Shown here: one piece after another, positions 1-64,000 of the stretch | How positions within the stretch are numbered: the stretch's first letter is position 1 | How the letters are laid out: each line of letters opens with the position of its first letter | Source: a virus | Taxonomy: Duplodnaviria > Caudoviricetes | Length of the DNA: 64,000 bases | Virus record (IMG/VR): IMGVR_UViG_3300028840_001835 | Direction: 5' to 3' (one strand) | The notes under the pieces: model-generated | Databases searched by the model: none | Seen by the model: only the letters and a program-made list of their open reading frames with translations | Told to the model about the DNA's origin: nothing | Position numbers and translations under genes: made by a program

Positions 1-1237
1 TCTAAAAGAATTTGAGGAGCAGCTCAAGGCAGCAGCGACAAAAGGAGTTCCTGGACAACCAATGACAGCGGGCGGGCCAACGGGAACTAAGCAGATCAAA
101 GTACAGAAGAACATATTGATCTCATTTGTATCAGATGCCACGGGTTGTGGACATATTAGAAATGTGTTTCCAATGCAGTTTCTAAATTCCATATTCGCAA
201 AACAGGGTATGTTGAATACTATAATAACTCCGTTCTTTCTCACACAGCAAGAACTATTGGCAAGAGCACGAATGTTGTTCTTTCAAAGACAGATGACTCA
301 ACAACACTATAATACATTGAGTGTATATAAGAAATTTCAACCCAACCTGAAGTATACAATGGCATGGGACATGGATGATATGATTTGGGGTCTCAATGAG
401 GAGCAGGGTGGAACAAAGGAACATGGTGTTCCTACATATAACTTCGGTTCAAAGAACATAACCAAGGAGGTCAAGAAATGGTCAATCCGGGTGATGGAAC
501 TTATGGATGTATGTACATTTAGTACACAGTTTCTTGCTGACTATGCTAAGAATGAATTGAAGGTCAAGGCCCCGTGCGTGGTTGTACCAAATTCCGTATC
601 TCAATTCTTTTGGGGCGAGGATCTTAGACCAATGCCAACGGCAGAGGAACTAAAGAAACCGCGGGTGATATATACAGGCTCACCGACTCACTATCACAAT
701 CAGAGAAAGAAATTAGGTGATTGGGATAACGCCTGGAGAGCATGGGTCACCGAGTCCGTCAAGGAGGATAAGATACATTTTATTTGTCTTGGTGGGCTAC
801 CATGGTTCTTTGAAAATATAAAGGATAAGATTCAGATCGAGCAATGGGTGGACTCGTTCAGATATCATACATTGGTCAAGAGGTGCAAGGCCCATATCGG
901 TGTTATGCCTCTGGTACCAAATGATTTCAACTATAGTAAATCTGACATCAAGTACATCGAGCATTGTGCAGACGGGGTCCCTGCAATCGGGACAGTCTTT
1001 GAAAACGGAAAGCCATCACCCTATGATGACATTGAATTGAAGGTACCCAATACATGCACCGTAGAGGATATTAATAAAATTGTTGATGAACTTAAAGATC
1101 CTGAATATTATAAATCAGTTCGTGATACTCAGAGAAAGAAATTGGATGATGATGGAAGATGGCTTGAGTCGATTCAGTATGTGAATTATTGGAAAAATCT
1201 TTTACAAAATCCAAAATTCTCACCCATCAAAAAATAA
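1..1237 (+). CDS. Glycosyltransferase (GT-B fold-like), 5' end probably outside window
   Basis: Frame is open from the window edge to the ATG at 62. AWDMDD acidic motif, PNSV, YTGSPTH and the C-terminal PLVPNDFNYSKSDIKYIE segment are typical of phage GT-B glycosyltransferases. Confidence 0.7.
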   Translation, partial: LKEFEEQLKAAATKGVPGQPMTAGGPTGTKQIKVQKNILISFVSDATGCGHIRNVFPMQFLNSIFAKQGMLNTIITPFFLTQQELLARARMLFFQRQMTQQHYNTLSVYKKFQPNLKYTMAWDMDDMIWGLNEEQGGTKEHGVPTYNFGSKNITKEVKKWSIRVMELMDVCTFSTQFLADYAKNELKVKAPCVVVPNSVSQFFWGEDLRPMPTAEELKKPRVIYTGSPTHYHNQRKKLGDWDNAWRAWVTESVKEDKIHFICLGGLPWFFENIKDKIQIEQWVDSFRYHTLVKRCKAHIGVMPLVPNDFNYSKSDIKYIEHCADGVPAIGTVFENGKPSPYDDIELKVPNTCTVEDINKIVDELKDPEYYKSVRDTQRKKLDDDGRWLESIQYVNYWKNLLQNPKFSPIKK

Positions 1238-1283
1238 CTTTAATAAATTTCTTTTCAAAGAATCTTTATTGAAAGGAAATTCA

Positions 1284-2207
1284 ATGAAAACTATAACCAA
1301 ATCGGACGTAGAAAAAGTCCAGAAAAAGATACCCTTCAGGAAGGATCTAAAGATCCTGAGTATAAGTCATTTTGGATGTATGGACGGAACAATATCCACA
1401 ATTCCATTATATAATGTGTTCAGGAACACGACCTTTATGAAGGCGAAGTACGGCAACATAGACGAGATCGTGAGGGGGATCGACTCAGAGAAGTTCGACA
1501 TGGTGATCCTTACCGATATATCGCCGCAAGATCCGGCGCTACTTGATCTTCATGATAACCTGGTGTTGATCGATCATCATGACACGGTGTCCGCCTGCCA
1601 CGACCCAGACAACATGAGATTTGTCTATCAAGATGAATGTGGTGGGACATTGACAAAGAAGTTCGTGAGCATGTATGCAGATGTCGATCTTGGTTACCTT
1701 GATGAGCTAACGCGGCTTGGGCAAGATTATGATCTATGGAATCTGGAGGACCCTCAGAGTCGAGAGTTGAATGAATTACATTTCAACTATTGGGAGGATG
1801 ATTTCGTAAAGCGATTTAAGAATGGTGACACCAAATTCACGAAAAAGGAAAAGGAATATATCGAATCAAAGAAGCAAGAATTTAATCTTGTATATGCCAA
1901 TCTTAATATGTGGGACATTGAAAATATCAATGCGTGTTTTGTTCTTGAAAACAAATTTGTTAATGAGGTGTGCACCAAGCTAATGGACGAGAAAGGGTAT
2001 GATCTTATAATATGTAAAAACCCAGCGAACTCGACATGCTCATTCAGAAGTAAACACCCCGATATACATATCGGTAACATACTTCAGGAGCTTGGGTTTG
2101 GAGGAGGTCATGCCAACTCAGGAGGTATGGCAGAAGAGGACATTATTAAATTTCAAGAAAAGATTGGCGAACTTGTAAATCATATTGAGAAAAACTATTA
2201 TAACTAA
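1284..2207 (+). CDS. DHH/DHHA1 phosphoesterase
   Basis: CMDG, ILTD, LIDHH and C-terminal SFRS...GGGHANSGG motifs; ATG 1284 follows an AAGGA RBS. Confidence 0.85.
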   Translation: MKTITKSDVEKVQKKIPFRKDLKILSISHFGCMDGTISTIPLYNVFRNTTFMKAKYGNIDEIVRGIDSEKFDMVILTDISPQDPALLDLHDNLVLIDHHDTVSACHDPDNMRFVYQDECGGTLTKKFVSMYADVDLGYLDELTRLGQDYDLWNLEDPQSRELNELHFNYWEDDFVKRFKNGDTKFTKKEKEYIESKKQEFNLVYANLNMWDIENINACFVLENKFVNEVCTKLMDEKGYDLIICKNPANSTCSFRSKHPDIHIGNILQELGFGGGHANSGGMAEEDIIKFQEKIGELVNHIEKNYYN

Positions 2208-2216
2208 GGAGATAAG

Positions 2217-2597
2217 ATGAAAGGGTACGGAAAAGAATTAATATTGGATATACATGAATGTGATGTATCCAAATTTAATAAAAAAGATATTGAAAAATAT
2301 CTCAAGGAGCTCTGTGAACTTATCGACATGGTACGAGAGGATCTTCATTGGTGGGAATATTCTCCAGAAACTCTTTCCCAAGAGGAGTATGATAAACTTC
2401 CACCTCACTTAAAAGGAGTTTCATGTTGTCAGTTCATACAAACCAGTAATATTGTAATTCATACACTTGAAGAATTGAAATGTGTTTATTTCAATATATT
2501 TTCATGTAAGAATTTTAAATCTGGAGACGCAGCAGAATTCACAAAGAAATTCTTTGGAGGCAAGATCGTAAACAAACATACAATATATCGAAAGTAA
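2217..2597 (+). CDS. speD: Pyruvoyl-dependent S-adenosylmethionine decarboxylase-like proenzyme (SpeD/SpeH class 1b)
   Basis: GKELILDIHEC, FIQTSNIVIHT (self-cleavage Ser region, canonical ESH) and YFNIFSCK motifs; 126 aa. Confidence 0.75.
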   Translation: MKGYGKELILDIHECDVSKFNKKDIEKYLKELCELIDMVREDLHWWEYSPETLSQEEYDKLPPHLKGVSCCQFIQTSNIVIHTLEELKCVYFNIFSCKNFKSGDAAEFTKKFFGGKIVNKHTIYRK

Positions 2598-2607
2598 GGA
2601 GGTACAT

Positions 2608-2802
2608 ATGCCGTGGCTATTAAATCTATGGGACAAGACAAAAAACGTTGCTCAGTTCATTGATGAATTTTCTGATTTCATTGATGCATTTCTTGAAGCA
2701 ATAAAGGATAAGAAAATCACCAAGGAGGAGAGAAAAGAATTGGTGAAGAAGGCGTTGGACACCGCACTTGAGGTTATCAAAGACTCCGTGAAAAACAAAT
2801 AA
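2608..2802 (+). CDS. Small hypothetical protein
   Basis: GGAGG RBS; abuts the polymerase start. Confidence 0.6.
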   Translation: MPWLLNLWDKTKNVAQFIDEFSDFIDAFLEAIKDKKITKEERKELVKKALDTALEVIKDSVKNK

Positions 2803-5390
2803 TGTTCAAAAGTGTATATTACGACTTTAAGACCAAGAAGATTCACCTATGGGAAACCTTCAATGGTAAGACAAGTAAGCTAGTTGAGGACTATACATAC
2901 GAGTATTATGCTTCTGATGACTCTGGAACTTCACATATAAGGGATGTATATGGAAATCCAGTAAAGCTCCAGACAACCAGAGATAAGAAACGAATAGAAT
3001 CCCTCAAGGAAGCAGGGGTCAACCTCTGCGAATCTGATCTGCAAGAGTCGATTTGTTTTCTTCAGAAAAGATACAAGGGAGTTGAACTAGACCCCAAGGT
3101 CGAGGATTTTGATATAGCCTATATGGATATTGAGGTTGCGGGAGATGATGAATTTCCAGAACCCGAAAAGGCATTATATCCAATCAATCTAATTACAATC
3201 ATTTCCTCAAAGACGGGCGAGACCCATACATGGGGAACGTCGGAATATACAGGTGATTCTAAACTTGTAAAAAACTATACATACATTCCAGATGAGAAAC
3301 GAATGCTTGAAAACTTCATTCGCTGGATGCGAAAAAGAAAGTTTGATATCATCTCTGGATGGAATGTAGAACAGTTTGATATACAAACCATTCTCAGGCG
3401 CTGTCTTGCGCATGGAATAACAGTGTCCCTTTCGCCAATCAACAAGGTGACATATAAGAACACAGAGAATAAAGGTAAGAAAAACTTTTATTGTAATATT
3501 GCCGGTCTAGTTATACTTGACATGATGAAATTATATAAAAATTTCACCTACGACCAGCTTGCGTCTTATTCATTAAACTTTGTTGCCCTTGAGGAAGAGG
3601 TCGGAGGAAAGCTAGAACTAGAGGGACATATTAATGATGTATATAAGACAGATTGGAATAGATTTGTCGAGTATAATATAGTAGATACACAGCTCTGTGA
3701 AAGAATTGAAAACAAGAAAAAGTTTATTGAATTATCATTGAAGATTGCCTCTCAGTCCCTTATTCCAATTGACAAGGTTTACTCGTCAGTCGCAATAACA
3801 GAGGGATACATGCTAAAACTTCTTCATTCGAAAAACATGGTCATGCCCGATAGAAAGACCGTTAAGACAGATATGTGGAAGGAGTTGGGCTTATGGAAAC
3901 ATGGTGACGAACTTCAAAATGTAAAGTATGAAGATGGTGAAAAAGATTTTGAAGCATTTGCCGTCAAGGGGGCTCATGTTGCTGCAACCCCTGGGCTATA
4001 TAAATCATTAGTTGGCGAGGATATTGAATCCTTGTATCCAAGAACGATTCAGATGTTCAACATTAGTCCAGAGACAAAAGTATTCAATCCGACGGTTGAG
4101 CAAATTGAAAATGAAGATTTAATTAAGTCACCAATCAATGGTGTATATTATAGAAGAAAGAAGGGAGTTCTTCCCGCAGCGGTTGAGAGCGTGTTTACTG
4201 AGAAGCAAGAGTTTGAACGACTTGCTGAAGAGGCAGAGAATAGTGGCGACAAGGAACTTGCCAAGTTTTATAAATCTCAGAGACATATAAGAAAGATTAT
4301 GATCAATGCTATGTATGGGGTGCTCCTTAACAAGTTCTTCCATTTCTATGATGTTGATAATGCCAGAGTCGTGACCCGACATGGTAGAAAAATAATTCAA
4401 TTCATCGCAAGTACAACCAACAAGTATTTTAGAGAGATCGTTCCAAAACTATTGCCAACTTTCTTTCCGGGGTGTCCTGCCATTACCATTGATGAAGATG
4501 TGGTAAAGATTATAGACACTGATTCAAACTACATATGCCTTGATAACATTAAGAAGGCGATTGCCCCTAACATGGGTCTGATTGAATTTGCGACTATAAT
4601 TGAGCAAAACATACTTGAACCTTTTTATGAAAATATACTCGACATATGGGCTAAGAGGTTTGGTACTGAACAGATGATCAATATAAAACGAGAGGGAATT
4701 ATAATCAAGCAGTTCTGTCTAGCCAAGAAGAAATATCTTTCACTGCTCGCTGCTAACAAAGGAGTCGTGTTTAAGAAACCCGAGTTAGAGATTAAGGGCG
4801 TTGAGATAAAGAGAAGTGATACCCCTACATTTTGTCGAGATAAAATTGAGAAGGTGGTGGACTGTCTATTTGAAGGGGAAGACCCAGATAAGGATAAAGT
4901 TATAGCTCTATTAAAATCAATTAAAAAAGAATTCAAGAAACAACGACTACCAGATATAGCCTTTAACAAGGGCGTGTATGGGTTCATGAAGTATTCAGAG
5001 CCAATTGAAAAGACATTGAAACGTGGATTCATCAAGATTAAAAAGAGTACACCGATGCACGTTCGTGCGTCCATGTATTATAACTTCTTAATTGAGGAGA
5101 ACAAACTTGGATACATGAAAGTCTCTGATGGGACAAAAATCAAATACATACATACAAATCCAAAGAACAGGTTCGATACAGACACCATAGCATTCATAGG
5201 CAATTGGCCAACGGAGTTTGATGATATATTTGAGATTGATTATGATTATCAATTTGAGAAATCATTTCTTGGTGTTATTCAAAGGATGTTTGATGTACTT
5301 AATTGGGGAAAGATAAATTTCAGGGCTGGAAGTTTGAATAAATTTCTAAAGTCCAGGAGAAAAAAAGTCCATGGAACCAAAGATAAATGA
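2802..5390 (+). CDS. gp43: Family B DNA polymerase (T4 gp43-like)
   Basis: ExoI DIEV, ExoII GWNVEQFD, ExoIII YNIVD; polymerase motifs DIESLYP, KIMINAMYG, DTDS, KKKY, KGVE. Confidence 0.97.
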   Translation: MFKSVYYDFKTKKIHLWETFNGKTSKLVEDYTYEYYASDDSGTSHIRDVYGNPVKLQTTRDKKRIESLKEAGVNLCESDLQESICFLQKRYKGVELDPKVEDFDIAYMDIEVAGDDEFPEPEKALYPINLITIISSKTGETHTWGTSEYTGDSKLVKNYTYIPDEKRMLENFIRWMRKRKFDIISGWNVEQFDIQTILRRCLAHGITVSLSPINKVTYKNTENKGKKNFYCNIAGLVILDMMKLYKNFTYDQLASYSLNFVALEEEVGGKLELEGHINDVYKTDWNRFVEYNIVDTQLCERIENKKKFIELSLKIASQSLIPIDKVYSSVAITEGYMLKLLHSKNMVMPDRKTVKTDMWKELGLWKHGDELQNVKYEDGEKDFEAFAVKGAHVAATPGLYKSLVGEDIESLYPRTIQMFNISPETKVFNPTVEQIENEDLIKSPINGVYYRRKKGVLPAAVESVFTEKQEFERLAEEAENSGDKELAKFYKSQRHIRKIMINAMYGVLLNKFFHFYDVDNARVVTRHGRKIIQFIASTTNKYFREIVPKLLPTFFPGCPAITIDEDVVKIIDTDSNYICLDNIKKAIAPNMGLIEFATIIEQNILEPFYENILDIWAKRFGTEQMINIKREGIIIKQFCLAKKKYLSLLAANKGVVFKKPELEIKGVEIKRSDTPTFCRDKIEKVVDCLFEGEDPDKDKVIALLKSIKKEFKKQRLPDIAFNKGVYGFMKYSEPIEKTLKRGFIKIKKSTPMHVRASMYYNFLIEENKLGYMKVSDGTKIKYIHTNPKNRFDTDTIAFIGNWPTEFDDIFEIDYDYQFEKSFLGVIQRMFDVLNWGKINFRAGSLNKFLKSRRKKVHGTKDK

Positions 5391-5601
5391 ACTGGAAATT
5401 ACTAAGTTAAGATTGGAGCCAGATGATGTATTGGTTGTTAGGGTTCATGGTAATTGTATAACAAAAAACAATCTACATCAAGTTCAGAAACAGTTTGCTG
5501 CGTTATTAAAAACCAACAATATTGTTGCCGTGTCTGAGGCCATTAGTCTTTGTGTTATTCAGAAGCCAATTTCGATTAAACCAGAACATATAGGAGTGTA
5601 G
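5371..5601 (+). CDS. Hypothetical protein
   Basis: 76-aa ORF in operon context. Confidence 0.6.
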   Translation: MEPKINELEITKLRLEPDDVLVVRVHGNCITKNNLHQVQKQFAALLKTNNIVAVSEAISLCVIQKPISIKPEHIGV

Positions 5602-5602
5602 G

Positions 5603-5941
5603 ATGGAGAATTTTAAATCTAGTGAATTGAAGGTTCGTTCAAATTTTGTCGTTGTGGCACCAATCGAAAAGGAAGACACCACAACCTCCGCCGGTATATT
5701 ACTCCCTGCAAATAAATTTGAACCGATAAAGATCGGAAAGGTTATAGCGATAGGCCCGGGTGGAAAAACAAAGAGCGGAAAGATAAGACCAATGACCGTA
5801 GAGGTTGGAGATAAAGTATTGTATAGCATGCATGATGGAGATAGTGCAAATAAGGTATTTAAGGTCGATGATAAAAAATGCTTCTTTATAAGGGAACGAG
5901 ACTTACTTTTAAGTCTAACAGATGAGCATACAATTCGTTAA
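5603..5941 (+). CDS. groES: GroES-like co-chaperonin
   Basis: Mobile loop TTSAGILLP, GKVIAIGPG, VEVGDKVLY, IRERDLL. Confidence 0.9.
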   Translation: MENFKSSELKVRSNFVVVAPIEKEDTTTSAGILLPANKFEPIKIGKVIAIGPGGKTKSGKIRPMTVEVGDKVLYSMHDGDSANKVFKVDDKKCFFIRERDLLLSLTDEHTIR

Positions 5942-6170
5942 AAGAGAACTGGTTGCACATGCGATGCACGAGGCCTGGTCTGGATGGATGGAATATCTAT
6001 TTAGTAAATGCGAGATCGATTCGGTCACTGGTCGAATAACAATTCCTAAACGATATGTCAAGAGATGGAAACGACAAATGAATACTTATTATAGAGACCT
6101 TAAAAGCTCCGAGAAGGAAAGCGATAGAATTGAGGCTGATAAGATTTTAAAACTAATAGATGGAGACTGA
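5922..6170 (+). CDS. RyR-repeat-like small protein
   Basis: AHAMHEAW...YRDLKSSEKESDR resembles the RyR domain pattern AxxxHxxW...YxxLxxxEKxxDR. Confidence 0.5.
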   Translation: MSIQFVKRELVAHAMHEAWSGWMEYLFSKCEIDSVTGRITIPKRYVKRWKRQMNTYYRDLKSSEKESDRIEADKILKLIDGD

Positions 6171-7215
6171 CATGAGAGAAGAAATTTATAAAAAGATAAT
6201 GAGAAACAAGAAGATCATGGACTTCGCCACAAGTGAAAACGAGGAGGCTGAGTTTCTCTCAACCGGTGTAATAGTTCTTAATCTTCTTTTTAGTGGACGT
6301 GTGGACGGCGGTATTCCCGTCGGAAAGGTGTCTCAGATCGCGGCACCATCAGGTCTTGGAAAATCATTTGTTGGACTGACCGCTCTTGCAAACGCACAAC
6401 GAAAAGGATTCTTTGGAATTGTGTTTGACACAGAGAACGCCTTTGATTTCAAATGGGCACAACGTATTGGTGTCGATACATCGCCAGAATCTCTTTTTGT
6501 ATATCAAGAGAACATGATCGAGGATGTTCGTCAGAAGTTTTTGGAGATGATGAAGGATCTCTCTATAGAGGAGCGAATGCATACATTCGTTCTACTTGAT
6601 AGTTATGGCGGACTTCTCACTTCAAAGACAATTGAAGATGCGGAAATTGGTAAAGATGTTGCAGACATGACAGAATCTAAGAAAAAGAATAGACTTGCCA
6701 AGATGCTCATGGGTAAAAAGATAACTGGGTTCGTGGTAAATCATGTATATGATAACATCAGCGGTTATGGAGATGCCTTTAAGATACCGGGCGGCCGGGG
6801 ACTTGAATTTTCCACATCATGTATAGTTCAGGGCAATAGTATGGCCAAAGAAAAGAATTCCCAGAAAGAAATTAGTGGAGCTATTGTCACCGCTATTACA
6901 AATAAATCCAGATTCGGCAAACGTTGGTCTAAACTTCAATATAGATTGAAAAACAATGGCGGGCTTGATGTATTCTATGGATTACTTCCAGATGCAATGG
7001 AACATGGTTGCGTGACTAGCCCCAATCAGGGTTGGTATGTAAGAGCCGGAGATGATCATAAGTATAGGGAGAAGGATATATATAATATAGAGTTCTGGCT
7101 TCCTATCTTTAAGGACACAGATTTTAAGAAACATCTTGAAGATAAATATTCGTTCAAATCAACAGAGATTGATGTGGCGAGTGTTGATATAAACGAGATG
7201 GTCTCGGAGGAATAA
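6160..7215 (+). CDS. uvsX: RecA/UvsX recombinase
   Basis: STGVIVLNLLFSG, Walker A AAPSGLGKS, FDTE, LLDSYG, NHVY, PGGRG. Confidence 0.95.
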   Translation: METDMREEIYKKIMRNKKIMDFATSENEEAEFLSTGVIVLNLLFSGRVDGGIPVGKVSQIAAPSGLGKSFVGLTALANAQRKGFFGIVFDTENAFDFKWAQRIGVDTSPESLFVYQENMIEDVRQKFLEMMKDLSIEERMHTFVLLDSYGGLLTSKTIEDAEIGKDVADMTESKKKNRLAKMLMGKKITGFVVNHVYDNISGYGDAFKIPGGRGLEFSTSCIVQGNSMAKEKNSQKEISGAIVTAITNKSRFGKRWSKLQYRLKNNGGLDVFYGLLPDAMEHGCVTSPNQGWYVRAGDDHKYREKDIYNIEFWLPIFKDTDFKKHLEDKYSFKSTEIDVASVDINEMVSEE

Positions 7216-8643
7216 TTGGATCCTTTATTATTTGAAAAATTAATAATTCAACTTCTGTTCAGAGATCCGAAGTCTAGGGAGAAGTTATTACCATTTCTTC
7301 GACCAGATATATTTGAGACCTTTGAGGTTAAAGAACTGATTTCCAATATATTATCCTTCTCAAACTCTCATAAAAAGTTTCCATCCATTGCAGAACTAAA
7401 AGTAGTAATACAAAATAAGGATGTGTATTCTTTTGTATCGAAAGAACTGGAGAAGGATTACAAGGAAGACTATGATGAAAATTTTATCAAAGGAGAACTT
7501 GAAACTTTTTTCAAGAATAAGATTTTCTATAATGAATTATATACCGCATTAGAGGCTCTAAAGAATGAGGATGAATCAGCAAAGAACGAGGCTCCTGATA
7601 AGTTAAGAGAAGCCTTGGCTTTTAATTTTGATACGGATATTGGGCTAGACTTCTTTGAGTCTGGGGATAAGCTCTTTGAATATCTCCACCACAAAGACAA
7701 TGTAATACCAACTGGTATCGACAGACTAGACAAATTAATCAAAGGAGGGTTTCACGAAAAGACTCTAACACTATTTATGGCGGAGACCAATCTCGGAAAG
7801 TCACTTGTCAAAATAGCCTTTGCGGCAAACTGTCTACTTCAAAATAAAAACGTGCTATACATCACATTGGAAATGGCCGAGGAAAAGGTCTCTGAGCGAA
7901 TCATGTCAAATGTATTTGACTTCAATATAAATGATCTTCAATCAATACCCAAGGTTAGATTTCTCAAAAAGTTTGACGTTATGAGAGAGAAGATTTTAAG
8001 TAAAATTATTATTAAAGAGTTTCCAACCCGTTCTTCCAATACCAATAGAATAAGAAACTTGCTGAAGGAATTGGAGCTCAAAAAGAATTTTGTTCCGGAC
8101 ATTGTGTTTGTTGATTATCTTGGTATAATGTTACCCAATAGAATAAACAAGTCTTTCAATACCAACACGGAGCTCAAAGTAATCTCCGAGGAGTTGAGGG
8201 GCCTGGCGATGGAAAAAGGTATACCTATAGTATCATCCGTTCAGACCAACCGTGGAGGATTCTCTTCCGCAGAGATAGACTTAACAGATATTGCAGAGTC
8301 AATTGGAACTACCAACGCGGCCGATATTATCTTTGGTATAACCCAAACTCCAGAAATGCGAGCAATTGATCGTTTCTGTTTTATACTTCTTAAAAATAGG
8401 TTTGGACTAAATAGACTTAAATGTTCAGTCGGTGTCACCTATGATAAGATGAGATTATATGATGTGGTGGATGATGATGAGGACGAGCAACCGACGAGTG
8501 TTGGAGTGAGTCATGGTAAACCATCCACCCCACCGGGGACCAAATCGACCGAGCTGGTAGACGAAGCGGCAGCTGGAGTATTAAAAACATTCAAACAAAA
8601 TAGGAAGACCGAGAAGAAGAAAATCTTGGACGTAAATATGTAA
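7216..8643 (+). CDS. gp41: Replicative DnaB-like helicase (gp41)
   Basis: TTG start after GGAGG; IPTG, AETNLGKS, YITLEMAE, IKEFP, VDYLGIM, QTNRGG, KNRFG. Confidence 0.95.
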   Translation: MDPLLFEKLIIQLLFRDPKSREKLLPFLRPDIFETFEVKELISNILSFSNSHKKFPSIAELKVVIQNKDVYSFVSKELEKDYKEDYDENFIKGELETFFKNKIFYNELYTALEALKNEDESAKNEAPDKLREALAFNFDTDIGLDFFESGDKLFEYLHHKDNVIPTGIDRLDKLIKGGFHEKTLTLFMAETNLGKSLVKIAFAANCLLQNKNVLYITLEMAEEKVSERIMSNVFDFNINDLQSIPKVRFLKKFDVMREKILSKIIIKEFPTRSSNTNRIRNLLKELELKKNFVPDIVFVDYLGIMLPNRINKSFNTNTELKVISEELRGLAMEKGIPIVSSVQTNRGGFSSAEIDLTDIAESIGTTNAADIIFGITQTPEMRAIDRFCFILLKNRFGLNRLKCSVGVTYDKMRLYDVVDDDEDEQPTSVGVSHGKPSTPPGTKSTELVDEAAAGVLKTFKQNRKTEKKKILDVNM

Positions 8644-8644
8644 T

Positions 8645-9046
8645 ATGAAATTAGGCGATATACAACACATCATAGACAAGCGATTGGAGGAGACTGTTCT
8701 CAAACAAATAAGTAAAGAGACCTTCTTTGGAATCATTGATGAATCAGGAATCGATCTTGATCGATTATCCTCAAAAAGAAAGAAGAATGACTATCTGCCT
8801 TTTCATGAATTTAATTTCATTTTAAAAGAACTTCATAGATCAAAAAGGATTGATATAGCAGAGTCTGCTATATATCTAGAGACAGAAATGTTCACGGTGA
8901 AGGAATTATTGGCGTGTCTCAATGAGGAGAACCTTTACGAACTAAGGGTATCTCTTGCTGAGAGGAATAATATACCACTGAAACATTCGACCCTTGATTT
9001 GTTCCTTTATCCAAAAAAGAAAAGACCAAAAAAGAGGGAACGGTAG
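8645..9046 (+). CDS. Possible late-transcription coactivator (gp33-like)
   Basis: Sits directly before gp59- and gp32-like genes (T4 33-59-32 synteny); weak helical similarity only. Confidence 0.35.
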   Translation: MKLGDIQHIIDKRLEETVLKQISKETFFGIIDESGIDLDRLSSKRKKNDYLPFHEFNFILKELHRSKRIDIAESAIYLETEMFTVKELLACLNEENLYELRVSLAERNNIPLKHSTLDLFLYPKKKRPKKRER

Positions 9047-9071
9047 TGAGTCCATTTCTTATATTTGATAC

Positions 9072-9683
9072 ATGAACAAACTAATGGTATTTAGCACCTT
9101 CCAGAATGTTAAGTCGTATTTTGAGAAGGGTAAGGATATAGATTTTAATTCGAGAGTCAGTACCATCTGGCTTAATAGAAGTCCAGATTATGTAAAGGGC
9201 TACTGTGAGAAAATTGTTCGATACATAAACAATGGACATTTTGATCTTCAGGATTTTAAGATATATCTTTTGTATCATTTCATATTCAACGACCGGTTAT
9301 ATTGGAAGGATGTAAAGGTCACCGAGATTCAGAGAATAAGCACTCTTTTCACTGAGAAAAACCTCCGAAAAGAAGAGGCGTTTATGCTGGAATTGGCCAA
9401 GAAATTAAAGATTAAGAATATAAATACTTACTACAAGACCAACTCCGACGGCAACAATATTTTGCTTGATTTGATCTTGAAAGGTATGATCTCGCCCCTG
9501 TTCTATATAGTAATGTTTGAGCATGGATGGGATGAATCCGAGAACAAGTATGATGTATCTAATCAATTAATAAAGCTAAACAATATAACTAAACTTATAC
9601 TAAACCGAAAAGGAGAAAGAAGATGGCTAAAAGCACGACTAAATCAAAATCAAAGAGAAGGAAATTCGACTGGTCCGCAATAA
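9072..9683 (+). CDS. Probable helicase loader (gp59-like)
   Basis: 203 aa, immediately upstream of gp32; aromatic/basic composition and size match gp59. Call rests mostly on synteny. Confidence 0.55.
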   Translation: MNKLMVFSTFQNVKSYFEKGKDIDFNSRVSTIWLNRSPDYVKGYCEKIVRYINNGHFDLQDFKIYLLYHFIFNDRLYWKDVKVTEIQRISTLFTEKNLRKEEAFMLELAKKLKIKNINTYYKTNSDGNNILLDLILKGMISPLFYIVMFEHGWDESENKYDVSNQLIKLNNITKLILNRKGERRWLKARLNQNQREGNSTGPQ

Positions 9684-10531
9684 CGGAGACAATCAAGACC
9701 GCCGATAAGCCCAACTTTATTAAGGACGACGGTTACTCCGAAAATCTTTTCACCCCACAAATGAAAGACGATGGTACCTATGAGGCCATCATACGTTTCC
9801 TGCCCCGCAGGGAAGACGATGGTGATGGTGTTCCGTTTGTCAAATTATATAACCATGGGTTTCAGACCCTCGGTGGTCAGTGGTTCATTGAGAACTGTCC
9901 AACCACAATCGGTGGTCAGTGTCCTGTGTGTAAGGCGAATAGTATCGCCTGGAAAGCGGGAGATGAGGATCTTGCAAAATCCAGAGCAAGGCGCCAGAGT
10001 TTTTTCGCAAACATTTTGATAGTCAAAGATCCGCAGAAACCCGAGAACGAAGGTAAGGTTTTTATCTTCCGTTACGGTAAGAAGATACATGAAAAGATCA
10101 TGGAGAAGATGTCTCCGTCTGGTGAGCTGGATGAGTCTGTACCTATATTCGACTATGATATCGGTATGAATTTCAAGCTCAAAATTAAGACAGGACCTGC
10201 TCCTAAGAAGTTCAAGAATTATGATTCGTCACAGTTTACTGGCGTACCCACGGCAGTTGGTGAGGAAGAATACATTGAACAGATTGAGTCCATGTTGTTT
10301 CCTCTTCAGCAGATTGTTGGAGACGACAAGTTCAAGTCCTTTGAGGATCTTGAAAATATCTTCAAGAAAAAGATCGGAGAGGTTACCGAGGTTCCGGAGA
10401 AACCTGTCGCACAAGAACCGGCAACTAGCACTTCTAAGAAAACGAATGGGGGCGAGATTGATTCTCCAAGTGAAGAGGATCTTGCTCAAGGTTCAAAATT
10501 CTTTGAAGACCTCAGAAAAGAGGATGAGTAA
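9623..10531 (+). CDS. gp32: Single-stranded DNA-binding protein (gp32)
   Basis: IRFLP, HGFQ...WFIENCPTTIGGQCPVC Zn site, GKVFIFRYGKKI, NYDSSQF, acidic tail ending FFEDL. Confidence 0.95.
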   Translation: MAKSTTKSKSKRRKFDWSAITETIKTADKPNFIKDDGYSENLFTPQMKDDGTYEAIIRFLPRREDDGDGVPFVKLYNHGFQTLGGQWFIENCPTTIGGQCPVCKANSIAWKAGDEDLAKSRARRQSFFANILIVKDPQKPENEGKVFIFRYGKKIHEKIMEKMSPSGELDESVPIFDYDIGMNFKLKIKTGPAPKKFKNYDSSQFTGVPTAVGEEEYIEQIESMLFPLQQIVGDDKFKSFEDLENIFKKKIGEVTEVPEKPVAQEPATSTSKKTNGGEIDSPSEEDLAQGSKFFEDLRKEDE

Positions 10532-10543
10532 ACACAGTCAGAC

Positions 10544-10571
10544 AAAAGGGAGGGTAATGCCCTCCCTTTTT
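10544..10571 (+). terminator. Rho-independent terminator after gp32
   Basis: AAAAGGGAGGG-taatg-CCCTCCCTTTTT. Confidence 0.85.
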
Positions 10572-10578
10572 ATTCTCT

Positions 10579-11613
10579 ATGTTTAATCGTCATGTCATAC
10601 TTGAACGATATTTGCATCTTGCTGTAGGTGGCCTCAAAAGAAAAATTATCAAGACAAACAATATAAACTTTTCTTGTAATGTATGTGGCGATGGCAAGAC
10701 GGGGAATCGTATGCGTGGTCATTTGCTGCGTTCAAAAAGTCGGAAGAGTAGCGAATACTTTTGGGCGTTCAAATGTTTCAATGAAGGATGTCCAGCATCT
10801 GGTGAGGGAAATGCCTGGTCTGCAGAGAAGTGGTTAAAGTTTACAAGCAAGGAATTATATAAGAGATATAGTAGGGAGTTATTCAAAATTCATTCAAGTG
10901 AGAAAGAGAACTCAGAGAAAGAACGGGAGGAAAGACTTCGACAAAAGAAATTAGAAGAGGAGAAACGTAAGAAACAGATCGAAAAAGAGAAGCAAGCGAT
11001 CAAACATTTCAAGACCATAAATGGTGATAGTGATTTCCTATCTCAAAAGGGAAGGGAATTTGTCGAGAAGAGGAGAATTCCCAGAGAGGTCTGGAAGAGA
11101 TGGTGGGTTGCAACTGGGGGAATGTATCGAAATCGTTTGATCATTCCATTCTTTAATAAGAGTAATACGATATATTATTATCAGGCACGAACACTTGTTG
11201 GAGACGAACCAAAATACCTAAATCGTCTTGGATCAAAGGATGATGTTATATATAACATAGATCATATTGATCCCTCCAAACCGGTTATTGTTCTTGAAGG
11301 AATAATTGACTCTTTGTTCATTGAAAATAGTATCGCTATAATTGGGGCAAGTATTTCAAACAAGGTAAAGAAAAGAATAAGTAAACTCGATGTATACTAC
11401 CTATTTGATAATGACAAAACCGGAATGGAAAAGAGTAAGAAATTACTGCTCGATGGAGAGAAAGTATTTCTTTGGAATAAGTGGCATCTATCAAGCGGAT
11501 GTAAAGATATAAATGATGTAATAGTGAAGTATGAGATCGAGAAATTTAAGTTCGGTCATCTAGAGGATTACTTCTCAAAAAACTTTTATGATAAATTATA
11601 TTTGGAGATTTAA
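10579..11613 (+). CDS. gp61: DNA primase (gp61)
   Basis: CNVCGD...CFNEGC Zn ribbon; RLIIPF, YQAR, KYLN, Toprim VLEGIIDS, FDND, KDIND. Confidence 0.93.
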   Translation: MFNRHVILERYLHLAVGGLKRKIIKTNNINFSCNVCGDGKTGNRMRGHLLRSKSRKSSEYFWAFKCFNEGCPASGEGNAWSAEKWLKFTSKELYKRYSRELFKIHSSEKENSEKEREERLRQKKLEEEKRKKQIEKEKQAIKHFKTINGDSDFLSQKGREFVEKRRIPREVWKRWWVATGGMYRNRLIIPFFNKSNTIYYYQARTLVGDEPKYLNRLGSKDDVIYNIDHIDPSKPVIVLEGIIDSLFIENSIAIIGASISNKVKKRISKLDVYYLFDNDKTGMEKSKKLLLDGEKVFLWNKWHLSSGCKDINDVIVKYEIEKFKFGHLEDYFSKNFYDKLYLEI

Positions 11614-11615
11614 AA

Positions 11616-12269
11616 ATGATCATAGCAGGAATAGACCCATCAATAAATGGAACAGGAGTGTTTAAATTTTTCCTAGATGATAAATTACAGGTTCAAAAAG
11701 TTAGTCATTTAGGTTTTACCCAGGTGAAAAAATATTCATGTGAATCAATTATTCACTATAAGAAAACAAACTTTTATAATTACATCGAACAAAACAAATT
11801 CATGTACGATCATTTATCCAGTTTTCTGGACGATGTATCGTATGTGGCAATGGAAGACTATGCTTTTGCGGCTACTGGTCGTGTGTATCATATTGGAGAA
11901 TTCGTAGGTGGGTTGAAGATTCTTTTATATGATTCTGGAAAGATGCTCAGGATGTATGAACCCACCGTTCTCAAAAAGTTTGCAACTGGAAAGGGGAACT
12001 CGGACAAGGTGTCCATGTGCGATGCTTATAATACCATAGCCGCGGCATCGTCAGGATTATTGGATCTTCCATCATTGAAAGAATATGCCTCACCAAAGAC
12101 CGATCTGGTTGACGCATACTATGCTACCAAGTTATTAAATCTGGAACTATTACTTAGATATGGGTTTGTCTCTCTTAATAATCTTTCCCAAACAGATATT
12201 TCCATATTTAATCGTTGTACAAAATCCAACCCGGTCAATATATTGGCAAGGGATTTCCTAAACAAGTAA
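11616..12269 (+). CDS. RuvC-like Holliday junction resolvase
   Basis: IAGIDPS, VAMEDY, LKKFATGKGNSDK, DLVDAY. Confidence 0.8.
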   Translation: MIIAGIDPSINGTGVFKFFLDDKLQVQKVSHLGFTQVKKYSCESIIHYKKTNFYNYIEQNKFMYDHLSSFLDDVSYVAMEDYAFAATGRVYHIGEFVGGLKILLYDSGKMLRMYEPTVLKKFATGKGNSDKVSMCDAYNTIAAASSGLLDLPSLKEYASPKTDLVDAYYATKLLNLELLLRYGFVSLNNLSQTDISIFNRCTKSNPVNILARDFLNK

Positions 12270-12278
12270 GGTAAAATT

Positions 12279-13169
12279 ATGAAAACCAAGCTAACCAAAT
12301 TTATGAAGGGCTACACCAAGAAGGAGAAGGTGCTATTTTTTGATATGCATAATCTCTTATTCAGGTCTCTGTTCGTGTCTCATGGACAGGACCCTCTTGA
12401 CAAGACCTATGGATATTTTAAATTCTTGGTGATGAATGGTATATTTAAGAATATAAAAAACTTTCAACCAACTAAAGTGATAATCGCTTCGGACTCAAGA
12501 AATTATTGGAGGCGTGATATATATCCTGGATACAAGGCATCCAGAAAAGGCATGAGAGATAAATCAGGAATAGACTTTGATCACTTCTTTGGAGTATATG
12601 ACAAATTCATGGAGGATCTTAAAGAGGCGCTTACAATGATTCATTTTCTCGCAGTTCATAGATGCGAGGCTGATGATATAATTGCCGTTCTGACAAAGGA
12701 AAGATTCCAAAAAGATGATGTGGTCAATTACTCGACCGACAAGGATATGTATCAGTTGTTTAAATATAAAAACTATACACAGTTTGATCCAATAAAGAAA
12801 AAATTCATAACACACTTGAATCCAGCCCGGGAATTGGTACTAAAAATACTGACTGGCGATAGAGGTGATGATATCCCCGGCGTCAAGAGCAAATGCGGCC
12901 CTGTTACAGCCCAGCAGATGCTTGACCTGGGGCTAACAAATAGCCTCTTAAACAAGTCGATGGAGGACAATTTCGAGAGGAATAAACAGCTCATAGATTT
13001 CGATATGATACCTTTGGAAATTGTTGAAAAAATTACCTCTGAATTCGATAACTACCATATAAATACATACAATGGTGGAAAAATATTTAACTTTCTTGTC
13101 AAGTATAAACTGAACTTTTTCATAGAGAACTTGCAGGAATTCACACCGTCATTGAAAGAGATAGGTTGA
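12279..13169 (+). CDS. rnh: RNase H / 5'-3' exonuclease (T4 Rnh-like, FEN family)
   Basis: FFDMHN, ASDS..WRRDIYPGYKASR, EADDII, STDKD, GDRGDDIPG. Confidence 0.92.
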   Translation: MKTKLTKFMKGYTKKEKVLFFDMHNLLFRSLFVSHGQDPLDKTYGYFKFLVMNGIFKNIKNFQPTKVIIASDSRNYWRRDIYPGYKASRKGMRDKSGIDFDHFFGVYDKFMEDLKEALTMIHFLAVHRCEADDIIAVLTKERFQKDDVVNYSTDKDMYQLFKYKNYTQFDPIKKKFITHLNPARELVLKILTGDRGDDIPGVKSKCGPVTAQQMLDLGLTNSLLNKSMEDNFERNKQLIDFDMIPLEIVEKITSEFDNYHINTYNGGKIFNFLVKYKLNFFIENLQEFTPSLKEIG

Positions 13170-13666
13170 TGTTAAGATGGTTCGATAGATGGTTTAAGGA
13201 AAAGGTAATGGGAAGATGGTATCAGGGTGAATTTACACCCAAAAACCCAAAGAAATGTATAAATCTTACACTTGGGGGTCAGAAGCCATTCGCCAGATCC
13301 TCTTGGGAAATGCGTTTGATGAATTGGTGCGATTCCAACAAAAATGTGATTAGTTGGGGCTCAGAGATCATCAAGGTACCATATATATTTGAAATCGATC
13401 AAAAGTTACATAACTATTATCCAGATATATGGTGTAAGATCAAAGATAAGGACGGTCTTGTACAGACCTATCTTGTTGAGGTCAAGCCAGATAAACAACA
13501 GAAAAAGCCAGTACCCCCAAGAAATAAAACCCGAAAGGCCATGATGAATTATAACCTGGCCCTCCGAGAATATGTAAAGAATCAAAATAAATGGAAATAT
13601 GCCAAACGTTTTTGTGCGGGGAAAAACTGGAAGTTTAGGATCATCACAGAGAAAATTCTATTCTAG
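13166..13666 (+). CDS. gp4: Head completion nuclease (gp4-like, TnsA N-terminal fold)
   Basis: YQGEF.PKNP.K, RSSWE, WGSE, YYPD, LVEVKP, NQNKW, FRIITEK. Confidence 0.88.
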   Translation: MMLRWFDRWFKEKVMGRWYQGEFTPKNPKKCINLTLGGQKPFARSSWEMRLMNWCDSNKNVISWGSEIIKVPYIFEIDQKLHNYYPDIWCKIKDKDGLVQTYLVEVKPDKQQKKPVPPRNKTRKAMMNYNLALREYVKNQNKWKYAKRFCAGKNWKFRIITEKILF

Positions 13667-13680
13667 GAGGGCACAGCTCG

Positions 13681-15909
13681 ATGTCAATAAAGGAGCTTCA
13701 GGAATACACACGGATTTCAAAATATGCAAGATATAACCACGAATGCGCAAGACGGGAGACCTGGGATGAACAGATAAATCGGGTCGTCAACATGCACCTC
13801 ATCAAGTATGCTAATGTAAACATAACTGATGAGTTGAAAGTCGTGGAACAGGCTATGAAGAGGAGACTCGTCCTCGGTTCTCAACGAGCCCTACAATTTG
13901 GAGGAAGGGCGATACTTGAGAAAAATGCACGGCTATATAATTGCACAGCATCATATTGTGATCGACCTCGTTTCTTTCAGGAAACGATGTGGTTACTTCT
14001 TTGTGGTTGTGGTGTAGGATTTAGTGTTCAGAAACATCACATAGCCAAACTTCCAAAGATCAAGAAACCAACCGGAAGAACATATTCCATAAAGATAGAG
14101 GATTCGATTGAGGGTTGGGCCGATGCCATTGGACAACTTCTTTCATCCTATTTTCAGAGCGATCAACCACATCCCGAGGTAAAGAATTTTACAATTGAAT
14201 TTGATTACTCCGATATAAGACCAGCAGGTTCTATAATCAAATCTAGTGGCGGGAAGGCTCCCGGGCCTGAAGGATTGAAAAACTCAATCGAAAAGATTAG
14301 ACAACTGCTTGATAAAATCTGCGATGATGGTCTTACCAGATTAAGACCTATAGACGCATATGATATAGTCATGCATATATCAGACGCGGTCTTGTCCGGT
14401 GGCGTACGGCGTTCTGCAACAATATGTTTATTCTCATTGGATGATGAGGAAATGATGAATGCCAAGATTGGCAATTGGATGAGTACGAATCCACAGAGGG
14501 CCCGAAGTAACAATTCAGTCATCCTTCTTAGAGATAAAACATACTATAAGGACTTTAAGGAGATCATTGAGAATGTAAAACAATTTGGGGAGCCTGGATT
14601 TGTATGGGCCGATGATCTTGAATTTCTAGTCAACCCATGTGTTGAGATAGGTATATATGCCTATGATAGTAAGGGAAATAGTGGATGGGGGTTTTGTAAT
14701 CTTTGCGAAATAAACATGAAGAAAGCAAAGACCCGTGAGCAGTTTCTTCAAATGTGTGAATATGCAGCGACCATGGGAACATTACAAGCTGGATATAATT
14801 CCTTCCCCTATCTTGGCAAACCTTCAGAGGAAATAGTAAAACGGGAAGCACTACTTGGCGTGTCTATGACAGGCATGATGGATAATCCAGATATAGCCTT
14901 TGATGAGGAACTTCAGCGAGAAGGTGCAAGATTAGTCAGAAAGACCAATGAGAGAATTGCAGGAAAGATTGGAATTAACATAGCTGCTCGGGCGACCTGC
15001 GTAAAACCCGCTGGTAGCACTAGCTGCATACTTGGTACGGCGTCCGGAATCCATCCACATCATTCAAAGAGATATTTTAGACGACAGCAGTCCAATAAGA
15101 TGGAAGAACCGTTACTATATTTTAAGAAGATCAACCCTCTCGCCGTCGAGGAGTCCGTATGGTCGACTAATAACACAGATGAAATGATTACTTTCGTCTG
15201 CGAAGTACCGGCCAACGCAAGAACAAAGGTGAACATAGAGGGAATCAAACTTCTTGAATATGTCAAACTGACTCAGAAGAACTGGGTACAATCTGGAAGA
15301 GATAAAAGTCGTTGCGTTAAAGAATGGTTGAGTCATAACGTTTCAAATACTATTCATGTGAAAGACGATGAATGGGATGAGGTATCCAAATACATATATC
15401 AAAATAGAAAATTCTTTGCTGGTATTTCAATTCTTCCAATCGACGGAGACAAGGACTACCCTCAAGCACCATTTACGACCGTATATACACCAGATGAGAT
15501 AGTAAAGGAATATGGAGATGGGTCATTAATGGCTTCTGGTCTTATTGTTGATGGGATGAGGGCATGGGATGATGATCTATGGGCAGCATGTGCGTGTGTA
15601 CTTGGGCATGGGGAAAACATAACCCTTCCTGACTTTAATAGTGTGAAACAACGAAATAGATGGAAGAGAGAAAATAACTATGATGAGAAGATGGAATGGT
15701 TGCGAAGGGCTAAGCAATTCTCAGATAGATACTTCAATGAAGATTTAAGAAAGATGACATACTGTCTAAAGGATGTATATAACTGGAAACTATGGTGCGA
15801 CCTCAAACGTGAATATAAACCAGTCAACTGGGAAGACTTTCACGAGGAGAGGGACAACACAAAAATAACAGATACTGTTGCATGTGCGGGAGGCAAGTGT
15901 GATCTGTAG
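13681..15909 (+). CDS. nrdJ: Class II (adenosylcobalamin-dependent) ribonucleotide reductase, monomeric RTPR type
   Basis: NCTA, GCGVGFSV, SGGVRRSA, NPCVEI, FCNLCE, TCVKPAGSTS, C-terminal CAGGKC; no intein. Confidence 0.93.
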   Translation: MSIKELQEYTRISKYARYNHECARRETWDEQINRVVNMHLIKYANVNITDELKVVEQAMKRRLVLGSQRALQFGGRAILEKNARLYNCTASYCDRPRFFQETMWLLLCGCGVGFSVQKHHIAKLPKIKKPTGRTYSIKIEDSIEGWADAIGQLLSSYFQSDQPHPEVKNFTIEFDYSDIRPAGSIIKSSGGKAPGPEGLKNSIEKIRQLLDKICDDGLTRLRPIDAYDIVMHISDAVLSGGVRRSATICLFSLDDEEMMNAKIGNWMSTNPQRARSNNSVILLRDKTYYKDFKEIIENVKQFGEPGFVWADDLEFLVNPCVEIGIYAYDSKGNSGWGFCNLCEINMKKAKTREQFLQMCEYAATMGTLQAGYNSFPYLGKPSEEIVKREALLGVSMTGMMDNPDIAFDEELQREGARLVRKTNERIAGKIGINIAARATCVKPAGSTSCILGTASGIHPHHSKRYFRRQQSNKMEEPLLYFKKINPLAVEESVWSTNNTDEMITFVCEVPANARTKVNIEGIKLLEYVKLTQKNWVQSGRDKSRCVKEWLSHNVSNTIHVKDDEWDEVSKYIYQNRKFFAGISILPIDGDKDYPQAPFTTVYTPDEIVKEYGDGSLMASGLIVDGMRAWDDDLWAACACVLGHGENITLPDFNSVKQRNRWKRENNYDEKMEWLRRAKQFSDRYFNEDLRKMTYCLKDVYNWKLWCDLKREYKPVNWEDFHEERDNTKITDTVACAGGKCDL

Positions 15910-15918
15910 GAGAGAAAA

Positions 15919-16602
15919 ATGGTAACCGATACAATATTGGCCAAGGCGTGTCTTGAGTCATATAAAGAAAAAATAATGCCAAACTTAGAAGGGTTTGAAT
16001 GCGATATAATCACAAAGGGAAACGACCGATGTCTCATATTCTATAATGAAAAGGACGTGGTGGTTGTCTTTACTGGCTCTAATGATCTTGAAGATTGGTG
16101 GACGAATGTTCAGTTTATCAAACAGGAGACTCTCTATGGAAAGATACATAATGGTTTCTGGGAGGCATGGCTTGATCTCAGGTCATTGACAAGAACAGCT
16201 CTTGAACGTGTTAATGCGAAAGATAAAAACATATATGTTACTGGACATTCACTTGGAGGGGCTCTCGCTTGTCTATTCTCTGTGGACTCATTCTATAGTG
16301 CATGGATCAAACGACTTGTTACCTTTGGACAACCCCGAGTCGGAAACTGGACATGGAAAGGAAAATTCAAGACGTTAATGGGACCACGGGAATGTGTTCG
16401 ATATATCAATAATCAGGATACGGTCACAAAGATACCATCATTCTTTTTCTTTCATGTGGGACGACCTGTTTACTTTGATAAACATGGAAGAAAGACAATC
16501 AAGAAACCATGGAGCTGGAAATTTATAATTAGAAAGATCAAAGGAATTAATGATCATTCAATGAGAACATACTTTCAGCTTTTGGACGATCATCGGCTTT
16601 AG
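15919..16602 (+). CDS. Class 3 lipase (alpha/beta hydrolase)
   Basis: VFTGS, IHNGF, nucleophile elbow VTGHSLGGALA, TFGQPRVGN, NNQDTV (Asp), DHSM (His). Confidence 0.9.
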   Translation: MVTDTILAKACLESYKEKIMPNLEGFECDIITKGNDRCLIFYNEKDVVVVFTGSNDLEDWWTNVQFIKQETLYGKIHNGFWEAWLDLRSLTRTALERVNAKDKNIYVTGHSLGGALACLFSVDSFYSAWIKRLVTFGQPRVGNWTWKGKFKTLMGPRECVRYINNQDTVTKIPSFFFFHVGRPVYFDKHGRKTIKKPWSWKFIIRKIKGINDHSMRTYFQLLDDHRL

Positions 16603-16751
16603 ATTAAATGTTTATTAGTAAACGGTCCGGACTTTCCAGGAATTATATTGCACCTTTTTGTACACCAAGTCCGGAATCCAAAAATTTAATCCAAAAATAA
16701 AAAACAATTCAATCAAGTTTTTCTATATTTGACATAAAAAAGGATATAATT

Positions 16752-16922
16752 ATGAATCAAAATAAAGAGAAATTTGAACAGGTTGAGGTTGAACTTGACG
16801 ACCAAATATTATTGGAACTGGCACTGGAAGCACATAGACGGGACATAACGTTGAACGCCTTATGTAACGATATACTTCAGAAACACATAAAGGAGAATGA
16901 AACAAAGAATGGCGTCACATAA
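16752..16922 (+). CDS. Small ribbon-helix-helix-like protein (56 aa, not in ORF track)
   Basis: Read manually: MNQNKEKFEQVEVELDDQILLELALEAHRRDITLNALCNDILQKHIKENETKNGVT; AGGA upstream. Confidence 0.6.
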   Translation: MNQNKEKFEQVEVELDDQILLELALEAHRRDITLNALCNDILQKHIKENETKNGVT

Positions 16923-17364
16923 TCCAATATTAAATGAACAGTTTATTGAATCCGTACTCAATAAAGTGATCAAGGCCAGGGTAAAATCGAAAAACAAAAA
17001 ACTCATGGTGCAAAATGTGAAATGTTGGTATGATATGATCCAGGGCGGACTGAGTGTCTCGATTGATCTTAAATATTATAGAATAAGTTATGTGATTAGT
17101 GATTATATACTTCGGGAAAATAATGTCCATGATGTGATGATCGAGGTCGTTAAGAAGTTTGAGTTTGAATTGGAGAAGATCAAAGAATTGTTTTCAAAAA
17201 TAAAGAATAGAAACGATGCGCTCCTGAATTGCAAATCTGATGATAAATTATTGAGAGATTTTTGTATTAATGTAATCAAAGGAAAGATTAAGATTGATGA
17301 CATTAAACAAATTAGAGATGTTGATCAATTTGAAGAGGCTGAATGGATTATAAACCATACTTGA
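16897..17364 (+). CDS. Hypothetical protein with the recurrent ALL..D..LR..C motif
   Basis: 155-aa ORF; KNRNDALLNCKSDDKLLRDFCINVIK. Confidence 0.6.
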   Translation: MKQRMASHNPILNEQFIESVLNKVIKARVKSKNKKLMVQNVKCWYDMIQGGLSVSIDLKYYRISYVISDYILRENNVHDVMIEVVKKFEFELEKIKELFSKIKNRNDALLNCKSDDKLLRDFCINVIKGKIKIDDIKQIRDVDQFEEAEWIINHT

Positions 17365-18665
17365 TGAAGGATGTATATGCCGCGGAGAAGAAAAACCTTT
17401 TCAAGGTCATAAGTTTGTTCGCTGGTATGGGTGGAAGTTCTACCGGTTACCGACTGGCTGGTGGTAATGTAATAGCCGCGAATGAGTTTATGGAATCGGC
17501 ACGAAAAATATACTCTAAAAATTATCCCCATACATTAGTCATACCCGAGGACATACGAAAACTAACGGGTAAAAAGATATTGAACCAAGTAGGATTGAAG
17601 AAGGGGGAGCTGGATGTGCTTGACGGTTCACCGCCATGCGCCTCCTTCTCAAATCAGGTACTAAAGACCAGAGAGAAATCATGGGGAAAGAAAAAGATAT
17701 ATTCAAAAACTGTTCAACGGGTCGATGATCTTTTTTTCGAATTCGCACGAATTTTAAATGAGATTCAACCAAAAGTGTTCATAGCTGAGAACGTCCGCGG
17801 GTTGACTATGGGGAACGCCAAAAAAATACTCGGATCAAAATCAAAGAGCCTGACAGCTTTTGGTAAATTGAAAAAGGATTTAAGTGAGACTCAGACTATA
17901 ACAGAGGCGCTCCGTTCCTGTGGATATAAGGTGTCATTCAAGTTATTAAACTCTCTGGACTTTGGTGTTCCAGAAAAACGTGTTCGACTAATTTTCATAG
18001 GGGTAAGAAATGATATAGACTTTCGGCCATCATTTCCAAAATCAATCAATACAAAACCGATACATGCTAAAGACGTAATTGGCCATCTTCTTTTCAATGG
18101 ATCACAATTCTGGATGAGACCCGATACGGTTGTCTGTAAGACAATGAAGAAATACTTTCCTGCGCTTACTGATCGTGAAGCCATAATGAAGATATCAAGG
18201 GGACAGAATATCAAGGAACTATATGAGTCCATCTATGACAGAACGAATTGGTTCAACACCCATTTCACAATATGTCAGTCCAATCGTCCAATACATGCTC
18301 TAGTCGATAGATGGGAATCAATAGAGGAAGCCAAAGCGATACAGTCATTTCCAGAGGACTTTGATCTACTTCAAGAGAATGTGGAGACAAGAATGTTATC
18401 CATCAACGAGCTGGAAGGTCTAACTGGCCTGGCTAACCATGAAGCAGGATTCAATTGTTGTGATGTGGACAAAGTTTTAAAATTGTCCAAGTTAAACGTG
18501 TCTAGGGATGATAAGTTTTTTAGATTAGATTTTAAGACTAGCAATAAACGTGCTGATGCCATAGGCCATGCTCAGAGTTGGGAGTATATAGGTCGAGCGG
18601 TCCCGCCGCTAATGATGAAGGCAATAGCAAAGCATGTATATGAAAACATATTGAAAGCGGTATGA
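17343..18665 (+). CDS. C5-cytosine DNA methyltransferase homologue 1 (candidate carboxymethyltransferase)
   Basis: Motif I SLFAGMGG, IV GSPPC, VI ENV, VIII PEKRVR, IX QSFPEDF, X variant IGRAVPP. Confidence 0.9.
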   Translation: MDYKPYLMKDVYAAEKKNLFKVISLFAGMGGSSTGYRLAGGNVIAANEFMESARKIYSKNYPHTLVIPEDIRKLTGKKILNQVGLKKGELDVLDGSPPCASFSNQVLKTREKSWGKKKIYSKTVQRVDDLFFEFARILNEIQPKVFIAENVRGLTMGNAKKILGSKSKSLTAFGKLKKDLSETQTITEALRSCGYKVSFKLLNSLDFGVPEKRVRLIFIGVRNDIDFRPSFPKSINTKPIHAKDVIGHLLFNGSQFWMRPDTVVCKTMKKYFPALTDREAIMKISRGQNIKELYESIYDRTNWFNTHFTICQSNRPIHALVDRWESIEEAKAIQSFPEDFDLLQENVETRMLSINELEGLTGLANHEAGFNCCDVDKVLKLSKLNVSRDDKFFRLDFKTSNKRADAIGHAQSWEYIGRAVPPLMMKAIAKHVYENILKAV

Positions 18666-18913
18666 AATTTAGAATTAAACAATACAAATATAATGATTGT
18701 GGGGATATTTATTTTATGTATACCCCTCAGGTTAAACTAGGAATATTAAGTAGTTGGTTAAATATTTATCCAACTCCAACAGATGGTGCCGATGCCTCAA
18801 ATAGTTGTGAATATTCTTATAAGACAAAAAAGGAAGCAGTGAATCTTATTGAAAAATATAAATTTCAAAAAAGAGAAATTAAAATAATAGTAAGTTATCA
18901 AAAGGTCCAATGA
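18662..18913 (+). CDS. Hypothetical protein
   Basis: 83-aa ORF in an AT-rich stretch, overlapping its neighbours. Confidence 0.55.
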   Translation: MKFRIKQYKYNDCGDIYFMYTPQVKLGILSSWLNIYPTPTDGADASNSCEYSYKTKKEAVNLIEKYKFQKREIKIIVSYQKVQ

Positions 18914-19140
18914 AACCAATAGAAGCCAAATATGTATGTAAGATAAAAAATAAATCAATATTTGATACAGGAATTGATATTGATGAAGGCGGGTGGAGTC
19001 TATTTGAAACATTTAAAAAATTCATAAATGAAACTATAGAAATTAATTCAATTGAATATAGATTGATTGGTGTGGATTATCAGAGATGTATAAGCTGGGG
19101 ACAAAAGAGAACCATAATGTTAATGGTGGATGAAATTTAA
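18910..19140 (+). CDS. Hypothetical protein
   Basis: 76-aa ORF, ATGA overlap. Confidence 0.55.
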   Translation: MKPIEAKYVCKIKNKSIFDTGIDIDEGGWSLFETFKKFINETIEINSIEYRLIGVDYQRCISWGQKRTIMLMVDEI

Positions 19141-19450
19141 AATGAATTTTATTACAAGTATAAGCGATGACATTGACGGATGGGTTAAATTAGAAGCAAA
19201 TCTTGATATGGTCAGACATGATTTTCTTGACAAATTAGGAAGATTGATGTTTCTTACTACAGTCAAATATAAAGCAAAGGTGGAAGTGTTTCGATTACCC
19301 GGGGGATTACATAATCTTAATCATACAAAATCAATAACTTTGGTTTTAGAGTTTGAGAGAAAAGGGATAAATAAAGTCGCAGCAATATTAAAGAGTCTAA
19401 AGTTTGACATAAGCCTATTGGAGCGGAATCGTGAATATGTATATGGATGA
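19130..19450 (+). CDS. Hypothetical protein
   Basis: 106-aa ORF in operon. Confidence 0.55.
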   Translation: MKFKMNFITSISDDIDGWVKLEANLDMVRHDFLDKLGRLMFLTTVKYKAKVEVFRLPGGLHNLNHTKSITLVLEFERKGINKVAAILKSLKFDISLLERNREYVYG

Positions 19451-20807
19451 TAGATATAAAGTTCCAACGATGGACGAGGTTCATAAACTATCCTCACAGG
19501 AAAAGTTCAATGTGATTTCATTGTTCGCTGGTATGGGTGGAAGCTCTACTGGTTACCGAATGGCGGGTGCAAAGATACTCGCAGTCAATGAATTTATGAA
19601 GGCGGCTAGGTCAATATATAATAGAAACTATCCAGATACATATATATTCCCCGATGATATACGAACACTAAATGGTGTTCAGATGTTAAAGAAACTTGGT
19701 CTTAAGGTTGGAGAACTTGATCTTCTTGATGGCTCACCTCCTTGCGCCTCATTCTCCATGGCCGGAAAACGGAAGAAGATGTGGGGCGAGGTGAAGGGAT
19801 ATTCATCCACAAAGCAGCGTGTGGACGATCTGTTCTATGAATTTTCAAGGATACTTAAAGATATGCAACCCAAGACCTTCATAGCAGAGAACGTGAAGGG
19901 GCTTGCGCTTGGTGATGTAAAGGCTCTGCTCGGAAACAAGGGTAAGGGACTGGAGAACTTTTTTGGTAAGGCGAGGAATGTGGGTATCATTCATGAGAAG
20001 GATAACATAATTAAGACACTAAGAGCGTGTGGATACAAGGTGTCTTATAAGGTTCTGAATTCAATAGAGTTCGGCGTTCCGCAAATAAGGGAGAGGTTGA
20101 TTTTTGTTGGCGTACGGGATGATCTTGGAATGAGCCCATCATTCCCAGAGGGGAATAAGGGGTTTCGGCAGAGACCGATAAAGGCGGGAGATGTGATGTT
20201 TCCATTCATATTCAACGGCTGTGAGAGGAATCTGACCCACGGGACGAAGGAGTGGGACTATATACATAACTGGTTTAAACCATTAACCACCCTTCATCAG
20301 GTGACCAAGATAGCAAAGAAGAACAACCTCAAAGCGTTCTGCCAGAGGATGCCACGGGATAACTGGTTCTACCCTCATCGGACGATCCTCCAATCAGACT
20401 ATAACATTCATGCGCTGGTCAATAGATACACGGCCGTGAACGAATCAAAATTACTTCAATCATTCCCATCAGACTTTGATGTACTGGGTCAGCCATTCAA
20501 GAGAATAAAAGTTTCAGTCAACGATTTACTTAAAAAGAAATTCAATTGTTATAATTTTCAAGCAGGACAGGACTCTGGAGATATACCATACATTTGTTCT
20601 CTCGTAGATTTTCCAAAGGAACGTTGGGATGAAAAATGTTTCTATCTTGATTTAAAGGAACCAGAGATTAAAGTTGATACCAAGTCACAATATTACAATA
20701 TACTTGGACATAGTAAGTCAAATGAATTTGTTGGAAGGGCCGTTCCTCCTCTATTGATGAAGGCAGTCGCGGAGCATGTATATGAAAAAATCATCTCAAA
20801 AATATAA
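19431..20807 (+). CDS. C5-cytosine DNA methyltransferase homologue 2 (candidate carboxymethyltransferase)
   Basis: SLFAGMGG, GSPPC, ENV, PQIRER, QSFPSDF, motif X variant VGRAVPP; clear paralogue of 17343..18665. Confidence 0.9.
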   Translation: MNMYMDDRYKVPTMDEVHKLSSQEKFNVISLFAGMGGSSTGYRMAGAKILAVNEFMKAARSIYNRNYPDTYIFPDDIRTLNGVQMLKKLGLKVGELDLLDGSPPCASFSMAGKRKKMWGEVKGYSSTKQRVDDLFYEFSRILKDMQPKTFIAENVKGLALGDVKALLGNKGKGLENFFGKARNVGIIHEKDNIIKTLRACGYKVSYKVLNSIEFGVPQIRERLIFVGVRDDLGMSPSFPEGNKGFRQRPIKAGDVMFPFIFNGCERNLTHGTKEWDYIHNWFKPLTTLHQVTKIAKKNNLKAFCQRMPRDNWFYPHRTILQSDYNIHALVNRYTAVNESKLLQSFPSDFDVLGQPFKRIKVSVNDLLKKKFNCYNFQAGQDSGDIPYICSLVDFPKERWDEKCFYLDLKEPEIKVDTKSQYYNILGHSKSNEFVGRAVPPLLMKAVAEHVYEKIISKI

Positions 20808-21156
20808 ACTGCCAGAATTTGAAAATTTATCAATTCCATTAATAAGGAGACAGTTTCCAAAATTATTTGCTAATAAGATTGTTAATGTTCAACCAATGAA
20901 CGGACCGTCTGGGTTGGCTTATGCGTTTATAAACGAGGAAATAAGAAAATTGATAATTAGAATCACGACAAAGAATCAGGCGTTATTATATGTGACCCAT
21001 AATAATAGATTTGTTAGAGAACATTGTATAAACATATTAAAGGAAAAAAACAAAAATGGGAATCGGAGTAAAACTAGGAAATCCTCTAGAAGAAAAACCA
21101 ATCGATCATTTAATGATGAAACTAATGGCTCAGGAGATTCAAAAAGAGATCGATAA
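20776..21156 (+). CDS. Small protein containing a gp23 (major capsid)-like fragment
   Basis: IPLIRRQFPKLFANKIVNVQPMNGPSGLAYAF resembles T4 gp23 MVRRAIPNLIAFDICGVQPMNSPTGQVFA. Confidence 0.55.
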   Translation: MYMKKSSQKYKLPEFENLSIPLIRRQFPKLFANKIVNVQPMNGPSGLAYAFINEEIRKLIIRITTKNQALLYVTHNNRFVREHCINILKEKNKNGNRSKTRKSSRRKTNRSFNDETNGSGDSKRDR

Positions 21157-21241
21157 TATGATACTTAAACAAATAAATAAAATTTCAAAACCCCCAGCAA
21201 TAGAGGTAAAGGTATGCCGTTCTACGATTATCAGTGTGTAG
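21056..21241 (+). CDS. Hypothetical protein
   Basis: 61-aa ORF overlapping both neighbours. Confidence 0.4.
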   Translation: MGIGVKLGNPLEEKPIDHLMMKLMAQEIQKEIDNMILKQINKISKPPAIEVKVCRSTIISV

Positions 21242-21423
21242 GGTGCGATAGAATACAGGAGGAACGACATTCGATCACAGAGACTCCTGAAATCAAATGT
21301 AACTATTGCGCCGCTCCATGTAAAAGACTCATGCCCGGAGATATGAATTACATTCTTAGAGGCGACGGATGGAATGGTAAACGGATAAAGAGAGAAGGAG
21401 AGAAAGGTGGAGAGAGCAATTGA
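21214..21423 (+). CDS. FmdB-family zinc-ribbon protein
   Basis: MPFYDYQCVGC...CNYC...KRLM...LRGDGW; GAGG RBS. Confidence 0.85.
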   Translation: MPFYDYQCVGCDRIQEERHSITETPEIKCNYCAAPCKRLMPGDMNYILRGDGWNGKRIKREGEKGGESN

Positions 21424-21607
21424 TGTTTTACAACGAATGTTAATTCGACAACAGAAGGATATAATGAAAGTCGATGAATATTATAATGAAGTATCCGGAT
21501 GGGGTCTTTTAGAAAAAATTAAAACCAAAAACGATGCGTTGCTATACATGACACATGATAGCAAACTTGTGAGAAATAAATGCAAGGAGATATTACATGA
21601 CAAATAA
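21407..21607 (+). CDS. Hypothetical protein with recurrent C-terminal motif
   Basis: KTKNDALLYMTHDSKLVRNKCKEIL. Confidence 0.6.
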   Translation: MERAIDVLQRMLIRQQKDIMKVDEYYNEVSGWGLLEKIKTKNDALLYMTHDSKLVRNKCKEILHDK

Positions 21608-22295
21608 AGATAATCATTTGAAAAAAGGTTCAAAGGAGTTCTCATTTGATGACATGGAAGATTTCGATACTCATATTGATCTGTCCATACCAAACTACTC
21701 TTTTGTTTTGGAGCAGGTAAGAAATCTATCCGATTATTTCATAGAGGATAACACCAATGTATATGACTTGGGTTGTTCCACTGGAAAATTCCTAAAGTCT
21801 CTTAATAGAAGGGATGGTGTAAGATATGTCGGCATAGATATAAGTAAAAATCTATTGCCCAAGAAGGAGGAATATCCAGATATCCGTTTTGAATGTTCTG
21901 ACCTTCTAAATTATAATGACTACAACACTGCGAGCTTTGTGGTGTCAATGTTTACATTACAATTTCTACCCCTCTCATCAAGAAAGAGATTGATTCAGAA
22001 GATAAACAATTCGTTGATACCTGGAGGTGCATTTATATCTTGCGAGAAGATATATTCCAGTAACGCCAAGTTTCAGGACATTACCAATAGTCTATATTAC
22101 GAGAAGAAAAACGAGCATTTCTCCGGAGACGCCATTCTGCAGAAGGAAAAGGATCTTAGAAAGATAATGAAGATACAATCAATTGAACAGTCGATAAAGG
22201 ACATGGAGGAAATTGGACCTGTCGATATATTCTGGCGCTCCTTTAATTTTGTTGGCTTAATAGCCGTGAGAAAACCATATACATCAGGTCTATAA
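21597..22295 (+). CDS. cmoA: CmoA-like carboxy-S-adenosylmethionine synthase / SAM-dependent methyltransferase
   Basis: FSFDD...SIPNY, YDLGCSTG, GID, MFTLQFL, LIPGGAFISCEK and FWRSFNF parallel CmoA motifs (FDE...SVPGY, YDLGCSLG, NFTLQFL, LNPGG...SEK, WFQCFNF). Confidence 0.8.
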   Translation: MTNKDNHLKKGSKEFSFDDMEDFDTHIDLSIPNYSFVLEQVRNLSDYFIEDNTNVYDLGCSTGKFLKSLNRRDGVRYVGIDISKNLLPKKEEYPDIRFECSDLLNYNDYNTASFVVSMFTLQFLPLSSRKRLIQKINNSLIPGGAFISCEKIYSSNAKFQDITNSLYYEKKNEHFSGDAILQKEKDLRKIMKIQSIEQSIKDMEEIGPVDIFWRSFNFVGLIAVRKPYTSGL

Positions 22296-22356
22296 TCCAC
22301 AAATACTAATAATCCAAAAAATAAAATTCTATATTGAGAAAAACTAAAAGGAGAAT

Positions 22357-23097
22357 ATGATGACAAAAGAAGTACAACCCCAGGATGTCACCTTCGAGAA
22401 AAAGACCCTGGAGCTAATCAACGAGTTGACCAAGATCAACACCAAGTTAATGATAGAGCATGAGGAGGTTGAGAAGGGCAAGGAGCCTGAAAATATAATC
22501 ATTGATGGTACTAATCCAGATACCACAATCGCATATAAATTTTCCGCGCCAAAGGAACATTTTGAGTTTGAGGGTGACGAGGTCGCCTTTTATGACTATA
22601 GCCAGTTCTTCGAGCTGCTTAGTGTTTTTGACAAACCAAAGATTTCCCAGATCGGTGATGAGAAGTTTGAGATAAAACAGAACAAGTCCAAGATCACATA
22701 CTTCATCTCAGATTCGGAGGCGGTTGATGTTGGGTTCTCAGAGGTTGACTTTAAAGACCCGGAGCTTTCATTCTGCATTAGTGATGAACAGTTCAAGGAT
22801 TTACGAAACATGCTCAGGCTCATCGAGGCCGAGAATGTGACCATCTCTGTCGCCGAGGACACGGTGACGGTCAAGCTGTCAACTGGTGACAAAGATAATT
22901 CATATGAGACTCAGTTCAAGACAGAGGAATGGGACGGGACTGAGTTTAGTATAACTTTATCAAAGGATATTTGGGAGAAGGCCCCCGAAGGTTCCTATGA
23001 TATACAAGTCAAGCAGGAAGGTATAATCAGGCTCAAGTATCTTGAGAATGATGCCATCTCCTTGGATTTATACACCGCAGAAATAGAGGAAGAGTAA
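22357..23097 (+). CDS. gp45: Sliding clamp (gp45)
   Basis: TLELINELTKIN, FYDYSQFFELLSVFDKP, YFISD, YDIQVKQEG; size and position next to gp44. Confidence 0.85.
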   Translation: MMTKEVQPQDVTFEKKTLELINELTKINTKLMIEHEEVEKGKEPENIIIDGTNPDTTIAYKFSAPKEHFEFEGDEVAFYDYSQFFELLSVFDKPKISQIGDEKFEIKQNKSKITYFISDSEAVDVGFSEVDFKDPELSFCISDEQFKDLRNMLRLIEAENVTISVAEDTVTVKLSTGDKDNSYETQFKTEEWDGTEFSITLSKDIWEKAPEGSYDIQVKQEGIIRLKYLENDAISLDLYTAEIEEE

Positions 23098-23606
23098 TGG
23101 AAGACCCTGAGAAGAAAGATGATCTATTGAGATCAGATTATAGTCTGGATCCTGTTGAGGAACAGATTGATGTTCAGGTTCCTGAAGGGCAGGAAGGTGA
23201 GTTTTTTGATCTTCCGCATTTGGAAAAAATAAAACTCGCCGCACAGCAACATGGGGTCTCTCTTAAGGATCCTGATAAGGACTGTAACAAATGTCATGGT
23301 CGAGGCTATGTATCGGTTAGATCATTCACGATCTCTGCCGATGACAAAGAGGTAACAAGAGAGATTCCAAATCCTTGTAAGTGTGTCTTTGAGAAACATG
23401 ATCTTCCAAAGATGTTTACGGGTATGATATCGTTGGGCAGAAAGGAAAGACATAGAAACGATAAACGGGAAAGAAGGATAACCCGAAAAGAGTTTCACAC
23501 ATCTGCATCCAACATACTTGAACATAAACTCAAAAAGGAGTTTAAGGTAAAGAGAAAGAAGAAAAAGAAACAACAGAAAAAGGATAGAAAAAGGAATAGA
23601 CGGTGA
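23097..23606 (+). CDS. Hypothetical protein with CxxC...CxC Zn motif and basic tail
   Basis: PDKDCNKCHGRGY...PCKC; Lys/Arg-rich C-terminus. Confidence 0.6.
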   Translation: MEDPEKKDDLLRSDYSLDPVEEQIDVQVPEGQEGEFFDLPHLEKIKLAAQQHGVSLKDPDKDCNKCHGRGYVSVRSFTISADDKEVTREIPNPCKCVFEKHDLPKMFTGMISLGRKERHRNDKRERRITRKEFHTSASNILEHKLKKEFKVKRKKKKKQQKKDRKRNRR

Positions 23607-24553
23607 AACCTAACACAAAGAGAAAAAAGAATAAGTATATCTGGATAGAGTTTTTTCGTCCAATGTCCGTAGAGGACATAATACTTCCGAAGGCATATAT
23701 GAAGACCTTTAGGAAGTTTGTCGAGGAAAAGGAGATACCAAATCTTATGTTGTATTCATCCAGCCCTGGTGTTGGAAAGACGACATTGGCTAAAGCACTA
23801 TGTAATGACATAGGCGCGGATTATCTCTATATAAACGTGTCCAGTGAAAGCGGGATCGATACATTGAGAACATCCATCTCCAGATTCGCATCCACAAAGT
23901 CATTTAATGGTAAGCCAAAGATCGTCATAATGGACGAGTTCGATGGTGCATCCAATAATCTTCAGATGGGCCTTCGTGCAGCGATAGAGGAATTCCATAA
24001 GGTATGTCGATTCATATTTACTTGCAACTATATAACACAGATAAAGGATCCTGTGTTGTCAAGGTGCCAGGTGTTTGATATGAACTTCACCGATAAGAAG
24101 ATTAAAGACGAAATGGTTCCAAAGGTGACCAATCGTGTCTGTAAGATACTCGACTTTAAAAAGGTCGACTATGACAATAGCGTGATCGTAAAGTTGGTCG
24201 AGGATCATTACCCAGACATTAGAAAAACTATTCAAATATGTCAACAGTATAGTGCAGTGAATGGTGTTATAGATAGTAATATTTTTAATTATGAGAAAGT
24301 GGATGAGGAGTTCTATACATATCTTCTCAATAAGGATTTTCGGAATGCAAGAAAATACTTAATTGAAAGTAATTACAATTATGAAGAAATGTTCACTAAT
24401 CTATATCATCATTTTGTTCCAATGTTGACTAAAGAAGTTCAGCCTGAGGCGATTATAACCATTGCTGAGTATATGTATAAAAATAGTCATTCAATTGATA
24501 AAGAAATAAACTTCGCCGCACTCATGCTTGAACTAATGGGACTTATTCAATGA
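23603..24553 (+). CDS. gp44: Clamp loader large subunit (gp44, RFC-like AAA+)
   Basis: WIEFFRP, SPGVGKTT, IMDEFD, FIFTCN, SRC, PDIRK. Confidence 0.95.
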   Translation: MKPNTKRKKNKYIWIEFFRPMSVEDIILPKAYMKTFRKFVEEKEIPNLMLYSSSPGVGKTTLAKALCNDIGADYLYINVSSESGIDTLRTSISRFASTKSFNGKPKIVIMDEFDGASNNLQMGLRAAIEEFHKVCRFIFTCNYITQIKDPVLSRCQVFDMNFTDKKIKDEMVPKVTNRVCKILDFKKVDYDNSVIVKLVEDHYPDIRKTIQICQQYSAVNGVIDSNIFNYEKVDEEFYTYLLNKDFRNARKYLIESNYNYEEMFTNLYHHFVPMLTKEVQPEAIITIAEYMYKNSHSIDKEINFAALMLELMGLIQ

Positions 24554-24792
24554 AAAAGATATTAAAAATGTTAGGGTCTGAATTCATTGAATATTTACAG
24601 TACCTAGGAATGATAGTATTTGGTCTATTTGGTATAGTATTATTATTGTTTCTATGTCTCGGTGGGTTATTCTCAATTGGATTTGGCGTTCCATGTTACA
24701 TTGCGATACCCGTACAGCTTTTGTTTTGGTTCATCTTGAAAGTTTATTTCGATCATCAACCGCCATTAAATAGTGATGGATTTTTTGGATGA
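24550..24792 (+). CDS. Small membrane protein (2 TM)
   Basis: Two hydrophobic segments. Confidence 0.6.
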   Translation: MKKILKMLGSEFIEYLQYLGMIVFGLFGIVLLLFLCLGGLFSIGFGVPCYIAIPVQLLFWFILKVYFDHQPPLNSDGFFG

Positions 24793-25079
24793 AACAATTA
24801 GATATAAGGGTTTTTCATAGAGAAAAACCTAATGGTGTATATGTATTCATACTTGATGATTGCTTCATTTGTCAGGAGTATCTCAAGGAATTAAAGAAAA
24901 TAGATACATCGGATTGGTATCTAATTGACTGCGGACAGAATGCCGGATATTTTCTTCGACAACATAATGTGGATGATGTTCCACATACCAGAGTATATAT
25001 TGATGGAGAGATCATTTGGGAACGTTCCGGTGCATTATATGAAAAACAAAGACGGGAGTTATTTGAGAAGCTAAAATGA
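24789..25079 (+). CDS. Thioredoxin/glutaredoxin-like protein
   Basis: CFIC redox motif, VPHTRVY cis-Pro loop, WERSG. Confidence 0.65.
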   Translation: MKQLDIRVFHREKPNGVYVFILDDCFICQEYLKELKKIDTSDWYLIDCGQNAGYFLRQHNVDDVPHTRVYIDGEIIWERSGALYEKQRRELFEKLK

Positions 25080-25804
25080 TTCGATACATTGTTGCAGCAG
25101 ATAATGAGGATAACTATAACCGATTTTTAAAACCCTCGCTTGAAAAGATAGAAGCCCTTGATAGGGTTACCCTAGTATTAAATAAGGATTTAGATGAAGG
25201 TATATTCAAGAAATATAACCTTGTCTTAAATATGCTTTCAAGTAAAGGAAAGATCAATGATGAGGATGTGTTTGTTTTTGTACATGATGATGTATCGTTT
25301 GAGGATGAGAATCTAGAGGGAAAGATTGAATTATATTTTAGGTATAAAGATAACATCGGGATTGCTGGAGTAATCGGAACAACCATATTTCCGGCAGAGG
25401 GTGGATGGTGGATGTGCGACCGCTCAAAACGAACAAGGGGTAGAATTATACAAGGTCATCCCGATCAACCTGATCATGTGATGGAAGACAAAAAAGGTAT
25501 GTTTGATGACCTTGTATCGGTTGATGGATGTATATTGTTTATGAGTGGACGATTCCTAAAAGACTTTCGTTTTGATGAACAGACCTATGATGGATACCAT
25601 TTTTATGATGTAGATTCATGCTTCACCGCTTTAAGAAAAGGATTCTCCATTGGTATCATTGATGTATTGGTTAGACATGAATCTGAAGGTCCTCTCTCAG
25701 ACTCTTGGTTTACAGAACGAGACAAATTCATCAAGAAATGGACCGCCAGGGGTATGAAGTTTCCCATTCTTAGGGAACATTTATATCAGAATATAAATAG
25801 TTAA
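25076..25804 (+). CDS. GT-A fold glycosyltransferase (GT2-like)
   Basis: KKYN, FVFVHDDV (DxD-like), GIAGVIG, VDGCILF, FDE..YDGYHFYDVD, VRH. Confidence 0.8.
   Translation: MIRYIVAADNEDNYNRFLKPSLEKIEALDRVTLVLNKDLDEGIFKKYNLVLNMLSSKGKINDEDVFVFVHDDVSFEDENLEGKIELYFRYKDNIGIAGVIGTTIFPAEGGWWMCDRSKRTRGRIIQGHPDQPDHVMEDKKGMFDDLVSVDGCILFMSGRFLKDFRFDEQTYDGYHFYDVDSCFTALRKGFSIGIIDVLVRHESEGPLSDSWFTERDKFIKKWTARGMKFPILREHLYQNINS
25792..25799 (+). promoter_or_regulatory. T4-type late promoter
   Basis: TATAAATA 26 nt before the endolysin start. Confidence 0.7.
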
Positions 25805-25825
25805 AAGTTTATTAAATAATGAGGA

Positions 25826-26251
25826 TTGTGTATGCCGAAATTTGGAAGAAGATCATTGAGGGAACTGAAGACCTGTCATAAGGATTTACAGGACATATTA
25901 AATGAAGCAATCAAGTATGTGGACTTTTCTGTTCTACAGGGCAACCGAGACGAGGAGACCCAGAATAAGTATTTTGAACAGGGCAAGTCTAAATTAAAAT
26001 ATCCGAATAGTAAACATAACCCATATCCATCGCTTGCCGTCGATCTTGTACCATACCCTATTGATTGGGGTGACATTAAAAGAATCGGCGCGGTGGCTTT
26101 TGTGATCAAAGGAATCGCCTTCTCAAAGGGGATCAAATTAAGGCTCGGCGTTGATTGGAATAGTGATTATAGATTCACAGAGAGTTTTGTTGATTCACCA
26201 CATATCGAATTACATAGTAAATTGATTGATGGTGAGTGGGTGAGGTATTAA
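25826..26251 (+). CDS. Endolysin, M15 family L-Ala-D-Glu peptidase-like
   Basis: FGRRS...HKDL, DFSVLQGNR, SKH, AVDL, DWN, DSPHIEL (Zn ligands H, D, H). Confidence 0.9.
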   Translation: MCMPKFGRRSLRELKTCHKDLQDILNEAIKYVDFSVLQGNRDEETQNKYFEQGKSKLKYPNSKHNPYPSLAVDLVPYPIDWGDIKRIGAVAFVIKGIAFSKGIKLRLGVDWNSDYRFTESFVDSPHIELHSKLIDGEWVRY

Positions 26252-26655
26252 TGGATGGTCTAGAAGATTTTTACGAAACAATGTGCAGAATTTCTCCGGT
26301 TGGTTTATTCAGGACTGACGAGACCGGAAGGATAACTTATGTCAATCAAAAGTATGAGGACATAGCCCAAATATCAAGAGGGCAAATACTTGGGGTTGGA
26401 TGGTTTGATGCTGTTCATCTTGACGATGTGAAAAAGGTTTCTAACACCTGGTATAATGCTATTGAAAATAATCTTGATTGGAATCTTGAATTTAGATTTA
26501 GATCAAAAGATAAACAGGTCACATGGGTATTGGGTCAAGCTGCAAAGATCAATGGCGGGGGAAAGGGATATGTTGGAACCCTAACAAACATCTCCAAGAA
26601 AAAACAATTGCTTGACGAACTGATGACAATACGAACAGAGATGTTCGCATTGTAA
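26251..26655 (+). CDS. Stand-alone PAS/PAC domain protein
   Basis: SPVGLFRTD..G.ITYVN, GWFDAVHLDD, EFRF..KD.QVTWV, YVGTLTNIS.KK; TAATG overlap with the endolysin stop. Confidence 0.88.
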   Translation: MDGLEDFYETMCRISPVGLFRTDETGRITYVNQKYEDIAQISRGQILGVGWFDAVHLDDVKKVSNTWYNAIENNLDWNLEFRFRSKDKQVTWVLGQAAKINGGGKGYVGTLTNISKKKQLLDELMTIRTEMFAL

Positions 26656-26667
26656 GGAGACAAGCGA

Positions 26668-26904
26668 ATGGACTTTACTTGGCCTATAGCCTTTACGGTA
26701 GTGGCCAGCGTTGTTACGATTCTGGCATTCATATATAAGTTTTTTAAGAAGGACACGACCTGGCAACAACCCGTCAATGATCTAAAAACAGATATGACTG
26801 GTGTAAAAAAGGACGTGGAGAATCTCCAGAAGGACAATGAGAAAATGAGCAACAATATGAAACAGTTGCTCGATAGGTTCATAGATTTCATCCAAAATCA
26901 CTAG
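26668..26904 (+). CDS. Holin-like protein (N-terminal TM plus coiled coil)
   Basis: WPIAFTVVASVVTILAFIY TM followed by heptad repeats; GGAG RBS; downstream of the endolysin. Confidence 0.5.
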   Translation: MDFTWPIAFTVVASVVTILAFIYKFFKKDTTWQQPVNDLKTDMTGVKKDVENLQKDNEKMSNNMKQLLDRFIDFIQNH

Positions 26905-26936
26905 AATAAAAAACAAATTATTACTATATTGAATAC

Positions 26937-27323
26937 ATGAAATTAAGTTTATTTGATCACTTGAAAAATCTGACAATCAATAAGTCGGAGTTTGATCCTC
27001 ATAATGATGAGCAAGCAAAGTCATATACTCCATATATGATAAACAGGTTCATTTCAATGACCGATGTATTGTTGCCAGTCGTAAATCAAATCAATCGTTT
27101 TGATCTTCCAAAATCCGTTCACTATAGATATTTCAAGACACTACTTCCAAAAAGAAAATTCTTTTTCAACTATATAAAGAAGAAAAAGGACGTGGACCTT
27201 GATGAGAAGAAACTACTCTGCAAGTATTTTGAGTGCGGATTAAGAGAGATTGAAAATATAATCACCGTTCTTCCAGAGGATCAGATAAAAGACATATTGA
27301 ATAAATATCGCACTGTTAAATAA
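26937..27323 (+). CDS. gp62: Clamp loader small subunit (gp62)
   Basis: LFDHLKNL, YTPYMINRFISM, VNQIN, HYRYF...KRKFF.YIKK, KYFECG. Confidence 0.85.
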   Translation: MKLSLFDHLKNLTINKSEFDPHNDEQAKSYTPYMINRFISMTDVLLPVVNQINRFDLPKSVHYRYFKTLLPKRKFFFNYIKKKKDVDLDEKKLLCKYFECGLREIENIITVLPEDQIKDILNKYRTVK

Positions 27324-27326
27324 TCA

Positions 27327-27334
27327 TATAAATA
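27327..27334 (+). promoter_or_regulatory. T4-type late promoter
   Basis: Intergenic TATAAATA. Confidence 0.65.
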
Positions 27335-27364
27335 ATAATATGATAATAAATGGTGAGGTGTTTT

Positions 27365-27928
27365 ATGTTTTATTTTTCAAACCCAGCTGATCCCAATAAG
27401 ATGGTCGTGGAGCTTCCGCGAAATGAGGATGGCAAACAATACTGGGTTCCCATCATAGCAAAGAATAAGGAACAGTTGATTGGGTTTGTATCGGCATACA
27501 AGACCTTTTCTTTCTTCTATGATACCCCTATATCCGATATGGAATTAATGTTATCATCTGAACGATTTAGTGATATAATGAAAGATGGGGTCCGTATGAG
27601 AGAGTTGTCCAGAAACGAACTAAAGGAACGAATAAAAAAGGTACTTGACGAACCAGATCGTGGAGAACATATAGAGAATGATGAAAGTATCTATGAAGAT
27701 AACCTCATCACAGTCACCTGTCCACAATGTGGAATGTTCTATTCATTCAAGAATTCGACCGAGGTTCCTGAAGAAAATTTCAAATGTCAAATGTGTAATA
27801 GAGTAGTAATTCATTACACTGGTGTGGACGAGGATAGAGTTCAATTTGATGGGGATGCAGAGCTGATGGATAACTTAATTGCAGAGATACATTCAGAGTC
27901 CATAGGTCCCGATGATACGGAACAATGA
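27365..27928 (+). CDS. Hypothetical protein with C-terminal double CxxC Zn ribbon
   Basis: CPQC...CQMC; GAGGTG RBS before ATG 27365. Confidence 0.65.
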   Translation: MFYFSNPADPNKMVVELPRNEDGKQYWVPIIAKNKEQLIGFVSAYKTFSFFYDTPISDMELMLSSERFSDIMKDGVRMRELSRNELKERIKKVLDEPDRGEHIENDESIYEDNLITVTCPQCGMFYSFKNSTEVPEENFKCQMCNRVVIHYTGVDEDRVQFDGDAELMDNLIAEIHSESIGPDDTEQ

Positions 27929-27932
27929 ATTT

Positions 27933-27940
27933 TATAAATA
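27933..27940 (+). promoter_or_regulatory. T4-type late promoter heading the capsid-targeted gene array
   Basis: Intergenic TATAAATA 33 nt before the ATG at 27974. Confidence 0.75.
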
Positions 27941-27973
27941 ATAGTAGTATTCAGTCAATCATGGAGCTCAGAT

Positions 27974-29446
27974 ATGACAAGATTTAAAGATTTTATAACA
28001 GAGGCGTTCAAGGTCGAACAGGCTGGCAAAATGGTCGGGATCATTAAAAAGGTTCTTGAGAAACGTCTTGGAAAGAAATTATTCGATTACGGCGAAAGGG
28101 TGTTTGATGCCAAGGGCGGTCAAATGCATGGTATATTACTCGGCATAGACGGTTCTCCAAAAGCCATTCAGTTTAATTTCAAGGGTGGTGGAAAACTCAC
28201 CCAGATCCATTCCGTCGATATTTGGGATGCTACGGATAGTCCGGATCCTGCCGTAAACATTGAAACAAAAGGTCTATCAATTATTAAGATACTCCCGGCT
28301 ATAGTGAGTTTCATAGAGAAACCTGTGGTCAAGAAAGACATATTGGTCGCACCAATACAAGAGATGAGAGTGATGGACAAGGACACGATCCTAAGTGAAG
28401 GTCTTGTTGAATATGATGGAAAAGACTTTGCCTCCAAATCAGACGCCGCAATTCATGCCCTGGAACAGGGAAAGGACTCAAGATTTATTAGAAGAAATTT
28501 TGGTTTCTCCATGGCCAATCTTCAAAAGAAACTTGAGAAACTCCAAAAGAAGGGAAAGGCAACAAAGACAAAAGCATCGGCACTTGAGAAATTAAAAGTA
28601 AATCGTGGAAAGAAACTTAAAATAGTTCCCGGTTCTGATGTGAAGAAATCTTCAAAACAACTTGCCAACATCCAATATGCAGATCCAAAAACAATATTCA
28701 AAGATTTGGAATCGTTGGTCAATATGATTATTTCTGGAATCCAACCGTCCCTTCTCATAACAGGAATGGCAGGTATCGGAAAAACATTCACAGTTCAGAA
28801 GCAGCTCAAGGCCGCAGGTAAGGTGAAAGGTCAGGACTTCGTTGTGAAGAAAGGAGCCGTGTCACCATTTGGTCTATATAGAACATTATTCATTAATAGA
28901 AAAAGAATAGTGGTATTTGATGACTCTGACGATGTATTTAAAGACGCAACAGCAAAGAACATTTTGAAGGCCGCTCTTGACTCACACGATGTAAGGGATA
29001 TATCATGGGAAAGTAAGAACACCTATCCAATCAATCCTCTAGATCCCCTCTCAGACGATGAGATGGATTCTCTGGCACTTGGAGAGAAACCAATGTTTCC
29101 AAGTAACTTCATATTTGATGGTCAGGTGATCTTTATCTCTAACTTGAACATAAATCAAATTGACGCAGCCGTTAAGTCAAGGTCTTTTGCCATTGATGTG
29201 ACTCTAAAAGCGACAGATGTTTTCGCTAGGATGGAGTCGGTTCTTGACAAGATGATTCCTGATGTAGTGATCTTTGGTCAGAAAAAGACCGTTCCTATGA
29301 GTGTAAAGAAAGAAGTTCTGGAGATACTAAAGAAGGACGGAGTTGATCTGAACAAGGAAGCCAACATGAGAACGTTTCTTAATGCTGTTAAGATCAGAAT
29401 GTCTGGCGATCCAAACTGGCGACAGATGATGATCCGTTTTGCATAA
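27974..29446 (+). CDS. AAA+ ATPase with capsid-targeting-like N-terminus
   Basis: Walker A GMAGIGKT, Walker B VFDDSD, IFISN, KSRS, NMRTF; starts MTRFKDFITE. Confidence 0.85.
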   Translation: MTRFKDFITEAFKVEQAGKMVGIIKKVLEKRLGKKLFDYGERVFDAKGGQMHGILLGIDGSPKAIQFNFKGGGKLTQIHSVDIWDATDSPDPAVNIETKGLSIIKILPAIVSFIEKPVVKKDILVAPIQEMRVMDKDTILSEGLVEYDGKDFASKSDAAIHALEQGKDSRFIRRNFGFSMANLQKKLEKLQKKGKATKTKASALEKLKVNRGKKLKIVPGSDVKKSSKQLANIQYADPKTIFKDLESLVNMIISGIQPSLLITGMAGIGKTFTVQKQLKAAGKVKGQDFVVKKGAVSPFGLYRTLFINRKRIVVFDDSDDVFKDATAKNILKAALDSHDVRDISWESKNTYPINPLDPLSDDEMDSLALGEKPMFPSNFIFDGQVIFISNLNINQIDAAVKSRSFAIDVTLKATDVFARMESVLDKMIPDVVIFGQKKTVPMSVKKEVLEILKKDGVDLNKEANMRTFLNAVKIRMSGDPNWRQMMIRFA

Positions 29447-29455
29447 GAGGTATAC

Positions 29456-30409
29456 ATGAGAAGATTCAAAGACTTCTATTTAAACGAAGCTATAAACACC
29501 CACGAGGCCGATATAAATGAGATACTTGTTGGATTCTATATATTGGGTCAAGGAAACAAAGGTTCATGGAAAGGTTTTCAGGATGCAGCTTCAGCTAAGA
29601 AACAACTAGCAGCAAAAAGAAAGATTGTTGGGATGTTTGCCTATGGTCTTAGATCCGGTCAGGCAAGAACGATGGCCGAGGAGATCAAGAAATGGGCAAA
29701 GAAGAATGGATATAAAGGCGAACCTGTAAAGGTCTATTGGACTGCGAGAAAAGGTGTTCTATCAAAGGCCGTTGGACAGCAAGTTGATTCTGCAAAGAAC
29801 CCGACCGATACATTGATAGAATATCCAAAAGGTAAGTTCTTAGGTATATCGGCAAAGTCAACCAAACAGAAGGCGGATATCGGTTTCAAGAATCCAGGGA
29901 TGGGAACAGTTGAAAAAGCACTCAAAATAAATCTCGGAAAGATATTAGAGGACGCAGAGAAAGTCATTATAAAGAAACACAAATTATCTCCAAGTAGACC
30001 AAAGAGAAAATTAGAGATACGTGCAGATGCTAATCTTCAAAAAAAGACTAAAGAGGCTGGAAGAAAAGTTCTCTCTGACATGGCCGATGTATTAATGGCT
30101 AAACTTAAAAAGATGAAGCAGAAGGATCTACTTAATTATATACTTGACGATTGGATGGACGCAAAAGATACATTTCCTCCATATATAAAAGTAACAGGTA
30201 TGGGTTCAAAGGAACCTTTTTCTGCAAACATAACAGACCCATTAAGAAACGAGAAATTAGACAAATTATATTCATCCAAGATTACAATTGATAAGACGGG
30301 TAATGATAATGTTATCATCTCTGCTGGTGGAAAGCGAATAATGATGATGCGCCCGAAGTTCGCCTCTGAACAGATGGCGAGTAATATCAAATTTAGTGGC
30401 CAACCATAA
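29456..30409 (+). CDS. PD-(D/E)xK-like nuclease fold protein with capsid-targeting-like N-terminus
   Basis: E...NPTD...GISAK pattern; starts MRRFKDFYLNE. Confidence 0.55.
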   Translation: MRRFKDFYLNEAINTHEADINEILVGFYILGQGNKGSWKGFQDAASAKKQLAAKRKIVGMFAYGLRSGQARTMAEEIKKWAKKNGYKGEPVKVYWTARKGVLSKAVGQQVDSAKNPTDTLIEYPKGKFLGISAKSTKQKADIGFKNPGMGTVEKALKINLGKILEDAEKVIIKKHKLSPSRPKRKLEIRADANLQKKTKEAGRKVLSDMADVLMAKLKKMKQKDLLNYILDDWMDAKDTFPPYIKVTGMGSKEPFSANITDPLRNEKLDKLYSSKITIDKTGNDNVIISAGGKRIMMMRPKFASEQMASNIKFSGQP

Positions 30410-30412
30410 ATA

Positions 30413-30736
30413 ATGAAATATCTATTATGTATATTATTGACCTTGTTATTATCATGTACATCAACAACAAGGCCTTTAAGTGAACGAGGATTGAGTCAAT
30501 CAAAACGGGTTGAGTATATTGAGAAAAATGGTGCTAGATATTCACCAAAGACCAAGCAACAATTCATAGAGAAAAGAATTGGCCCCGGATTCGATAGAGA
30601 CTTGGTCGAGATAATGTATGGGAAACCAAACATGGTTGTTCAAGATAGTATATGGTACTATACCGATAAATGGGGAGACGCTTTGATACGAATTGAGTTT
30701 GAGTCCAGCGGATTTGTAAAGACAGCAGAAAGGTGA
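30413..30736 (+). CDS. Lipoprotein, SmpA/BamE-like
   Basis: Lipobox LLLSC; IGPGFDRDLVEIMYGKP...WYY resembles the SmpA/OmlA motif. CATAAATA at 30405. Confidence 0.6.
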   Translation: MKYLLCILLTLLLSCTSTTRPLSERGLSQSKRVEYIEKNGARYSPKTKQQFIEKRIGPGFDRDLVEIMYGKPNMVVQDSIWYYTDKWGDALIRIEFESSGFVKTAER

Positions 30737-31218
30737 TGAGAATGAGATTTGAACAACTACTGGCAGAAGGCAAAACAGTTACCGCCGGAATACTTCAATA
30801 TAGATTCAAAGGAAATACACTTCAAGTGTTTCTTGCAAAACCAGGAGGCCCTCTCTGGAAAGGACGAGATGATGGCTCTTGGTCGATTCCAAAAGGAAAA
30901 GTCAATGATGGGGAGACGCCAAAAAGGGCGGCCGTTCGTGAGTTTAGTGAGGAGATTGGAGTCCGTCCAGTAACCAAAAACATGATGAGTCTTGGTTCTG
31001 CACCGCTTGCCAATAAAACAATGTATGTATGGGCCGTCGAGGGTGAAAAAGAATTCAAGCGAAGTAATACATTTGAGATGGAATGGCCTCCAAAGAGCGG
31101 TAAGATGAAAAAGTTCCCGGAGATCGAGACAGCAAGATTTTACAATATACCGGAAGCATTAAGAAAAATAAATCAAAGACAGAAGGTTTTCATAGAGAGA
31201 TTACAGGATAATTTATGA
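30733..31218 (+). CDS. NUDIX hydrolase
   Basis: NUDIX box GKVNDGETPKRAAVREFSEEIG; LAKPGGPLW, WSIPKG, FPEIE; MRFEQLLAE leader from 30742. Confidence 0.92.
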   Translation: MMRMRFEQLLAEGKTVTAGILQYRFKGNTLQVFLAKPGGPLWKGRDDGSWSIPKGKVNDGETPKRAAVREFSEEIGVRPVTKNMMSLGSAPLANKTMYVWAVEGEKEFKRSNTFEMEWPPKSGKMKKFPEIETARFYNIPEALRKINQRQKVFIERLQDNL

Positions 31219-31448
31219 ACTGGAGAGGATATATAGTATTATTGTTATTGTTAGGCTGTACTGCTTCTGCGACTTACAAAAAGGTAAAGGTGCGTGATAA
31301 GGTTGTCGATATATATTCTGAAGAAGATAAATGTATATATGTGTTTGAGCCAACGAATAATAAAAGGATATTGGTAAAAGATATATGTGGATTGTGCGCA
31401 GTTGGAGATACACTTATAAGAACAAAATATGTGGTGGAAGATAAATGA
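31215..31448 (+). CDS. Small lipoprotein
   Basis: Signal peptide with lipobox LLLGC. Confidence 0.6.
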   Translation: MNWRGYIVLLLLLGCTASATYKKVKVRDKVVDIYSEEDKCIYVFEPTNNKRILVKDICGLCAVGDTLIRTKYVVEDK

Positions 31449-32878
31449 GATTTCGTGATGTATATAATGAGAGGGTTTTAACCGAAGCGCAAAAGGTTTT
31501 TAAGGATTGGGAGGGTTACATAAAACGTATCCCGATTCTAAAGAAGGGCGTGGAGATACTTAAAGTGCTTGAGAAACACGGTCAGGCATACATTGTTGGT
31601 GGCGCCGTTCGTGATATAATCTCTGGAGAAAAGAAACCAGATGATATAGACATCGCAACGAATGTTCCAATGGAAAAGATTGAATCCTTATTCAAGACCC
31701 ATGACATTGGTGCCAATAAGGATTTTGGTATAGTCGTGGTTAAACACAAGGGTGAGGATTTTGAGATAGCTCAGTTTAGAAAAGATGGAACATATACGGA
31801 TGGTAGGCGGCCAGACAAGATAGAGGTTGTAGCAACATTTAAAGGAGATGCAGAGAGAAGGGATTTCACCATAAACGCCATGGCGGTCGATAGTAAGGGC
31901 AATATAATAGATCACTTTGATGGTCAGGGTGATATAAAGAATAAGACCCTAAGGGCCGTCGGCGACCCGGACAAAAGGTTTAGTGAGGATTACCTGAGAA
32001 TGCTCAGGGCGGTGAGATTTGCTTCTCGATTGGACCTCCAACTTGATCCAGAAGTAACAACAGCGATACAAAAGAGCTCCATTAAGATAAAGGACATAGC
32101 ACCCGAGCGGGTGACCAAGGAGCTCCTTAAGATGGCGAAACAAAAGGGTGGTAAGTTCGCTGACGCAATCGTGAAACTGGATCAAGTTGGACTCCTTCAT
32201 CATATACTTCCGGAAGTAGTAAAGATGAAAGAGTTTGAACATGATATAGAGAATCATCCCGAGGGCGGGGTGTATGCCCATACATTGGCAGCTCTTCGAG
32301 CAAGCGATTCCAAGGATCCAATAGTTAATCTATCAATTCTGCTACATGATATTGGAAAGATCAAAACAAAGAAGATGGATGAGAAGGGACGGATCACCTA
32401 TTTCCAACATCACAAAGAGGGTGCGGAGATGGTCGATCAGATAGCTCAGAGATTAAAATTGGACACCAAGACAAAAAACGCAATGAAGTTCGCCACTCTT
32501 AACCATATGAAAATACACGACTTACTAAAGATGAGTAATAAGAAAATTATTCAATTAATGAATGATCCAAATTGGGCAACCCTTTTAGCGGTCGGGGAAA
32601 TGGACGCACGTGCCCGCGGAAAGATGTTCAATAAGAAGGAGTGGGATGCCATCAAAGTCAAGATAGACGCCATTACACGGCAGTTCGCAGACAAGGGTAC
32701 TGACGCCCTCACCAACATACGAAAAGTCGTTACAGGCTCTCTAATCATGCGCTTAAAGAGAATCAAGCCGGGACCAGCTGTTGGTCGATATATTCAAAAG
32801 ACGGTCGATTGGATCGCGGACAATAACATAAATATTAAAGACGAGGCCAAGATAAAGAAATTTATCAAACAGCTATAG
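31445..32878 (+). CDS. cca: CCA-adding tRNA nucleotidyltransferase / poly(A) polymerase family with HD domain
   Basis: YIVGGAVRD, DIDIAT, RRDFTINAMA, EDYLRMLRAVRF, HPEGGVYAHT, LLHDIGK; starts MRFRDVYNE. Confidence 0.92.
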   Translation: MRFRDVYNERVLTEAQKVFKDWEGYIKRIPILKKGVEILKVLEKHGQAYIVGGAVRDIISGEKKPDDIDIATNVPMEKIESLFKTHDIGANKDFGIVVVKHKGEDFEIAQFRKDGTYTDGRRPDKIEVVATFKGDAERRDFTINAMAVDSKGNIIDHFDGQGDIKNKTLRAVGDPDKRFSEDYLRMLRAVRFASRLDLQLDPEVTTAIQKSSIKIKDIAPERVTKELLKMAKQKGGKFADAIVKLDQVGLLHHILPEVVKMKEFEHDIENHPEGGVYAHTLAALRASDSKDPIVNLSILLHDIGKIKTKKMDEKGRITYFQHHKEGAEMVDQIAQRLKLDTKTKNAMKFATLNHMKIHDLLKMSNKKIIQLMNDPNWATLLAVGEMDARARGKMFNKKEWDAIKVKIDAITRQFADKGTDALTNIRKVVTGSLIMRLKRIKPGPAVGRYIQKTVDWIADNNINIKDEAKIKKFIKQL

Positions 32879-32886
32879 GAGGAAAT

Positions 32887-33129
32887 ATGGACTTTAAGCA
32901 AGTTGTAAATGAAAAAATGACACCAAATCAAAGGAAAGATATCGGTGATGCCCTAAAGGCATTTGTTAATGTCGATGAAATGGATGAGGATGATATTGAA
33001 TTAATCACCCATCATATGACAGGCAAGGATGTTCCTTCTCAGAATGATACAAAAAGAACATATAAGAAATTATTTGAATTAGAGAAACAGTGGTCTAAAC
33101 TGGTTGATACGTTTGTCAAAAAACTATAG
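32887..33129 (+). CDS. Putative internal head protein
   Basis: Starts MDFKQVVNE; GGAGG RBS. Confidence 0.65.
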   Translation: MDFKQVVNEKMTPNQRKDIGDALKAFVNVDEMDEDDIELITHHMTGKDVPSQNDTKRTYKKLFELEKQWSKLVDTFVKKL

Positions 33130-33137
33130 GAGACACC

Positions 33138-33380
33138 ATGGGAAGATTCACTAAATTCATAATAGAAGATCAGAAGGCCGACATTAAGAAATTGATCAAT
33201 AATCCAAAGGAACTAAAGCTCATTATAAAAACAGGCGAGGTCGAAACTGACACCGATGCCTTTGATAAACTATACAAATACTTTACTGATAAGGGAATGA
33301 TGCCTTATGGTGTCGCCAAGGCAAGAACGGGCGATCCTGTCATTTGGTTAGGTCAACAGATTCAAAGGATATTCAAATAA
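33138..33380 (+). CDS. Putative internal head protein
   Basis: Starts MGRFTKFIIE; GGAG RBS. Confidence 0.65.
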   Translation: MGRFTKFIIEDQKADIKKLINNPKELKLIIKTGEVETDTDAFDKLYKYFTDKGMMPYGVAKARTGDPVIWLGQQIQRIFK

Positions 33381-33381
33381 A

Positions 33382-33792
33382 ATGAAATTCAAACATCTTC
33401 TCAATGAAAAATACATGAAAACCACCAAAGTAGATGGCGATGTTGTTGAGATTTTTGTCAATCCAGATCCCGGCGAGATAAAGGCCATAAGTAAAGCGGG
33501 TCTCTTTAAGGATGTTCGATTTGGTGTCGAGGATAAGAAGAACGGAAAGATATATGCCTGGACGGGTGACAAGATACATGAAAAGTTATTGAAGCATATA
33601 GACTTTGATTGGGCGTTTCAATGGACCCCTGGACAACCTGCACTTGGAAGTACATGGGCGCCTCAGTGGGTATCATTTAAAAACAAGGATAGTTTCAAAA
33701 AGAAGATTAAGAAACTTATACCCCAAGTCAAATACATCGGAATAATTGGAATGGACAAAGGAAGGTTAAAAAGTTTAAAGGTTGATCTATGA
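33382..33792 (+). CDS. Putative internal head protein, paralogue A
   Basis: MKFKHLLNEKYMKT..VEIFVNP..E..VRFG..KIYAW. Confidence 0.7.
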   Translation: MKFKHLLNEKYMKTTKVDGDVVEIFVNPDPGEIKAISKAGLFKDVRFGVEDKKNGKIYAWTGDKIHEKLLKHIDFDWAFQWTPGQPALGSTWAPQWVSFKNKDSFKKKIKKLIPQVKYIGIIGMDKGRLKSLKVDL

Positions 33793-34430
33793 AATTTACC
33801 GATCTTCTCAATGAGGAACAGGCGACTCACACAGAGTTGCTCTCTCATTTAAAGAAAATGGGAAGCAGTCCTGTGATGTATAGAGGACACAATCTAAAAT
33901 TCTCACACGGGGCAAACAAAATAAAAAACGACAGAAAGGATTTGGCGTTCAAAGGTAAGATATTGGATACAACACATGGAAAAATGCAGGCAATTCTTAA
34001 AGGGATTGGAATTTTAAAACCTGTCTTTGTTACAACCGCTCCAGCAAAAGCGTCTGTGTTTGGTCAGGTGTATGTAGTCATTCCGAAGGGCAAATGGAAT
34101 GTAAAATATTCAGAAGAGGTCAAGGACTTGACGGATGTTACTAAAAATAAAAAGACAGCAGCCGCATTGATAGATACATATAAAGACGGAATAAAGAAGA
34201 AATATGATGAACTTGTATTGGATACAAAGGAATATTTTTTACTTTCTCCTTCATTCTTTTTGAATCTATCTCCAAAGTGGGTTCAAGAAAAATTCAATTT
34301 GGTGAAGGGTTTTAGAGAGGGATCTGACGCTTATAGGAAGAGAGTTTTCAAGGAGCTGGATACATATAAGAAAGTATATGAAATGATAAAGGCATATGAT
34401 TCATATTATAAATGGAGAAAGAGTCAGTGA
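33789..34430 (+). CDS. Putative internal head protein, possible ADP-ribosyltransferase fold
   Basis: MKFTDLLNE leader; MYRG...FVTT..KASVFG.VYVV...YDELVL spaced like an R-S-E ART pattern. Confidence 0.45.
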   Translation: MKFTDLLNEEQATHTELLSHLKKMGSSPVMYRGHNLKFSHGANKIKNDRKDLAFKGKILDTTHGKMQAILKGIGILKPVFVTTAPAKASVFGQVYVVIPKGKWNVKYSEEVKDLTDVTKNKKTAAALIDTYKDGIKKKYDELVLDTKEYFLLSPSFFLNLSPKWVQEKFNLVKGFREGSDAYRKRVFKELDTYKKVYEMIKAYDSYYKWRKSQ

Positions 34431-34840
34431 AATTCAGAGATGTATTGGATGAAAAATATTTAAAGACTGTAAGGGCAAAAACATTTCCCGTTGGATATGA
34501 GACTGTGGAAGTATTTGAAAATCCAGCGCCAACCGAAATTCAATCAATAGCAAAACAATGGGGCGGCTCTGTTCGATTTGGTGTAATAGACAAACCAAAC
34601 GGAAAGATATATGCATGGGGAGGAGAAATACTTCACCCAAATATGAAAGAGAATCCAGATGGGGTTGACTTTGATTTTGGGTTTTACTATGAGTTTAGAA
34701 CACCTGAAATTATATATACAGATCAGAAGTATTCATTTGCAAGATTTAAAAACAAAAAGAAACTTATAGAAAGAATAAAGAAGATGTTACCAAAAGCAAA
34801 AACCTTTAGACCGTTTGGCGGAAAACCATTCAAGATTTAA
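34427..34840 (+). CDS. Putative internal head protein, paralogue B
   Basis: GTG start at 34427: (M)KFRDVLDEKYLKT..VEVFENP..E..VRFG..KIYAW. Confidence 0.7.
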   Translation: MKFRDVLDEKYLKTVRAKTFPVGYETVEVFENPAPTEIQSIAKQWGGSVRFGVIDKPNGKIYAWGGEILHPNMKENPDGVDFDFGFYYEFRTPEIIYTDQKYSFARFKNKKKLIERIKKMLPKAKTFRPFGGKPFKI

Positions 34841-34841
34841 A

Positions 34842-35258
34842 ATGAAATTTAGTGATCTTTTAAATGAAAAATATTTCAAGACTGTAAAGTTAAAGGGACG
34901 TGCTGTTGAGTTTTTTGTAAATCCTTCAAGTGATGAAGTAAGAAAAACGATTGATAAGGATGGATGGGGAGCCAGATTTTTCATTGAAGATAAAAAGAAA
35001 CCTAAGATATATGCATGGCCAGCGACATTTTTACATAGGGATGTTATCAAACATATACCAGGTAAAAAACTCTTTGGTTTTTACTATGAACCTGGAAGAG
35101 CACATTCTATTATGGGAGACAACTCCGTCGGATGGTTAAACTGGAAGGATGTCAAAAACAAAGAGGAAGTGATCGCTGCGATCAAGAAAATGTTACCCAA
35201 GGTCAAGTATAAAAGTTTTTGGCCAGAGTTAGGATTTAGTTATTTACATGAAATTTGA
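34842..35258 (+). CDS. Putative internal head protein, paralogue C
   Basis: ATG 34842: MKFSDLLNEKYFKT..VEFFVNP..E..ARFF..KIYAW. Confidence 0.7.
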   Translation: MKFSDLLNEKYFKTVKLKGRAVEFFVNPSSDEVRKTIDKDGWGARFFIEDKKKPKIYAWPATFLHRDVIKHIPGKKLFGFYYEPGRAHSIMGDNSVGWLNWKDVKNKEEVIAAIKKMLPKVKYKSFWPELGFSYLHEI

Positions 35259-36435
35259 AACAATATTAAACGAAGGGCAACTTGGAACCAAGAAGGCGAA
35301 GGTCTTTGAGACCGCGGTTGCCATGATCACTCCGTTTTATATAGAGAAAAGATTTTCCAACGCTATCAAATGTATCGAATACATTAAGAAAACCAGTAAC
35401 GATGTATTGATCAAGGAGCTAAATTCCCTTTTTCAGCGGTTTTTCGGGACCGGGAGCCCGGCCCTGATACTTGAATCTTTATTGAGTAATGAAAAATGGC
35501 TGGTCGGTACATGCTATACAGCAGAGGCAATTAAGAAAGAACTTAAGGCCACAAAAAAAGATACATTCCATAAAGATAGTGATGTAGTCAAGCAGCTCGA
35601 GGCACACGTTAAGAAACTACTCAAGGACGCCAATGTATCGGGCATGGATATAAACAAATGGAACCCCGCAGATGTATGGATGTTTAAGAATCCCACAAAG
35701 ACATTACGCACGATATTAAAATTCAAGACGATTGAAGATATAAACGAATATATGATGAGGGAGGCTAAGGGCGGCCGAAACATCGTTGGTATATCATTGA
35801 AGAAAGCCACAAAAAATCCCCCCGTTAAGTGGTTCAATATTGCCGAGATGTCGAAGGAAGCGGATGTCGAGCTTGATCAGATAAAGCATAATATTATGAC
35901 CAAGTTGACAGCCATGACCAAGGACGCTCTCCTCATCGATCTTGATGATAATATAAAGTTCCAGATTCGGAGTACCCGGAAGATTGGAACTCGGGTCAAG
36001 GGTGAGATCAAACAAAAGGGAAAGAAGGGACTTGCCGGGGGAGTAGGTTTTACTGCCATGGTTGGTTGGTTAGAAAAAAACACCAAAGGTAAAGTGATAC
36101 AGTTCTCTCGAAATGAGATAATAATAGATGAACAAATTAGTGAAAAGTTTTTAGGTTTCTTTCTACATATAATATTGGAACTCAAGAAAAGGAAGGAGTT
36201 GGATGTTGGCTTCCTTCGTAACTTCAAAGACATGAAAGACCTTGAAAAGGTGATAGAGGAATTGACCATAGAGAAGAAAGGCGATATAAACCAGGTCGGT
36301 GACATACTATCATCCAAGGTTCAAGCACTCCAGATAGCACTACACGCCAATGATGACTTTTTTAAATTCGTATATAAGTATTCCACAAGTAGCATAGGTA
36401 ATACATCATCGGTCTTTTTAAAGATTGGCGCATAA
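35248..36435 (+). CDS. PD-(D/E)xK-like nuclease fold protein with capsid-targeting-like N-terminus
   Basis: FETA...KWNPADVW...GISLKK; starts MKFETILNE. Confidence 0.55.
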   Translation: MKFETILNEGQLGTKKAKVFETAVAMITPFYIEKRFSNAIKCIEYIKKTSNDVLIKELNSLFQRFFGTGSPALILESLLSNEKWLVGTCYTAEAIKKELKATKKDTFHKDSDVVKQLEAHVKKLLKDANVSGMDINKWNPADVWMFKNPTKTLRTILKFKTIEDINEYMMREAKGGRNIVGISLKKATKNPPVKWFNIAEMSKEADVELDQIKHNIMTKLTAMTKDALLIDLDDNIKFQIRSTRKIGTRVKGEIKQKGKKGLAGGVGFTAMVGWLEKNTKGKVIQFSRNEIIIDEQISEKFLGFFLHIILELKKRKELDVGFLRNFKDMKDLEKVIEELTIEKKGDINQVGDILSSKVQALQIALHANDDFFKFVYKYSTSSIGNTSSVFLKIGA

Positions 36436-36437
36436 GG

Positions 36438-36465
36438 TTGACAACAAAATAAAATTTACTATATT
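36438..36465 (+). promoter_or_regulatory. Promoter class A (TTGACA-N16-TATATT)
   Basis: TTGACA 36438-36443; TACTATATT ending 36465. Confidence 0.8.
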
Positions 36466-36483
36466 TTATTAAATTGAAGAGGA

Positions 36484-37158
36484 GTGAAATCAATGAAAAA
36501 TGTTTTCCTTGTTTCGGGCAAACTACAGTCCGGTAAGAATCAGTTTGCTGAATACCTTGGTCAGGTGATCCAGCTTAATGAAGGAACAGTTACCTTTGAC
36601 CTTTTTGCAAAGGACGTGAAAGAAGGTTCTAGGGACGACTTTAAAAAACTATATGAGTATATAAATAGTAAGGTGAGGGCCATTCGACAAGATTTAATGT
36701 TATTGTCTTGCACCTGTCAATTCACCATAGAGCCACATCTCAATGATCTGGAGACTAAAGAAGATAATTTCTTTGAGGACAAGACAGACCTCACCAGAAT
36801 ACTTCTTCAGTTATATGGAACCGACATATTCCGCAAGAGAATTGACGATGATTATTGGGTCAAGAAATTAATATCAAGGGTTCAGAATTCAGAAGCCGAT
36901 AACATAATTGTTACCGATGTTCGTTTTCCGAATGAGATTGAATTGTTTAAGGGAACACCGGGTATAAATCCCATCTCAATTAGGATAGAGAGGAAGATGG
37001 TTCGTAAGGAAGATTTTCAGGAGCACGAATCAGAGACTTCGCTTGATGAATATAAATTTTGGGACTTTATTGTCGAGAATAATGGAACATTAGAGGATCT
37101 ATATGGGTCTGCAGAAACCATTAACAATGAGGTGATCAAAGATCGAATCCTATCATAA
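36484..37158 (+). CDS. Deoxynucleoside monophosphate kinase (T4 gp1-like)
   Basis: VSGKLQSGKN, FAKDVK, RILLQLYGTDIFR, IVTDVRFPNE, HESE, NNGTLEDL. Confidence 0.88.
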   Translation: MKSMKNVFLVSGKLQSGKNQFAEYLGQVIQLNEGTVTFDLFAKDVKEGSRDDFKKLYEYINSKVRAIRQDLMLLSCTCQFTIEPHLNDLETKEDNFFEDKTDLTRILLQLYGTDIFRKRIDDDYWVKKLISRVQNSEADNIIVTDVRFPNEIELFKGTPGINPISIRIERKMVRKEDFQEHESETSLDEYKFWDFIVENNGTLEDLYGSAETINNEVIKDRILS

Positions 37159-37166
37159 ATATATAC

Positions 37167-37595
37167 ATGAAGTATAGATGCATAGGATCAGAGTTTAGTA
37201 TAAAGGAGTTGGAGTCAGTCCTAAGAATATCTGTACGTTTCTATCTTGACAAGAAGGTGCATAAGAAAATCAAGCAAGAGTATGCGACCAAAGGAAACGA
37301 TATTATAATAGACTTGTTGTTTATGGACAACAGGCATCATACCCAACCAAATTATCATATACAATGGGACTTGGATCTTTCCGAATCAATGAAGAAAAGG
37401 AAAGAGACCAAAGAGGAATTCATAGATTTCTATGCACGGCAGGTCAAAGGAATAATAAATAATAAGGCAATGGCCCTTCTTGATTTAAGGAGCGAGGATG
37501 AAGGGTTAAGATTACTTTCACTAATCAGATTAAAACTTATCAAGATGAAGTTATTGAAAGAAGGAAAAGATGAAAGGAAGAGTTCTGATAGTTAA
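37167..37595 (+). CDS. Hypothetical protein
   Basis: CATAAATA at 37154; C-terminal KAMALLDLRSEDEGLR. Confidence 0.6.
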   Translation: MKYRCIGSEFSIKELESVLRISVRFYLDKKVHKKIKQEYATKGNDIIIDLLFMDNRHHTQPNYHIQWDLDLSESMKKRKETKEEFIDFYARQVKGIINNKAMALLDLRSEDEGLRLLSLIRLKLIKMKLLKEGKDERKSSDS

Positions 37596-38106
37596 CCAAA
37601 ACGATATGCCTCTGTCGATACATGAGATGGACAGGGCTATGCTGCTGTGGGATAAAAACAAAGCAGGTATTGTGGAGGTATATGATGACCAGTTCTTCGA
37701 TGTATTTGGTGAGAAGATTGGTCTTCCCGCAGTGATGCGTATGAACTACTTTGTTAAGATCAACAAAAAGAGACCGCTCCGTGATTTCTATTCAAAGGTC
37801 AATATATGGAAACGAGATGGCGGCCGATGCCAATACTGCGGTCGAAAGGTATCGGTTCGGGAGTTCACAGTCGACCACATCATTCCAAGATGTAAGGGTG
37901 GACAATCAATCTGGACTAATATTGTTACGGCCTGTAAAAAATGTAACAATAAGAAGGACTGCAAGACCTTGAAAGAGGCAGGTATGAAACTAATAAAACG
38001 TCCGGTCGTTCCCGACATCGTGGAAACCGTTTGCGACAATATAAGGCACAAGTTCCTCAACCTGGATAGGGTGGATCACCCATCTTGGTACAATTACATC
38101 AAGTAA
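37570..38106 (+). CDS. HNH endonuclease
   Basis: RCQYCG, TVDHIIP..KGG..W.NIVTACKKCNNKK. Confidence 0.9.
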   Translation: MKGRVLIVNQNDMPLSIHEMDRAMLLWDKNKAGIVEVYDDQFFDVFGEKIGLPAVMRMNYFVKINKKRPLRDFYSKVNIWKRDGGRCQYCGRKVSVREFTVDHIIPRCKGGQSIWTNIVTACKKCNNKKDCKTLKEAGMKLIKRPVVPDIVETVCDNIRHKFLNLDRVDHPSWYNYIK

Positions 38107-38195
38107 AATGAGAGTAGCATATCCAGAGGCTCAACTGAACCTGTTCAATAAGAACAGGAAGGTTGAGCCTATTTTCTTTAAAGGAAAGGAAAACA

Positions 38196-39008
38196 ATGAT
38201 CCGAGACAATTTGAAAGGGCTAATAGGCAATATAAGAAAAGCCAAGGAAGAGAAAAGACCCTGGGTCGATACATTGATGTTTATATCTAAGTTCCGAGGA
38301 ATAATCAGCTTGGCGTTGATGCTTCTGCTGTTTATTTTCTTTGTGAACAAGATTGATATCATGACAGATAACATCGGTGATAGGATGAACCAGATCGATG
38401 ATAAGGTGAACAGGTTAATCCTTAAGATCAATAAAAGAGGATTGGATGTACAGGGTGTCAAGAACATAATTCTGAAATACTGTGATCATATTTCAGTTGA
38501 CACTGCATACATATATGCTGAGGAGATTGTTAGTCTGGCCAATACATATGAGGTCCTAACCCCATCATTACTAACAGCCCAGATATATCAAGAGAGTAAG
38601 TTTTTTAAGGACACTGTTTCAAAAGCAGGAGCTGAGGGTCTAATGCAGATAATGCCAGAGACCCAAGCAATGATCTGCGCAGAATGGAGTATGACTTGTA
38701 CGGATAAAACTGCGTTCAATCCGATAATAAATATGAGGATGGGAGCTTGGTATATGGACTGGTTGATCAAAAGAATCAAACTAATCGAGAACAATAGAAA
38801 CGGCGCATTGGCTTATTATAACGGAGGGGGAAGACAGGCTTTTAGATATATGTTACTTGAAAAGAGTTTGAAAGGTGTTGAACTGGACTCTCTTGAAACA
38901 CATTATATGGAGGCATTAGCAACCGAGACCAAGAACTATGTTTCAAAAATAAATCGGCGGGACTCACTATTCCATCGGATTATAGCAGACCAATTACCAA
39001 CTGGTTAA
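38196..39008 (+). CDS. Membrane-anchored lytic transglycosylase (SLT domain)
   Basis: N-terminal TM, QIYQESKF (catalytic Glu), AEGLMQIMPET, AYYNGG, ETKNYV. Confidence 0.88.
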   Translation: MIRDNLKGLIGNIRKAKEEKRPWVDTLMFISKFRGIISLALMLLLFIFFVNKIDIMTDNIGDRMNQIDDKVNRLILKINKRGLDVQGVKNIILKYCDHISVDTAYIYAEEIVSLANTYEVLTPSLLTAQIYQESKFFKDTVSKAGAEGLMQIMPETQAMICAEWSMTCTDKTAFNPIINMRMGAWYMDWLIKRIKLIENNRNGALAYYNGGGRQAFRYMLLEKSLKGVELDSLETHYMEALATETKNYVSKINRRDSLFHRIIADQLPTG

Positions 39009-39019
39009 GGAGGTACAAG

Positions 39020-39157
39020 TGAGAAGGACAGATCGTGTTTCTAAGAAAGAACTGAATAGAAAAATAGGATCAAACAATAAGAAGAAAAAGAACACAACAC
39101 GAAAAGGTATGGAGCCTTACAAGAGAAAAAGGAAGGATTTTCTAAAGGATATTTAAC
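39020..39157 (+). CDS. Small highly basic protein (45 aa, not in ORF track)
   Basis: AGGAGG RBS then GTG: MRRTDRVSKKELNRKIGSNNKKKKNTTRKGMEPYKRKRKDFLKDI. Confidence 0.5.
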
Positions 39158-39171
39158 GTATAGGAGATACA

Positions 39172-39456
39172 ATGGAAACTGCATTATTGATAGGATGGAT
39201 AGGTATAGGATTGTTGGCTATAATTGCAGTCTTACTATTCACCTTTGTGAAAGGCATAAACTCACTTCTCGATCAAGGTGTTATGGTATTCAAAGCACAG
39301 AGTGAATGGGCAAATCAGATTCTGGACAAGCTCTATGAGGAAAAGAATTCAGGCCAGATCGAGGAGGATAAAGATTCACAGGAGATATATAGAAAGGGCG
39401 AGGAGCTCCTGGACAAGATCAAAGATAATTCCAAAAAAGAAGTTGACGAAAAATAA
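39172..39456 (+). CDS. Membrane-anchored hypothetical protein
   Basis: N-terminal hydrophobic helix; GGAG RBS. Confidence 0.65.
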   Translation: METALLIGWIGIGLLAIIAVLLFTFVKGINSLLDQGVMVFKAQSEWANQILDKLYEEKNSGQIEEDKDSQEIYRKGEELLDKIKDNSKKEVDEK

Positions 39457-39470
39457 AAATTGACTAAATT
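39443..39470 (+). promoter_or_regulatory. Promoter class A variant (TTGACG-N16-TAAATT)
   Basis: Same spacing as the other class A sites; precedes the MoxR gene. Confidence 0.6.
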
Positions 39471-39532
39471 TAAAACGATGAGTGATCAAACTAACTAACC
39501 TAAACCGATAACTAAACCAAGAAAGGATCATT

Positions 39533-40675
39533 ATGCCAGACATAAAAGAAACAATGGCAATCATAGAAGCCACTCCAGACGACCAGGCCATACTTCTGGA
39601 AGGAAAGCATGGTATTGGTAAAAGTGAGTGCGTCAGAACTTACTTTGAGGGAAAAGGTTACCGAGTCGTAACCAAATTCCTTGGACAGTTGGCTGACGCC
39701 GGTGACCTTATCGGGTTGCCGAGGCACACCGAGGACCCAGAGTCAGGAGTCGTTCACACGGACTTCGCACCTCCTACCTGGTGGCCCATGACAATGGAAG
39801 AGAATGTCATACTCTTCCTGGACGAGCTGAACAGGGGTAAGCCCGAGGTCATGCAGTGCATCATGGACATGGTGCTGAACCGCAGACTTAACGATAGAAA
39901 GCTGCCAACCAAGTGTAGGATAATCGCCGCTATGAACCCAGTCAGTGATGACGGGTACTACGAGGTTGAGGAGCTGGACCCGGCGTTACTTGATAGATTC
40001 AACCGTTACGACTTTCTGCCCTCGGTTAACGAGTGGCTGGATTGGGCGACCAAAGCAAAGTGCCATAAATTCGTGATTGGCTTCATCGCAAAACATCCGA
40101 ATCATCTTGATCCGGAGACAAGCGCAAAGGCGGGAGCCGAGAGGAACACAATTCAGGCTTCCAGGCGTTCATGGAAGAGGGTGTCTGACATCCTTAACAA
40201 GAACCCCAACCTGAATGTCCACACCATGAGGGACACGTTCCTTGGTATCCTTGGACCGAAGTCCACCTCCGTGTTCACCAAGTATGTGAAAGAGGAAGGT
40301 AAGGGACTTGACGCTGCGAAGGTCATACTCAAGTACAGCAAGACGATAGAAAATACTCTGAAGAGTCTGGACATTCAGACAGTGACACAGCTCAACAGAG
40401 AGATCGCAATCTGGTTCAAAGAACAGGAGAAGGACATTAAACTCTCCAAGCAGCTTGGCGCCAACACGACCAAGAACTTGCAGAAGTACCTTAACACTAT
40501 TCAGCCAGAGGCGATGGCAGAGTTCTTTGATCTTCTTTCTCGCTCCAACACGGACGGAGAGACTTGGCCTCAGACTCTCTTGAATCTGAATCCTAATCTG
40601 GCCGAGAAGTTCTTCAAGATCGTCCACGGCGAGAAGATCGAGGATAAGCAGACAGACGATGAGTGGGATGATTAA
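39533..40675 (+). CDS. MoxR-like AAA+ ATPase
   Basis: GKHGIGKS, DLIGLP, LFLDELNRG, IAAMNP, LDPALLDRF, SRRSW. Confidence 0.9.
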   Translation: MPDIKETMAIIEATPDDQAILLEGKHGIGKSECVRTYFEGKGYRVVTKFLGQLADAGDLIGLPRHTEDPESGVVHTDFAPPTWWPMTMEENVILFLDELNRGKPEVMQCIMDMVLNRRLNDRKLPTKCRIIAAMNPVSDDGYYEVEELDPALLDRFNRYDFLPSVNEWLDWATKAKCHKFVIGFIAKHPNHLDPETSAKAGAERNTIQASRRSWKRVSDILNKNPNLNVHTMRDTFLGILGPKSTSVFTKYVKEEGKGLDAAKVILKYSKTIENTLKSLDIQTVTQLNREIAIWFKEQEKDIKLSKQLGANTTKNLQKYLNTIQPEAMAEFFDLLSRSNTDGETWPQTLLNLNPNLAEKFFKIVHGEKIEDKQTDDEWDD

Positions 40676-40727
40676 TTCATCCTACTCGGGTAGCTGGAGT
40701 TGATAACAGTATAGGAGACTGATTGAA

Positions 40728-41003
40728 ATGATTAACGGAAAGATATATCCCTATATCTCTGCAGTCGAAAAGCCCTATGATTGGGAGTTTTACTTCACGG
40801 TGAAGCCTTCAAGAAGGGTATACCTGAAAGGGATCAGCAAGGCCAAGTTGGCTAAGTTGAGAAAGAGAACAGCAGAGACCGGATATTTGGAAAGACTTCG
40901 TGCCCTGAACAATGGGTTTGGAGCTTCCACCAGAGCCGAGTATGCCAGAACTTTTTACAAGAAGGTTTTTGGCCGCAAAGGCATCACTACGAGAATACCG
41001 TAG
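40728..41003 (+). CDS. Hypothetical protein
   Basis: 91-aa ORF with AGGAG RBS. Confidence 0.6.
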   Translation: MINGKIYPYISAVEKPYDWEFYFTVKPSRRVYLKGISKAKLAKLRKRTAETGYLERLRALNNGFGASTRAEYARTFYKKVFGRKGITTRIP

Positions 41004-41010
41004 TTTCAAT

Positions 41011-41034
41011 ATGTGAGCCCTTCGGGGCTCACAT
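41011..41034 (+). other. C(UUCG)G extra-stable RNA hairpin
   Basis: ATGTGAGCCC-TTCG-GGGCTCACAT, 10-bp stem, intergenic; typical T4-like mRNA stabiliser/processing element. Confidence 0.8.
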
Positions 41035-41085
41035 CAGTTGAGTTTTTATAGTACCGACACGAACCAACAACTAGAAAGGATAACA

Positions 41086-42528
41086 ATGTCAGAGGAACAG
41101 AACACACCCGGAAAAGACTTGGTGCCAGCCGAGCAGCAACAGGAAAACACCAAAGAGGTAGTCATCTCTGAGGAGGGTTACGATAACATCCGGACAGCTA
41201 AGGAAAAGATTGAGAAGGTCTTGGTGAACTGGTTCACTGATGATCCTGTCATGCTTGGTACTTACTGTCTGGTCGAAAAGGTCGCAAGTAAAGATCAGAA
41301 GACCCTTGGTATCGACACAAGGTCAAGTACACCAAGAATTAAATACAATCCAAATTTCATCAATACTCTTTCTGAGGAGAGGCTCGAATGCATCATGGCT
41401 CAGGAGGGTTTTAAATTATTGCTCAGGCATCCAACTACACGATTGGCGTTCCCTAGAAATATATCTGGTCTCGCTAGTTCTGTTACCGTTACACCAATGT
41501 CCCTCGGTCCGCTTCTGAATATGGAAGGTATGGAAGACTTCTTTCCTACTCCAAAGAACTTCGGACTTCCCGAGGGTAAATTCTTTGAGGAGTATTTTCG
41601 TCAGTTGATGGACAGAAAGTCTGAGACAGACAAACGAATCAAAGAGATTTGGGATTCCATGTCTGACGAGGAAAAACAACAGATGATCAATGACGCCATG
41701 AACAATCAAGGTCAGGGTCAGTCAGATCCCAATCAACAGCCACAAGATGGCCAGGGTCAGGGTCAAGATGATCAGAATGGTCAGGGTCAGGGTCAGGGAA
41801 ATCAGGACCAGGATGGGTTTGAAAAATACGACAATGAAAATGACGCAATGAAGGAATACTTCGATCCCAATAGTACCAACAATGTTGACTGGGGTACGAA
41901 TGATCTTCTGGACGCGGACATTAAAAGCATGGTGGATGAGAAGAAAGGCTCTAGTAAGCAGTGGGGCAAATACACCGGCGAAGCATTAGGTGATATAGTC
42001 GCAGCCAATACACCAAAGATTTCCTGGAAGGAAATTGTGAGGCGTTTTGGTCGCTCGGTTATGTCCCGTAGAACTGTACCCTCAAGGATGAGAGTAAACA
42101 GGCGTTACAAATTCGATCTTCCTGGAGCACGCAGAGAATATGACACTAAGATCATATTCGCAGTCGATGTATCTGGCTCAATGTCAGATGAAGATTTAAA
42201 GGAAGGTTTCGCAGTTATAAACTCGGTGTGCGGTCATGCCGAGATGACCTACATGCTGTTCGATACCAAAATCAAATCAGTTGAAAAGGATTTCAAAAAA
42301 GCCAAGAAGTCCTTTAAAGTGACTGGTCGGGGAGGTACCGATTTCCAGGAAGTGGTCGACTATGCAAACGAACATAAGGCAGACGGTCTCGTAATATTCA
42401 CAGACGGGTATGCTGATTCACCCTCGAAGCCTATAAAGACAAAGACTCTCTGGTTATTACATAGCAAAGGTCAGAGTCCTCCAGTGGAGTGGGGGTTTAG
42501 AGCCTACCTTGATAGGTACGAGAATTAA
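41086..42528 (+). CDS. VWA-domain protein (DUF2201-like metallopeptidase-VWA), MoxR partner
   Basis: IKYNPNF, QG/D-rich linker, ISWKEIVRRF, MIDAS VDVSGSMS, GRGGTDF, FTDG. Confidence 0.88.
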   Translation: MSEEQNTPGKDLVPAEQQQENTKEVVISEEGYDNIRTAKEKIEKVLVNWFTDDPVMLGTYCLVEKVASKDQKTLGIDTRSSTPRIKYNPNFINTLSEERLECIMAQEGFKLLLRHPTTRLAFPRNISGLASSVTVTPMSLGPLLNMEGMEDFFPTPKNFGLPEGKFFEEYFRQLMDRKSETDKRIKEIWDSMSDEEKQQMINDAMNNQGQGQSDPNQQPQDGQGQGQDDQNGQGQGQGNQDQDGFEKYDNENDAMKEYFDPNSTNNVDWGTNDLLDADIKSMVDEKKGSSKQWGKYTGEALGDIVAANTPKISWKEIVRRFGRSVMSRRTVPSRMRVNRRYKFDLPGARREYDTKIIFAVDVSGSMSDEDLKEGFAVINSVCGHAEMTYMLFDTKIKSVEKDFKKAKKSFKVTGRGGTDFQEVVDYANEHKADGLVIFTDGYADSPSKPIKTKTLWLLHSKGQSPPVEWGFRAYLDRYEN

Positions 42529-42554
42529 CCAACTAATATAGGAGAATAAGTTCC

Positions 42555-42767
42555 ATGACAATTAATCATTTGGAGGAGTTTGATAAGAGACTCACAAAAT
42601 ATGTGCAGGCCTTGAAGAAAAACATCCAAGACGCAAAACCTGTCAAGAAACTAAACCCGCATCAGTACAAACTGAGAGGACATATAGTTAAGGCACAGAC
42701 TGAGGTGTTGGATGAGGTTCTTAAAGGAATTCCAAAAGTAAAGGAGAAGGTGGAGTTTATGAGGTGA
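42555..42767 (+). CDS. Hypothetical protein
   Basis: GGAG RBS, 70 aa. Confidence 0.6.
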   Translation: MTINHLEEFDKRLTKYVQALKKNIQDAKPVKKLNPHQYKLRGHIVKAQTEVLDEVLKGIPKVKEKVEFMR

Positions 42768-42837
42768 TATGCCGTTCGGTTGGTTCGGTTCATTCTTTCT
42801 TGGTACGCACGGACTAATCCTTATAGACAATCCACGC

Positions 42838-42870
42838 AAGGGGAGGGACTAGAGTTCCTCCCCTTTTTTT
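42838..42870 (+). terminator. Rho-independent terminator
   Basis: AAGGGGAGG-loop-CCTCCCCTTTTTTT. Confidence 0.85.
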
Positions 42871-42904
42871 GTCACATAAAAAACTAAAACGGTTGGATTT
42901 AACA

Positions 42905-43423
42905 ATGAAAAGAGTATTCATCTGTGAAACTGATATAGTGCCTGTCAACTGGTACTACCAATATGATTCAGTAGAAAATTTCTATTGGTTTAAACTGGCA
43001 CTTACGAAAAACTATAACCTCCGACATGAGAATGAGGAAATTTCATTCTTTGGATTGAATGAAAACTGCACCTTTCGAACCAAGAGAACCGCCGATCCTC
43101 ATCGAATGGCTATTCGGGTATATAACAAAATACTTCAATGGCCCACGGGTGAAGTATCAAGATTTATTCGTAATCCATCATTAATCATACTAGGGTTAAA
43201 GTCTAATATTAGTTGGGAGAAAAACCTAAGTCAAAAGTTCATGAAACATAAGGTGTTCGATTGTGAGATAAGAGAAAATCTGGATTCAACATTAATAGAG
43301 CCAGATACATTAGAATATATGATAAGAAATCAGACTCCAAAACTACCACAAAGCGTTCCTGATAACAAAAAGATGGTGAGGGGTCGCCGGGCTCCCGGCA
43401 GCGGATTAAGGCTAAAACCGTAA
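42905..43423 (+). CDS. Hypothetical protein
   Basis: ATG at 42905 within the track ORF 42869..43423. Confidence 0.55.
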   Translation: MKRVFICETDIVPVNWYYQYDSVENFYWFKLALTKNYNLRHENEEISFFGLNENCTFRTKRTADPHRMAIRVYNKILQWPTGEVSRFIRNPSLIILGLKSNISWEKNLSQKFMKHKVFDCEIRENLDSTLIEPDTLEYMIRNQTPKLPQSVPDNKKMVRGRRAPGSGLRLKP

Positions 43424-43435
43424 ATTTTAAAGCAC

Positions 43436-43466
43436 AAAAAGAGGGAGATAAAAATCTCCCTCTTTT
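43436..43466. terminator. Bidirectional terminator between convergent genes
   Basis: AAAAAGAGGGAGAT-aaaa-ATCTCCCTCTTTT. Confidence 0.85.
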
Positions 43467-43487
43467 AATTTTAGTGCTGCAACAAGG

Positions 43488-43877
43488 TTACACTAAAATG
43501 GATCTCCGTGTCTTACCTTCGATCTGTTTATTAATTGCCTTGACCAATCTTCCAAATGAAAACAATCCATTGTAATCGTAGAACCGATTTCTCTTGATCC
43601 ATTTACAATGGACAAGTATCCTGAGTCCATCTGGATTGACATCAGTCTTCCTGGTGCTACGTTTCATAATGGTAACATCATTCGGAAACTCCCCAAAGAC
43701 CTTGATCATTTCGTTGGTTATTAGCTCCTTCTTCTCGGCAAAGGTCATACCAGATACATCAAACTTGATTAGTTTCTTTCGCATCTTTGTGGTGCCCGGA
43801 ACATCGACCACTTCATGTAACGCATCGGGTTGAACCTTTACATTGGTTACTTTTTTCTTCATACCTAAAATCCTCAT
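43488..43877 (-). CDS. Hypothetical protein, paralogue of 44658..45206
   Basis: CAT at 43875-43877 and TTA at 43488-43490 place the MRILGM... ORF on the minus strand; shares TxxEKK...GExP...PDGxRxLV with 44658..45206. Confidence 0.7.
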   Translation of the reverse strand: MRILGMKKKVTNVKVQPDALHEVVDVPGTTKMRKKLIKFDVSGMTFAEKKELITNEMIKVFGEFPNDVTIMKRSTRKTDVNPDGLRILVHCKWIKRNRFYDYNGLFSFGRLVKAINKQIEGKTRRSILV

Positions 43878-43900
43878 GGGTTAAAATAACACTTATTCCA

Positions 43901-43928
43901 AATATAGTAAATTATATTTGGATGTCAA
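43901..43928 (-). promoter_or_regulatory. Promoter class A (TTGACA-N16-TATATT)
   Basis: AATATAGTA...TGTCAA on the + strand. Confidence 0.8.
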
Positions 43929-43944
43929 TGTAAATTATGGACTT

Positions 43945-44397
43945 TTATTTACCCGGAGGTTTTTGGTCTGGTGGAAGTTCGTCCTCGGTATATATTCCAA
44001 GTTCGTCACAGAAATCAGCCACGCCCTTCTCTATGTTCTCGTCTGTGAACTTTTCCTTGATCTCTTTCTGATGGGCGGTCGTCTGAATCGGAGGCTCGGA
44101 ACTTCCCTCTGAATGGGATAAGCCTGAACCATGATTCTCAAGAACGAAACAGTAAAGACAGAAGTCATTAAAAGAAGTGACCATGGCAGGGGGATAGTTA
44201 TTCTTAATGGCCTGTACATAACTATCATAGACCTCGGGACCTTCCTTCTCCATCCACGACTTAAAATTGACCATCTTGGGATCCTTGGAAAGAACTTCCG
44301 CAATCCTACGTTTGATAGCCAGGGGACTGACGCTGTTCAGCTTCTCCCAGTAATTCTTACCCGGTTTAGGTTCCAGGCTCCCTTCTATGTCTGACAT
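43945..44397 (-). CDS. Hypothetical acidic protein
   Basis: 150-aa ORF with GGGAG RBS. Confidence 0.6.
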   Translation of the reverse strand: MSDIEGSLEPKPGKNYWEKLNSVSPLAIKRRIAEVLSKDPKMVNFKSWMEKEGPEVYDSYVQAIKNNYPPAMVTSFNDFCLYCFVLENHGSGLSHSEGSSEPPIQTTAHQKEIKEKFTDENIEKGVADFCDELGIYTEDELPPDQKPPGK

Positions 44398-44409
44398 GAT
44401 TCTCCCTTC

Positions 44410-44676
44410 TTAAAAGTTAAGGTCACTATTATTTAGTTTGTTTATGTTCTTCAAACCGAAATGTTTTCGTGGGTCAACCTTTCTCTCAAGCATGACCTCA
44501 GCCTTATGTTCGGTAATATGCCTGCATTTTTTTCTCCACTTGTAACCGGGACAAGTGCAGTGCCACTCGCGGTCTTTATATCTTACAAAATAACTCTTAC
44601 CTGTCGAGCCCTCCACAATCCAAAGGCGATCATCCTCGCCATATATACTCTTTCCCATTATTGCTCCAGTAACCAA
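44410..44676 (-). CDS. SWIM zinc-finger protein
   Basis: GSTGKSY.V...WHCTCPGYKWRKKCRHI (CxC...CxH). Confidence 0.8.
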   Translation of the reverse strand: MVTGAIMGKSIYGEDDRLWIVEGSTGKSYFVRYKDREWHCTCPGYKWRKKCRHITEHKAEVMLERKVDPRKHFGLKNINKLNNSDLNF

Positions 44677-45206
44677 TCTATCTTTGAGAATAATGCACTG
44701 ACTCGATACTTACCTTTCTTATCGTATGCTCGCTGTCTATGTAGACCTTCAATCCAAACCAAAAATCTATCACCGTCGGGAAACTCATCACAATTACCAG
44801 CACGGACGCCTATCTTTTTAAACTGAACCCCTTTTGGAACCTCACCATATTTCTCAATGATCATGTCTCTGACCATTTTCTTTTTCTCTTCCCAGGTCTT
44901 TCCGAATGTATCTAGATCAACGACCTTTGAAATCCGTTTACCAGTTACCTTTCTTTTCTTCTTGGGTTCCTCCACCACGGGTTCAATGGATACATCGTTA
45001 GAATCCTTTTTATATTTCTTACCATAGAGCCAACCATTTCCATCACCGAGATTGATTGCCTCGTCTGGGTGTTTCTTTAAATATCTCTGAGCCTCTTCGG
45101 GTGTATATCTTACATCGGGAGCGATCCATACAAACCCATAATCAGGTCCTCTATTCGCATCCTGTCCAATTAATACCTCTTCCTCTTCCTTGACTCGCTT
45201 TACCAT
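44658..45206 (-). CDS. Hypothetical protein, paralogue of 43488..43877
   Basis: TWEEKK...YGEVP...FPDGDRFLVW; GGAG RBS. Confidence 0.7.
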   Translation of the reverse strand: MVKRVKEEEEVLIGQDANRGPDYGFVWIAPDVRYTPEEAQRYLKKHPDEAINLGDGNGWLYGKKYKKDSNDVSIEPVVEEPKKKRKVTGKRISKVVDLDTFGKTWEEKKKMVRDMIIEKYGEVPKGVQFKKIGVRAGNCDEFPDGDRFLVWIEGLHRQRAYDKKGKYRVSALFSKIDWLLEQ

Positions 45207-45230
45207 TCAGTTCTCCTTTGCTATAAACTA

Positions 45231-45299
45231 AATATAGTAAACTCCACAAAAATGTCAAGTTCCAAAAACAGTTGACAAAGAGATAAACATTACTATATT
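45231..45299. promoter_or_regulatory. Divergent class A promoter pair
   Basis: Minus strand: TTGACA(45258-45253)-N16-TATATT. Plus strand: TTGACA(45272)-N16-TATATT(45294-45299). Both have TAC before the -10. Confidence 0.85.
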
Positions 45300-45337
45300 T
45301 AACTAGAAGGTTACATTAAAAGGAAAGAGGTTCTGCA

Positions 45338-45598
45338 ATGGACATGATGGATTATAAAATGGAGATGAAGAGGCAGAAGGAGCCAAAGAGGTATGTTCTG
45401 TTCTGTCCCGAAGTAGGTGATCGATCAGGTCTCGGGTTCAACTCCTTCGATGAGAGATATCGTAAAGGCGAAGGCAACTATATGCCCCATCTGATCAGGT
45501 ATGGAGCCATGTTAAAGTGGTATCAGATCGTTGACACCCAGAATGATAACAAGGTTGTGGAAGAGAATTTTCAGGACGAGGATGATGAATTATTATGA
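45338..45598 (+). CDS. Hypothetical protein
   Basis: 86-aa ORF after the promoter. Confidence 0.6.
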   Translation: MDMMDYKMEMKRQKEPKRYVLFCPEVGDRSGLGFNSFDERYRKGEGNYMPHLIRYGAMLKWYQIVDTQNDNKVVEENFQDEDDELL

Positions 45599-46623
45599 AA
45601 GAGTTTAAGAAGTTTTCAAGTATAGAGAATAGTTACAGAGTCAAGTATCTGGAACTATTAAAACAGTATACTCTTGATGATGGTACATTTGTCGTATCAG
45701 AGAAGATACATGGTGCCAATTTTTCCATTTGGTACGATGGAACTGATCTCAAATGCGCCAAGAGAAGCGCCTTTCTAAAGGAGGATGATAATTTTTCCAA
45801 CTTTCAGGAAGTTCGTGATCGGCTACGTCCGAACATACAGAATCTTCACACCTTTCTTCGTGTGTCCCAGCAGAATATTGAGGACCCGCTCGAGGTCGCA
45901 GTGTATGGAGAACTGTTTGGTGGTTCGTATCCTCACAAGGATGTATCGGTAGATCCGGGGGCCAAGAAAATACAGAAGGGTATACATTATTGCCCTCACA
46001 ATGATTTCTACGCCTTCGATATAAGGGTAAACGGTGTGTACCTATCCGTACCAGAAGCCAATGATCTATTTAACAGGTTTGGGTTTCTTCATGCGGAGAC
46101 TTTATTTGAAGGTTCATTAAAGAACTGCCTGGAATATAAAAATGAATTCCAGACCACCGTCCCTGGTAAGTTTCAACTTCCACAGATTGATGATAACTTC
46201 TGCGAGGGTGTTGTTATAAGACCCGTAGAGCCAAGGTTTTTTCCTAACGGGTCCAGGGTCATTCTCAAGAACAAGAACGCCAAGTGGGAGGAAAAGAGTA
46301 AGGCAAGTGATAGAAAGCCAAAGATAGAGGTTCAACTGACTGACGAGGAACAAAGACTTTACCATGAATTTCATTCTCTCGTTACGGAGAACAGATTAGT
46401 GAATGTGTTATCCAAGTTCGGACCAGTTGGGCAAAAGGACTTTGGAAAGTTACTTGGGGAGTTCTCCAGGGATATATCGGAGGAGTTTAACAAGGATTTC
46501 AATGAGGCCTTCGGTGAGCTGAATAAGTCCGTTCAAAAAATTATCAAAGGTAAGGTCCAAAAGGCAGCAAGTAAGATAATAAGAGATCATTATGTGAACA
46601 TAATTGATGGAACATGGCCTTGA
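45595..46623 (+). CDS. rnlB: RNA ligase 2 (Rnl2 family)
   Basis: FKKFSSIENSY, motif I EKIHGANF, YGELFGG, FYAFDI, EGVVI, LKNK; C-terminal VTENRL.NVLSK.G. Confidence 0.93.
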   Translation: MKEFKKFSSIENSYRVKYLELLKQYTLDDGTFVVSEKIHGANFSIWYDGTDLKCAKRSAFLKEDDNFSNFQEVRDRLRPNIQNLHTFLRVSQQNIEDPLEVAVYGELFGGSYPHKDVSVDPGAKKIQKGIHYCPHNDFYAFDIRVNGVYLSVPEANDLFNRFGFLHAETLFEGSLKNCLEYKNEFQTTVPGKFQLPQIDDNFCEGVVIRPVEPRFFPNGSRVILKNKNAKWEEKSKASDRKPKIEVQLTDEEQRLYHEFHSLVTENRLVNVLSKFGPVGQKDFGKLLGEFSRDISEEFNKDFNEAFGELNKSVQKIIKGKVQKAASKIIRDHYVNIIDGTWP

Positions 46624-46645
46624 TTGGATCGACCTTGATATGCAG

Positions 46646-46674
46646 AAAGGGGAGGTTTAACACCTCCCCTTTTT
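46646..46674. terminator. Bidirectional terminator
   Basis: AAAGGGGAGGT-ttaac-ACCTCCCCTTTT between convergent genes. Confidence 0.85.
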
Positions 46675-46689
46675 ATTTGCCTAAAATTT

Positions 46690-47313
46690 TTATCTACATT
46701 GTGGCCATGCACTACAACCTAAAAACTTCTTTCCAGCCCCTGGACCTCGCTTGGCTTTTCGTTCAACCAAGAATTCCCCGCACTTCTCACAGGTCTGTAA
46801 CTTGTATAGGGCATGATATTGTTCATTGACCTTCTTCTTTAACCTCTCAGCCCAACCAACAAGCCGGTTGATCCGTACCGACTTCCCGATCATCTTGTCT
46901 AACCGATTGTTATATAGAAACACTCGGATAGCGTCCTTTCCCTTTCTTCGGGAGATGCCCGCCTCATCAATGGAGGAGAGTATTCGAATGTATATATCTG
47001 GGTGTGATTTGAACGGGCGTTCATAAACCAGCTCCCTGGTGAAGCCATCTGATTCCGCAATCTGGAAACCGGCGGGTCGGACTATGTCCTCAAACTCCTT
47101 TCTCTCTATATAGACAAAGGCGTCCTTTTTTACCGCCTCTCCCTTTATAATCGCCACCGAGAGCCCGGCCACCCGCTTGTCATTCACCTTTGTGTTGATC
47201 AGGGCGAGGGCCTTATTCTCTTTGATCTCAGAGCACTTCTTCAATGACCGATGATCATCCTGCCTGGCCTTTTTCCAGTCCCGATTTCTCCAACGCATGA
47301 TGTATCCTTTCAA
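46690..47313 (-). CDS. Hypothetical protein with C-terminal topoisomerase-type C4 zinc finger
   Basis: CEKCGEFLVER...KFLGCSAWPQC; GKDAIRV motif. Confidence 0.7.
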   Translation of the reverse strand: MKGYIMRWRNRDWKKARQDDHRSLKKCSEIKENKALALINTKVNDKRVAGLSVAIIKGEAVKKDAFVYIERKEFEDIVRPAGFQIAESDGFTRELVYERPFKSHPDIYIRILSSIDEAGISRRKGKDAIRVFLYNNRLDKMIGKSVRINRLVGWAERLKKKVNEQYHALYKLQTCEKCGEFLVERKAKRGPGAGKKFLGCSAWPQCR

Positions 47314-48038
47314 TTCGATAACTTTGCGAATCTGTTTATATAGTCTGGGTCCTGTGAAAAGATCGGTATCTCCTTATCAATGAACCACTTTCCATCCTCC
47401 CCCTTCACAATACAGGTTCCGCGTTTCTCGATAGTTGGAAGATCATTGAAGTTGATCTTCTTCAAAAGAAAAAGCATGTCCTGGATCTGGTCACAGGATT
47501 TCTTATGTAGCTCTTTGTGAGAGAATTGAGAACGGCCTACCATCTGAATGGCATTACGTGTTGCGTCCTGCTGCCTCCAGAGGAATATGTTATATATCTC
47601 ATTCTCTGGAAGAACAAATCCCCGGCAATCAAAAAACGCACAAGGCATATTAATGTCCACATTATGAAATGCTCTAAATGCCTCATTAAATAACGCTGTC
47701 GCCATGGACGCAGTGACAGACGTGATCTTGTTTATCTTCTTACCAAACCATGGCTCGGTCTCAAAGGTCTGGTCGTCCCTTATAAGAATCGTTATCTCGT
47801 CAGATTGCGTGTATGCGATCTGTGCACCTGGTATCGTTTTGCAAAGGTCAAAAGATGTTCTTATCATAGAATCGATCAACCTATAGTCGAACGGCTTCCT
47901 ACATTTCCATTTCTTTACATTGGTGTGGAAGTGGACACCGTCCAGACGGAGAACGAGAGGCATCCGTATCGGATACTTGCCAGAGAAGGCTCGCTCGTAT
48001 TCTTTCATCCTATCGCCTAAGTTCATTCTCCCTCCCAT
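47310..48038 (-). CDS. thg1: tRNA-His guanylyltransferase / Thg1-like 3'-5' polymerase
   Basis: RMKEYE, RLDGVHFH, YTQSDEI, FDCR, WRQQDATRN, KRG. Confidence 0.93.
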   Translation of the reverse strand: MGGRMNLGDRMKEYERAFSGKYPIRMPLVLRLDGVHFHTNVKKWKCRKPFDYRLIDSMIRTSFDLCKTIPGAQIAYTQSDEITILIRDDQTFETEPWFGKKINKITSVTASMATALFNEAFRAFHNVDINMPCAFFDCRGFVLPENEIYNIFLWRQQDATRNAIQMVGRSQFSHKELHKKSCDQIQDMLFLLKKINFNDLPTIEKRGTCIVKGEDGKWFIDKEIPIFSQDPDYINRFAKLSN

Positions 48039-48235
48039 CCATCATGATATAACCGACGGCACTCTATACAACCGTGTGAGGAATCCATGTCTTTCGCAGT
48101 ACAACCATTGCAGTCATAAGAAGGATGTTCCACCTTTCCGTCGATACGAATCGCACCAGTTATCGTACACCAATCTACATTGGCAACCTCGATACTACTA
48201 TCCGATATCTTAACCCAGTTATGTTTAGCCATCAT
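48023..48235 (-). CDS. Small Cys-rich protein
   Basis: CNGC...CIEC. Confidence 0.5.
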   Translation of the reverse strand: MMAKHNWVKISDSSIEVANVDWCTITGAIRIDGKVEHPSYDCNGCTAKDMDSSHGCIECRRLYHDGWEGE

Positions 48236-49256
48236 CGTCCTCCTTGGTAATTGGTTTCAATATCTTCCAGATATACTCATCGTACCCCTTACCGTCAAGC
48301 ATCTTGAACACGACAGCCCACAGCTTATTGCTAATACTGTTCTTTATTGTGATTGCCTGCTCTTTCCTAGTAGAAAGATTCTTAACCCTCTCAAAGACAC
48401 CAAGGGCCAGAGCCTTGTTTGTATCGAACTCCTTCTCAAAGTTATCCTTGACCTCCTTGATCCACTTCTCAAACTCCTCAGGAAGATTCACCAGTATAGA
48501 ATCAAAGTCTGCACCATCCTTGAGCATCTCCCAAACAGCCTTCTCATTTAGACCGGTGACGATTCTGTGAAGTCTTACATACTCCTCAAACTTCATCTTT
48601 AGTCTAAACCCATTGTCAAACTTCACAACAAAGCCCTCAGAATTATTCTTATCATTCTTAGTTAGAACCCTAAAGTCCTTTACACCGTCATACTTCTTGA
48701 CGGTTGGCAAGGAAATATCATTAATTGAAAAATCAAACCCGGTCTCGTTATCTATGATGGCGAGAAGAAACAGATCTGTTACATCACCATAGTTTACCAC
48801 GATCCTGTTATCTGGATATATGATCTCAAACAGATAGGTGAATCCATCCTTGAAATGAAAATCCTTGTATCTATTTTCAAGTATCCTGTTGGCTACCCGA
48901 GCCTGCTCAGAGTCAAACGAACCGCGAGTTGCAATTCTGGGAGTACCATCGGGCATCTTGTATAAGATACCAAGAGAACCATCCAGCTTGTCATACACCT
49001 CAAAGGTCTCATTAGGTATCTGGATACCTAATCCAGGGAGCTCCTCATAGTTGAAAAACTTCGGGAAAGGCCGTGCAATTATCTCACCATACTCATTGAG
49101 TATCAACCCGCGACACATCATGTTGGTGCCGTTCCAACGCCTTTTGAACTGACAGTCCGGAGTGTAATTATATATGTAATAATCTACCTCTGGATGTTTC
49201 TTGACCATGACATTTCCAGCCTCAATCTCAGTCTGTATCTTATCTAGTAGAGTCAT
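48225..49256 (-). CDS. rnlA: RNA ligase 1 (T4 Rnl1-like)
   Basis: CRGLI...ARPFPKFFNY, motif I DKLDGSL, IATRGSF, YLFEII, EGFVV, LKMK..EY. Confidence 0.92.
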   Translation of the reverse strand: MTLLDKIQTEIEAGNVMVKKHPEVDYYIYNYTPDCQFKRRWNGTNMMCRGLILNEYGEIIARPFPKFFNYEELPGLGIQIPNETFEVYDKLDGSLGILYKMPDGTPRIATRGSFDSEQARVANRILENRYKDFHFKDGFTYLFEIIYPDNRIVVNYGDVTDLFLLAIIDNETGFDFSINDISLPTVKKYDGVKDFRVLTKNDKNNSEGFVVKFDNGFRLKMKFEEYVRLHRIVTGLNEKAVWEMLKDGADFDSILVNLPEEFEKWIKEVKDNFEKEFDTNKALALGVFERVKNLSTRKEQAITIKNSISNKLWAVVFKMLDGKGYDEYIWKILKPITKEDDDG

Positions 49257-49431
49257 ACATTGCTCCTTTAACTATTGATAAACCAAATACATACATCGCA
49301 TTGAAAATCGGAACCAGAGTCCAGAGTCCGACTTCAAATGATAAAACTGGATATCCCTGCGCCAACAGGCAGGCAAGAAAATGCCACCAGGGACCATTAT
49401 ATACAACTGATGCCTCTATCCTATTTTTCAT
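49240..49431 (-). CDS. Small membrane protein
   Basis: Hydrophobic 63-aa ORF. Confidence 0.5.
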   Translation of the reverse strand: MKNRIEASVVYNGPWWHFLACLLAQGYPVLSFEVGLWTLVPIFNAMYVFGLSIVKGAMYDSTR

Positions 49432-50132
49432 TATTCCTCCTCAGGGTTGAATGATTCACAAGCCTTGCCTAAATCCAATCTCTTTCGTGCTATGTTACGC
49501 ACCACTATGTTCTCCTCATCGTCCTGCCTATAATATGATAGATCGCAATTCGATAGTATGTTACCTTTACAGTTGAGATATAGTTCACCATCTATACGTT
49601 CATCCTCAACAGTGAAACCGTGTATGGGATTCTCCCGTCCTTTTCCCAACTTTAGATATGCGTTTCCCTCCTGAATTAAAGAGAAGTCTTTTGTACCATC
49701 TTGCTCGAACTTCATTCGGGCAAAACCAAAGGCCAGGATCTTATCATCAACTTTTCGCCAGTTATGATATCCATCGTTACTTATTTCGACTGCAGTCACT
49801 TCGTTATCGTCACAATATGTCCAAAGTCTAAGAATCGCAAACAAAAACCTATCAGGAACCTTGATGCCATTGGTGGCGATATAGAAGTTCCCAATCCCCA
49901 CCTTGTACTTTTTGGCTAAGCGGATGATGGTTCTGATTTTATCAGGTACCAGGGACGGCTCACCACCAGTTATGGTCAGGAACGATATATACTCCAGTTT
50001 CTGAAAAAGGCCCTCGATGTATTTATCATCAATGTCCTTGTCCTGGGCATCACCCCTCAGGCAGTGCAGACATTTAAGGTTACACCTGCGGGTCACCTCG
50101 ATGATCAAATTATCTATAGAATATTTCTTCAT
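49431..50132 (-). CDS. Radical SAM protein
   Basis: EVTRRCNLKCLHC (CxxxCxxC), TGGEP, IATNG, ISNDGYH. Confidence 0.9.
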   Translation of the reverse strand: MKKYSIDNLIIEVTRRCNLKCLHCLRGDAQDKDIDDKYIEGLFQKLEYISFLTITGGEPSLVPDKIRTIIRLAKKYKVGIGNFYIATNGIKVPDRFLFAILRLWTYCDDNEVTAVEISNDGYHNWRKVDDKILAFGFARMKFEQDGTKDFSLIQEGNAYLKLGKGRENPIHGFTVEDERIDGELYLNCKGNILSNCDLSYYRQDDEENIVVRNIARKRLDLGKACESFNPEEE

Positions 50133-50261
50133 TTCTTTCTCCTATACCAATATATGACTTTTTCGATCTCGGCCTTCTTCATGGATCTTAATTCTGTATC
50201 ACTAATTCTATTATATACTCCGTTCACAAAGTTATCCCTTAGTTCTTTCTCAAAGAAGATC

Positions 50262-50606
50262 CTATCGGATAGATCGTGTTTTTTTTATCGTCAGTTTTTT
50301 GGCCCAATCATGTTTCAACCTACAATGTATAACTGACAGACAATCCCAAAAGTCTCCAATGATCTCGGGCTTGACCTTGTTTAAATATCTCTGAAGTTCG
50401 TCAAAGTTTTTGACCGTATCAATATTATTCCGAAGATATCTAAAGATCATAGAGTTCATCCACTTGCCCTGTTCGATAGTCAGATTCTCACAACCACGGG
50501 AGATTTTATAGAAGTTAAACCTCCAACCTCTAACAGGCCATCCAGCAGCGACCGCCGGAATGGCGGTCATCGCGGTTAACGTCTTTAGAAATGTTCTTCT
50601 ATCCAT
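50262..50606 (-). CDS. Protein with twin-arginine (Tat) signal-like N-terminus
   Basis: Likely true start at 50606: MDRRTFLKTLTAMTAIPAVAA. The track ORF extends upstream over the next gene. Confidence 0.55.
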   Translation of the reverse strand: MDRRTFLKTLTAMTAIPAVAAGWPVRGWRFNFYKISRGCENLTIEQGKWMNSMIFRYLRNNIDTVKNFDELQRYLNKVKPEIIGDFWDCLSVIHCRLKHDWAKKLTIKKTRSIR

Positions 50607-50991
50607 ATATGACCTCACCAAAAATGGCACACTGAGCTGCGGCGTCAACAACCCATGCGTCCCAGTTACCAAGCTCCAACAAATCCTCGAGTCCGTCAAT
50701 ACCATCAAAGTGGTAATCCTTGGCGAGAATTTTCTCCATGAGAATCTGAATACCCTTTTCGGCCATCTCAAGATCGACCTTGTAAAGTTTGGAATTTCCT
50801 TCATCATCCTCGTCCTCCAGATCCTCAAACACGAACATGAAAGGTTTCCCTGGGGTATCGCCATAACGCCAATTGATACACGACAGGCACATTCCGGCCT
50901 CAGGAAAGTTCTGATAAACTTCCTTGGCAATCGTTGTGACATTAATTGGAACCTTAAGTTCCACAATTTTGTCATTGGTCGATTCGGTCAT
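50599..50991 (-). CDS. Hypothetical acidic protein
   Basis: Ends DAWVVDAAAQCAIFGEVIYG; GGAGG RBS. Confidence 0.7.
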   Translation of the reverse strand: MTESTNDKIVELKVPINVTTIAKEVYQNFPEAGMCLSCINWRYGDTPGKPFMFVFEDLEDEDDEGNSKLYKVDLEMAEKGIQILMEKILAKDYHFDGIDGLEDLLELGNWDAWVVDAAAQCAIFGEVIYG

Positions 50992-51521
50992 ATATACCTC
51001 CTTAGTAAGGTTTTGATTTCTGGTTCATTCATATCTCCTAAATCTTTTCCCTCAGGCATGACCACATGCTCATGACCCATCTTGGCCAACTTCAACCCTG
51101 CGGCGTCTCCGTCGCAGACCGCCACCCTTCGATGGGGAAGTATTCGAAGCCAAGACCTGTGCCTCTTCGGATCATTAGAGAGAAGGGCAAATGCGTTCAA
51201 CCCAAGGTTGTGTAACTTGACCGCGTCAAATATACCTTCCGTGAGAAATAGATATTTCTTTCCAGGATCATATGTATCCAATCCAAAGAAACCTATTGCC
51301 TTCTTATAACCCTCACTTGTAAAGTAAGTAAAGTACCTCTGGAGTCTAGGGTCATGGTTATTCCGTATCTTGGGGCCGTTCGGATTATAGGTCTGATATC
51401 CGACCAGTTTGCCTGAAAAGTTATACAACATAAAAGTTGCTATACCATCAGCCTCAGATAAGTGAACAGAATACCGTTCGACTTTAAGATCCCTACTTCT
51501 AAGATGTTCTATTAAATCCAT
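50988..51521 (-). CDS. Toprim-only primase-like protein
   Basis: GKLVGYQ.Y, FLTEGIFDAVKL, VCDGD.AG, KDLGDM; no Zn ribbon. Confidence 0.8.
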   Translation of the reverse strand: MDLIEHLRSRDLKVERYSVHLSEADGIATFMLYNFSGKLVGYQTYNPNGPKIRNNHDPRLQRYFTYFTSEGYKKAIGFFGLDTYDPGKKYLFLTEGIFDAVKLHNLGLNAFALLSNDPKRHRSWLRILPHRRVAVCDGDAAGLKLAKMGHEHVVMPEGKDLGDMNEPEIKTLLRRYI

Positions 51522-51727
51522 TATTTGTACCCCACCAGTTTTATTACCAATGTCTGTTCATTAGAATAAGGTATATCATCCATATCTAAATCTATGGTCA
51601 ATGTATCATGCTCACACCCCTGGCTGGTGAGAGTCCTAACACCACGATTTATCTTATGTCTAAAATCTTTGAGATCCATAAATTCCACACCACGAACCAA
51701 TTCATATTCCACAGACTTTTTATTCAT
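51521..51727 (-). CDS. Hypothetical protein
   Basis: 68-aa ORF in operon. Confidence 0.55.
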   Translation of the reverse strand: MNKKSVEYELVRGVEFMDLKDFRHKINRGVRTLTSQGCEHDTLTIDLDMDDIPYSNEQTLVIKLVGYK

Positions 51728-51948
51728 TTTCCAACCTCCTCTAATATATGTGAACCAGTCATAATAGACTGAACCTGATCCTCATCAAACTCCTCAACAT
51801 ATACCGAACCAACCTCTAGGTGAATAGATTGTTCATCGCAACCTCGTTTGACCAATATATCTTTAGCCATATTGATTGATCTTATAGCCTCTTCAGGACT
51901 ACAGTAATTAAGCTCCAGATAAATATTTTCATGAACCAATGTTCTCAT
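51724..51948 (-). CDS. Hypothetical protein
   Basis: 74-aa ORF, weakly similar to 51521..51727. Confidence 0.55.
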   Translation of the reverse strand: MRTLVHENIYLELNYCSPEEAIRSINMAKDILVKRGCDEQSIHLEVGSVYVEEFDEDQVQSIMTGSHILEEVGK

Positions 51949-52643
51949 TATCCATTCACCTTGCTAAAAACTCTTTTCTTGACTATACCGTGAGGATATA
52001 TACATAAGTCCTTTGCCTGACCTTTACCATAACACATTCCACACTTTTTACATTTAATTCCATGGGTCAGATTGAGGCATAACATCTCACCAACACCAAG
52101 ATCCGAAATATCATTGATCATCCTAAAAGTTCTCCAGCCTTTATTAGCGGCCCGAACCCGACCAACATAAGTCTCCACCGATGCCATCAGGATATCTCTA
52201 TATTCCTGATTATTTTCATTATCCCAATGATGGGTGTAACCAGTATGTTTTTTAGAATTCCGAAGTACCGTTCTCCACACCTCCACAGGAACGGCGGTGG
52301 GATCACCATAAGATCCGATCCGAATTGACTCGCCATTAAAAACATCAGAATTCCAGACCCGAGAATACTTCCCAGCCTTGTATGCTTTATAGATACTATC
52401 GGGCCCGAAGAAAGTCCTAACATAACAACCACCACCGAGACCAAACCTTTGTGGACAATCCCCGCAGATCGATTTATCGTCCAAAGACTTAATTGCATCA
52501 GTCGGACGAATATCCGACCTGATAATAAAAGTCTGGATCATGTCACCAGTCTTTGAATTTTTCGATCCGAATGTAGCAATCGCCACTATCGGTTCACCAT
52601 CAATCCTGGACGGGCCTTCATATAAGATATATCCCTTAGTCAT
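51948..52643 (-). CDS. Gp88-like Cys-rich protein (radical-SAM-like Fe-S candidate)
   Basis: KTGDMIQT, ICGDCP...CYV, RIGSYGDP, GYTH, MASVE, C...C..C..C. Confidence 0.6.
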   Translation of the reverse strand: MTKGYILYEGPSRIDGEPIVAIATFGSKNSKTGDMIQTFIIRSDIRPTDAIKSLDDKSICGDCPQRFGLGGGCYVRTFFGPDSIYKAYKAGKYSRVWNSDVFNGESIRIGSYGDPTAVPVEVWRTVLRNSKKHTGYTHHWDNENNQEYRDILMASVETYVGRVRAANKGWRTFRMINDISDLGVGEMLCLNLTHGIKCKKCGMCYGKGQAKDLCIYPHGIVKKRVFSKVNG

Positions 52644-52645
52644 AA

Positions 52646-53074
52646 TTACATCCTTCTTTCACATTCCGGGCCAATGCCTAATTCTATGGACTTGGGGGTT
52701 GTCAACCGACGTCCACACCTGCAACATTTGCCTTCGTGTTTTATCCCATATCCTTCTGGGACAACCTTGCCTTGTAAAATCATCCCGATACCCCATTCCA
52801 GAACCTTCCAGGCTTTTTGGTCCCGTACTTTGGTCCCTTTGGTAGGATGCACATAGTATGTTTTGGTATTGAAAATTCCCATATAAGAATAGGATCGTTC
52901 ATTATCCGATCCTGTCATTAATGAAACAAAGAATGGGCCATTATCCACCTTGTTTCCTTCCCTGTCATATTGGCACTGCCTAATCTTAAAAGTAAAGTGA
53001 TCACCCTTATCATTATGAATAGTGAACACCGCATTGCCACCTCTGAAAAAGTCCTTGTTTTTGATTTCATTCAT
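52646..53074 (-). CDS. DUF6011-like zinc-finger protein
   Basis: C-terminal CCRCGRRLTTPKSIELGIGPEC. Confidence 0.75.
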   Translation of the reverse strand: MNEIKNKDFFRGGNAVFTIHNDKGDHFTFKIRQCQYDREGNKVDNGPFFVSLMTGSDNERSYSYMGIFNTKTYYVHPTKGTKVRDQKAWKVLEWGIGMILQGKVVPEGYGIKHEGKCCRCGRRLTTPKSIELGIGPECERRM

Positions 53075-53095
53075 GATACCTCCAGTTTCATTATA

Positions 53096-53124
53096 ATTAT
53101 ACTAGGTTTTCAGGCCGCATTCAA
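53096..53124 (-). promoter_or_regulatory. Sigma70-type promoter class B (TTGAAT-N17-TATAAT)
   Basis: ATTATA 53096-53101 and ATTCAA 53119-53124 on the + strand. Confidence 0.75.
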
Positions 53125-53261
53125 GATAAAAACCAACCCGAAATTACGGTATTTTGACGAAAAACCGGGGTTCGATTCCTGTTTTTAGCCGAAAAACCGG
53201 GGCGGGCTCCCGGCCGGGGTTTTGACTGAATTTCGGGACCCTGGTTTTGTTCAGAAAACCC

Positions 53262-53290
53262 TTGAATTTTATCCCGTTCTATGATATAAT
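53262..53290 (+). promoter_or_regulatory. Sigma70-type promoter class B (TTGAAT-N17-TATAAT, extended -10)
   Basis: AAAACCC-TTGAAT...ATGA-TATAAT. Confidence 0.8.
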
Positions 53291-53424
53291 TGAATAATAG
53301 AAATCCCAGCCAGTTGGTCCGCTTTTGCCCCAGGGCGATTAAATGGGTTAAGAGAAACACAGGGAACTGCAGATAACCCTGAGGAGTATCACTGGGGCAG
53401 AATTTTAGGTGAAAGGAAATTCAA

Positions 53425-54102
53425 GTGAGCAAGTACGAACAGAAGGTCAGTCGAGAGGTTATAGAATCCCACTACAAGAATCTGAAATTATTTCTGGGTA
53501 GGATCGCCAAGAGGATCGAGCTGATGGGTTCTTACCGCAGGGGTAAGAGCCTTATTGGTGATCTGGACGTGGCGGTTGAATTAAGGGCGTGCGTCAAGGA
53601 AGACGATGTTAAGCAGGCCGTTGAACAGGTGTTCAAATATAGCAAGGATTTCGAGGTCACCTCTGGTGGCAACAAGCACATTACATTACACACGGCACTG
53701 GCCGGGATCAGGACCCAGCTCGATCTTTACTTTTTTAAACGGGCGCATTGGGGACCTGCCTCTTTGTTTTTGACTGGTAGCGGTCAGCACAACCAGCAGA
53801 TGAGATCGTATGCAAAATCCAAAGGTTGGAAGCTGAACCAGTATGGTCTTTTTGATGAGGATGGAAACCGGTTGGACAAGAACACCGAGCGGAGCATCTA
53901 TAAGGAGCTGGGTCTTCCATATGTCAAACCCGAAGATCGTAAGGGGGAGGATGAACTGGGTCTTGGTAAAAAGGTGAACAAGTCCATAGTCCGGAGGGTC
54001 AGGTCCAGCGATGGGAAAAGGTACTACACCGTAAAAAACGGAACGTGCACCTGCCCCGGATACAAGCATAGAAAGTTTTGCAGACATCTAAACCTAAAAT
54101 GA
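53425..54102 (+). CDS. Minimal family X DNA polymerase (palm + thumb) fused to a SWIM finger
   Basis: GSYRRGK..IGDLD, QLDL, LFLTGS..HN..MR..AK.KG.KLNQYGL, ERSIY..LGLPY..PEDR; C-terminal CTCPGY....CRH. Confidence 0.85.
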   Translation: MSKYEQKVSREVIESHYKNLKLFLGRIAKRIELMGSYRRGKSLIGDLDVAVELRACVKEDDVKQAVEQVFKYSKDFEVTSGGNKHITLHTALAGIRTQLDLYFFKRAHWGPASLFLTGSGQHNQQMRSYAKSKGWKLNQYGLFDEDGNRLDKNTERSIYKELGLPYVKPEDRKGEDELGLGKKVNKSIVRRVRSSDGKRYYTVKNGTCTCPGYKHRKFCRHLNLK

Positions 54103-54317
54103 AAGGAAATAAAATGAAAGGTCTTATAGATACATCCGATATCCAGCATTCCTACTGGAAGCTAAACGGGCTTATGAAAAGACTGAATAATTTTTTCACA
54201 TATCTTTTTGCTGCGTTGGCATCAATATTGATTCCAGTCGCGGTTGACAATTCCATGTATCTCGTTCTATATAAACAGTTCGATGGTAAGAATCCAATTA
54301 AGGAGATGGATTTATGA
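54078..54317 (+). CDS. Small membrane protein
   Basis: Hydrophobic segment FFTYLFAALASILIPV. Confidence 0.5.
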   Translation: MQTSKPKMKGNKMKGLIDTSDIQHSYWKLNGLMKRLNNFFTYLFAALASILIPVAVDNSMYLVLYKQFDGKNPIKEMDL

Positions 54318-54931
54318 ATTCACCCAAACAGTATCTAATTGAATATTTTTACAAGGAACTCAAAGAGGGTATGAGAATGGCCAAACATCAATTCTCCCTG
54401 GGACCGTCTAAAAACTCCCAAAAGTTTGATAGGGACATTGAAGAGGTCGTTCAGTTCGCCGCCCATGTTCATCATGGACAGAAATATGGAAGTCTACCAT
54501 ACACTGTCCACCTCAAACAGGTTCATGATGTATTGGCTGAGTTTGGAATCACAAATCCAGAACTACTTGCGGCTGCCTGGCTACACGATACCCTTGAGGA
54601 CACGGAAAGTAATTATCACGATCTTCTAAAGGAGTTTGGTAGGGTGGTTGCAGATGTGGTCTATGATATGACTGACGAACTTGGTCATAACAGGAAAGAG
54701 AGAAAAATCAAGACGTGGCCGAAGATGGCCTCCAACTACAGGTCTGTCATAGTGAAACAGGCAGACATGATCGCAAATGGTCGGCGTGGTAAGAAAATGG
54801 GCAACGACAAGTACCAGATGTATAAGAAGGAGTATCCAGCATTCCGTGAGTATTTCGAGTCTAGGACTCTCGGTGCAATATGTCTCTGGGAAGAACTGGA
54901 TAAACTTTTTGAGTACAGGACGGCGGCATGA
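54314..54931 (+). CDS. HD-domain hydrolase, RelA/SpoT hydrolase (Mesh1/SAH)-like
   Basis: AAHVHHGQ...PYTVHL..V, AAWLHDTLEDT, FG..VA..V, VKQAD..AN. Confidence 0.85.
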   Translation: MNSPKQYLIEYFYKELKEGMRMAKHQFSLGPSKNSQKFDRDIEEVVQFAAHVHHGQKYGSLPYTVHLKQVHDVLAEFGITNPELLAAAWLHDTLEDTESNYHDLLKEFGRVVADVVYDMTDELGHNRKERKIKTWPKMASNYRSVIVKQADMIANGRRGKKMGNDKYQMYKKEYPAFREYFESRTLGAICLWEELDKLFEYRTAA

Positions 54932-55104
54932 ATAGACAAAAGATAGACTACACAGAAAGGTTTTTTCTCTGGCTGATAGGCTGGTGTAAAATACTGGACG
55001 GTATCATCATGGTGCTGTCCCTCACCCAACATCAAACTAATCTAACACAGAAGGCAGGTTCAACATTCACACAATGGAGACGTAAATCAGGGAGGTGCAG
55101 ATGA
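54928..55104 (+). CDS. Small hypothetical protein (58 aa, not in ORF track)
   Basis: ATGA overlaps at both ends; MNRQKIDYTERFFLWLIGWCKILDGIIMVLSL... Confidence 0.5.
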   Translation: MNRQKIDYTERFFLWLIGWCKILDGIIMVLSLTQHQTNLTQKAGSTFTQWRRKSGRCR

Positions 55105-55961
55105 AACAGGTTATAATGACAAAAGGTTTACCGGCGTCCGGGAAGTCCACATGGGCAAAGGACCTGATAACAAAACACCCCGGTGTATATAAGAGGGTGA
55201 ACAAGGACGATCTTCGTGCCATGCTGGACGTGAGTAAATGGTCTGGCTCCAATGAGAAGTTTGTACTAAAGATCAGGGATGAGATAATTCTGAAATCTCT
55301 GGATGAGGGCAAGCATGTCATAGTGGACGACACCAACCTTCATGAGAAACATGAGACACACATACATGATCTCATTAAGGGCAAGGCGGAGCTGCGGATT
55401 AAGGATTTCACCGATGTGGATCTGGACACCTGTCTCAAGAGGGACGCCAAACGTGAAGCCAGTGTTGGTAAGAAGGTCATTATGAGAATGTACAATCAGT
55501 ATCTTAGACCCGAGCCTGTAAAATACAAATTTACTCCTGGACGTTCAATATGTATTATCTGTGACATTGACGGAACGCTTGCAAAGATGGTTTCCAGAGG
55601 ACCATTCGAGTGGGACAAGGTTGATCAGGACGAAGTGAATGAACCCGTGAGGCATATCATAGAGAGATATACCATGTTTGACTCTGCATATAAGATCATC
55701 ATGCTCTCTGGTCGGGATGGTTCCTCAAGAGAACTGACCGAGAAGTGGCTGGAAGAGAATGGGATATTATACCATCATCTCTATATGAGAACTGCTGGCG
55801 ATTGTAGGAAGGACTCCATAGTCAAACGAGAGCTGTATGACAAATACATCGCCAAAACTTATAATGTACTTTTTGTTCTGGACGACAGGAATCAGGTTGT
55901 TGATATGTGGAGAAATGAGTTAGGTCTCACCTGTCTCCAGGTTGCTGAGGGTGATTTTTAA
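55101..55961 (+). CDS. pseT: Polynucleotide 5'-kinase/3'-phosphatase (PseT-like)
   Basis: GLPASGKST, RVNKDDLR, VDDTN; HAD domain CDIDGT, LSGR, MR..GD.RKD, VLDDR. Confidence 0.95.
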   Translation: MKQVIMTKGLPASGKSTWAKDLITKHPGVYKRVNKDDLRAMLDVSKWSGSNEKFVLKIRDEIILKSLDEGKHVIVDDTNLHEKHETHIHDLIKGKAELRIKDFTDVDLDTCLKRDAKREASVGKKVIMRMYNQYLRPEPVKYKFTPGRSICIICDIDGTLAKMVSRGPFEWDKVDQDEVNEPVRHIIERYTMFDSAYKIIMLSGRDGSSRELTEKWLEENGILYHHLYMRTAGDCRKDSIVKRELYDKYIAKTYNVLFVLDDRNQVVDMWRNELGLTCLQVAEGDF

Positions 55962-55976
55962 GGCGCAAGAAAACCC

Positions 55977-56005
55977 TTGACATTCAATTTGAATTATGAT
56001 ATAAT
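55977..56005 (+). promoter_or_regulatory. Perfect sigma70 consensus promoter driving the sigma-factor gene
   Basis: TTGACA-N17-TATAAT with the same AAACCC...ATGA context as the 53262 site. Confidence 0.9.
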
Positions 56006-56031
56006 GAACTAAAACCAAGAAAGGAAAATCC

Positions 56032-56829
56032 ATGAACATACAAGGACTATATATAAAGGACATCAGAAACACCGCACCAATCTCCAGAAAGGAAGAGGAT
56101 GCACTTCTGAAACTCGCCCAGGAAGGAAATCAAAAGGCGAGAGAGAAACTGGTTAAGGCAAACATGAGATTCGTTCTCAAGATAGCCCTCCAGTACAGGT
56201 TCTGCTCTGTACCTCTTCCCGATCTCATAACGGAAGGTGCCATGGGACTTGATCATGCCGCTAAACGATTTGATCGTGAGAGAGGTCTAAAGTTTATCAC
56301 CTATGCGGTGTACTGGATCAGAGCATTCATCACAAGGGCTCTTAATGAACAGAGCTCCCTTATTCGAATTCCTGCCAATCAGCATCTTAGGATTCGACAG
56401 TCGCTAAAAGAATTCACGACCACTGCCGATCTTCCTGACGATGTTCAGGAGTTCATGCAGCTTAGTAGTTCCGGGACATCCATCCATCAGACCGTGGGAA
56501 CAGGTCGTACCACATTTGGCGATACCATTCCCGATGCGTCCGCGGCAAATCCAGAACATGGGTTGAACCCATATATGGCCGATGAACTGGCTATGGATGT
56601 TCTAAAGATTCTTCCAGAGAAGGAGCTTTACATAATGAAGTCTCTCGCTGGAATAGGTATCGAGGAACCCAAAACACTTAGGGAGATCGGTAAAGAAATG
56701 GATCTCTCCCATGAACGAGTTCGCCAGCTTCAGAAGCAAGCAATCCGCAGAATTCTGAAGTCAGACGATGGTGAACTTTTCATAGAAAGGTTCAAACAGA
56801 TACTGGCGTCTAGGGAGGAGAACGTATGA
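56032..56829 (+). CDS. Sigma-70 family RNA polymerase sigma factor (RpoS/RpoH-like, no region 1.1)
   Basis: Region 1.2 YIKDI..ISRKEE, region 2 LVKANMRFV..IA...DLITEG.MGL..A.KRFD..RG.KFITYAVYWIR, region 4 TLREIG..MDLSHERVRQLQKQA. Confidence 0.93.
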   Translation: MNIQGLYIKDIRNTAPISRKEEDALLKLAQEGNQKAREKLVKANMRFVLKIALQYRFCSVPLPDLITEGAMGLDHAAKRFDRERGLKFITYAVYWIRAFITRALNEQSSLIRIPANQHLRIRQSLKEFTTTADLPDDVQEFMQLSSSGTSIHQTVGTGRTTFGDTIPDASAANPEHGLNPYMADELAMDVLKILPEKELYIMKSLAGIGIEEPKTLREIGKEMDLSHERVRQLQKQAIRRILKSDDGELFIERFKQILASREENV

Positions 56830-57086
56830 TCATTAGAACCGTATATATTGCATATCATTATTCAGAAGATGATTTTCATGGGTTTGGTTGGGTCACTGCG
56901 ATTACCGACGAGCCAGACTTTTTAACCGAGGATGGTGTTAAACGATTATCTAAATTAATAATGTCTGCAAACTATTCAAAGGAACATATCACAGACCCAA
57001 GTAATATCGTTGTGATAAACTGGAAGTCTCGAATTATGTTCTGGAGGTCTATTTGGGAGACATTGAAAGGAGTGTTGCCAACATGA
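56826..57086 (+). CDS. Hypothetical protein
   Basis: GGAGGAG RBS; 86 aa. Confidence 0.6.
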   Translation: MIIRTVYIAYHYSEDDFHGFGWVTAITDEPDFLTEDGVKRLSKLIMSANYSKEHITDPSNIVVINWKSRIMFWRSIWETLKGVLPT

Positions 57087-57583
57087 TCGCTTACATGATC
57101 AGACTTAAAAAAGACTCCAGGTTTAACAAGACCAAATCTACCCTTTATTCCAAGGGTGGTATCAACTGTGTACACATATCCAGATGCCTGGCGGAGCCAT
57201 TAGACAAAGCCAACACCGCTCTTAACATGAGGAAGTTTGGAACAAGGGGTAAAATGTTTGTGTCCGCCAAGGACATATATAACCATCTCAGATATTATAG
57301 AGAAGATGGCAAACAGCTGTACCTTCAGGAGACCGAGGTCGTTACCTTTAAGCTGAAAGACATCCACACGACCGATCCCAGGCTAGTAGCACATGACTTC
57401 TTCAGGCTTTGGCCAAAGATCGTGAAGTGGGGTAAGGAGAAGGCACTTTTCAATATGCGTTCAAAGAACAGCAATATCCGATATCTCACCAACGAATTCA
57501 CCAAGAGGATTATCAAGAATGGAGAAAGCGAGGAAAGCAGGCTTAATTTGGACAATTCTAAGACTGCGAGAAACCGCCCTTAG
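57083..57583 (+). CDS. Hypothetical basic protein
   Basis: ATG 57083 after AGGAG. Confidence 0.6.
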   Translation: MIAYMIRLKKDSRFNKTKSTLYSKGGINCVHISRCLAEPLDKANTALNMRKFGTRGKMFVSAKDIYNHLRYYREDGKQLYLQETEVVTFKLKDIHTTDPRLVAHDFFRLWPKIVKWGKEKALFNMRSKNSNIRYLTNEFTKRIIKNGESEESRLNLDNSKTARNRP

Positions 57584-57675
57584 AGGCTCGAAAATTTGAC
57601 CCACATCTTGACACTTTTTCGATCTCAAACCGCTTGAAAACAGCCAACGCCCCGGATAGAAATCGACACAACAGA

Positions 57676-57709
57676 AAAGCCCTGGGAGATACATTCCCAG
57701 GGCTTCTTT
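57676..57709. terminator. Bidirectional terminator
   Basis: AAAAGCCCTGGGA-gatacat-TCCCAGGGCTTCTTT. Confidence 0.8.
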
Positions 57710-57730
57710 GCGTCTATTTTGGACTTGAAT

Positions 57731-58432
57731 TTAAACCAATCTCAATATATCCTCATAAAGAATGGTATACTTTTCTACGGTTCTATTCTGATGAAAATGT
57801 CCACAGAACCCTTTCTCAAAATCCACTGTCCCATATATATGCTGTAGATAATCGCAGGTCGGATCATGTAACGGATGTCCGGCATGAAACTGAAAATCCG
57901 CAACTACATTAACCAGACTCTGTGGTAACGTGTGGGTCAATATGTAATCGACTTTGTTTTTATGAGACTCTAGGATATTAAGTCCCGCCTCCATCTCAAT
58001 TGAATTCGGAAGCTCCTGTCTCCACCAGTCCAGTCCTTCGGTGCGCCACAGTTTGTCTATACTTAACGCCCCTCCGAAAGTGAAGATGGACTTTCCATCA
58101 AAGTCATAAATCTCCGCACGTCTTAAATGAAAGATACTATCGGATACTTTACCGACGCTCCCACCAAACATTGAAATCTTTTTCAATCGTCCCAATCTAT
58201 AATGATTGTCGTGATTTCCGTCAATGAACAAAGTGGTCCATGGTTTTTCATCGAGCCAGGATGTCCAGTTCCGCTCCACGTGATTTGGACTGTTTCTCCA
58301 GAGCAGACCAAAATCCCCAAGAACGATAACGTAATCCTTCTTGGTCAAGGTGTTGCCTAAAACAAAATTGTCTGACCCTAGTTTCTCTATATCTAGCGGG
58401 ATATGAGTATCACCTGTAAGAAAGATTTTCAT
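57731..58432 (-). CDS. Calcineurin-like metallophosphoesterase
   Basis: GDTH, GDFG, GNHD, ILTHT, GHFH. Confidence 0.92.
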   Translation of the reverse strand: MKIFLTGDTHIPLDIEKLGSDNFVLGNTLTKKDYVIVLGDFGLLWRNSPNHVERNWTSWLDEKPWTTLFIDGNHDNHYRLGRLKKISMFGGSVGKVSDSIFHLRRAEIYDFDGKSIFTFGGALSIDKLWRTEGLDWWRQELPNSIEMEAGLNILESHKNKVDYILTHTLPQSLVNVVADFQFHAGHPLHDPTCDYLQHIYGTVDFEKGFCGHFHQNRTVEKYTILYEDILRLV

Positions 58433-58446
58433 ATTGAATGTCCCGT

Positions 58447-58809
58447 TTAAGCGCCGGAACCCCGGCCGGGAGCCCGGCGGTCTCCTTTCTTTCGCCTTCG
58501 TTTGATATATGCAATAAATTCCTGAATCTGATTAGCATGTTTCATACTCCAGGTCGCACTTGACGAATATGTATTTGGCTGTCCTTTGATTGCGTACCAT
58601 ATATTGAAAAAATAAAACTTGATCTTTCTCCAGCGATTTCCATTCACCCATTTTCCTGGCAACGGTTTGAACTCAAGATAAAATTCATCCATGTCTGGAT
58701 CTTCATTATCCTCCCAAAACACCAACCTTGACACGTGGTCAAAGTCCGGACAGTAACAGTCTATATATGTCTCATACCCGTTGTCTGTCTTTATGAATTT
58801 ATACGCCAT
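58447..58809 (-). CDS. Hypothetical protein
   Basis: 120-aa ORF with GGAG RBS. Confidence 0.6.
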   Translation of the reverse strand: MAYKFIKTDNGYETYIDCYCPDFDHVSRLVFWEDNEDPDMDEFYLEFKPLPGKWVNGNRWRKIKFYFFNIWYAIKGQPNTYSSSATWSMKHANQIQEFIAYIKRRRKKGDRRAPGRGSGA

Positions 58810-59758
58810 TGATCTCCCTCTCTATCCATTTATATGTTAATCGCATCCCTCTCTCAAGATCGGTGCTTGGTACCCAACCAAGCTCCTTATGTATCAATCT
58901 ATTATCCGAATTTCGTCCCTGAACACCAACGGGTCCGGGTGTATTCTTTATTGTTAAATCCTTTCCAGAGATTGCTATGACCAGCCTAGCGAGGTCGTTG
59001 ATCGATATACATCTATCAGAGCCAATATTGATCGGCTCAGAAACATTAGACTCCATGAGCCTTCGTATTCCCTCTATACATTCATCTATATAGAGAAAAG
59101 ACCTCGTCTGTTTACCATCACCCCAAATCTCGATCTCTTCCCCATCCTTCGCCTCTGCCACTTTTCGACATATTGCCGCGGGAACCTTTTCCTTTCCTCC
59201 ATCAAATTCACAACGAGGACCATATACATTGTGCAATCTTGCAATCCTTACATCAATTCCATAGACCTTAGAGAACGATTCGTATAGCTTCTCTGAATAT
59301 AACTTCTCCCATCCATATGGGCTATCGGGTTCTGCGGGTATCGCAAGGTGTTCGGACAATCCTCCATGATTCCTCTTTAGTTGCATACGTTTTGGATATA
59401 CACATGCGGAGCTTGGAAAGAATATCTTCTTGACTCCATATTTTATACAGGAGTTTAATACATTGATGTTTATCTTTGCTGACATCCACATCACCCTTGC
59501 ATCGTTCTCACCCGTGAATAGAAAACCAGCGCCTCCCATCTCGGCCGCGAATTGATAAACCTCATCAATTCCCTCCATGGCCTTATCACAATACTTACTA
59601 ACTTTTAGATCATTTAATATCCATTCATCCATTTGGGGGTTTGACTTTGATAAAGACCAGTAGTCAATACCACGAACCCAATGACCTTCATCTTTCAATC
59701 GGTTCGCCATATAACTACCGATGAATCCATTCACACCACAGACCAATATTCGTTTCAT
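58799..59758 (-). CDS. NAD-dependent epimerase, GDP-mannose 3',5'-epimerase-like
   Basis: GVNGFIG, AAEMGGAGF, SSACVYP, PAEPDSPYGWEK, RLHNVYGP, GKEKVPAA.CRK, GVQGRNSDN. Confidence 0.9.
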   Translation of the reverse strand: MKRILVCGVNGFIGSYMANRLKDEGHWVRGIDYWSLSKSNPQMDEWILNDLKVSKYCDKAMEGIDEVYQFAAEMGGAGFLFTGENDARVMWMSAKININVLNSCIKYGVKKIFFPSSACVYPKRMQLKRNHGGLSEHLAIPAEPDSPYGWEKLYSEKLYESFSKVYGIDVRIARLHNVYGPRCEFDGGKEKVPAAICRKVAEAKDGEEIEIWGDGKQTRSFLYIDECIEGIRRLMESNVSEPINIGSDRCISINDLARLVIAISGKDLTIKNTPGPVGVQGRNSDNRLIHKELGWVPSTDLERGMRLTYKWIEREINGV

Positions 59759-60183
59759 TATGTCATCTCCGCCTGTGCCCACTCTACGTAGGCCTTCAAC
59801 CTTTTGTCCGTCACATCGACTATGATATTGCCACGAACAAAAATCTCATAGCTATCACGACCATACTTGCCGATGCCATATAGCTCGTCCACATCTTTCC
59901 ATTGTTTGTAAAGCCAATCAAATGAAAACAATTTCAATCTCTGTGTTCTCTGGCGACCAAAACCAAGTGGACTTATAAAATCAAACATCTCATTCTCATC
60001 CGCATTAATAACATCCTGTGGCGTTGGGTATCGTTTGAAGAAATCTTTAATCATTGGTTTGACCTGTGTCTTACCTTGCGTCTGATTGAGGAATATGCAA
60101 CCAACAAGCAGCTTCCAGGGTTCTTTCCTGTACCACTCCTGAAGCAGGTTTAATGGTGATGTATATACAGGGGTAACCATCAC
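59758..60183 (-). CDS. MBD4-like HhH-GPD DNA glycosylase
   Basis: PWKLLVGCIFLNQT, FF.RYPTP, PLG...RTQRL, LYGIGKYGRDSY.IF, D..L..Y. Confidence 0.85.
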   Translation of the reverse strand: MMVTPVYTSPLNLLQEWYRKEPWKLLVGCIFLNQTQGKTQVKPMIKDFFKRYPTPQDVINADENEMFDFISPLGFGRQRTQRLKLFSFDWLYKQWKDVDELYGIGKYGRDSYEIFVRGNIIVDVTDKRLKAYVEWAQAEMT

Positions 60184-60383
60184 ATATCTTCCCAGCCGAT
60201 GTTATCAAGAAACTCCTCAGCATCACTATATGCGATCTTCAGAATCTTCTCTCCATCACTATGACCTTTTGAACGACGGCCCCGTTCAAAATCTATTGCG
60301 GTGAGTAATTTGTCCAACCTTGAACAAGCCATCTTGGCGATTGTCCTATCACTTTTCTTTCGTGGAAGTTTTGTTTTACTCAT
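60180..60383 (-). CDS. Hypothetical protein
   Basis: 67-aa ORF, AGGA RBS. Confidence 0.55.
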   Translation of the reverse strand: MSKTKLPRKKSDRTIAKMACSRLDKLLTAIDFERGRRSKGHSDGEKILKIAYSDAEEFLDNIGWEDM

Positions 60384-60401
60384 TCAATATCCTTTCAATT
60401 G

Positions 60402-60480
60402 TGGTAGTCAGGGTGGGACTCGAACCCACACATTAATGCTTTTTGAAAGCACCGCCTCTACCAGATTGGGCTACCTGACC
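60402..60480 (-). tRNA. tRNA-Leu(CAA), short variable arm, encoded CCA
   Basis: Acceptor GGTCAGG/CCTGACT, anticodon arm GTGCT-TTCAAAA-AGCAT, T arm GTGGG-TTCGAGT-CCCAC, ACCA end; 79 nt. Confidence 0.85.
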
Positions 60481-60693
60481 TTGCTCTTTACATTCTTTTG
60501 CCTTGTCACACCAGGACATACATATCTTCTCTAAATTAGGATTTACCATCACTCTCTTACACTTGGGGCACTCCCTCTTTATATCATCCTTCCAGAACTC
60601 GATCTGTTCCTTACAGACCTTACACTGTATCTCAGTGATATCTTCTGGCTTCCAGAAGTTGGGATTCATCCCAGGACATCTATGTATCGGCAT
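60433..60693 (-). CDS. Cys-rich zinc-ribbon small protein, reading into tRNA-Leu
   Basis: CPG...CKVC..IEFWKD...CPKC...NP...C..WC..A..C. Confidence 0.7.
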   Translation of the reverse strand: MPIHRCPGMNPNFWKPEDITEIQCKVCKEQIEFWKDDIKRECPKCKRVMVNPNLEKICMSWCDKAKECKEQGQVAQSGRGGAFKKH

Positions 60694-60699
60694 ATTAAT

Positions 60700-60774
60700 T
60701 GGTGGGTCCGCCCGGAGTCGAACCGGATTCCCAAGGGTAAGAGCCTAGTGCATCGCCGTCAATGCTTCGGACCC
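60700..60774 (-). tRNA. tRNA-Lys(CTT), encoded CCA
   Basis: GGGTCCG/CGGACCC, D stem GCAT/ATGC, loop CTCTTAC, T loop TTCGACT, ACCA. Confidence 0.88.
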
Positions 60775-61424
60775 ATATATCTATTGTAAACTTGTCTATA
60801 TTTAGTTCTAATCTTTCTTATCTTTGCTTTGGGAACACCCTTACATATATTATATATATCTGAGGTCTGATCCCCAATTATATAAGCCTGAATCTCATCG
60901 TTAAAAACATCCTCACAATACTCCATTGTTGATAACCACTTTGTGATTGCTACCTTAACCTCCGTTGGAAGTTCAAATCTGGTCATCTTGTCAATTTCGT
61001 TTTTAAAATTCTCATTCAAATAATATAGGGCATGACACTTCTCATGTTTAAGCGCCGCCAAATCGCCAGCAGTCGCTATTAGATAAAAATGATCATCCAA
61101 TTCAAGATTAACACAGGCCTCCACAAGATGCTTTAGTATGACCTCCCTCTCTCTAAGATCGGTAAACCACTTGAAGAATTTTACAAGTGAGTTTCCGGGT
61201 ATGTTAAACCCCTCAACCTCATCAAAGTAATTAAACGAACCATGCTTCCTGGAATATAAATCCATGTATGTATCCAAGGTGAAATGCTTGCCCTTTATTT
61301 CTTCGAATGAGGACTCATAAAACTCCTGTGGTCTTAACATGGTTGAACATAAATCGAACTGTGTTGGAAACTTTAGATGGATTAACCCATCTTTAAAATT
61401 AACATGAACATCAACCTCTTTCAT
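60759..61424 (-). CDS. Hypothetical protein
   Basis: Likely start MKEVDVH at 61424; the track extension lies inside tRNA-Trp. R.QEFYES, YMD.Y, EGFNIP, HEKCHALY (HExxH-like). Confidence 0.7.
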   Translation of the reverse strand: MKEVDVHVNFKDGLIHLKFPTQFDLCSTMLRPQEFYESSFEEIKGKHFTLDTYMDLYSRKHGSFNYFDEVEGFNIPGNSLVKFFKWFTDLREREVILKHLVEACVNLELDDHFYLIATAGDLAALKHEKCHALYYLNENFKNEIDKMTRFELPTEVKVAITKWLSTMEYCEDVFNDEIQAYIIGDQTSDIYNICKGVPKAKIRKIRTKYRQVYNRYMGPKH

Positions 61425-61439
61425 AGAACCTCTCAAATT

Positions 61440-61513
61440 TGGCAGGCCGCCTAGGAATCGAACCCAGAGCTGATGGTTTGGAGCCATCCATGTTACCACT
61501 ACACCAACGACCT
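61440..61513 (-). tRNA. tRNA-Trp(CCA), encoded CCA
   Basis: AGGTCGT/GCGGCCT, anticodon arm GATGG-CTCCAAA-CCATC, T loop TTCGATT, GCCA end. Confidence 0.92.
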
Positions 61514-61521
61514 ATGATTAT

Positions 61522-62139
61522 TTATGATTCTTTCAAAATCCTTTTTGCGTGTTCTCTCACTATATAGTTATCATCCTTAGAATAAAGAAGGGCCTTGTTC
61601 TTTTTCTCTATGGAATCCATTATCCCGTCCATCTCGTTTATCTTCCAAACATAATCCATCTTCTTGACGATCTTCTCCTTCTGTGTCTGTTTGACCAACG
61701 CCTCATGCCTTTTCCGGACAGAGTCTCTCCACCATATTGGTAAAAGGTTCAACATCAGCTTCTTTAGTGTCCATGGTATCTCTGAATAGAACGGGTCAAT
61801 GATCGTACCGTTCTTCATAAAATCTTTTTTGTTAAACCCTATCCGTATCACGATATCCTTTGTTGGTTCACGTTTCTCACTAAGGAGCGCAAGGAATTCT
61901 CGCTCATCCTTGCCAGGGGTTTCACCATCCATTATATTGGTAAACCTTTCTGGATGCTCATACATGAAAAAGATGGTGTGCTTCATGAATGTGTAATACT
62001 CATGTTTCATATCCCGCCACTTTCGGAATCTGTAGTAAGGATTGATCACTTGAGAGAGAAAAACCCAGGCCATTCTTCTACGAAGTCTCCATCCCGTTAG
62101 TTTGGTAAGTATTTTTCTATCGCCCCATTCCTCTCTCAT
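61522..62139 (-). CDS. Hypothetical protein with recurrent C-terminal motif
   Basis: Ends EKKNKALLYSKDDNYIVREHAKRILKES. Confidence 0.65.
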   Translation of the reverse strand: MREEWGDRKILTKLTGWRLRRRMAWVFLSQVINPYYRFRKWRDMKHEYYTFMKHTIFFMYEHPERFTNIMDGETPGKDEREFLALLSEKREPTKDIVIRIGFNKKDFMKNGTIIDPFYSEIPWTLKKLMLNLLPIWWRDSVRKRHEALVKQTQKEKIVKKMDYVWKINEMDGIMDSIEKKNKALLYSKDDNYIVREHAKRILKES

Positions 62140-62435
62140 CTATAAGTCCTCCCGGAGTATATAGAACGCTCCTCCAGATCCTTAACCCTTTTTTCTAACT
62201 TCTCAATCATCTTTTCAATTTTCCCAAATGGGTTGTCTGTCCATTTGACTTCATATACTTGCTTTGGAATAACTAATTGTATATGAAAGCATGTTGGACA
62301 CCGAAGAACTACCTTATCATTTTCTATCACTGGCTCTGGCAATTTATGCAACGAATCCCTTATACAAGTAAGAGGATGTAAATATTTACTTGTTTGCCAT
62401 TTCTTTATCTGTTCAATTTTCTTTGCATTATTCAA
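62136..62435 (-). CDS. Hypothetical protein (HPxTC...CxxC)
   Basis: YLHPLTC...LRCPTC plus coiled-coil tail. Confidence 0.65.
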   Translation of the reverse strand: MNNAKKIEQIKKWQTSKYLHPLTCIRDSLHKLPEPVIENDKVVLRCPTCFHIQLVIPKQVYEVKWTDNPFGKIEKMIEKLEKRVKDLEERSIYSGRTYR

Positions 62436-62980
62436 AATTCAAATCTCCGTGATTCTACATCGTCCGATTTACCAGTTTCCTCTTCGGGTTCATCTCCGAT
62501 TAATATCTTTCTGCTCATCTTTCTAACATATGTATCGGTATCATCCTTGAACACTATCGCCGATTGAGAGTTGTTCTTCATAGATTCGACTTTAATAAGC
62601 TGAGCCTTAAACGTTTCCAGTCTCTGTTTCTCCTCAGTCATATCAGCATACTCCTTGGTAAATTTATAGCATGCCTCATAGAATAAATCCTTCAACGATT
62701 CCGGCACGTTTGATTTGATCGGTTGTAAGAATCCTCCTTCATCTTTTAACAACGCCATGGAATAGGTAATTTTAAGAGCAATATTCTGAACAAATCCTGT
62801 GGCATCCTCGTTGGCGTAAATGGTATAAGTATAATTTTCCGTGTAATTATCATTAAATGACATCTGAAACACATTTGGATGATCCTTAACGATATTAAGG
62901 ATACCCTTCAATACATCATATTCGGGATACTTCTCCCGATCTTTCTCTATCTGTGTTTTGAACTTTAAAAATTTAAACAT
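62432..62980 (-). CDS. Hypothetical protein
   Basis: 182-aa ORF directly downstream of tRNA-Gly. Confidence 0.6.
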   Translation of the reverse strand: MFKFLKFKTQIEKDREKYPEYDVLKGILNIVKDHPNVFQMSFNDNYTENYTYTIYANEDATGFVQNIALKITYSMALLKDEGGFLQPIKSNVPESLKDLFYEACYKFTKEYADMTEEKQRLETFKAQLIKVESMKNNSQSAIVFKDDTDTYVRKMSRKILIGDEPEEETGKSDDVESRRFEF

Positions 62981-62993
62981 AATTTCAATGTAG

Positions 62994-63071
62994 TGGAGCG
63001 GCCTACGGGAGTCGAACCCGTACTTATAGGTTGGAAGCCTACCGTGCTAATCCATTGAACACTAAGGCCGC
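62994..63071 (-). tRNA. tRNA-Gly(TCC), encoded CCA
   Basis: GCGGCCT/AGGCCGC, anticodon arm GTAGG-CTTCCAA-CCTAT, T arm ACGGG-TTCGACT-CCCGT, TCCA end. Confidence 0.92.
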
Positions 63072-63086
63072 TTTATCCTATTTATA

Positions 63087-63329
63087 TCACATACGCCTTT
63101 TGACGATCTTCATAAAGTCCTCGGGTATCGTACCCTGGACCCCCATTAGCCAGTAGTCGAACTTCATCTGAAGCTCCTTTGCTCCAAAATCTGTTGGGCC
63201 GCGATCTTGGATCTGACCGAATGCCTTTTTATCTTCGATGTCTTGGAGAACGCTCTCCTCGACCTGCTCCACCTGACCATCACTTATCTCTGTCCGGGGA
63301 AATTCTTTAACTGCGAATCCGAATCCCAT
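63087..63329 (-). CDS. Hypothetical protein
   Basis: 80 aa, AAAGGA RBS. Confidence 0.6.
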   Translation of the reverse strand: MGFGFAVKEFPRTEISDGQVEQVEESVLQDIEDKKAFGQIQDRGPTDFGAKELQMKFDYWLMGVQGTIPEDFMKIVKRRM

Positions 63330-63365
63330 TTTTAGTCCTTTCTCTTGATGTTAATGGTTTTGTTT

Positions 63366-63590
63366 TGGTGCCTGGGAACAGAGAAAAATAATACCAAGGA
63401 TGATAACAACTAATAAGAATGAACAACAAAAAGACCCAGCGAGCTGATTAACCACAACAACAAATTAGTGTAGGAATCGAACCTTTGCATGCCCGCTATA
63501 CGTTCATCCATTACGAGTGTAATATATTTGGTCTATCCTTCCTTTTCAGAATCCAGGACCGAAGTCCGTTCATCCTAGTTCCACAGGACT
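63366..63590 (-). ncRNA. Candidate structured ncRNA with tRNA-like D/T arms (YrlA/Y-RNA-like)
   Basis: D-like arm CGT-AATGGATGA-ACG, T arm AGG-TTCGATT-CCT, GGAC-TTCG-GTCC hairpin, U-rich loop, 3' CCCAGGCACCA. Confidence 0.45.
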
Positions 63591-63602
63591 TGAATTGAAA
63601 AA

Positions 63603-63896
63603 TTATTCTAGTGGTGAGACTAGGCTATCATAGTCGATATCAATATCGACCTTGACTTTTGCGTTACTCTCTTTGATGGTCTGGTCGATGTTGAACAGGG
63701 CCTTGTTCAGTTCAACGATCTTTCTATCGACATCCTTCACATCATAGGTAGGCTCCTCGACACGTTTCTCTTCCTGTTCCATGCCGTAGTACCTCGTCCT
63801 TGATGTACTCTGATTCTTCAGCTCGTTAAGCTGATGTACTCTCTGCTTCAATGACTTCTCCATTGAGAGCAGAGCATTGATTGATAAGTTAGCCAT
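63603..63896 (-). CDS. Coiled-coil protein (DIP1984/DUF6847-like)
   Basis: LSINALL...LKQR..QL...P.YDV..VD..I..L......I..SNA.V.V; GGAGG RBS. Confidence 0.55.
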   Translation of the reverse strand: MANLSINALLSMEKSLKQRVHQLNELKNQSTSRTRYYGMEQEEKRVEEPTYDVKDVDRKIVELNKALFNIDQTIKESNAKVKVDIDIDYDSLVSPLE

Positions 63897-63933
63897 TTGT
63901 TCCTCCTTTTTTGGCTATGATAATTCTATTGAA

Positions 63934-63961
63934 AATATAGTAAAGTTTTTAAGTCTGTCAA
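63934..63961 (-). promoter_or_regulatory. Promoter class A (TTGACA-N16-TATATT)
   Basis: AATATAGTA...TGTCAA on the + strand. Confidence 0.8.
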
Positions 63962-64000
63962 CCTTCATGGTCATACGGAAGGTCTGGTATTGGTAAAACG

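Follow-up and report, generated by a model that had tools for sequence, protein, structure and literature searches.

The locus examined here raises the question of whether an uncultured, marine, T4-like phage marks its own DNA with carboxymethyl groups, and if so, why two enzymes for this task would be encoded side by side. The window analysed is a stretch of 64,000 nucleotides from IMG/VR record IMGVR_UViG_3300028840_001835. In the original prediction, two cytosine C5-methyltransferase (C5-MTase) homologues with an arginine in place of a conserved asparagine, together with a nearby CmoA homologue, were proposed to use carboxy-SAM (Cx-SAM) to produce 5-carboxymethylcytosine (5cxmC). A natural CmoA-linked version does exist in cyanophage, in line with that prediction. 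The CmoA-CmoX(-CmoY) system of Synechococcus phage S-B43 has been demonstrated experimentally (Yang et al., Nat Commun, Dec 2025; PMC12783734), and its CmoX protein (SpCmoX, PDB 8YF3) is a Cx-SAM-dependent cytosine C5-carboxymethyltransferase that recognizes a very short motif, GC. In the crystal structure, Arg350 of SpCmoX contacts the carboxymethyl group of Cx-SAM, binding its carboxylate. The same study counted 5,615 candidate phage CmoX proteins, using the SPPC motif as one of two search criteria, and found the family to be already widespread beyond cyanophages (PMC12783734).

Genomic setting

The source phage has a 202-kb genome with direct terminal repeats and a completeness rating of 100%. 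All three predicted genes proved to be real open reading frames (Table 1), and the ORF list places them in one co-directional, tightly packed gene run, located between class II RNR/lipase genes and the sliding clamp gene with small ORFs interspersed. Three small ORFs separate CmoX1 from CmoX2, and CmoA starts 790 nt downstream of the end of CmoX2, in agreement with the predicted distance of about 0.8 kb. Within the run, no separate promoter signal above chance was found for either CmoX gene. Among related phages, the linkage of CmoX to CmoA is kept within the same T4-like replication module. No thymidylate-synthase-family gene was found in the source phage, and thus nothing points to a dCMP hydroxymethylase, an enzyme that would take away the C5 substrate. 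Many ORFs of this genome carry no annotation, and a Glyco_tranf_2_5 gene is located 3 kb downstream.

Table 1. Positions of the CmoX and CmoA genes and their main features, numbered from the first nucleotide of the window
Feature	Position	Strand	Evidence
CmoX1, long-form Arg-type cytosine C5-carboxymethyltransferase homologue, 440 aa	17343..18665	+	PF00145 E 3e-47; PDB 8YF3 E 3e-65
CmoX1 SPPC motif (aa 96-99), catalytic Cys99	17628..17639	+	Columns kept in 56-57 of 57 homologues
CmoX1 target-recognition region (aa 226-308), between motifs VIII and IX	18018..18266	+	30% identity to CmoX2
CmoX1 insert 2 (aa 344-407), between motifs IX and X	18372..18563	+	Alignments; not in SpCmoX
CmoX1 Arg418, codon CGA (SpCmoX Arg350, M.HhaI Asn304)	18594..18596	+	Alignments
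CmoX2, second long-form Arg-type homologue, 458 aa, GTG start	19431..20807	+	PF00145 E 6e-45; 8YF3 E 2.5e-65
CmoX2 SPPC motif (aa 102-105), catalytic Cys105	19734..19745	+	Motif
CmoX2 Arg436, codon AGG (SpCmoX Arg350)	20736..20738	+	Alignments
CmoA, phage-type carboxy-SAM synthase homologue, 232 aa	21597..22295	+	TIGR00740 full length, E 8e-36, 123.9 bits
CmoA Glu184 to Arg188 (E-K-D-L-R)	22146..22160	+	Alignment of E. coli CmoA and six phage CmoAs

The two CmoX proteins

Both CmoX proteins share the motifs FAGMGG (motif I), SPPC, ENV, RxR (motif VIII) and GRAVPP (motif X), and both keep the active-site Glu of ENV and the motif VIII Arg that contact the cytosine. The Asn-to-Arg change in motif X is present in each gene exactly as predicted, and GRAVPP aligns with the GR350MVPP of SpCmoX at high posterior probability, with Arg418 and Arg436 placed opposite Arg350 by HMMER as well as by MAFFT. 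Since the column holds Arg in all 57 aligned homologues, this residue is no chance feature. A wider comparison of the 120 best homologues recovered SPPC in 119 and a Gly-Arg motif X likewise in 119 (109 by pattern match and 10 by eye, with P0117 as the exception). For both proteins, the closest solved structure is that of SpCmoX (E of about 3e-65, versus 1e-16 for M.HaeIII). Furthermore, the AlphaFold2 (AF2) model of CmoX1 (pLDDT 91) finds the same structure as its top Foldseek match (E 5e-27, TM 0.84 by target).

Motif VIII of CmoX1 reads EKRVR rather than QxRxR, with a Glu for Gln that is the sole case among the 57 homologues; this position is not among the two named cytosine-contact residues. 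Also, CmoX1 and CmoX2 are both of a long form, present in 21 of the 57 aligned homologues, that carries an insert of about 64 residues (insert 2). In CmoX1 this insert has no Pfam match and is predicted by AF2, at pLDDT of at least 90, to be folded, with strands at 347-352 and 393-398 and helices at 369-372 and 375-382. Long-form CmoX proteins form a subfamily with an extra, predicted folded insert. An identical CmoX1 protein is encoded on 6 assembled contigs.

A phage-type CmoA

The CmoA homologue matches CmoA structures in the PDB (1IM8, E 1e-23; 4GEK, E 1e-21), and it is closest to the biochemically validated S-B43 protein, SpCmoA, with about 38-42% identity. Its score against TIGR00740, the NCBIfam CmoA equivalog, lies below the cut-off of 193.3 bits, as does that of the validated SpCmoA (115.6 bits). 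Thus, the whole phage clade falls outside this cut-off. In the alignment with E. coli CmoA, the class I SAM-binding residues are kept: Tyr39, Asp62, Gly64, Ser66 and, in the cofactor site, the FTLQF strand.

A caveat attached to the original prediction, that the position of Arg199 aligns to the Glu of QKEKDLR, was correct: the residue is Glu184. In E. coli CmoA, Arg199 forms a salt bridge to the Cx-SAM carboxylate (PMC3663124). The six aligned phage CmoAs, SpCmoA among them, all have Glu or Asp at this site, and four residues further on an Arg is invariant (Arg188 in the source phage). The concern raised by the missing Arg199 is removed by the validated SpCmoA, in which both this Glu and the downstream Arg are found. 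The alignment suggests that the i+4 Arg substitutes for Arg199 in phage CmoAs, in which case the carboxylate-binding residue would be shifted by one helical turn, and this shift would explain why annotation pipelines miss these proteins.

Proposed function and alternatives

The combined evidence makes it probable that CmoA, CmoX1 and CmoX2 make up a module for DNA modification like the CmoA-CmoX system of S-B43, with a chemistry that is well supported through homology to that characterized system. Carboxymethylation of cytosines in the phage DNA is the most likely activity of the two diverged enzymes. The phage CmoA would convert host SAM and host prephenate, the supply of which is assumed, to Cx-SAM. 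The SPPC Cys of CmoX would attack C6 of a flipped-out cytosine while the motif X Arg holds the carboxylate of the cofactor, and the carboxymethyl group would be moved from Cx-SAM onto C5. The product would be 5cxmC, written after replication and likely used for protection against host restriction. More generally, CmoA is present in 59 of the 80 IMG/VR CmoX loci that were sampled for gene content.

Ordinary SAM-dependent 5-methylcytosine methyltransferase activity of one or both CmoX proteins, or an impaired CmoX1, with CmoA serving SAM depletion or RNA modification instead, would be compatible with the unique Gln-to-Glu change in motif VIII of CmoX1 and with the lack of the Arg199 that defines bacterial CmoA; SAM depletion by CmoA has itself been raised as a possible side effect (PMC12783734). 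Such an explanation is nevertheless highly improbable. Wild-type SpCmoX takes Cx-SAM only, and its R350N variant takes neither cofactor (PMC12783734). The motif X Arg is invariant among the aligned homologues. The arrangement of Glu and Arg in CmoA is also that of the validated SpCmoA, and no CmoB homologue turned up in searches directed at other proteins.

If both enzymes are carboxymethyltransferases, the presence of two genes calls for an explanation of its own. Judged by their sequences, CmoX1 and CmoX2 are old paralogues: they are about 47-48% identical overall and fall into separate subclades, and other phages encode distinct orthologues of each. Identity is 57-65% in the catalytic core but drops to 30% in the target-recognition region and 22% in insert 2. 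Given conserved cores alongside diverged target-recognition regions and a diverged insert, we infer that each writer most likely covers a short sequence context of its own. The corresponding part of the original prediction thus stands as a plausible deduction from the divergence rather than as an observation. Alternatively, the two enzymes could be redundant, with the same or overlapping targets, the second copy providing dosage, timing or robustness against host inhibitors. The placing of both genes in a single run, in which neither has a promoter signal of its own above chance, would suit such a role, and the motif of SpCmoX is already so short that further coverage may be little needed. Redundancy is unlikely, however, for paralogues that are old and each have orthologues elsewhere, and that differ most where C5-MTases read DNA. 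Furthermore, the tandem diverged pairs found at 11 of the 80 sampled loci, with 50-66% identity, suggest maintained sub-functionalization rather than transient duplication.

A related matter is whether 5cxmC is the final mark. In S-B43, virion DNA contains the ligated product (a glycine amide) only and no free 5cxmC (PMC12783734). The complete genome of the source phage has no PF00733 match, no homologue of SpCmoY and no tblastn match to four queries, and an HMM built from 28 CmoY sequences and run with --max also gave no match (best E 0.07). These searches addressed ligases of the asparagine-synthase family. Given a complete genome in which they found no CmoY, the modification probably stops at bare 5cxmC, without conversion to the glycine amide. 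Among the sampled loci, 30 of 80 likewise have CmoA without CmoY, and a related contig (L019) has no CmoY within 10 kb. A different outcome, in which 5cxmC is only an intermediate from which an unrecognized enzyme outside the asparagine-synthase family makes a further hypermodified base, draws on the S-B43 precedent, on the Asn_synthase gene that adjoins CmoX in the close relatives L014, L015 and L016, and on the presence of many unannotated ORFs and of the downstream glycosyltransferase gene. It seems improbable in view of the consistent absence of CmoY by Pfam, tblastn and dedicated HMM searches and of the other CmoY-free loci. Also, relatives have the glycosyltransferase gene at this location whether or not they carry CmoY, so that it does not track the ligase. 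Terminal bare 5cxmC, if true, would be a state so far demonstrated in no natural virion, S-B43 having the glycine amide only. A fuller hypothesis, in which the long-form CmoX clade reads sequences other than the SpCmoX motif GC through its folded insert and diverged target-recognition regions, the paralogues write two motifs, and bare 5cxmC is terminal, is a tentative possibility that is given somewhat less than even weight.

Relation to known systems

The source phage resembles S-B43 in having a T4-like, myovirus-type genome of about 200 kb and a CmoA gene close to one for a C5-MTase homologue that has both SPPC and a cofactor-pocket Arg. It differs in carrying two CmoX genes instead of one and in its lack of CmoY, such that a glycine amide is not expected. 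Unlike SpCmoX, both of its CmoX proteins carry two inserts: the folded one that separates motifs IX and X and, after motif VI, a disordered one of about 20 residues. The phage is also only very distantly related to cyanophages, its DNA polymerase being about 32% identical to theirs and psbA being absent. Its sequences derive from metagenomes of sediment and seawater.

Two other systems offer partial parallels. In the engineered M.MpeI N374K, a basic residue in place of the motif X Asn allows a C5-MTase fold to use Cx-SAM and produce 5cxmC, as described in the account cited as ref. 21 in PMC12783734. That enzyme is a CpG methyltransferase into which Lys was engineered, whereas CmoX1 and CmoX2 have Arg naturally and are members of the CmoX lineage, not of that of M.MpeI. 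Over its full length, the phage CmoA can be aligned with proteins of the bacterial CmoA/CmoB pathway for tRNA cmo5U (E. coli CmoA, 4GEK and 4IWN; H. influenzae YecO, 1IM8), but the proposed acceptor here is DNA cytosine, not tRNA ho5U. The phage protein further differs from bacterial CmoA in having Met at Asn132, in addition to the displaced Arg and the score under the equivalog cut-off.

The system is one more example of the known CmoA-CmoX system, not a discovery, and the picture of how such systems work is unchanged. To the 5cxmC systems recently described in phages, it contributes a complete genome that is far removed from those of cyanophages. The duplicated-writer arrangement had been expected to be new outside cyanophages, an expectation that did not hold: the family was already known there, and tandem Arg-type CmoX pairs also occur in the related contig L014 besides the sampled IMG/VR loci. 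Paired diverged CmoX genes are thus a recurrent architecture, and might serve as a source of carboxymethyltransferases with new specificities for DNA labelling and sequencing chemistry. In two-CmoX contigs from IMG/VR and Logan (e.g., L014, L039, L041, L069 and L099), a tandem diverged Arg-type pair precedes CmoA. The long-form enzymes and T4-like synteny of the source phage recur in L014, whose second copy groups with CmoX2. Most other pairs are short-form (370-399 aa), in contrast to the long-form pair described here. CmoY accompanies 6 of the 11 sampled pairs as well as that of L014, unlike in the source phage, where the two CmoX genes are also set apart from those of other two-CmoX contigs by the small ORFs between them.

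Identity of the two transferases

The original prediction, that two C5-MTases with an Arg in motif X are accompanied by a CmoA-like gene, agrees fully with the ORFs, coordinates, and codons recovered here. CmoX1, CmoX2, and the CmoA homolog belong to a single co-directional, tightly packed gene run in which adjacent ORFs frequently share a few bases. Both transferases carry the motifs FAGMGG, SPPC, ENV, RxR, and GRAVPP, and the Arg codons of GRAVPP are CGA at 18594 (CmoX1) and AGG at 20736 (CmoX2). The whole phage genome has no other PF00145 genes.

Features of the gene run and its surroundings (positions in the window)
Feature	Coordinates	Strand	Remarks
TnsA-like endonuclease gene	13166-13666	+	between RNase H and class II ribonucleotide reductase
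Class 3 lipase gene	15919-16602	+	PF01764, E 1e-25; replication module, directly upstream of CmoX run
Small ORF	16897-17364	+	abuts/overlaps CmoX1 start; shared C-terminal motif
CmoX1	17343-18665	+	440 aa; Pfam PF00145 (C-5 cytosine DNA methylase), E 3e-47
CmoX2	19431-20807	+	458 aa, GTG start; PF00145, E 6e-45
Small ORF, 126 aa	20776-21156	+	abuts/overlaps CmoX2 end; shared C-terminal motif
Small ORF	21407-21607	+	abuts/overlaps CmoA start; shared C-terminal motif
CmoA homolog	21597-22295	+	232 aa; NCBIfam TIGR00740 full-length, E 8e-36, 123.9 bits
Glyco_tranf_2_5 glycosyltransferase gene	25076-25804	+	downstream of clamp loader
tRNA cluster	60402-63071	-	four genes: Leu-CAA, Lys-CTT, Trp-CCA, Gly-TCC
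Weak fourth motif copy	near 61528-61659	-	

Among proteins of known structure, PDB entry 8YF3 is by far the best match to both transferases (E 3.4e-65 for CmoX1 and 2.5e-65 for CmoX2), followed by M.HaeIII at about 1e-16. Entry 8YF3 is the structure of SpCmoX, an enzyme of Synechococcus phage S-B43 that carboxymethylates DNA cytosine at C5. SpCmoX was crystallized with carboxy-SAM (Cx-SAM), accepts Cx-SAM as its sole cofactor, and writes 5-carboxymethylcytosine (5cxmC) at GC motifs (Yang et al., Nat Commun 2025, PMC12783734). Its Arg350 occupies the position of M.HhaI Asn304 and contacts the carboxymethyl group, and the R350N substitution abolishes activity with both cofactors (PMC12783734). 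In both HMMER and MAFFT alignments, the GRAVPP motifs of CmoX1 and CmoX2 are matched to GR350MVPP of SpCmoX. An AlphaFold2 model of CmoX1, made with 57 homologs as input, is confident (pLDDT 91, pTM 0.92), and its top Foldseek match is again 8YF3 (E 5e-27, TM 0.84 normalized by target). SpCmoX is a monomer.

Conservation among relatives follows the same pattern. Among the 120 best homologs from a large protein collection, SPPC is present in 119, and a Gly-Arg motif X is present in all except P0117 (109 by pattern match and 10 by eye); the Arg column is invariant across a 57-sequence alignment. Given the homology to 8YF3, the SPPC motif, the aligned Arg, and the fold match, CmoX1 and CmoX2 are predicted to be CmoX proteins by every sequence criterion that defines this family in PMC12783734. 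Motif VIII of CmoX1 reads EKRVR, with Glu211 encoded at 17973-17975, versus QxRxR in all 56 other aligned CmoX proteins. This Glu is not an assembly error, since CmoX1 is found with identical sequence on six independent contigs. Some CmoX homologs on other contigs (P0016-P0018, P0021, and P0023; 616-648 aa) have intein/Hint domains (PF14890, PF13403, PF07591) inside the transferase.

The CmoA homolog as the probable source of Cx-SAM

The closest phage relatives of the CmoA homolog are the CmoAs of S-B43 and its sister cyanophages, to which it is about 38% identical by tblastn and 42% by pairwise alignment. Its TIGR00740 score and the 115.6 bits of SpCmoA, the biochemically validated S-B43 enzyme, are both lower than the 193 bits set as cut-off by NCBIfam.

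The Cx-SAM carboxylate is bound in E. coli CmoA through a salt bridge with Arg199 (PMC3663124). The original prediction cautioned that a Glu appears at this position, and the observation is correct, as the aligned residue is Glu184. When E. coli CmoA was aligned with six phage CmoAs (the homolog in the window, SpCmoA, and those of the related phage contigs L014, L015, L016, and L019), Glu or Asp was found at the Arg199 position in all six phage proteins, together with an invariant Arg at +4, where E. coli has Glu203. This pattern resembles an exchange of charges on one helix face, with Arg188 of the homolog in the window presumably taking over the role of E. coli Arg199. Because the active SpCmoA has the same arrangement, Glu184 is not evidence against Cx-SAM synthesis, and the caveat can be considered resolved by alignment in favor of the carboxy-SAM reading. 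Neither a chorismate mutase nor a SAM synthetase is encoded in the phage genome, and thus both CmoA substrates must be host-derived.

The probable final DNA mark

Overall, the module formed by CmoA and the two CmoX proteins probably writes 5cxmC. Cytosine carboxymethylation with Cx-SAM had been deduced from the sequence alone, and homology to SpCmoX and SpCmoA supports that deduction. No gene of the thymidylate-synthase family (including dCMP hydroxymethylase) was found in the phage genome, so an hmC pathway, which would take away the C5 substrate, is not indicated.

In phage S-B43, 5cxmC is converted to a glycine amide by CmoY, an asparagine-synthase-type amide ligase, and virion DNA carries the amide only (PMC12783734). 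The phage record is 202,503 bp long with direct terminal repeats and is rated 100% complete in IMG/VR. No CmoY was found in this genome by a Pfam PF00733 search, with SpCmoY as query, or by tblastn with the CmoY proteins of S-B43 and three close relatives; an HMM of 28 CmoY homologs, run unfiltered against all six-frame ORFs, gave a best E of 0.07. These four negative tests in a complete genome point to bare 5cxmC as the likely end product, and the balance tips slightly toward 5cxmC being the terminal mark of this phage's DNA. The phage may instead carry a ligase from a family other than that of CmoY. Among relatives, L014 encodes CmoY with two CmoX proteins and CmoA, L015 and L016 each encode CmoX, CmoY, and CmoA, and L019 encodes CmoX and CmoA without CmoY.

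Divergence and recurrence of paired CmoX genes

Over their whole length, CmoX1 and CmoX2 share about 47-48% identity, rising to 57-65% in the catalytic blocks. Identity is 30% in the motif VIII-IX region, which is the target-sequence reader in C5-MTases, and 22% in an insert of ~64 residues between motifs IX and X (CmoX1 aa 344-407). This insert, which SpCmoX lacks, is well folded by prediction in the CmoX1 model, and is the hallmark of a long-form group comprising 21 of 57 aligned homologs. No Pfam match was obtained at E values up to 5 for the insert or the target-recognition regions. Long-form CmoX proteins make up one clade in trees (support 100/100), within which CmoX2 clusters with P0015, P0019, and the second L014 copy (95/91); in an earlier tree, CmoX1 clusters with P0002, P0003, and the first L014 copy (100/97). 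Since each copy groups with different homologs, the duplication is judged from the trees to be old, with both copies retained. Such a history fits two specificities, short of proof, and it is somewhat more likely than not that CmoX1 and CmoX2 have different targets.

The duplicated-writer arrangement had been proposed to be new. This claim does not hold, because 11 of 80 sampled IMG/VR loci encoding a CmoX also carry two CmoX genes, in tandem in all but one case. Both copies have SPPC and the Gly-Arg motif in each of these 11 loci, with 50-66% identity between copies, and the tree reveals several independent duplications in the short-form CmoX clade. An alignment-based scan was needed to find close CmoX relatives in IMG/VR, as scanning with a single protein yielded matches only at 38% identity or less. 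CmoA accompanies CmoX in 59 of the 80 loci and CmoY in 31. Candidates reported from IMG/VR, UniProt, and MGnify number 5,615 for CmoX, 4,257 for CmoA, and 2,251 for the ligases, and the main text of that report makes no mention of "two CmoX" or "paralog" (PMC12783734). The CmoA-CmoX system was known before, and its duplicated-writer form recurs. Of modest interest are the extra insert of the long-form proteins, 5cxmC as the likely terminal mark, and the Arg that has changed place in phage CmoAs.

Genomic setting and neighboring genes

The phage sequence is present in one sediment and one seawater metagenome. Its modification module is placed inside a T4-like replication cluster in the order UvsX, gp41-like helicase, gp32, primase, RNase H, TnsA-like endonuclease, class II RNR, class 3 lipase, CmoX1, three small ORFs, CmoX2, small ORFs, CmoA, a probable sliding clamp, and then the clamp loader. 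Compared with cultured T4-like phages, the DNA polymerase reaches no more than about 32% identity, and cyanophages provide the best, yet distant, polymerase matches. An INPHARED megablast with the 5-kb region gave no match, and psbA was not found in the phage genome. The description of this phage as a non-cyanophage is plausible given the distant polymerase and the missing psbA.

Within the gene run, T4 late promoters, sigma-70-like promoters, and terminators were not detected above chance. Apart from the paralogy between the CmoX1 and CmoX2 cores, no DNA-level repeats that might point to a mobile cassette were found around the genes. No ParB_N homolog was found in the phage's own genome. The TnsA-like endonuclease gene keeps its location in L014, L015, and L019, and the position of the glycosyltransferase gene is kept in relatives with and without CmoY.

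Three small ORFs beside the modification genes share a HEAT-like C-terminal motif of ~33 residues, K.K..N[DQ]ALL...[LF][VL]R..C..[IV][IL], whose copies are detected by tblastn within the genome at E 1e-6 to 2e-4. No PHROG or Pfam match was found for this motif. In the 126-aa ORF, the N-terminal ~50 residues correspond to the beginning of the T4 major capsid protein (Pfam Gp23, 1.2e-8; phrog_138) and are 59% identical to genome positions C1:104457-104567, which are probably the real capsid gene. The small protein may carry this stretch as a leader resembling a capsid propeptide. Gp23-like ORFs of 82 aa also lie near CmoX in the relatives L016 and L017.

Follow-up and report, generated by a model that had tools for sequence, protein, structure and literature searches.

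The window analysed here, a stretch of 64,000 nucleotides, derives from an uncultured T4-like phage with a genome of 202 kb. The preliminary description had listed a late promoter, an M15 endolysin gene, a PAS-only gene attached to it by a TAATG overlap and a gene for a protein with a transmembrane segment and a coiled coil; all four elements were found at their given positions, and the architecture, which had been called unusual, proved both real and unusual (Table 1). No comparable arrangement was found in the literature searched. In the overlap, the ATG of the PAS gene and the TAA of the endolysin gene share one base, and the membrane protein gene (26668) is preceded by a Shine-Dalgarno-type AAGGAG. 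GAGG precedes the endolysin ATG at 25832; the ORF list has a TTG at 25826 as the start instead. The glycosyltransferase gene has orthologues in related phages (47% identity to that of locus L001), and the gp62-like gene is 56% identical to its L001 counterpart. The gp44-gp62 gap also has unrelated cargo, namely a glycosyltransferase, a thioredoxin-like gene and a small membrane gene, so that this gap may simply accept insertions.

Table 1. Features of the locus and other holin candidates in the window
Feature	Position	Strand	Basis or remark
Clamp-loader large subunit (gp44-like)	23603..24553	+	PHROG 168, 7e-93; upstream border of inserted block
Other holin candidate, 80-aa two-helix protein	24550-24792		
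Glycosyltransferase	25076..25804	+	Glyco_tranf_2_5, 3e-19; just 5' of late-promoter motif
T4-late-promoter-like octamer TATAAATA	25792..25799	+	Ahead of endolysin gene; motif match only
Soluble M15_C L-alanoyl-D-glutamate-peptidase-type endolysin, 139 aa	25832..26251	+	PHROG 465, PDB 2mxz
Stand-alone PAS protein, 134 aa	26251..26655	+	PAS_3, AlphaFold, Foldseek
Bitopic membrane protein, 78 aa, candidate holin-like	26668..26904	+	Predicted helices, family homology
Clamp-loader small subunit (gp62-like)	26937..27323	+	PHROG 225, 1.3e-20; downstream border
Other holin candidate, 94-aa one-helix protein adjoining membrane-anchored SLT transglycosylase	38163-39456		

The octamer TATAAATA lies 33 nt 5' of the endolysin ATG. 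It was observed seven times in the window against 4.6 expected, and three of the copies (25792, 27327 and 27933) each stand directly 5' of a gene start. At all three related loci (L001, L003 and L004) a [T/C]ATAAATA sits 25-28 nt 5' of the endolysin start. Because the window-wide enrichment is not significant, the motif carries weight only through where it stands and through its recurrence in relatives. As part of the overall reading, the stretch 25792-26904 may represent a lysis operon that this T4-like phage transcribes late, an assignment made with a little less than even confidence.

The endolysin, encoded by a single-copy gene, matched PHROG 465 'endolysin' (1.2e-33), the solved T5 endolysin EndoT5 (2mxz, 9.4e-13) and two further M15C endolysins (23ri, 8.2e-12; 8q2g, 7.4e-11); no Pfam match was obtained at E 0.1. 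In EndoT5 the zinc ligands are H66, D73 and H133, D130 is catalytic and W114 is conserved (PMC10487532). The residues aligned to all five are retained, with SKH...AVD, DWN and DSPH aligned to these positions; the first His is shifted by a two-residue insertion between it and the Asp, a shift that is resolved by the alignment to 23ri. Neither a signal nor a membrane segment was found in the endolysin sequence, and the enzyme therefore needs a holin. No T4-type holin (PF11031, T holin) and no T4 lysozyme were detected in a scan of the genome.

The slot filled by this gene has changed hands among related phages. Its occupant belongs to PHROG 465 (T5-like) in the window and to PHROG 894 (Peptidase_M15_3 type) in L001, L003 and L004, and a BLASTP comparison of the two gave E = 10. 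The genes flanking the exchanged endolysin are 44-56% identical between the window and its relatives, and the PAS protein is about 54% identical despite the exchange. The three relatives share the order glycosyltransferase, endolysin, PAS, membrane protein, gp62; they also retain the motif, the overlap of stop and start codons and the genes for the PAS and membrane proteins, even though the M15 family differs, and the endolysin/PAS overlap is present in four of four T4-like loci. The objection anticipated in the preliminary description, that the gene order might be lost in relatives, thus fails. Replacement of the endolysin at an unchanged position illustrates neatly how modules are swapped within a lysis cassette.

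The 134-aa protein was assigned to PAS_3 (49.1 bits against a cut-off of 25.6, E 7.1e-13), and the models PAS_9, PAS, PAS_4, PAS_11 and PAS_8 also passed their own cut-offs. The Pfam scan revealed no second domain, in agreement with the earlier statement that an output domain is lacking. In the AlphaFold model (pLDDT 83.8) a PAS core lies between N-terminal and C-terminal helices, and its strands (17-22, 28-31, 77-84, 90-99 and 107-113) give the five-stranded PAS fold. The top Foldseek matches were all PAS or LOV domains (short-LOV, YtvA and ARNT PAS domains), and the PHROG scan returned phrog_5982, of function not annotated, as the only match. The core shares 33-45% identity with the repeats of bacterial 'PAS S-box' sensor kinases, whose core motifs it retains; an NGGGKG hairpin loop is invariant among the phage PAS proteins and is not seen in the closest PAS domains of bacterial kinases. 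The protein is the sole PAS in the genome, which was scanned for histidine kinases and receiver domains and encodes neither.

The flavin-adduct cysteine of LOV domains lies in a motif of the GxNCRFLQ type in the E-alpha helix. The matching stretch of the PAS protein is GVGWFDAVHLDD, with no cysteine, and identity as a LOV photoreceptor was ruled out. Light control of the cyanophage type was likewise rejected: psbA is missing from the genome, and the identity of gp44 to its homologues in cyanophages and pelagiphages is only about 41%. The PAS protein shows no cofactor or ligand motif, and its sequence points to no particular ligand; the ligand, redox or oxygen input suggested in the preliminary description finds nothing in the data in its favour.

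The 78-aa protein consists of a short acidic N-terminus, one hydrophobic transmembrane helix (residues 5-29), a K-rich flank and one long charged helix (39-77), and it carries a juxtamembrane FK+E.PW motif. Zero K/R ahead of the first helix was found in 77 of 80 family members; over the 80, the 15 residues past the helix hold a mean of 4.85 K/R, and charged residues make up 44% of the tail. Under the positive-inside rule, such a distribution of K/R predicts an N-out/C-in protein with a cytoplasmic tail. Holins make lethal membrane lesions at a set time, are triggered early by energy poisons and are required for endolysin release. The 78-aa protein has the small size, the charged and predicted cytoplasmic C-terminus and, at the four T4-like loci, the place in an endolysin operon that go with this class, and in these respects of architecture and position the earlier term holin-like can stand. 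Its Pfam and PHROG matches include no holin family, so that the label is drawn from architecture and position. The sole annotated match was a weak one of coiled-coil type to PHROG 739 (Rz-like, 3.8e-5), and the membrane protein of L005 likewise matched PHROG 739 'Rz-like spanin' weakly (9.6e-4). Neighbours in the ESM Atlas were viral clusters without names and generic one-helix coiled-coil proteins. A feature score of 0.90 to the Mu releasin family is no more than a lead, with no match to Pfam DUF2730, and a PADLOC run gave only coiled-coil noise. The family amounts to at least 80 sequence clusters of one-helix proteins without annotation.

Fifteen distinct loci were sampled from either side, with the PAS gene or the membrane gene as query. 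In every one of them (15/15) the membrane gene lies directly 3' of a PAS gene, the two overlapping or separated by a gap within about 13 nt. The membrane proteins of different lineages are homologous (BLASTP 7e-13; hhalign 94.7%). Besides the T4-like phages, the pair also occurs in two further lineages of large phages; there it is located among virion-type genes, with no recognisable endolysin within about 5 kb, and the gene after the membrane gene encodes a basic protein without a lipobox. Endolysin adjacency as known from holins is accordingly absent in lineages 2 and 3. The conserved unit is the PAS protein together with the membrane protein, and the two genes appear to travel between large phages as one phage-specific module. 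Beyond the T4-like lineage the PAS is extended by a coiled coil, by a second PAS (L019, a PAS-PAS form) or by a receiver domain with an adjacent histidine kinase; in L014/L015 and L036/L037 a HisKA + HATPase_c protein is followed by a Response_reg (3.8e-21) fused to PAS.

The PAS protein and two membrane proteins were compared by tblastn with 50,697 cultured-phage records, without a match; the family is known from metagenomes only. The single PAS protein gave no match in an exact-peptide scan of IMG/VR, and a profile scan of IMG/VR recovered the REC-PAS form only. A profile search of 1.84 billion representatives and a second search for longer proteins were both swamped by bacterial multi-PAS kinases, which would mask any fused PAS-membrane protein among the hits.

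Taken together, the operon can be read tentatively, at not quite an even chance, as one in which the PAS protein is a cytoplasmic regulator of the holin-like protein and sets the timing of lysis. The T5-type zinc peptidase, being soluble, would be unable to cross the inner membrane alone, and the membrane protein would release it, either as a holin-like component or as an obligatory partner of a holin. The PAS protein, probably dimerised through its flanking helices, would bind the membrane protein at its cytoplasmic helix or juxtamembrane segment; the putative contact surface comprises the NGGGKG hairpin, the last strand and the C-terminal helix. Binding might speed or delay triggering in the manner of a cytoplasmic antiholin, and any input in this phage would have to originate in the PAS itself or in a host factor. 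Since relatives add input domains upstream (a coiled coil, an extra PAS, or a receiver and kinase), the conserved PAS suggests an output or adaptor part that would touch the membrane partner. The preliminary description had left the target open between holin and endolysin; of the two, the comparisons favour the membrane protein as PAS partner, since it is adjacent in every sampled locus and the endolysin is swapped or absent. The proposal of a lysis-timing regulator is weakened by the two other holin candidates in the genome (Table 1) and by the missing holin family match of the 78-aa protein.

A different account, which we consider rather unlikely, is that the PAS and membrane proteins cooperate as a signalling or membrane module in a late function other than lysis, such as superinfection exclusion, sensing of the envelope or energy state or membrane anchoring of a regulatory PAS, and merely landed behind an endolysin in a permissive T4-like insertion site. 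The virion-type surroundings of the pair in lineages 2 and 3, the further cargo of the gp44-gp62 gap, and a membrane protein with no holin family match and with generic one-helix coiled-coil neighbours all favour it. An arbitrary position is hard to reconcile, however, with four T4-like loci that keep the pair translationally coupled to an endolysin behind a late-type motif although the endolysin was exchanged. The soluble endolysin also needs a holin, and the genome has none of known type. Since lineages 2 and 3 have no endolysin nearby, only the T4-like lineage ties the pair to lysis. It is quite improbable that the 78-aa protein is an independent holin and the PAS acts elsewhere, for instance as a decoy for the PAS domains of host sensor kinases that disturbs late host signalling. 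PAS domains often heterodimerise, and both the ARNT-type PAS among the fold matches and the likeness of the core to the sensor-kinase repeats would suit a decoy; the adjacency at all 15 loci, the phage-specific invariant loop and the phage-supplied kinase and receiver ahead of the same PAS would be left unexplained.

Direct regulation of the endolysin by the PAS, such as holding it inactive until a signal arrives, would accord with the stop/start overlap in the T4-like loci and with the regulation of T5-type endolysins, EndoT5 being activated by calcium (PMC10487532). This is very improbable, as the PAS protein keeps its identity where the endolysin family has been replaced beyond alignment by BLASTP, and is kept in lineages 2 and 3 with no endolysin adjacent. 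The shape of the 78-aa protein, one membrane helix and a coiled coil, and the weak PHROG 739 matches raise the question of an inner-membrane spanin subunit, with the PAS as unrelated cargo. An Rz-like subunit is N-in/C-out, with a periplasmic coiled coil and an outer-membrane lipoprotein as partner. The charge distribution predicts a cytoplasmic coiled coil instead, and no lipobox ORF was found inside or after 26668-26904, where the next gene is gp62. With the opposite predicted orientation and no lipoprotein partner, spanin identity was rejected, and we find this account scarcely credible.

If the PAS protein does regulate a holin-like partner, the consequences extend beyond this phage. The burst size and fitness of a phage depend on the timing of lysis and, to our knowledge, T-even lysis inhibition, with its sensing of superinfection, is the sole well-understood case of signal-dependent lysis control. 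Were lysis regulated through a PAS protein, phages would be reading a signal from inside the cell, or one relayed to them, ahead of commitment to lysis, and with the kinase-wired versions they could do so through a sensory pathway of their own. As the two genes travel together and one group is kinase-wired, the pair may let phages time the bursting of the host by an internal signal. We regard as doubtful the wider proposal that, in several lineages of large phages, a dedicated signalling module controls the moment of lysis, with a phage-specific PAS output gripping the cytoplasmic tail of a new class of one-helix holins and with input from the PAS itself (the case of this phage), an extra PAS or a phosphorelay from a phage histidine kinase to a receiver; if true, no earlier holin would have been placed under the control of a classical sensory pathway. 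The endolysin, the PAS protein and the membrane protein, being three small genes, make a compact and testable system.

Several known systems share parts of this design. Lambda Rz is, like the 78-aa protein, a small lysis-cassette product that combines a single membrane helix with a coiled coil, and the weak PHROG 739 match is to this type; the two differ in predicted orientation and in the lipoprotein partner gene, which the 78-aa protein does not have. PpSB1-LOV, W619_1-LOV and the LOV domain of YtvA, which gave the best fold matches, resemble the window PAS in having a PAS core, an N-terminal cap helix, a C-terminal helix and no enzymatic output. They are only 17-23% identical to it, and unlike them it has no NCRFLQ-type cysteine motif; its core is of the PAS_3 or 'S-box' type of multi-PAS sensor kinases rather than that of the short LOV proteins. 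The endolysin is a single-domain enzyme of the same size as EndoT5, EndoRB49 and EndoRB43, with the zinc ligands, catalytic Asp and Trp kept, and RB43 and RB49 are T4-like phages that use this M15_C type as the window phage does. It is divergent from them, with no Pfam model at E 0.1 and with the two-residue insertion.

For the membrane protein the closest architectural likeness is to holin-like proteins of the LysF1b type, found in cluster F1 and many further mycobacteriophages (PMC13056207). Common to both are an N-terminal single helix, a predicted N-out/C-in orientation, several basic residues past the helix, a long helical tail on the cytoplasmic side in which 30-50% of the residues are charged, and a gene in the lysis cassette; the likeness is one of architecture, with no claim of sequence similarity. 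The LysF1b-type proteins are longer (92-150 aa), have a longer outside segment and belong to phages of Gram-positive hosts, and their partner is a two-helix membrane protein and not a PAS protein. In T4 lysis inhibition the holin T acts with the antiholins RI (periplasmic) and RIII (cytoplasmic) (PMC8385771, PMC11413866). T is N-in with a large periplasmic domain, whereas the 78-aa protein is predicted to be N-out/C-in, and the lysis genes are clustered with the endolysin here and not in T4. The regulator proposed here is a PAS domain without sequence relation to RI or RIII, and the resemblance is functional only: both are T4-like phages in which a small soluble protein, cytoplasmic in the case of RIII as in that of the window PAS, would shift the timing of a holin on a signal.

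The source virus record is complete (202,503 bp, with direct terminal repeats) and the phage is T4-like. Its clamp-loader large subunit shows no more than ~41% identity to cyanophage and pelagiphage counterparts, and no psbA was found in the genome. The two clamp-loader genes are separated by six genes: those for a membrane protein of 80 aa with two helices, a thioredoxin-like protein and a glycosyltransferase, and those for the endolysin, the PAS protein and a 78-aa membrane protein. The elements named in the preliminary description (promoter motif, endolysin, TAATG-coupled PAS and transmembrane protein) were all located at 25792-26904. The PAS ATG (26251) has one base in common with the TAA of the preceding peptidase gene, and AAGGAG lies just upstream of the 78-aa gene. 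Three consecutive copies of the promoter-like octamer, at 25792, 27327 and 27933, each closely precede a gene start (25832, 27350 and 27974, respectively), suggesting a series of late transcription units interrupting and following the clamp-loader genes.

Features of the window, with the identity of the counterparts in T4-like relatives
Feature	Position	Basis or description	Identity to window
Clamp-loader large subunit (gp44-like)	23603-24553	PHROG 168, 7e-93	
80-aa protein	24550-24792	two strong hydrophobic helices; directly 3' of clamp-loader large subunit	
Glycosyltransferase			47%
T4-late-promoter-like octamer TATAAATA	25792-25799	motif match	
M15_C-type endolysin, 139 aa	25832-26251	PHROG 465 'endolysin', 1.2e-33	
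Stand-alone PAS protein, 134 aa	26251-26655	six PAS models above curated cut-offs	54%
78-aa membrane protein	26668-26904	hydrophobic helix residues 5-29, short linker, long helix 39-77	44%
Clamp-loader small subunit (gp62-like)	26937-27323	PHROG 225, 1.3e-20	56%
SLT lytic transglycosylase protein, 281 aa, membrane-anchored	38163-39008	PF01464 2.1e-20; PHROG 669 endolysin 1.4e-23	

The M15 endolysin assignment was borne out by the PHROG 465 match and by hits to three M15C endolysins of solved structure, of which the T5 L-alanoyl-D-glutamate peptidase scored best (2mxz, 9.4e-13). The window protein has counterparts of all the zinc ligands (H66, D73, H133), of the catalytic aspartate D130 and of the conserved tryptophan W114 of the T5 endolysin (PMC10487532). 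The T4-like phages RB43 and RB49 also employ an M15C-type endolysin (PMC10487532); the T4 lysozyme family, T-type holin and Amidase_2 were all absent from the genome. Neither a signal sequence nor a membrane segment was found in the endolysin, and a holin is therefore needed.

In the AlphaFold model of the PAS protein (pLDDT 83.8) the PAS sheet is flanked by one helix at each terminus. Its closest solved folds, at 17-23% identity, were short LOV proteins, YtvA and ARNT-type PAS domains; a LOV-type PAS was rejected because the LOV cysteine motif is missing. The core carries the motifs SPVGLF..., H.DD, TWVLGQ and ...I..KK, as do the 'PAS S-box' repeats of bacterial sensor kinases (33-45% identity). 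The hairpin loop NGGGKG was invariant in an alignment of 16 small phage-type PAS homologues, and the closest bacterial kinase PAS domains have an ordinary loop at this position. No other PAS, receiver domain or kinase ATPase domain was found in the rest of the genome. Sensing of a ligand, redox state or oxygen had been proposed; the sequence and fold comparisons of the PAS protein pointed to no ligand.

For the 78-aa protein no holin family was matched in Pfam or PHROGs; the PHROG matches were weak, to unnamed families and an Rz-like spanin family (3.8e-5). No lipoprotein gene is embedded in or follows 26668-26904. Among its relatives from a profile search (80 clusters), no Lys/Arg precedes the helix in 77, the 15 residues after the helix hold a mean of 4.85 Lys/Arg, and the tail is 44% charged. 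As the basic flank of a membrane helix marks the cytoplasmic side (the positive-inside rule), this charge bias predicts a cytoplasmic tail, so that tail and PAS protein would share a compartment. A spanin identity was ruled out by the predicted cytoplasmic tail.

The neighbourhood search recovered the endolysin-PAS-membrane protein order in three metagenomic contigs of T4-like relatives (L001, L003 and L004; PAS 50-54% identical), all with the order glycosyltransferase, peptidase, PAS, small membrane protein and gp62. Judged by sequence identity, the genes flanking the peptidase are clearly orthologous. The peptidase itself belongs to another family (PHROG 894; Peptidase_M15_3 matches weakly; BLASTP against the window endolysin, E = 10), so that non-orthologous endolysins occupy L001:2421-2837, L003:1542-1961 and L004:1404-1817 versus the T5-type M15_C enzyme (PHROG 465) at 25832-26251. 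Since [T/C]ATAAATA, 25-43 nt upstream of the peptidase start, and the stop/start overlap with PAS are each kept at all four T4-like loci despite this swap, the position is read as a fixed endolysin slot, with the PAS-membrane pair staying attached through endolysin exchange. In the window the PAS and membrane genes (26251-26904) lie in one reading frame, separated by TAA and four codons, and at L001:2834-3544 the gap is one codon; the frames differ in L003 and L004, and a read-through fusion is therefore unlikely to be a conserved feature.

The pair was also found in two further lineages. In large uncultured phages, just 3' of genes weakly matching tail-fibre or virion proteins, the PAS homologues (147-176 aa, 41-46% identical) carry an extra N-terminal coiled-coil segment, and every locus has directly 3' a 97-116-aa protein built like the 78-aa protein; in one variant (L019) a tandem PAS-PAS protein precedes the membrane gene. 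Throughout this lineage (L005:8888-9669 and its equivalents in L009, L018, L033 and L034) the genes directly 3' of the pair encode a strongly basic ~101-aa protein and a ~156-aa protein, the latter with no family match. The third group, drawn from two virus records (145 kb and 455 kb) and a 167 kb metagenome contig, has in order a histidine kinase (which in L036 bears a PAS of its own), a receiver joined by the same coiled coil to the PAS with the NGGGKG loop, and a 143-aa membrane protein. By domain content the kinase and receiver-PAS form a full two-component pair, the receiver retaining the acidic pair, phospho-acceptor Asp, Thr and Lys. This two-component pair (L014:3795-5829, L036:3985-6432) stands directly before a one-helix membrane protein and comes after genes for an HNH endonuclease and a beta-helix tailspike-like protein. 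Homology among the membrane proteins of the lineages was shown by comparison of the window protein with that of L019 (BLASTP 7e-13, full length) and of profiles between lineages (94.7% probability, 83 columns). When the search started from the membrane protein, each of the three groups looked up had a PAS gene immediately 5' of it; the pair was present in 15 of 15 distinct loci, and neither gene occurred alone.

The conserved functional unit, as read from gene order, is thus PAS plus membrane protein rather than endolysin plus PAS, and the two proteins very probably work together. The preliminary description had PAS act on the holin or the endolysin: the presence of PAS beside the membrane gene at every locus favours the former, and the latter is made very unlikely by the lack of any endolysin within ~5 kb of the pair in the large uncultured phages. 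At every locus the conserved PAS forms the final domain ahead of the membrane gene, with variable upstream parts (none, coiled coil, PAS, or receiver with kinase), from which we infer an output or adaptor acting on the membrane protein. This also fits the receiver-PAS form, in which many core motifs are lost while the loop, last strand and start of the C-terminal helix are retained. PAS would then control a holin-like membrane protein and so set lysis timing. Because in the T4-like lineage the module forms part of a late operon with a soluble endolysin that would need a holin, holin control is the most likely role; the full lysis-timing reading is offered tentatively. A membrane-associated function unrelated to lysis, with endolysin adjacency reflecting a permissive insertion site, would accommodate the loci distant from any endolysin and is the main alternative, though less likely; the strongest evidence for a lysis role is the pair's retention through endolysin exchange.

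Other lysis-type candidates were seen. The 80-aa two-helix protein, which matched no family and is absent from L001, is another holin-like candidate. The SLT protein, the second muralytic enzyme of the genome, combines a basic N-terminus with one membrane helix (~residues 45-62) and the SLT domain; the next gene encodes a 94-aa protein that has a membrane helix at its N-terminus and a charged tail. Together (38163-39456) they may be a second lysis-type pair. The SLT protein might act as a membrane-tethered endolysin alongside a partner of its own, or else be a virion/ejection enzyme. Outside the window, lipoprotein-like signal peptides (LLGC and FMGC) were seen in two ORFs of 70 and 86 aa in the full record (G000:C1, reverse-strand coordinates 198882-199094 and 1288-1548), which makes these candidates for outer-membrane spanin subunits or for lipoproteins of another kind.

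Among the papers searched, none covers a PAS protein within the lysis cassette of a phage, or the PAS-membrane gene pair. As a putative variant of regulated holin-endolysin lysis, the arrangement has a real chance of being a new regulatory principle. In mycobacteriophages, the holin-like LysF1b proteins, shown by genetics to be required for timely lysis, resemble the 78-aa protein in architecture alone, with no class membership implied (PMC13056207). The proposed PAS control is comparable in logic to that by the T4 antiholin RIII, which is cytoplasmic (PMC8385771).

Follow-up and report, generated by a model that had tools for sequence, protein, structure and literature searches.

[quoted passage not shown] We consider it reasonably likely, by analogy with T4, that this CCA repair enzyme is made late, docked in the prohead, clipped and injected, and the sequences compared below suggest that virions of these phages probably deliver a tRNA repair enzyme ready-made. 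Capsid delivery had been proposed in a first-pass annotation of the window. That proposal gains from four new observations, namely conservation of the leader on about 95% of the near orthologues, its co-occurrence with a T4-type (gp21-type) protease, placement of the gene among late and structural genes in relatives, and the position of the leader outside the fold, in the unstructured residues 1–20; packaging, clipping and injection themselves are inferred.

Gene and predicted product

The gene lies at positions 31445..32878 on the plus strand, as do all of the features described in this section, and encodes a protein of 477 aa (54 kDa, pI 9.5). Its start codon is the first after an in-frame stop, and the ATG overlaps the stop codon of an upstream lipoprotein-like ORF (ATGA). 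The N-terminus reads MRFRDVYNERVLTE. It consists of the leader MRFRDVYNE (residues 1–9, 31445..31471), the last three residues of which are Y-N-E, followed by RVLTE (residues 10–14, 31472..31486), a second candidate cleavage site; the closest homologue, P0002, has just one LTE, and it aligns with the LTE found here. In the AlphaFold model residues 1–20 (31445..31504) form a low-confidence flexible segment outside the fold, with mean pLDDT values of 47 for residues 1–10 and 59 for residues 11–20, and of at least 95 from residue 21 on. Residues 21–46 (31505..31582) make up a clade-specific N-terminal extension, a helix with a conserved D-W-x-x-Y, and the canonical first helix of the head domain. 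Motif A (GGAVRD ... DIDIAT) and motif B (RRD) lie in the pol-beta-type head domain (31586..31954), as does a flexible loop without deletion. Motif D (EDYLR, residues 181–185) is just upstream of the neck or RNA-binding region (32036..32218), which has motif E at residues 221–229, and an HD phosphohydrolase domain follows at 32324..32521.

Pfam matches agree with this layout, covering the PolyA_pol head at residues 48–170 (E 2.5e-30), PolyA_pol_RNAbd at residues 198–258 (E 4.7e-11) and HD at residues 294–359 (E 1.4e-5; 25.8 bits against a cut-off of 22). With the N-terminal sequence, they bear out the first-pass description of a class II nucleotidyltransferase with an HD domain and the tag MRFRDVYNE-RVLTE. 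Across 120 relatives there is little or no variation in motifs A, B, C, D (EDxxR) and E or in the HD residues. Within motif A (GGAVRD at residues 52–57, carboxylates D67 and D69), G52, G53, R56, D57 and D69 are invariant; R138-R139-D140, D156/G160/D163, E181-D182...R185 and E221-R222...E226...K229 are invariant or at least 90% conserved, and the HD residues H271, H301-D302, H322, H354 and D387 are family-conserved at a level of at least 90%.

Assignment of the enzyme class

The best solved relatives are the Planococcus and Geobacillus CCA-adding enzymes (E 1e-46), the E. coli poly(A) polymerase in the PDB matching at E 1e-29, and CCA-adding enzymes are also the top Foldseek matches of the predicted model (pLDDT 95). 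Like the enzymes of Geobacillus stearothermophilus (1MIV) and Planococcus halocryophilus (6IBP), the phage protein has a head and neck with motifs A–E and a full flexible loop, and it shares the fold of the bacterial class II enzymes (TM 0.75–0.79, target-normalised), although identity in the structural alignments is 26–28% and the phage enzyme has, relative to cellular CCA enzymes, about 25 extra N-terminal residues (the leader plus a Trp-containing helix). The best NCBIfam match is the CCA transferase model NF009814; because its score of 239.8 bits misses the equivalog cut-off of 290, as the 204.6 bits for TIGR02692 miss that of 438.8, CCA specificity is likely and not certain. The enzyme looks more similar to CCA-adding enzymes than to poly(A) polymerases, and it belongs to a diverged phage clade.

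It is quite improbable that the protein is instead a tailing enzyme adding poly(A), A or C, packaged or not, and marking host RNAs or tRNAs for decay in host shut-off. The head domain is common to class II CCA enzymes and bacterial poly(A) polymerases, the PcnB subfamily model TIGR01942 scores 163.7 bits (cut-off 305.65, not reached), and no equivalog cut-off is passed; however, CCA models and structures score higher throughout, the second PcnB model, NF008634, giving 107.8 bits against a cut-off of 702. The templating EDxxR motif and motif E are retained, and the flexible loop is complete, with no gap relative to the Planococcus CCA-adding enzyme across FRKDGTYTDGRRPDKIEV. The length of this loop between motifs A and B decides A-addition, and CC-adding enzymes have a shortened one. 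We know of no PcnB with an HD domain. The head-neck-HD layout is also like that of the E. coli multifunctional CCA/repair enzyme, whose equivalog model NF008137 covers residues 47–394 at 153 bits (cut-off 451); the phage protein thus shares the architecture of E. coli Cca, including the C-terminal HD phosphohydrolase (Yakunin 2004, as cited in PMC6961547), but not its family membership.

A leader resembling the T4 capsid targeting sequence

The sequence MRFRDVYNE matches the T4 leaders MKTYQEFIAE (IPII and IPIII) and MELITELFDE (Alt), as translated from NC_000866. It has in common with those of IPI, IPII, IPIII and Alt a length of about ten residues, the pattern M-basic-aromatic-x-acidic/polar-two hydrophobics-x-Glu and an h-x-E end. 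Alt is a packaged T4 enzyme with double protease sites, and the phage leader region likewise has two sites of the h-x-E type, Y-N-E (residues 7–9) and L-T-E (residues 12–14). At the first of these P3 is Tyr, neither Leu nor Ile, which differs from T4 and counts against gp21-type clipping; both loading and cleavage are predictions here. A complex prediction of the protease with residues 1–48 gave a score of 0.01 (mark 0.32), which we do not count as evidence. In T4, the capsid targeting sequence is carried by IPI, IPII, IPIII and Alt (Mullaney and Black 1996, as cited in PMC10229621 and PMC5694885), and foreign proteins can be loaded by means of the 10-residue leader alone, which gp21 removes (PMC10229621, PMC3012670, PMC5694885).

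Matches to the strict leader pattern are found at the N-termini of 26 of the 351 ORFs in the genome, where about four would be expected from its frequency at internal Met positions (1.2%), an approximately six-fold enrichment; shuffled N-termini gave a mean of 3.8 and a maximum of nine. Ten of the 26 fall within one 8.5-kb run that includes the CCA gene. As with the T4 internal head proteins, the cargo is basic and the leader-bearing genes are clustered among otherwise unrelated proteins, although the leader set is much larger than that of T4, and T4 itself encodes no tRNA nucleotidyltransferase, the cargo proposed here. The leader is absent from Rnl1, Rnl2, Thg1 and PNKP, the further RNA-repair enzymes that this phage encodes. 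The Rnl2 N-terminus, MKEFKKFSSIE, is leader-like in appearance, which we take to be conservation within the Rnl2 family, and it was left out of the count.

The leader is a peptide signal, since its wobble positions are near-random (0.48 bits, compared with 1.07 at the first two codon positions, in a set of ORFs picked by peptide pattern) and no common nucleotide motif beyond Shine-Dalgarno-like purines was found upstream of the leader-bearing ORFs. On these grounds we rejected a nucleotide-level motif of the start region. A peptide leader could have another role, either as a pro-peptide that silences late enzymes until it is clipped or as a docking tag for another assembly or compartment. We regard such a role as very improbable indeed, with a leader positionally close to the experimentally defined T4 leaders and a T4 gp21 that works inside proheads (PMC5694885); in the model the leader is also disordered and far from the catalytic core, which does not suggest auto-inhibition.

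Genomic context

The head machinery in which a T4-type leader would operate is encoded in this genome, as it is in T4. There is a gp21-family protease of 218 aa (PF03420, Peptidase_S77, 101.5 bits), a scaffold and a gp23 (PF07068, Gp23, 272.8 bits); portal, protease, scaffold and major capsid protein are arranged in the T4 order, and the capsid protein propeptide has an L-F-E site.

The CCA gene is part of a tightly packed run of genes on the plus strand (27974..36435), most of which bear the leader. The run contains an AAA-type ATPase, a 317-aa protein of unknown function, a NUDIX protein, the CCA enzyme and seven further unknowns, with two lipoprotein-like ORFs interleaved that do not have the leader. 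A T4-type late-promoter box, TATAAATA, is present on the plus strand at 27933..27940, 33 nt ahead of the run's first leader-bearing gene. There are 51 copies of this box in the genome, mostly intergenic and 14–54 nt before the starts of structural genes. No second exact copy was found between 27940 and the start of the CCA gene, and the nearest box is 3.5 kb upstream; late expression of the CCA gene would therefore depend on a putative single operon spanning the run. Read-through from earlier promoters on the same strand may also contribute.

Leader conservation and gene placement in relatives

The leader is kept in 109 of 115 full-length near relatives (47–71% identical), and in 13 of 101 remoter ones. 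On a tree of the CCA enzymes from which the N-terminus was left out, its distribution needs 17 changes, compared to 70 under shuffled labels. Relatives in IMG/VR were recovered with an alignment-based scan, a single-protein scan having given none. At these loci the leader also occurs on 23% of the ORFs in the vicinity of leader-bearing CCA genes, compared to 2.7% of those near leaderless ones. Co-variation between the CCA leader and the leaders of neighbouring genes in its own genome was weak (2.99 versus 2.58 identities over seven positions, higher in nine of 15 loci), and we count it neither for nor against the proposal.

Thirty contigs were compared for the leader and the S77 protease. All leader-bearing contigs that are sufficiently complete for judgement have the protease, which is absent from five complete (97–100%) contigs with a leaderless CCA gene; each leader-bearing contig in this set thus either has a gp21-type protease or is incomplete. 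Some T4-like contigs have leaderless CCA genes, so packaging would not be obligatory for the family. In the relatives, the CCA gene is placed directly after the portal-protease-scaffold-gp23 block or between gp5 and gp25. In relative L087 a copy of TATAAATA is located 29 nt upstream of the CCA start, and in L088 one is located before a leader-bearing gene that precedes and overlaps the CCA gene.

A tblastn search of a collection of cultured and deposited phages gave matches in 506 phage records, and no leader-bearing CCA enzyme was found among them. One match that aligned from residue 2, MT839485, was discarded as an artefact: there is no leader on the ORF, which begins MIQIQIPEK, and the contig is bacterial-looking.

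Phage tRNAs and an ordinary cytoplasmic role

Four tRNA genes are present in the window (Leu-caa, Lys-ctt, Trp-cca and Gly-tcc; 60402..63071, minus strand), and all encode CCA, as the first-pass annotation had noted. Its conclusion that the enzyme is not needed to mature the phage tRNAs holds for these four and does not extend to the whole genome, where ARAGORN reports an encoded CCA in 34 of 37 tRNAs, the exceptions being Met-cat, Ser-tga and Thr-cgt. Rfam confirms Thr-cgt without CCA and does not confirm Met-cat. Between one and three of the 37 phage tRNAs thus do not encode CCA, which provides an ordinary reason for keeping a CCA gene. The same annotation had held that CCA-less tRNAs elsewhere in the phage would account for the gene in full; they do so in part, and do not account for the leader.

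A simple alternative is that this is an ordinary cytoplasmic CCA-adding enzyme that matures the CCA-less phage tRNAs and repairs the 37 phage tRNAs, tmRNA and host tRNAs, with a leader that has no packaging effect and was acquired by hitch-hiking from neighbours or as a feature of late genes. CCA enzymes are common in tRNA-rich phages, as the number of matching records illustrates, and reviews class them among tRNA maturation or repair genes (PMC7824862, PMC5852040). Late-promoter boxes are present among the tRNA genes, such that a late enzyme could serve late tRNA synthesis. However, a purely cytoplasmic enzyme leaves unexplained why nearly all near orthologues keep a leader of about ten residues outside the fold, why the leader occurs in phages with the S77 protease, and why the CCA gene sits inside the head and baseplate gene blocks of relatives; moreover, the T4 leader alone suffices for loading (PMC10229621). 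We consider this alternative unlikely.

The nucleotidyltransferases of other tRNA-rich and jumbo phages (Atu_ph07 gp18, XacN1 ORF446 and CB7_179) belong to the same enzyme family and are likewise accompanied by many tRNA and RNA-repair genes (PMC6102473, PMC5852040, PMC7344957, PMC7824862). They differ in that they are described as cytoplasmic maturation or repair enzymes, are no more than about 38% identical to the enzyme described here (tblastn, phage collection), and are not reported to have a capsid-targeting leader; the cultured ones found are not alignable over the leader. The Atu_ph07 and CB7 papers mention the CCA gene as an annotation only.

Proposed packaging and role

Under the packaging proposal, the CCA enzyme would be produced late in infection with its T4-type leader, by which some of the enzyme molecules would be docked in the prohead scaffolding core, as for IPI-III and Alt of T4. 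Cleavage after Glu9, Glu14 or both by the gp21-family protease would then remove the leader, and the mature basic enzyme (∼52.5–53 kDa) would be retained in the head and enter the next host along with the DNA, where it could repair CCA ends ahead of any phage protein synthesis. The HD domain may remove 2',3'-cyclic or 3' phosphates from tRNA ends, and unpackaged precursor in the late cytoplasm could also serve the few CCA-less phage tRNAs. There is a parallel in phiKZ and SPN3US, in which N-terminal propeptides load the virion RNA polymerase and ejection proteins into heads, are removed by a T4-related prohead protease, and ejection into the host follows (PMC5694885, PMC7411985), although those propeptides are mostly longer than 100 residues and what they load is transcription machinery rather than a tRNA repair enzyme.

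Our literature searches found no virion-packaged tRNA nucleotidyltransferase, in agreement with the first-pass annotation, no published case of a leader-bearing CCA enzyme, and no virion proteome data for this phage or its relatives. The only proteomic detection found, a peptide of a 'CCA-adding enzyme' of phage SU10, came from a PEG precipitate in which, according to its authors, non-virion proteins may be present, and we do not take it as evidence of packaging. The packaging claim is directly testable with T4 genetics and virion proteomics, because the leader is short, portable and conserved on ∼100 orthologues.

As to function, we hypothesize a role in counter-defence. Defences that damage CCA ends exist (PMC12851939, PMC9712102), which makes a role against such toxins or nucleases plausible. 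We tentatively suggest that virions of a large uncultured T4-like clade may carry an injected 3'-end repair enzyme that would restore tRNA tails cut, blocked or extended by host immunity (Cas12a3, CapRel/toxSAS, MenT-type toxins) or eroded by starvation. This would solve a bootstrap problem, in that, with the tRNA tails gone, translation can no longer supply a phage with its own repair enzyme. How viruses might withstand cleavage of the universal CCA tail is a question that the Cas12a3 study did not settle (PMC12851939, Discussion), and the CCA enzyme is a concrete candidate answer. Until now the CCA enzymes of phages have been assigned a housekeeping role for phage tRNAs; if delivered in the capsid, this one would be the first known case of a translation-repair enzyme carried by a virion, and the T4 'internal protein' idea would widen from restriction inhibitors and an ADP-ribosyltransferase to RNA repair. 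In relative L090 the leader is also present on a RelA/SpoT-type HD hydrolase adjoining the CCA gene, a hint that the injected set of enzymes for tRNA ends may be larger.

The CCA gene and its product

The CCA gene (31445-32878, + strand) encodes 477 residues from the first ATG after an in-frame stop, and this ATG overlaps the stop codon of an upstream lipoprotein-like ORF. Pfam places a class II nucleotidyltransferase head at residues 48-170 (E 2.5e-30), an RNA-binding neck at residues 198-258 and an HD domain at residues 294-359, and the protein begins MRFRDVYNERVLTE, in agreement with the first-pass annotation, which had described such an enzyme with an N-terminal tag. By sequence search, the nearest solved structures belong to CCA-adding enzymes from Planococcus halocryophilus and Geobacillus stearothermophilus (E ~1e-46), with E. 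coli poly(A) polymerase at 1e-29 and the Aquifex A-adding enzyme at 1e-19. An AlphaFold model based on an alignment of 120 relatives (mean pLDDT 95) places the same Planococcus and Geobacillus enzymes at the top of a Foldseek search (target-normalised TM 0.75-0.79), and the top NCBIfam match is CCA transferase NF009814 (239.8 bits; PcnB 163.7), with none of the NCBIfam equivalog cut-offs reached. Motifs A (GGAVRD, DxD), B (RRD), C, D (EDYLR) and E show little or no variation across the family, and the same is true of the HD-domain His and Asp residues. The flexible loop, which is lost in CC-adding enzymes, is of full length. We take this to be a genuine CCA-adding/repair enzyme, with CCA specificity likely from these sequence and model comparisons; a tailing enzyme instead of a CCA-adder is highly improbable, being disfavoured in every family comparison. 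The head-neck-HD layout is shared with E. coli Cca, whose HD domain is described in PMC6961547, citing Yakunin 2004, as stripping 2',3'-cyclic phosphates off damaged tRNA ends.

A capsid targeting-like leader

T4 IPII and IPIII (translated from NC_000866) both begin MKTYQEFIAE followed by Ala, and T4 Alt, a 76-kDa enzyme that is in the capsid and enters with the DNA according to its RefSeq annotation, begins MELITELFDE. These leaders and MRFRDVYNE have in common the pattern basic, aromatic, polar, acidic, two hydrophobics, x, Glu, and the T4 leader fits MTRFKDFITEA, from a neighbouring gene, nearly residue for residue. The closest homologue of the CCA enzyme (71% identity) has the leader MRFKTYYLTE; relative to it, a short insertion in the window's enzyme yields two h-x-E sites of the gp21 protease type, YNE9 and LTE14, a double site similar to that in Alt. 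The strict leader pattern starts 26 of the 351 ORFs in the 202.5-kb genome, against an expectation of about four, derived from internal Met positions or shuffled N-termini. Within these leaders the first two codon positions hold 1.07 bits of information against 0.48 bits at the wobble position, and the regions upstream have no motif in common; the signal is therefore a peptide and not a nucleotide motif, with the caveat that the set was itself picked by a peptide pattern.

Residues 1-20 of the model are of low confidence (mean pLDDT 47 and then 59 per ten-residue block), and from residue 21 onward pLDDT is at least 95. Both candidate cut sites are predicted to lie in a floppy appendage, and clipping would leave the enzyme intact. 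A complex prediction for the phage protease and the enzyme's N-terminus gave no answer. That the leader serves some other role, such as a pro-peptide or docking at a different site, is barely plausible in view of its positional match with the T4 leaders and its disordered, remote position.

Head genes and late promoters

The record containing the window is a complete virus with terminal repeats. Its genes include those for a gp21-family prohead protease (Peptidase_S77, 101 bits) and a major capsid protein (Gp23, 273 bits), with the T4 gene order of portal, small core protein, protease, Glu-rich scaffold and major capsid protein (MCP) kept, and the MCP propeptide contains an L-F-E site. In the replication arm, well away from the true major capsid gene, an ORF of 126 aa (20776-21156, +) scores 35 bits against the N-terminal portion of Pfam Gp23; it may be a fragment, or else a small protein resembling an MCP propeptide.

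The T4-type late-promoter box, TATAAATA, is present in 51 copies, most of them intergenic and 14-54 nt ahead of structural-gene starts. The copy at 27933 lies 33 nt ahead of the first gene in a tightly packed run (27974-36435) that includes the CCA gene. Since no further exact TATAAATA occurs between this copy and the CCA start, we infer late expression of the CCA gene from operon structure. Interleaved in this leader-bearing run are two small ORFs (30413-30736 and 31215-31448, both +) with lipoprotein-type signal peptides (a Leu-rich stretch, then Cys), themselves without a leader. Boxes also directly follow several tRNA genes (Val, CUA suppressor, Thr-cgt and Tyr), at 63079-63086 in the window and, beyond it, within window-relative 66192-83997, all on the minus strand, and the tRNA arm may be transcribed late too.

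Proposed packaging and repair

Both capsid targeting leaders and CCA enzymes of phages are already well known. Our literature search found no publication combining the two, consistent with the earlier remark that no virion-packaged tRNA nucleotidyltransferase had been described. A single proteomic detection of a CCA-like enzyme was rejected as packaging evidence, its source being an unpurified PEG precipitate, and no cultured relative with a leader-bearing CCA enzyme was found in the phage collection searched.

In T4 a 10-residue leader suffices to put foreign proteins into the scaffolding core, and gp21 then cuts the leader off (PMC10229621, PMC3012670, PMC5694885). By analogy, we propose that the CCA enzyme would be made late, dock to the prohead core through its leader, be clipped after Glu9 and/or Glu14, be kept in the head as a basic enzyme (pI 9.5, ~52.5-53 kDa), be ejected along with the DNA, and repair CCA ends in the new host at once. 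Because damaged tRNA tails would block its translation, only a pre-delivered repair enzyme should help. Among defences that act on the tail, Cas12a3 cleaves CCA tails, and according to its authors it is not known how viruses resist this (PMC12851939); the CCA end is pyrophosphorylated by CapRel and other toxSAS enzymes (PMC9712102; 10.1101/2021.04.30.441581), and MenT toxins lengthen acceptor ends (PMC10435456). We hypothesize that repair is directed at such tail-attacking defences or, alternatively, at tRNA-end erosion in starved sediment hosts.

Phage tRNAs and other RNA-repair genes

By ARAGORN the window contains four tRNA genes, all encoding CCA, as the first-pass annotation had stated. 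Genome-wide there are 37 tRNA genes and a tmRNA, with CCA encoded in the tmRNA and in 34 of the 37. The three ARAGORN calls without CCA, on the phage's genome record, are Met-cat (G000:C1:14232-14306; window-relative 69859-69933), Ser-tga (G000:C1:6548-6631; 77534-77617) and Thr-cgt (G000:C1:2818-2889; 81276-81347). Of these, Thr-cgt is confirmed by Rfam at 36 bits and Met-cat, which may be a pseudo-tRNA, is not detected; Rfam misses every long-arm tRNA and is therefore silent on Ser-tga. The earlier claim that the enzyme is not needed for the phage's own tRNAs thus holds for most of them, although a small maturation need exists, which an unpackaged precursor would meet. That need leaves the leader unexplained.

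Rnl2 (45595-46623, +), Thg1 (47310-48038, -), Rnl1 (48225-49256, -) and PNKP (55095-55961, +) make up a full RNA-repair set. All four are leaderless and lie outside the late run; among the phage's RNA-repair genes the CCA enzyme is singled out for the leader. The Rnl2 N-terminus, MKEFKKFSSIE, bears a superficial likeness to it.

The leader across relatives

Thousands of relatives came out of a word-indexed search over 5.8 billion proteins, and the top 120 were used. The leader or a clear variant is present in 109 of the 115 full-length proteins among these (47-71% identity), which also have a ~25-residue extension with a conserved Trp helix. Of 101 more distant representatives, collected by exhaustive HMMER search, just 13 have the leader, and most show a short N-terminus as in cellular enzymes. 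In a maximum-likelihood phylogeny from which the N-terminal region was left out, leader status requires 17 changes (some being truncated gene calls), at least nine of them forced by supported branches, compared with 70 for shuffled labels. At 51 IMG/VR loci, 23% of the ORFs that flank leader-bearing CCA genes have a leader themselves, versus 2.7% of those that flank leaderless ones. The few leaders near leaderless CCA genes are concentrated in three contigs; the one of these three examined for the T4-type protease has it.

The gp21-family domain PF03420 was sought in 30 contigs. It is present in five leader-bearing ones, the other leader-bearing contigs being only 23-78% complete, and was not found in five 97-100% complete contigs with leaderless CCA genes; in six PF03420-positive contigs the CCA N-termini are leaderless, fused or ambiguous. 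In this set the leader is confined to contigs that carry a T4-type protease or are too incomplete to judge, and the protease-positive contigs with no clear leader indicate that tagging of the CCA enzyme is not universal in T4-like phages. Co-variation of the CCA leader with the neighbours' leaders of its own genome was weak. An ordinary cytoplasmic CCA enzyme with an inconsequential leader is rather unlikely, since it leaves the leader's conservation and distribution unexplained.

Gene context in relatives

The gene context in relatives is telling. At two loci, on contigs of 168 and 179 kb (L087, 10001-11398, and L088, 10001-11407), the leader-bearing CCA gene comes straight after portal, protease, scaffold (T4_CASP) and gp23; TATAAATA lies 29 nt ahead of the CCA start in one of these contigs, and in the other it lies ahead of a leader-bearing gene that precedes and overlaps the CCA gene. 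On a 232-kb contig (L090), gp5 and gp25/gp6 flank the leader-bearing CCA gene. Adjoining gp5 there, two genes upstream of the CCA gene, is a 201-aa RelA/SpoT-type HD hydrolase with the leader MRFQNYLLFE (L090:7413-8018, +; Pfam HD_4, 60 bits), which could be a second injected enzyme for tRNA ends or alarmones.

A GIY-YIG homing endonuclease gene is located between gp23 and the CCA gene at L087. At a further locus, L089, the leader-bearing CCA gene is embedded in a long series of small ORFs that also carry the leader, and genes for RlaP, NAD synthase and Thg1 (L089:18184-21327) are found 7-10 kb downstream of it.
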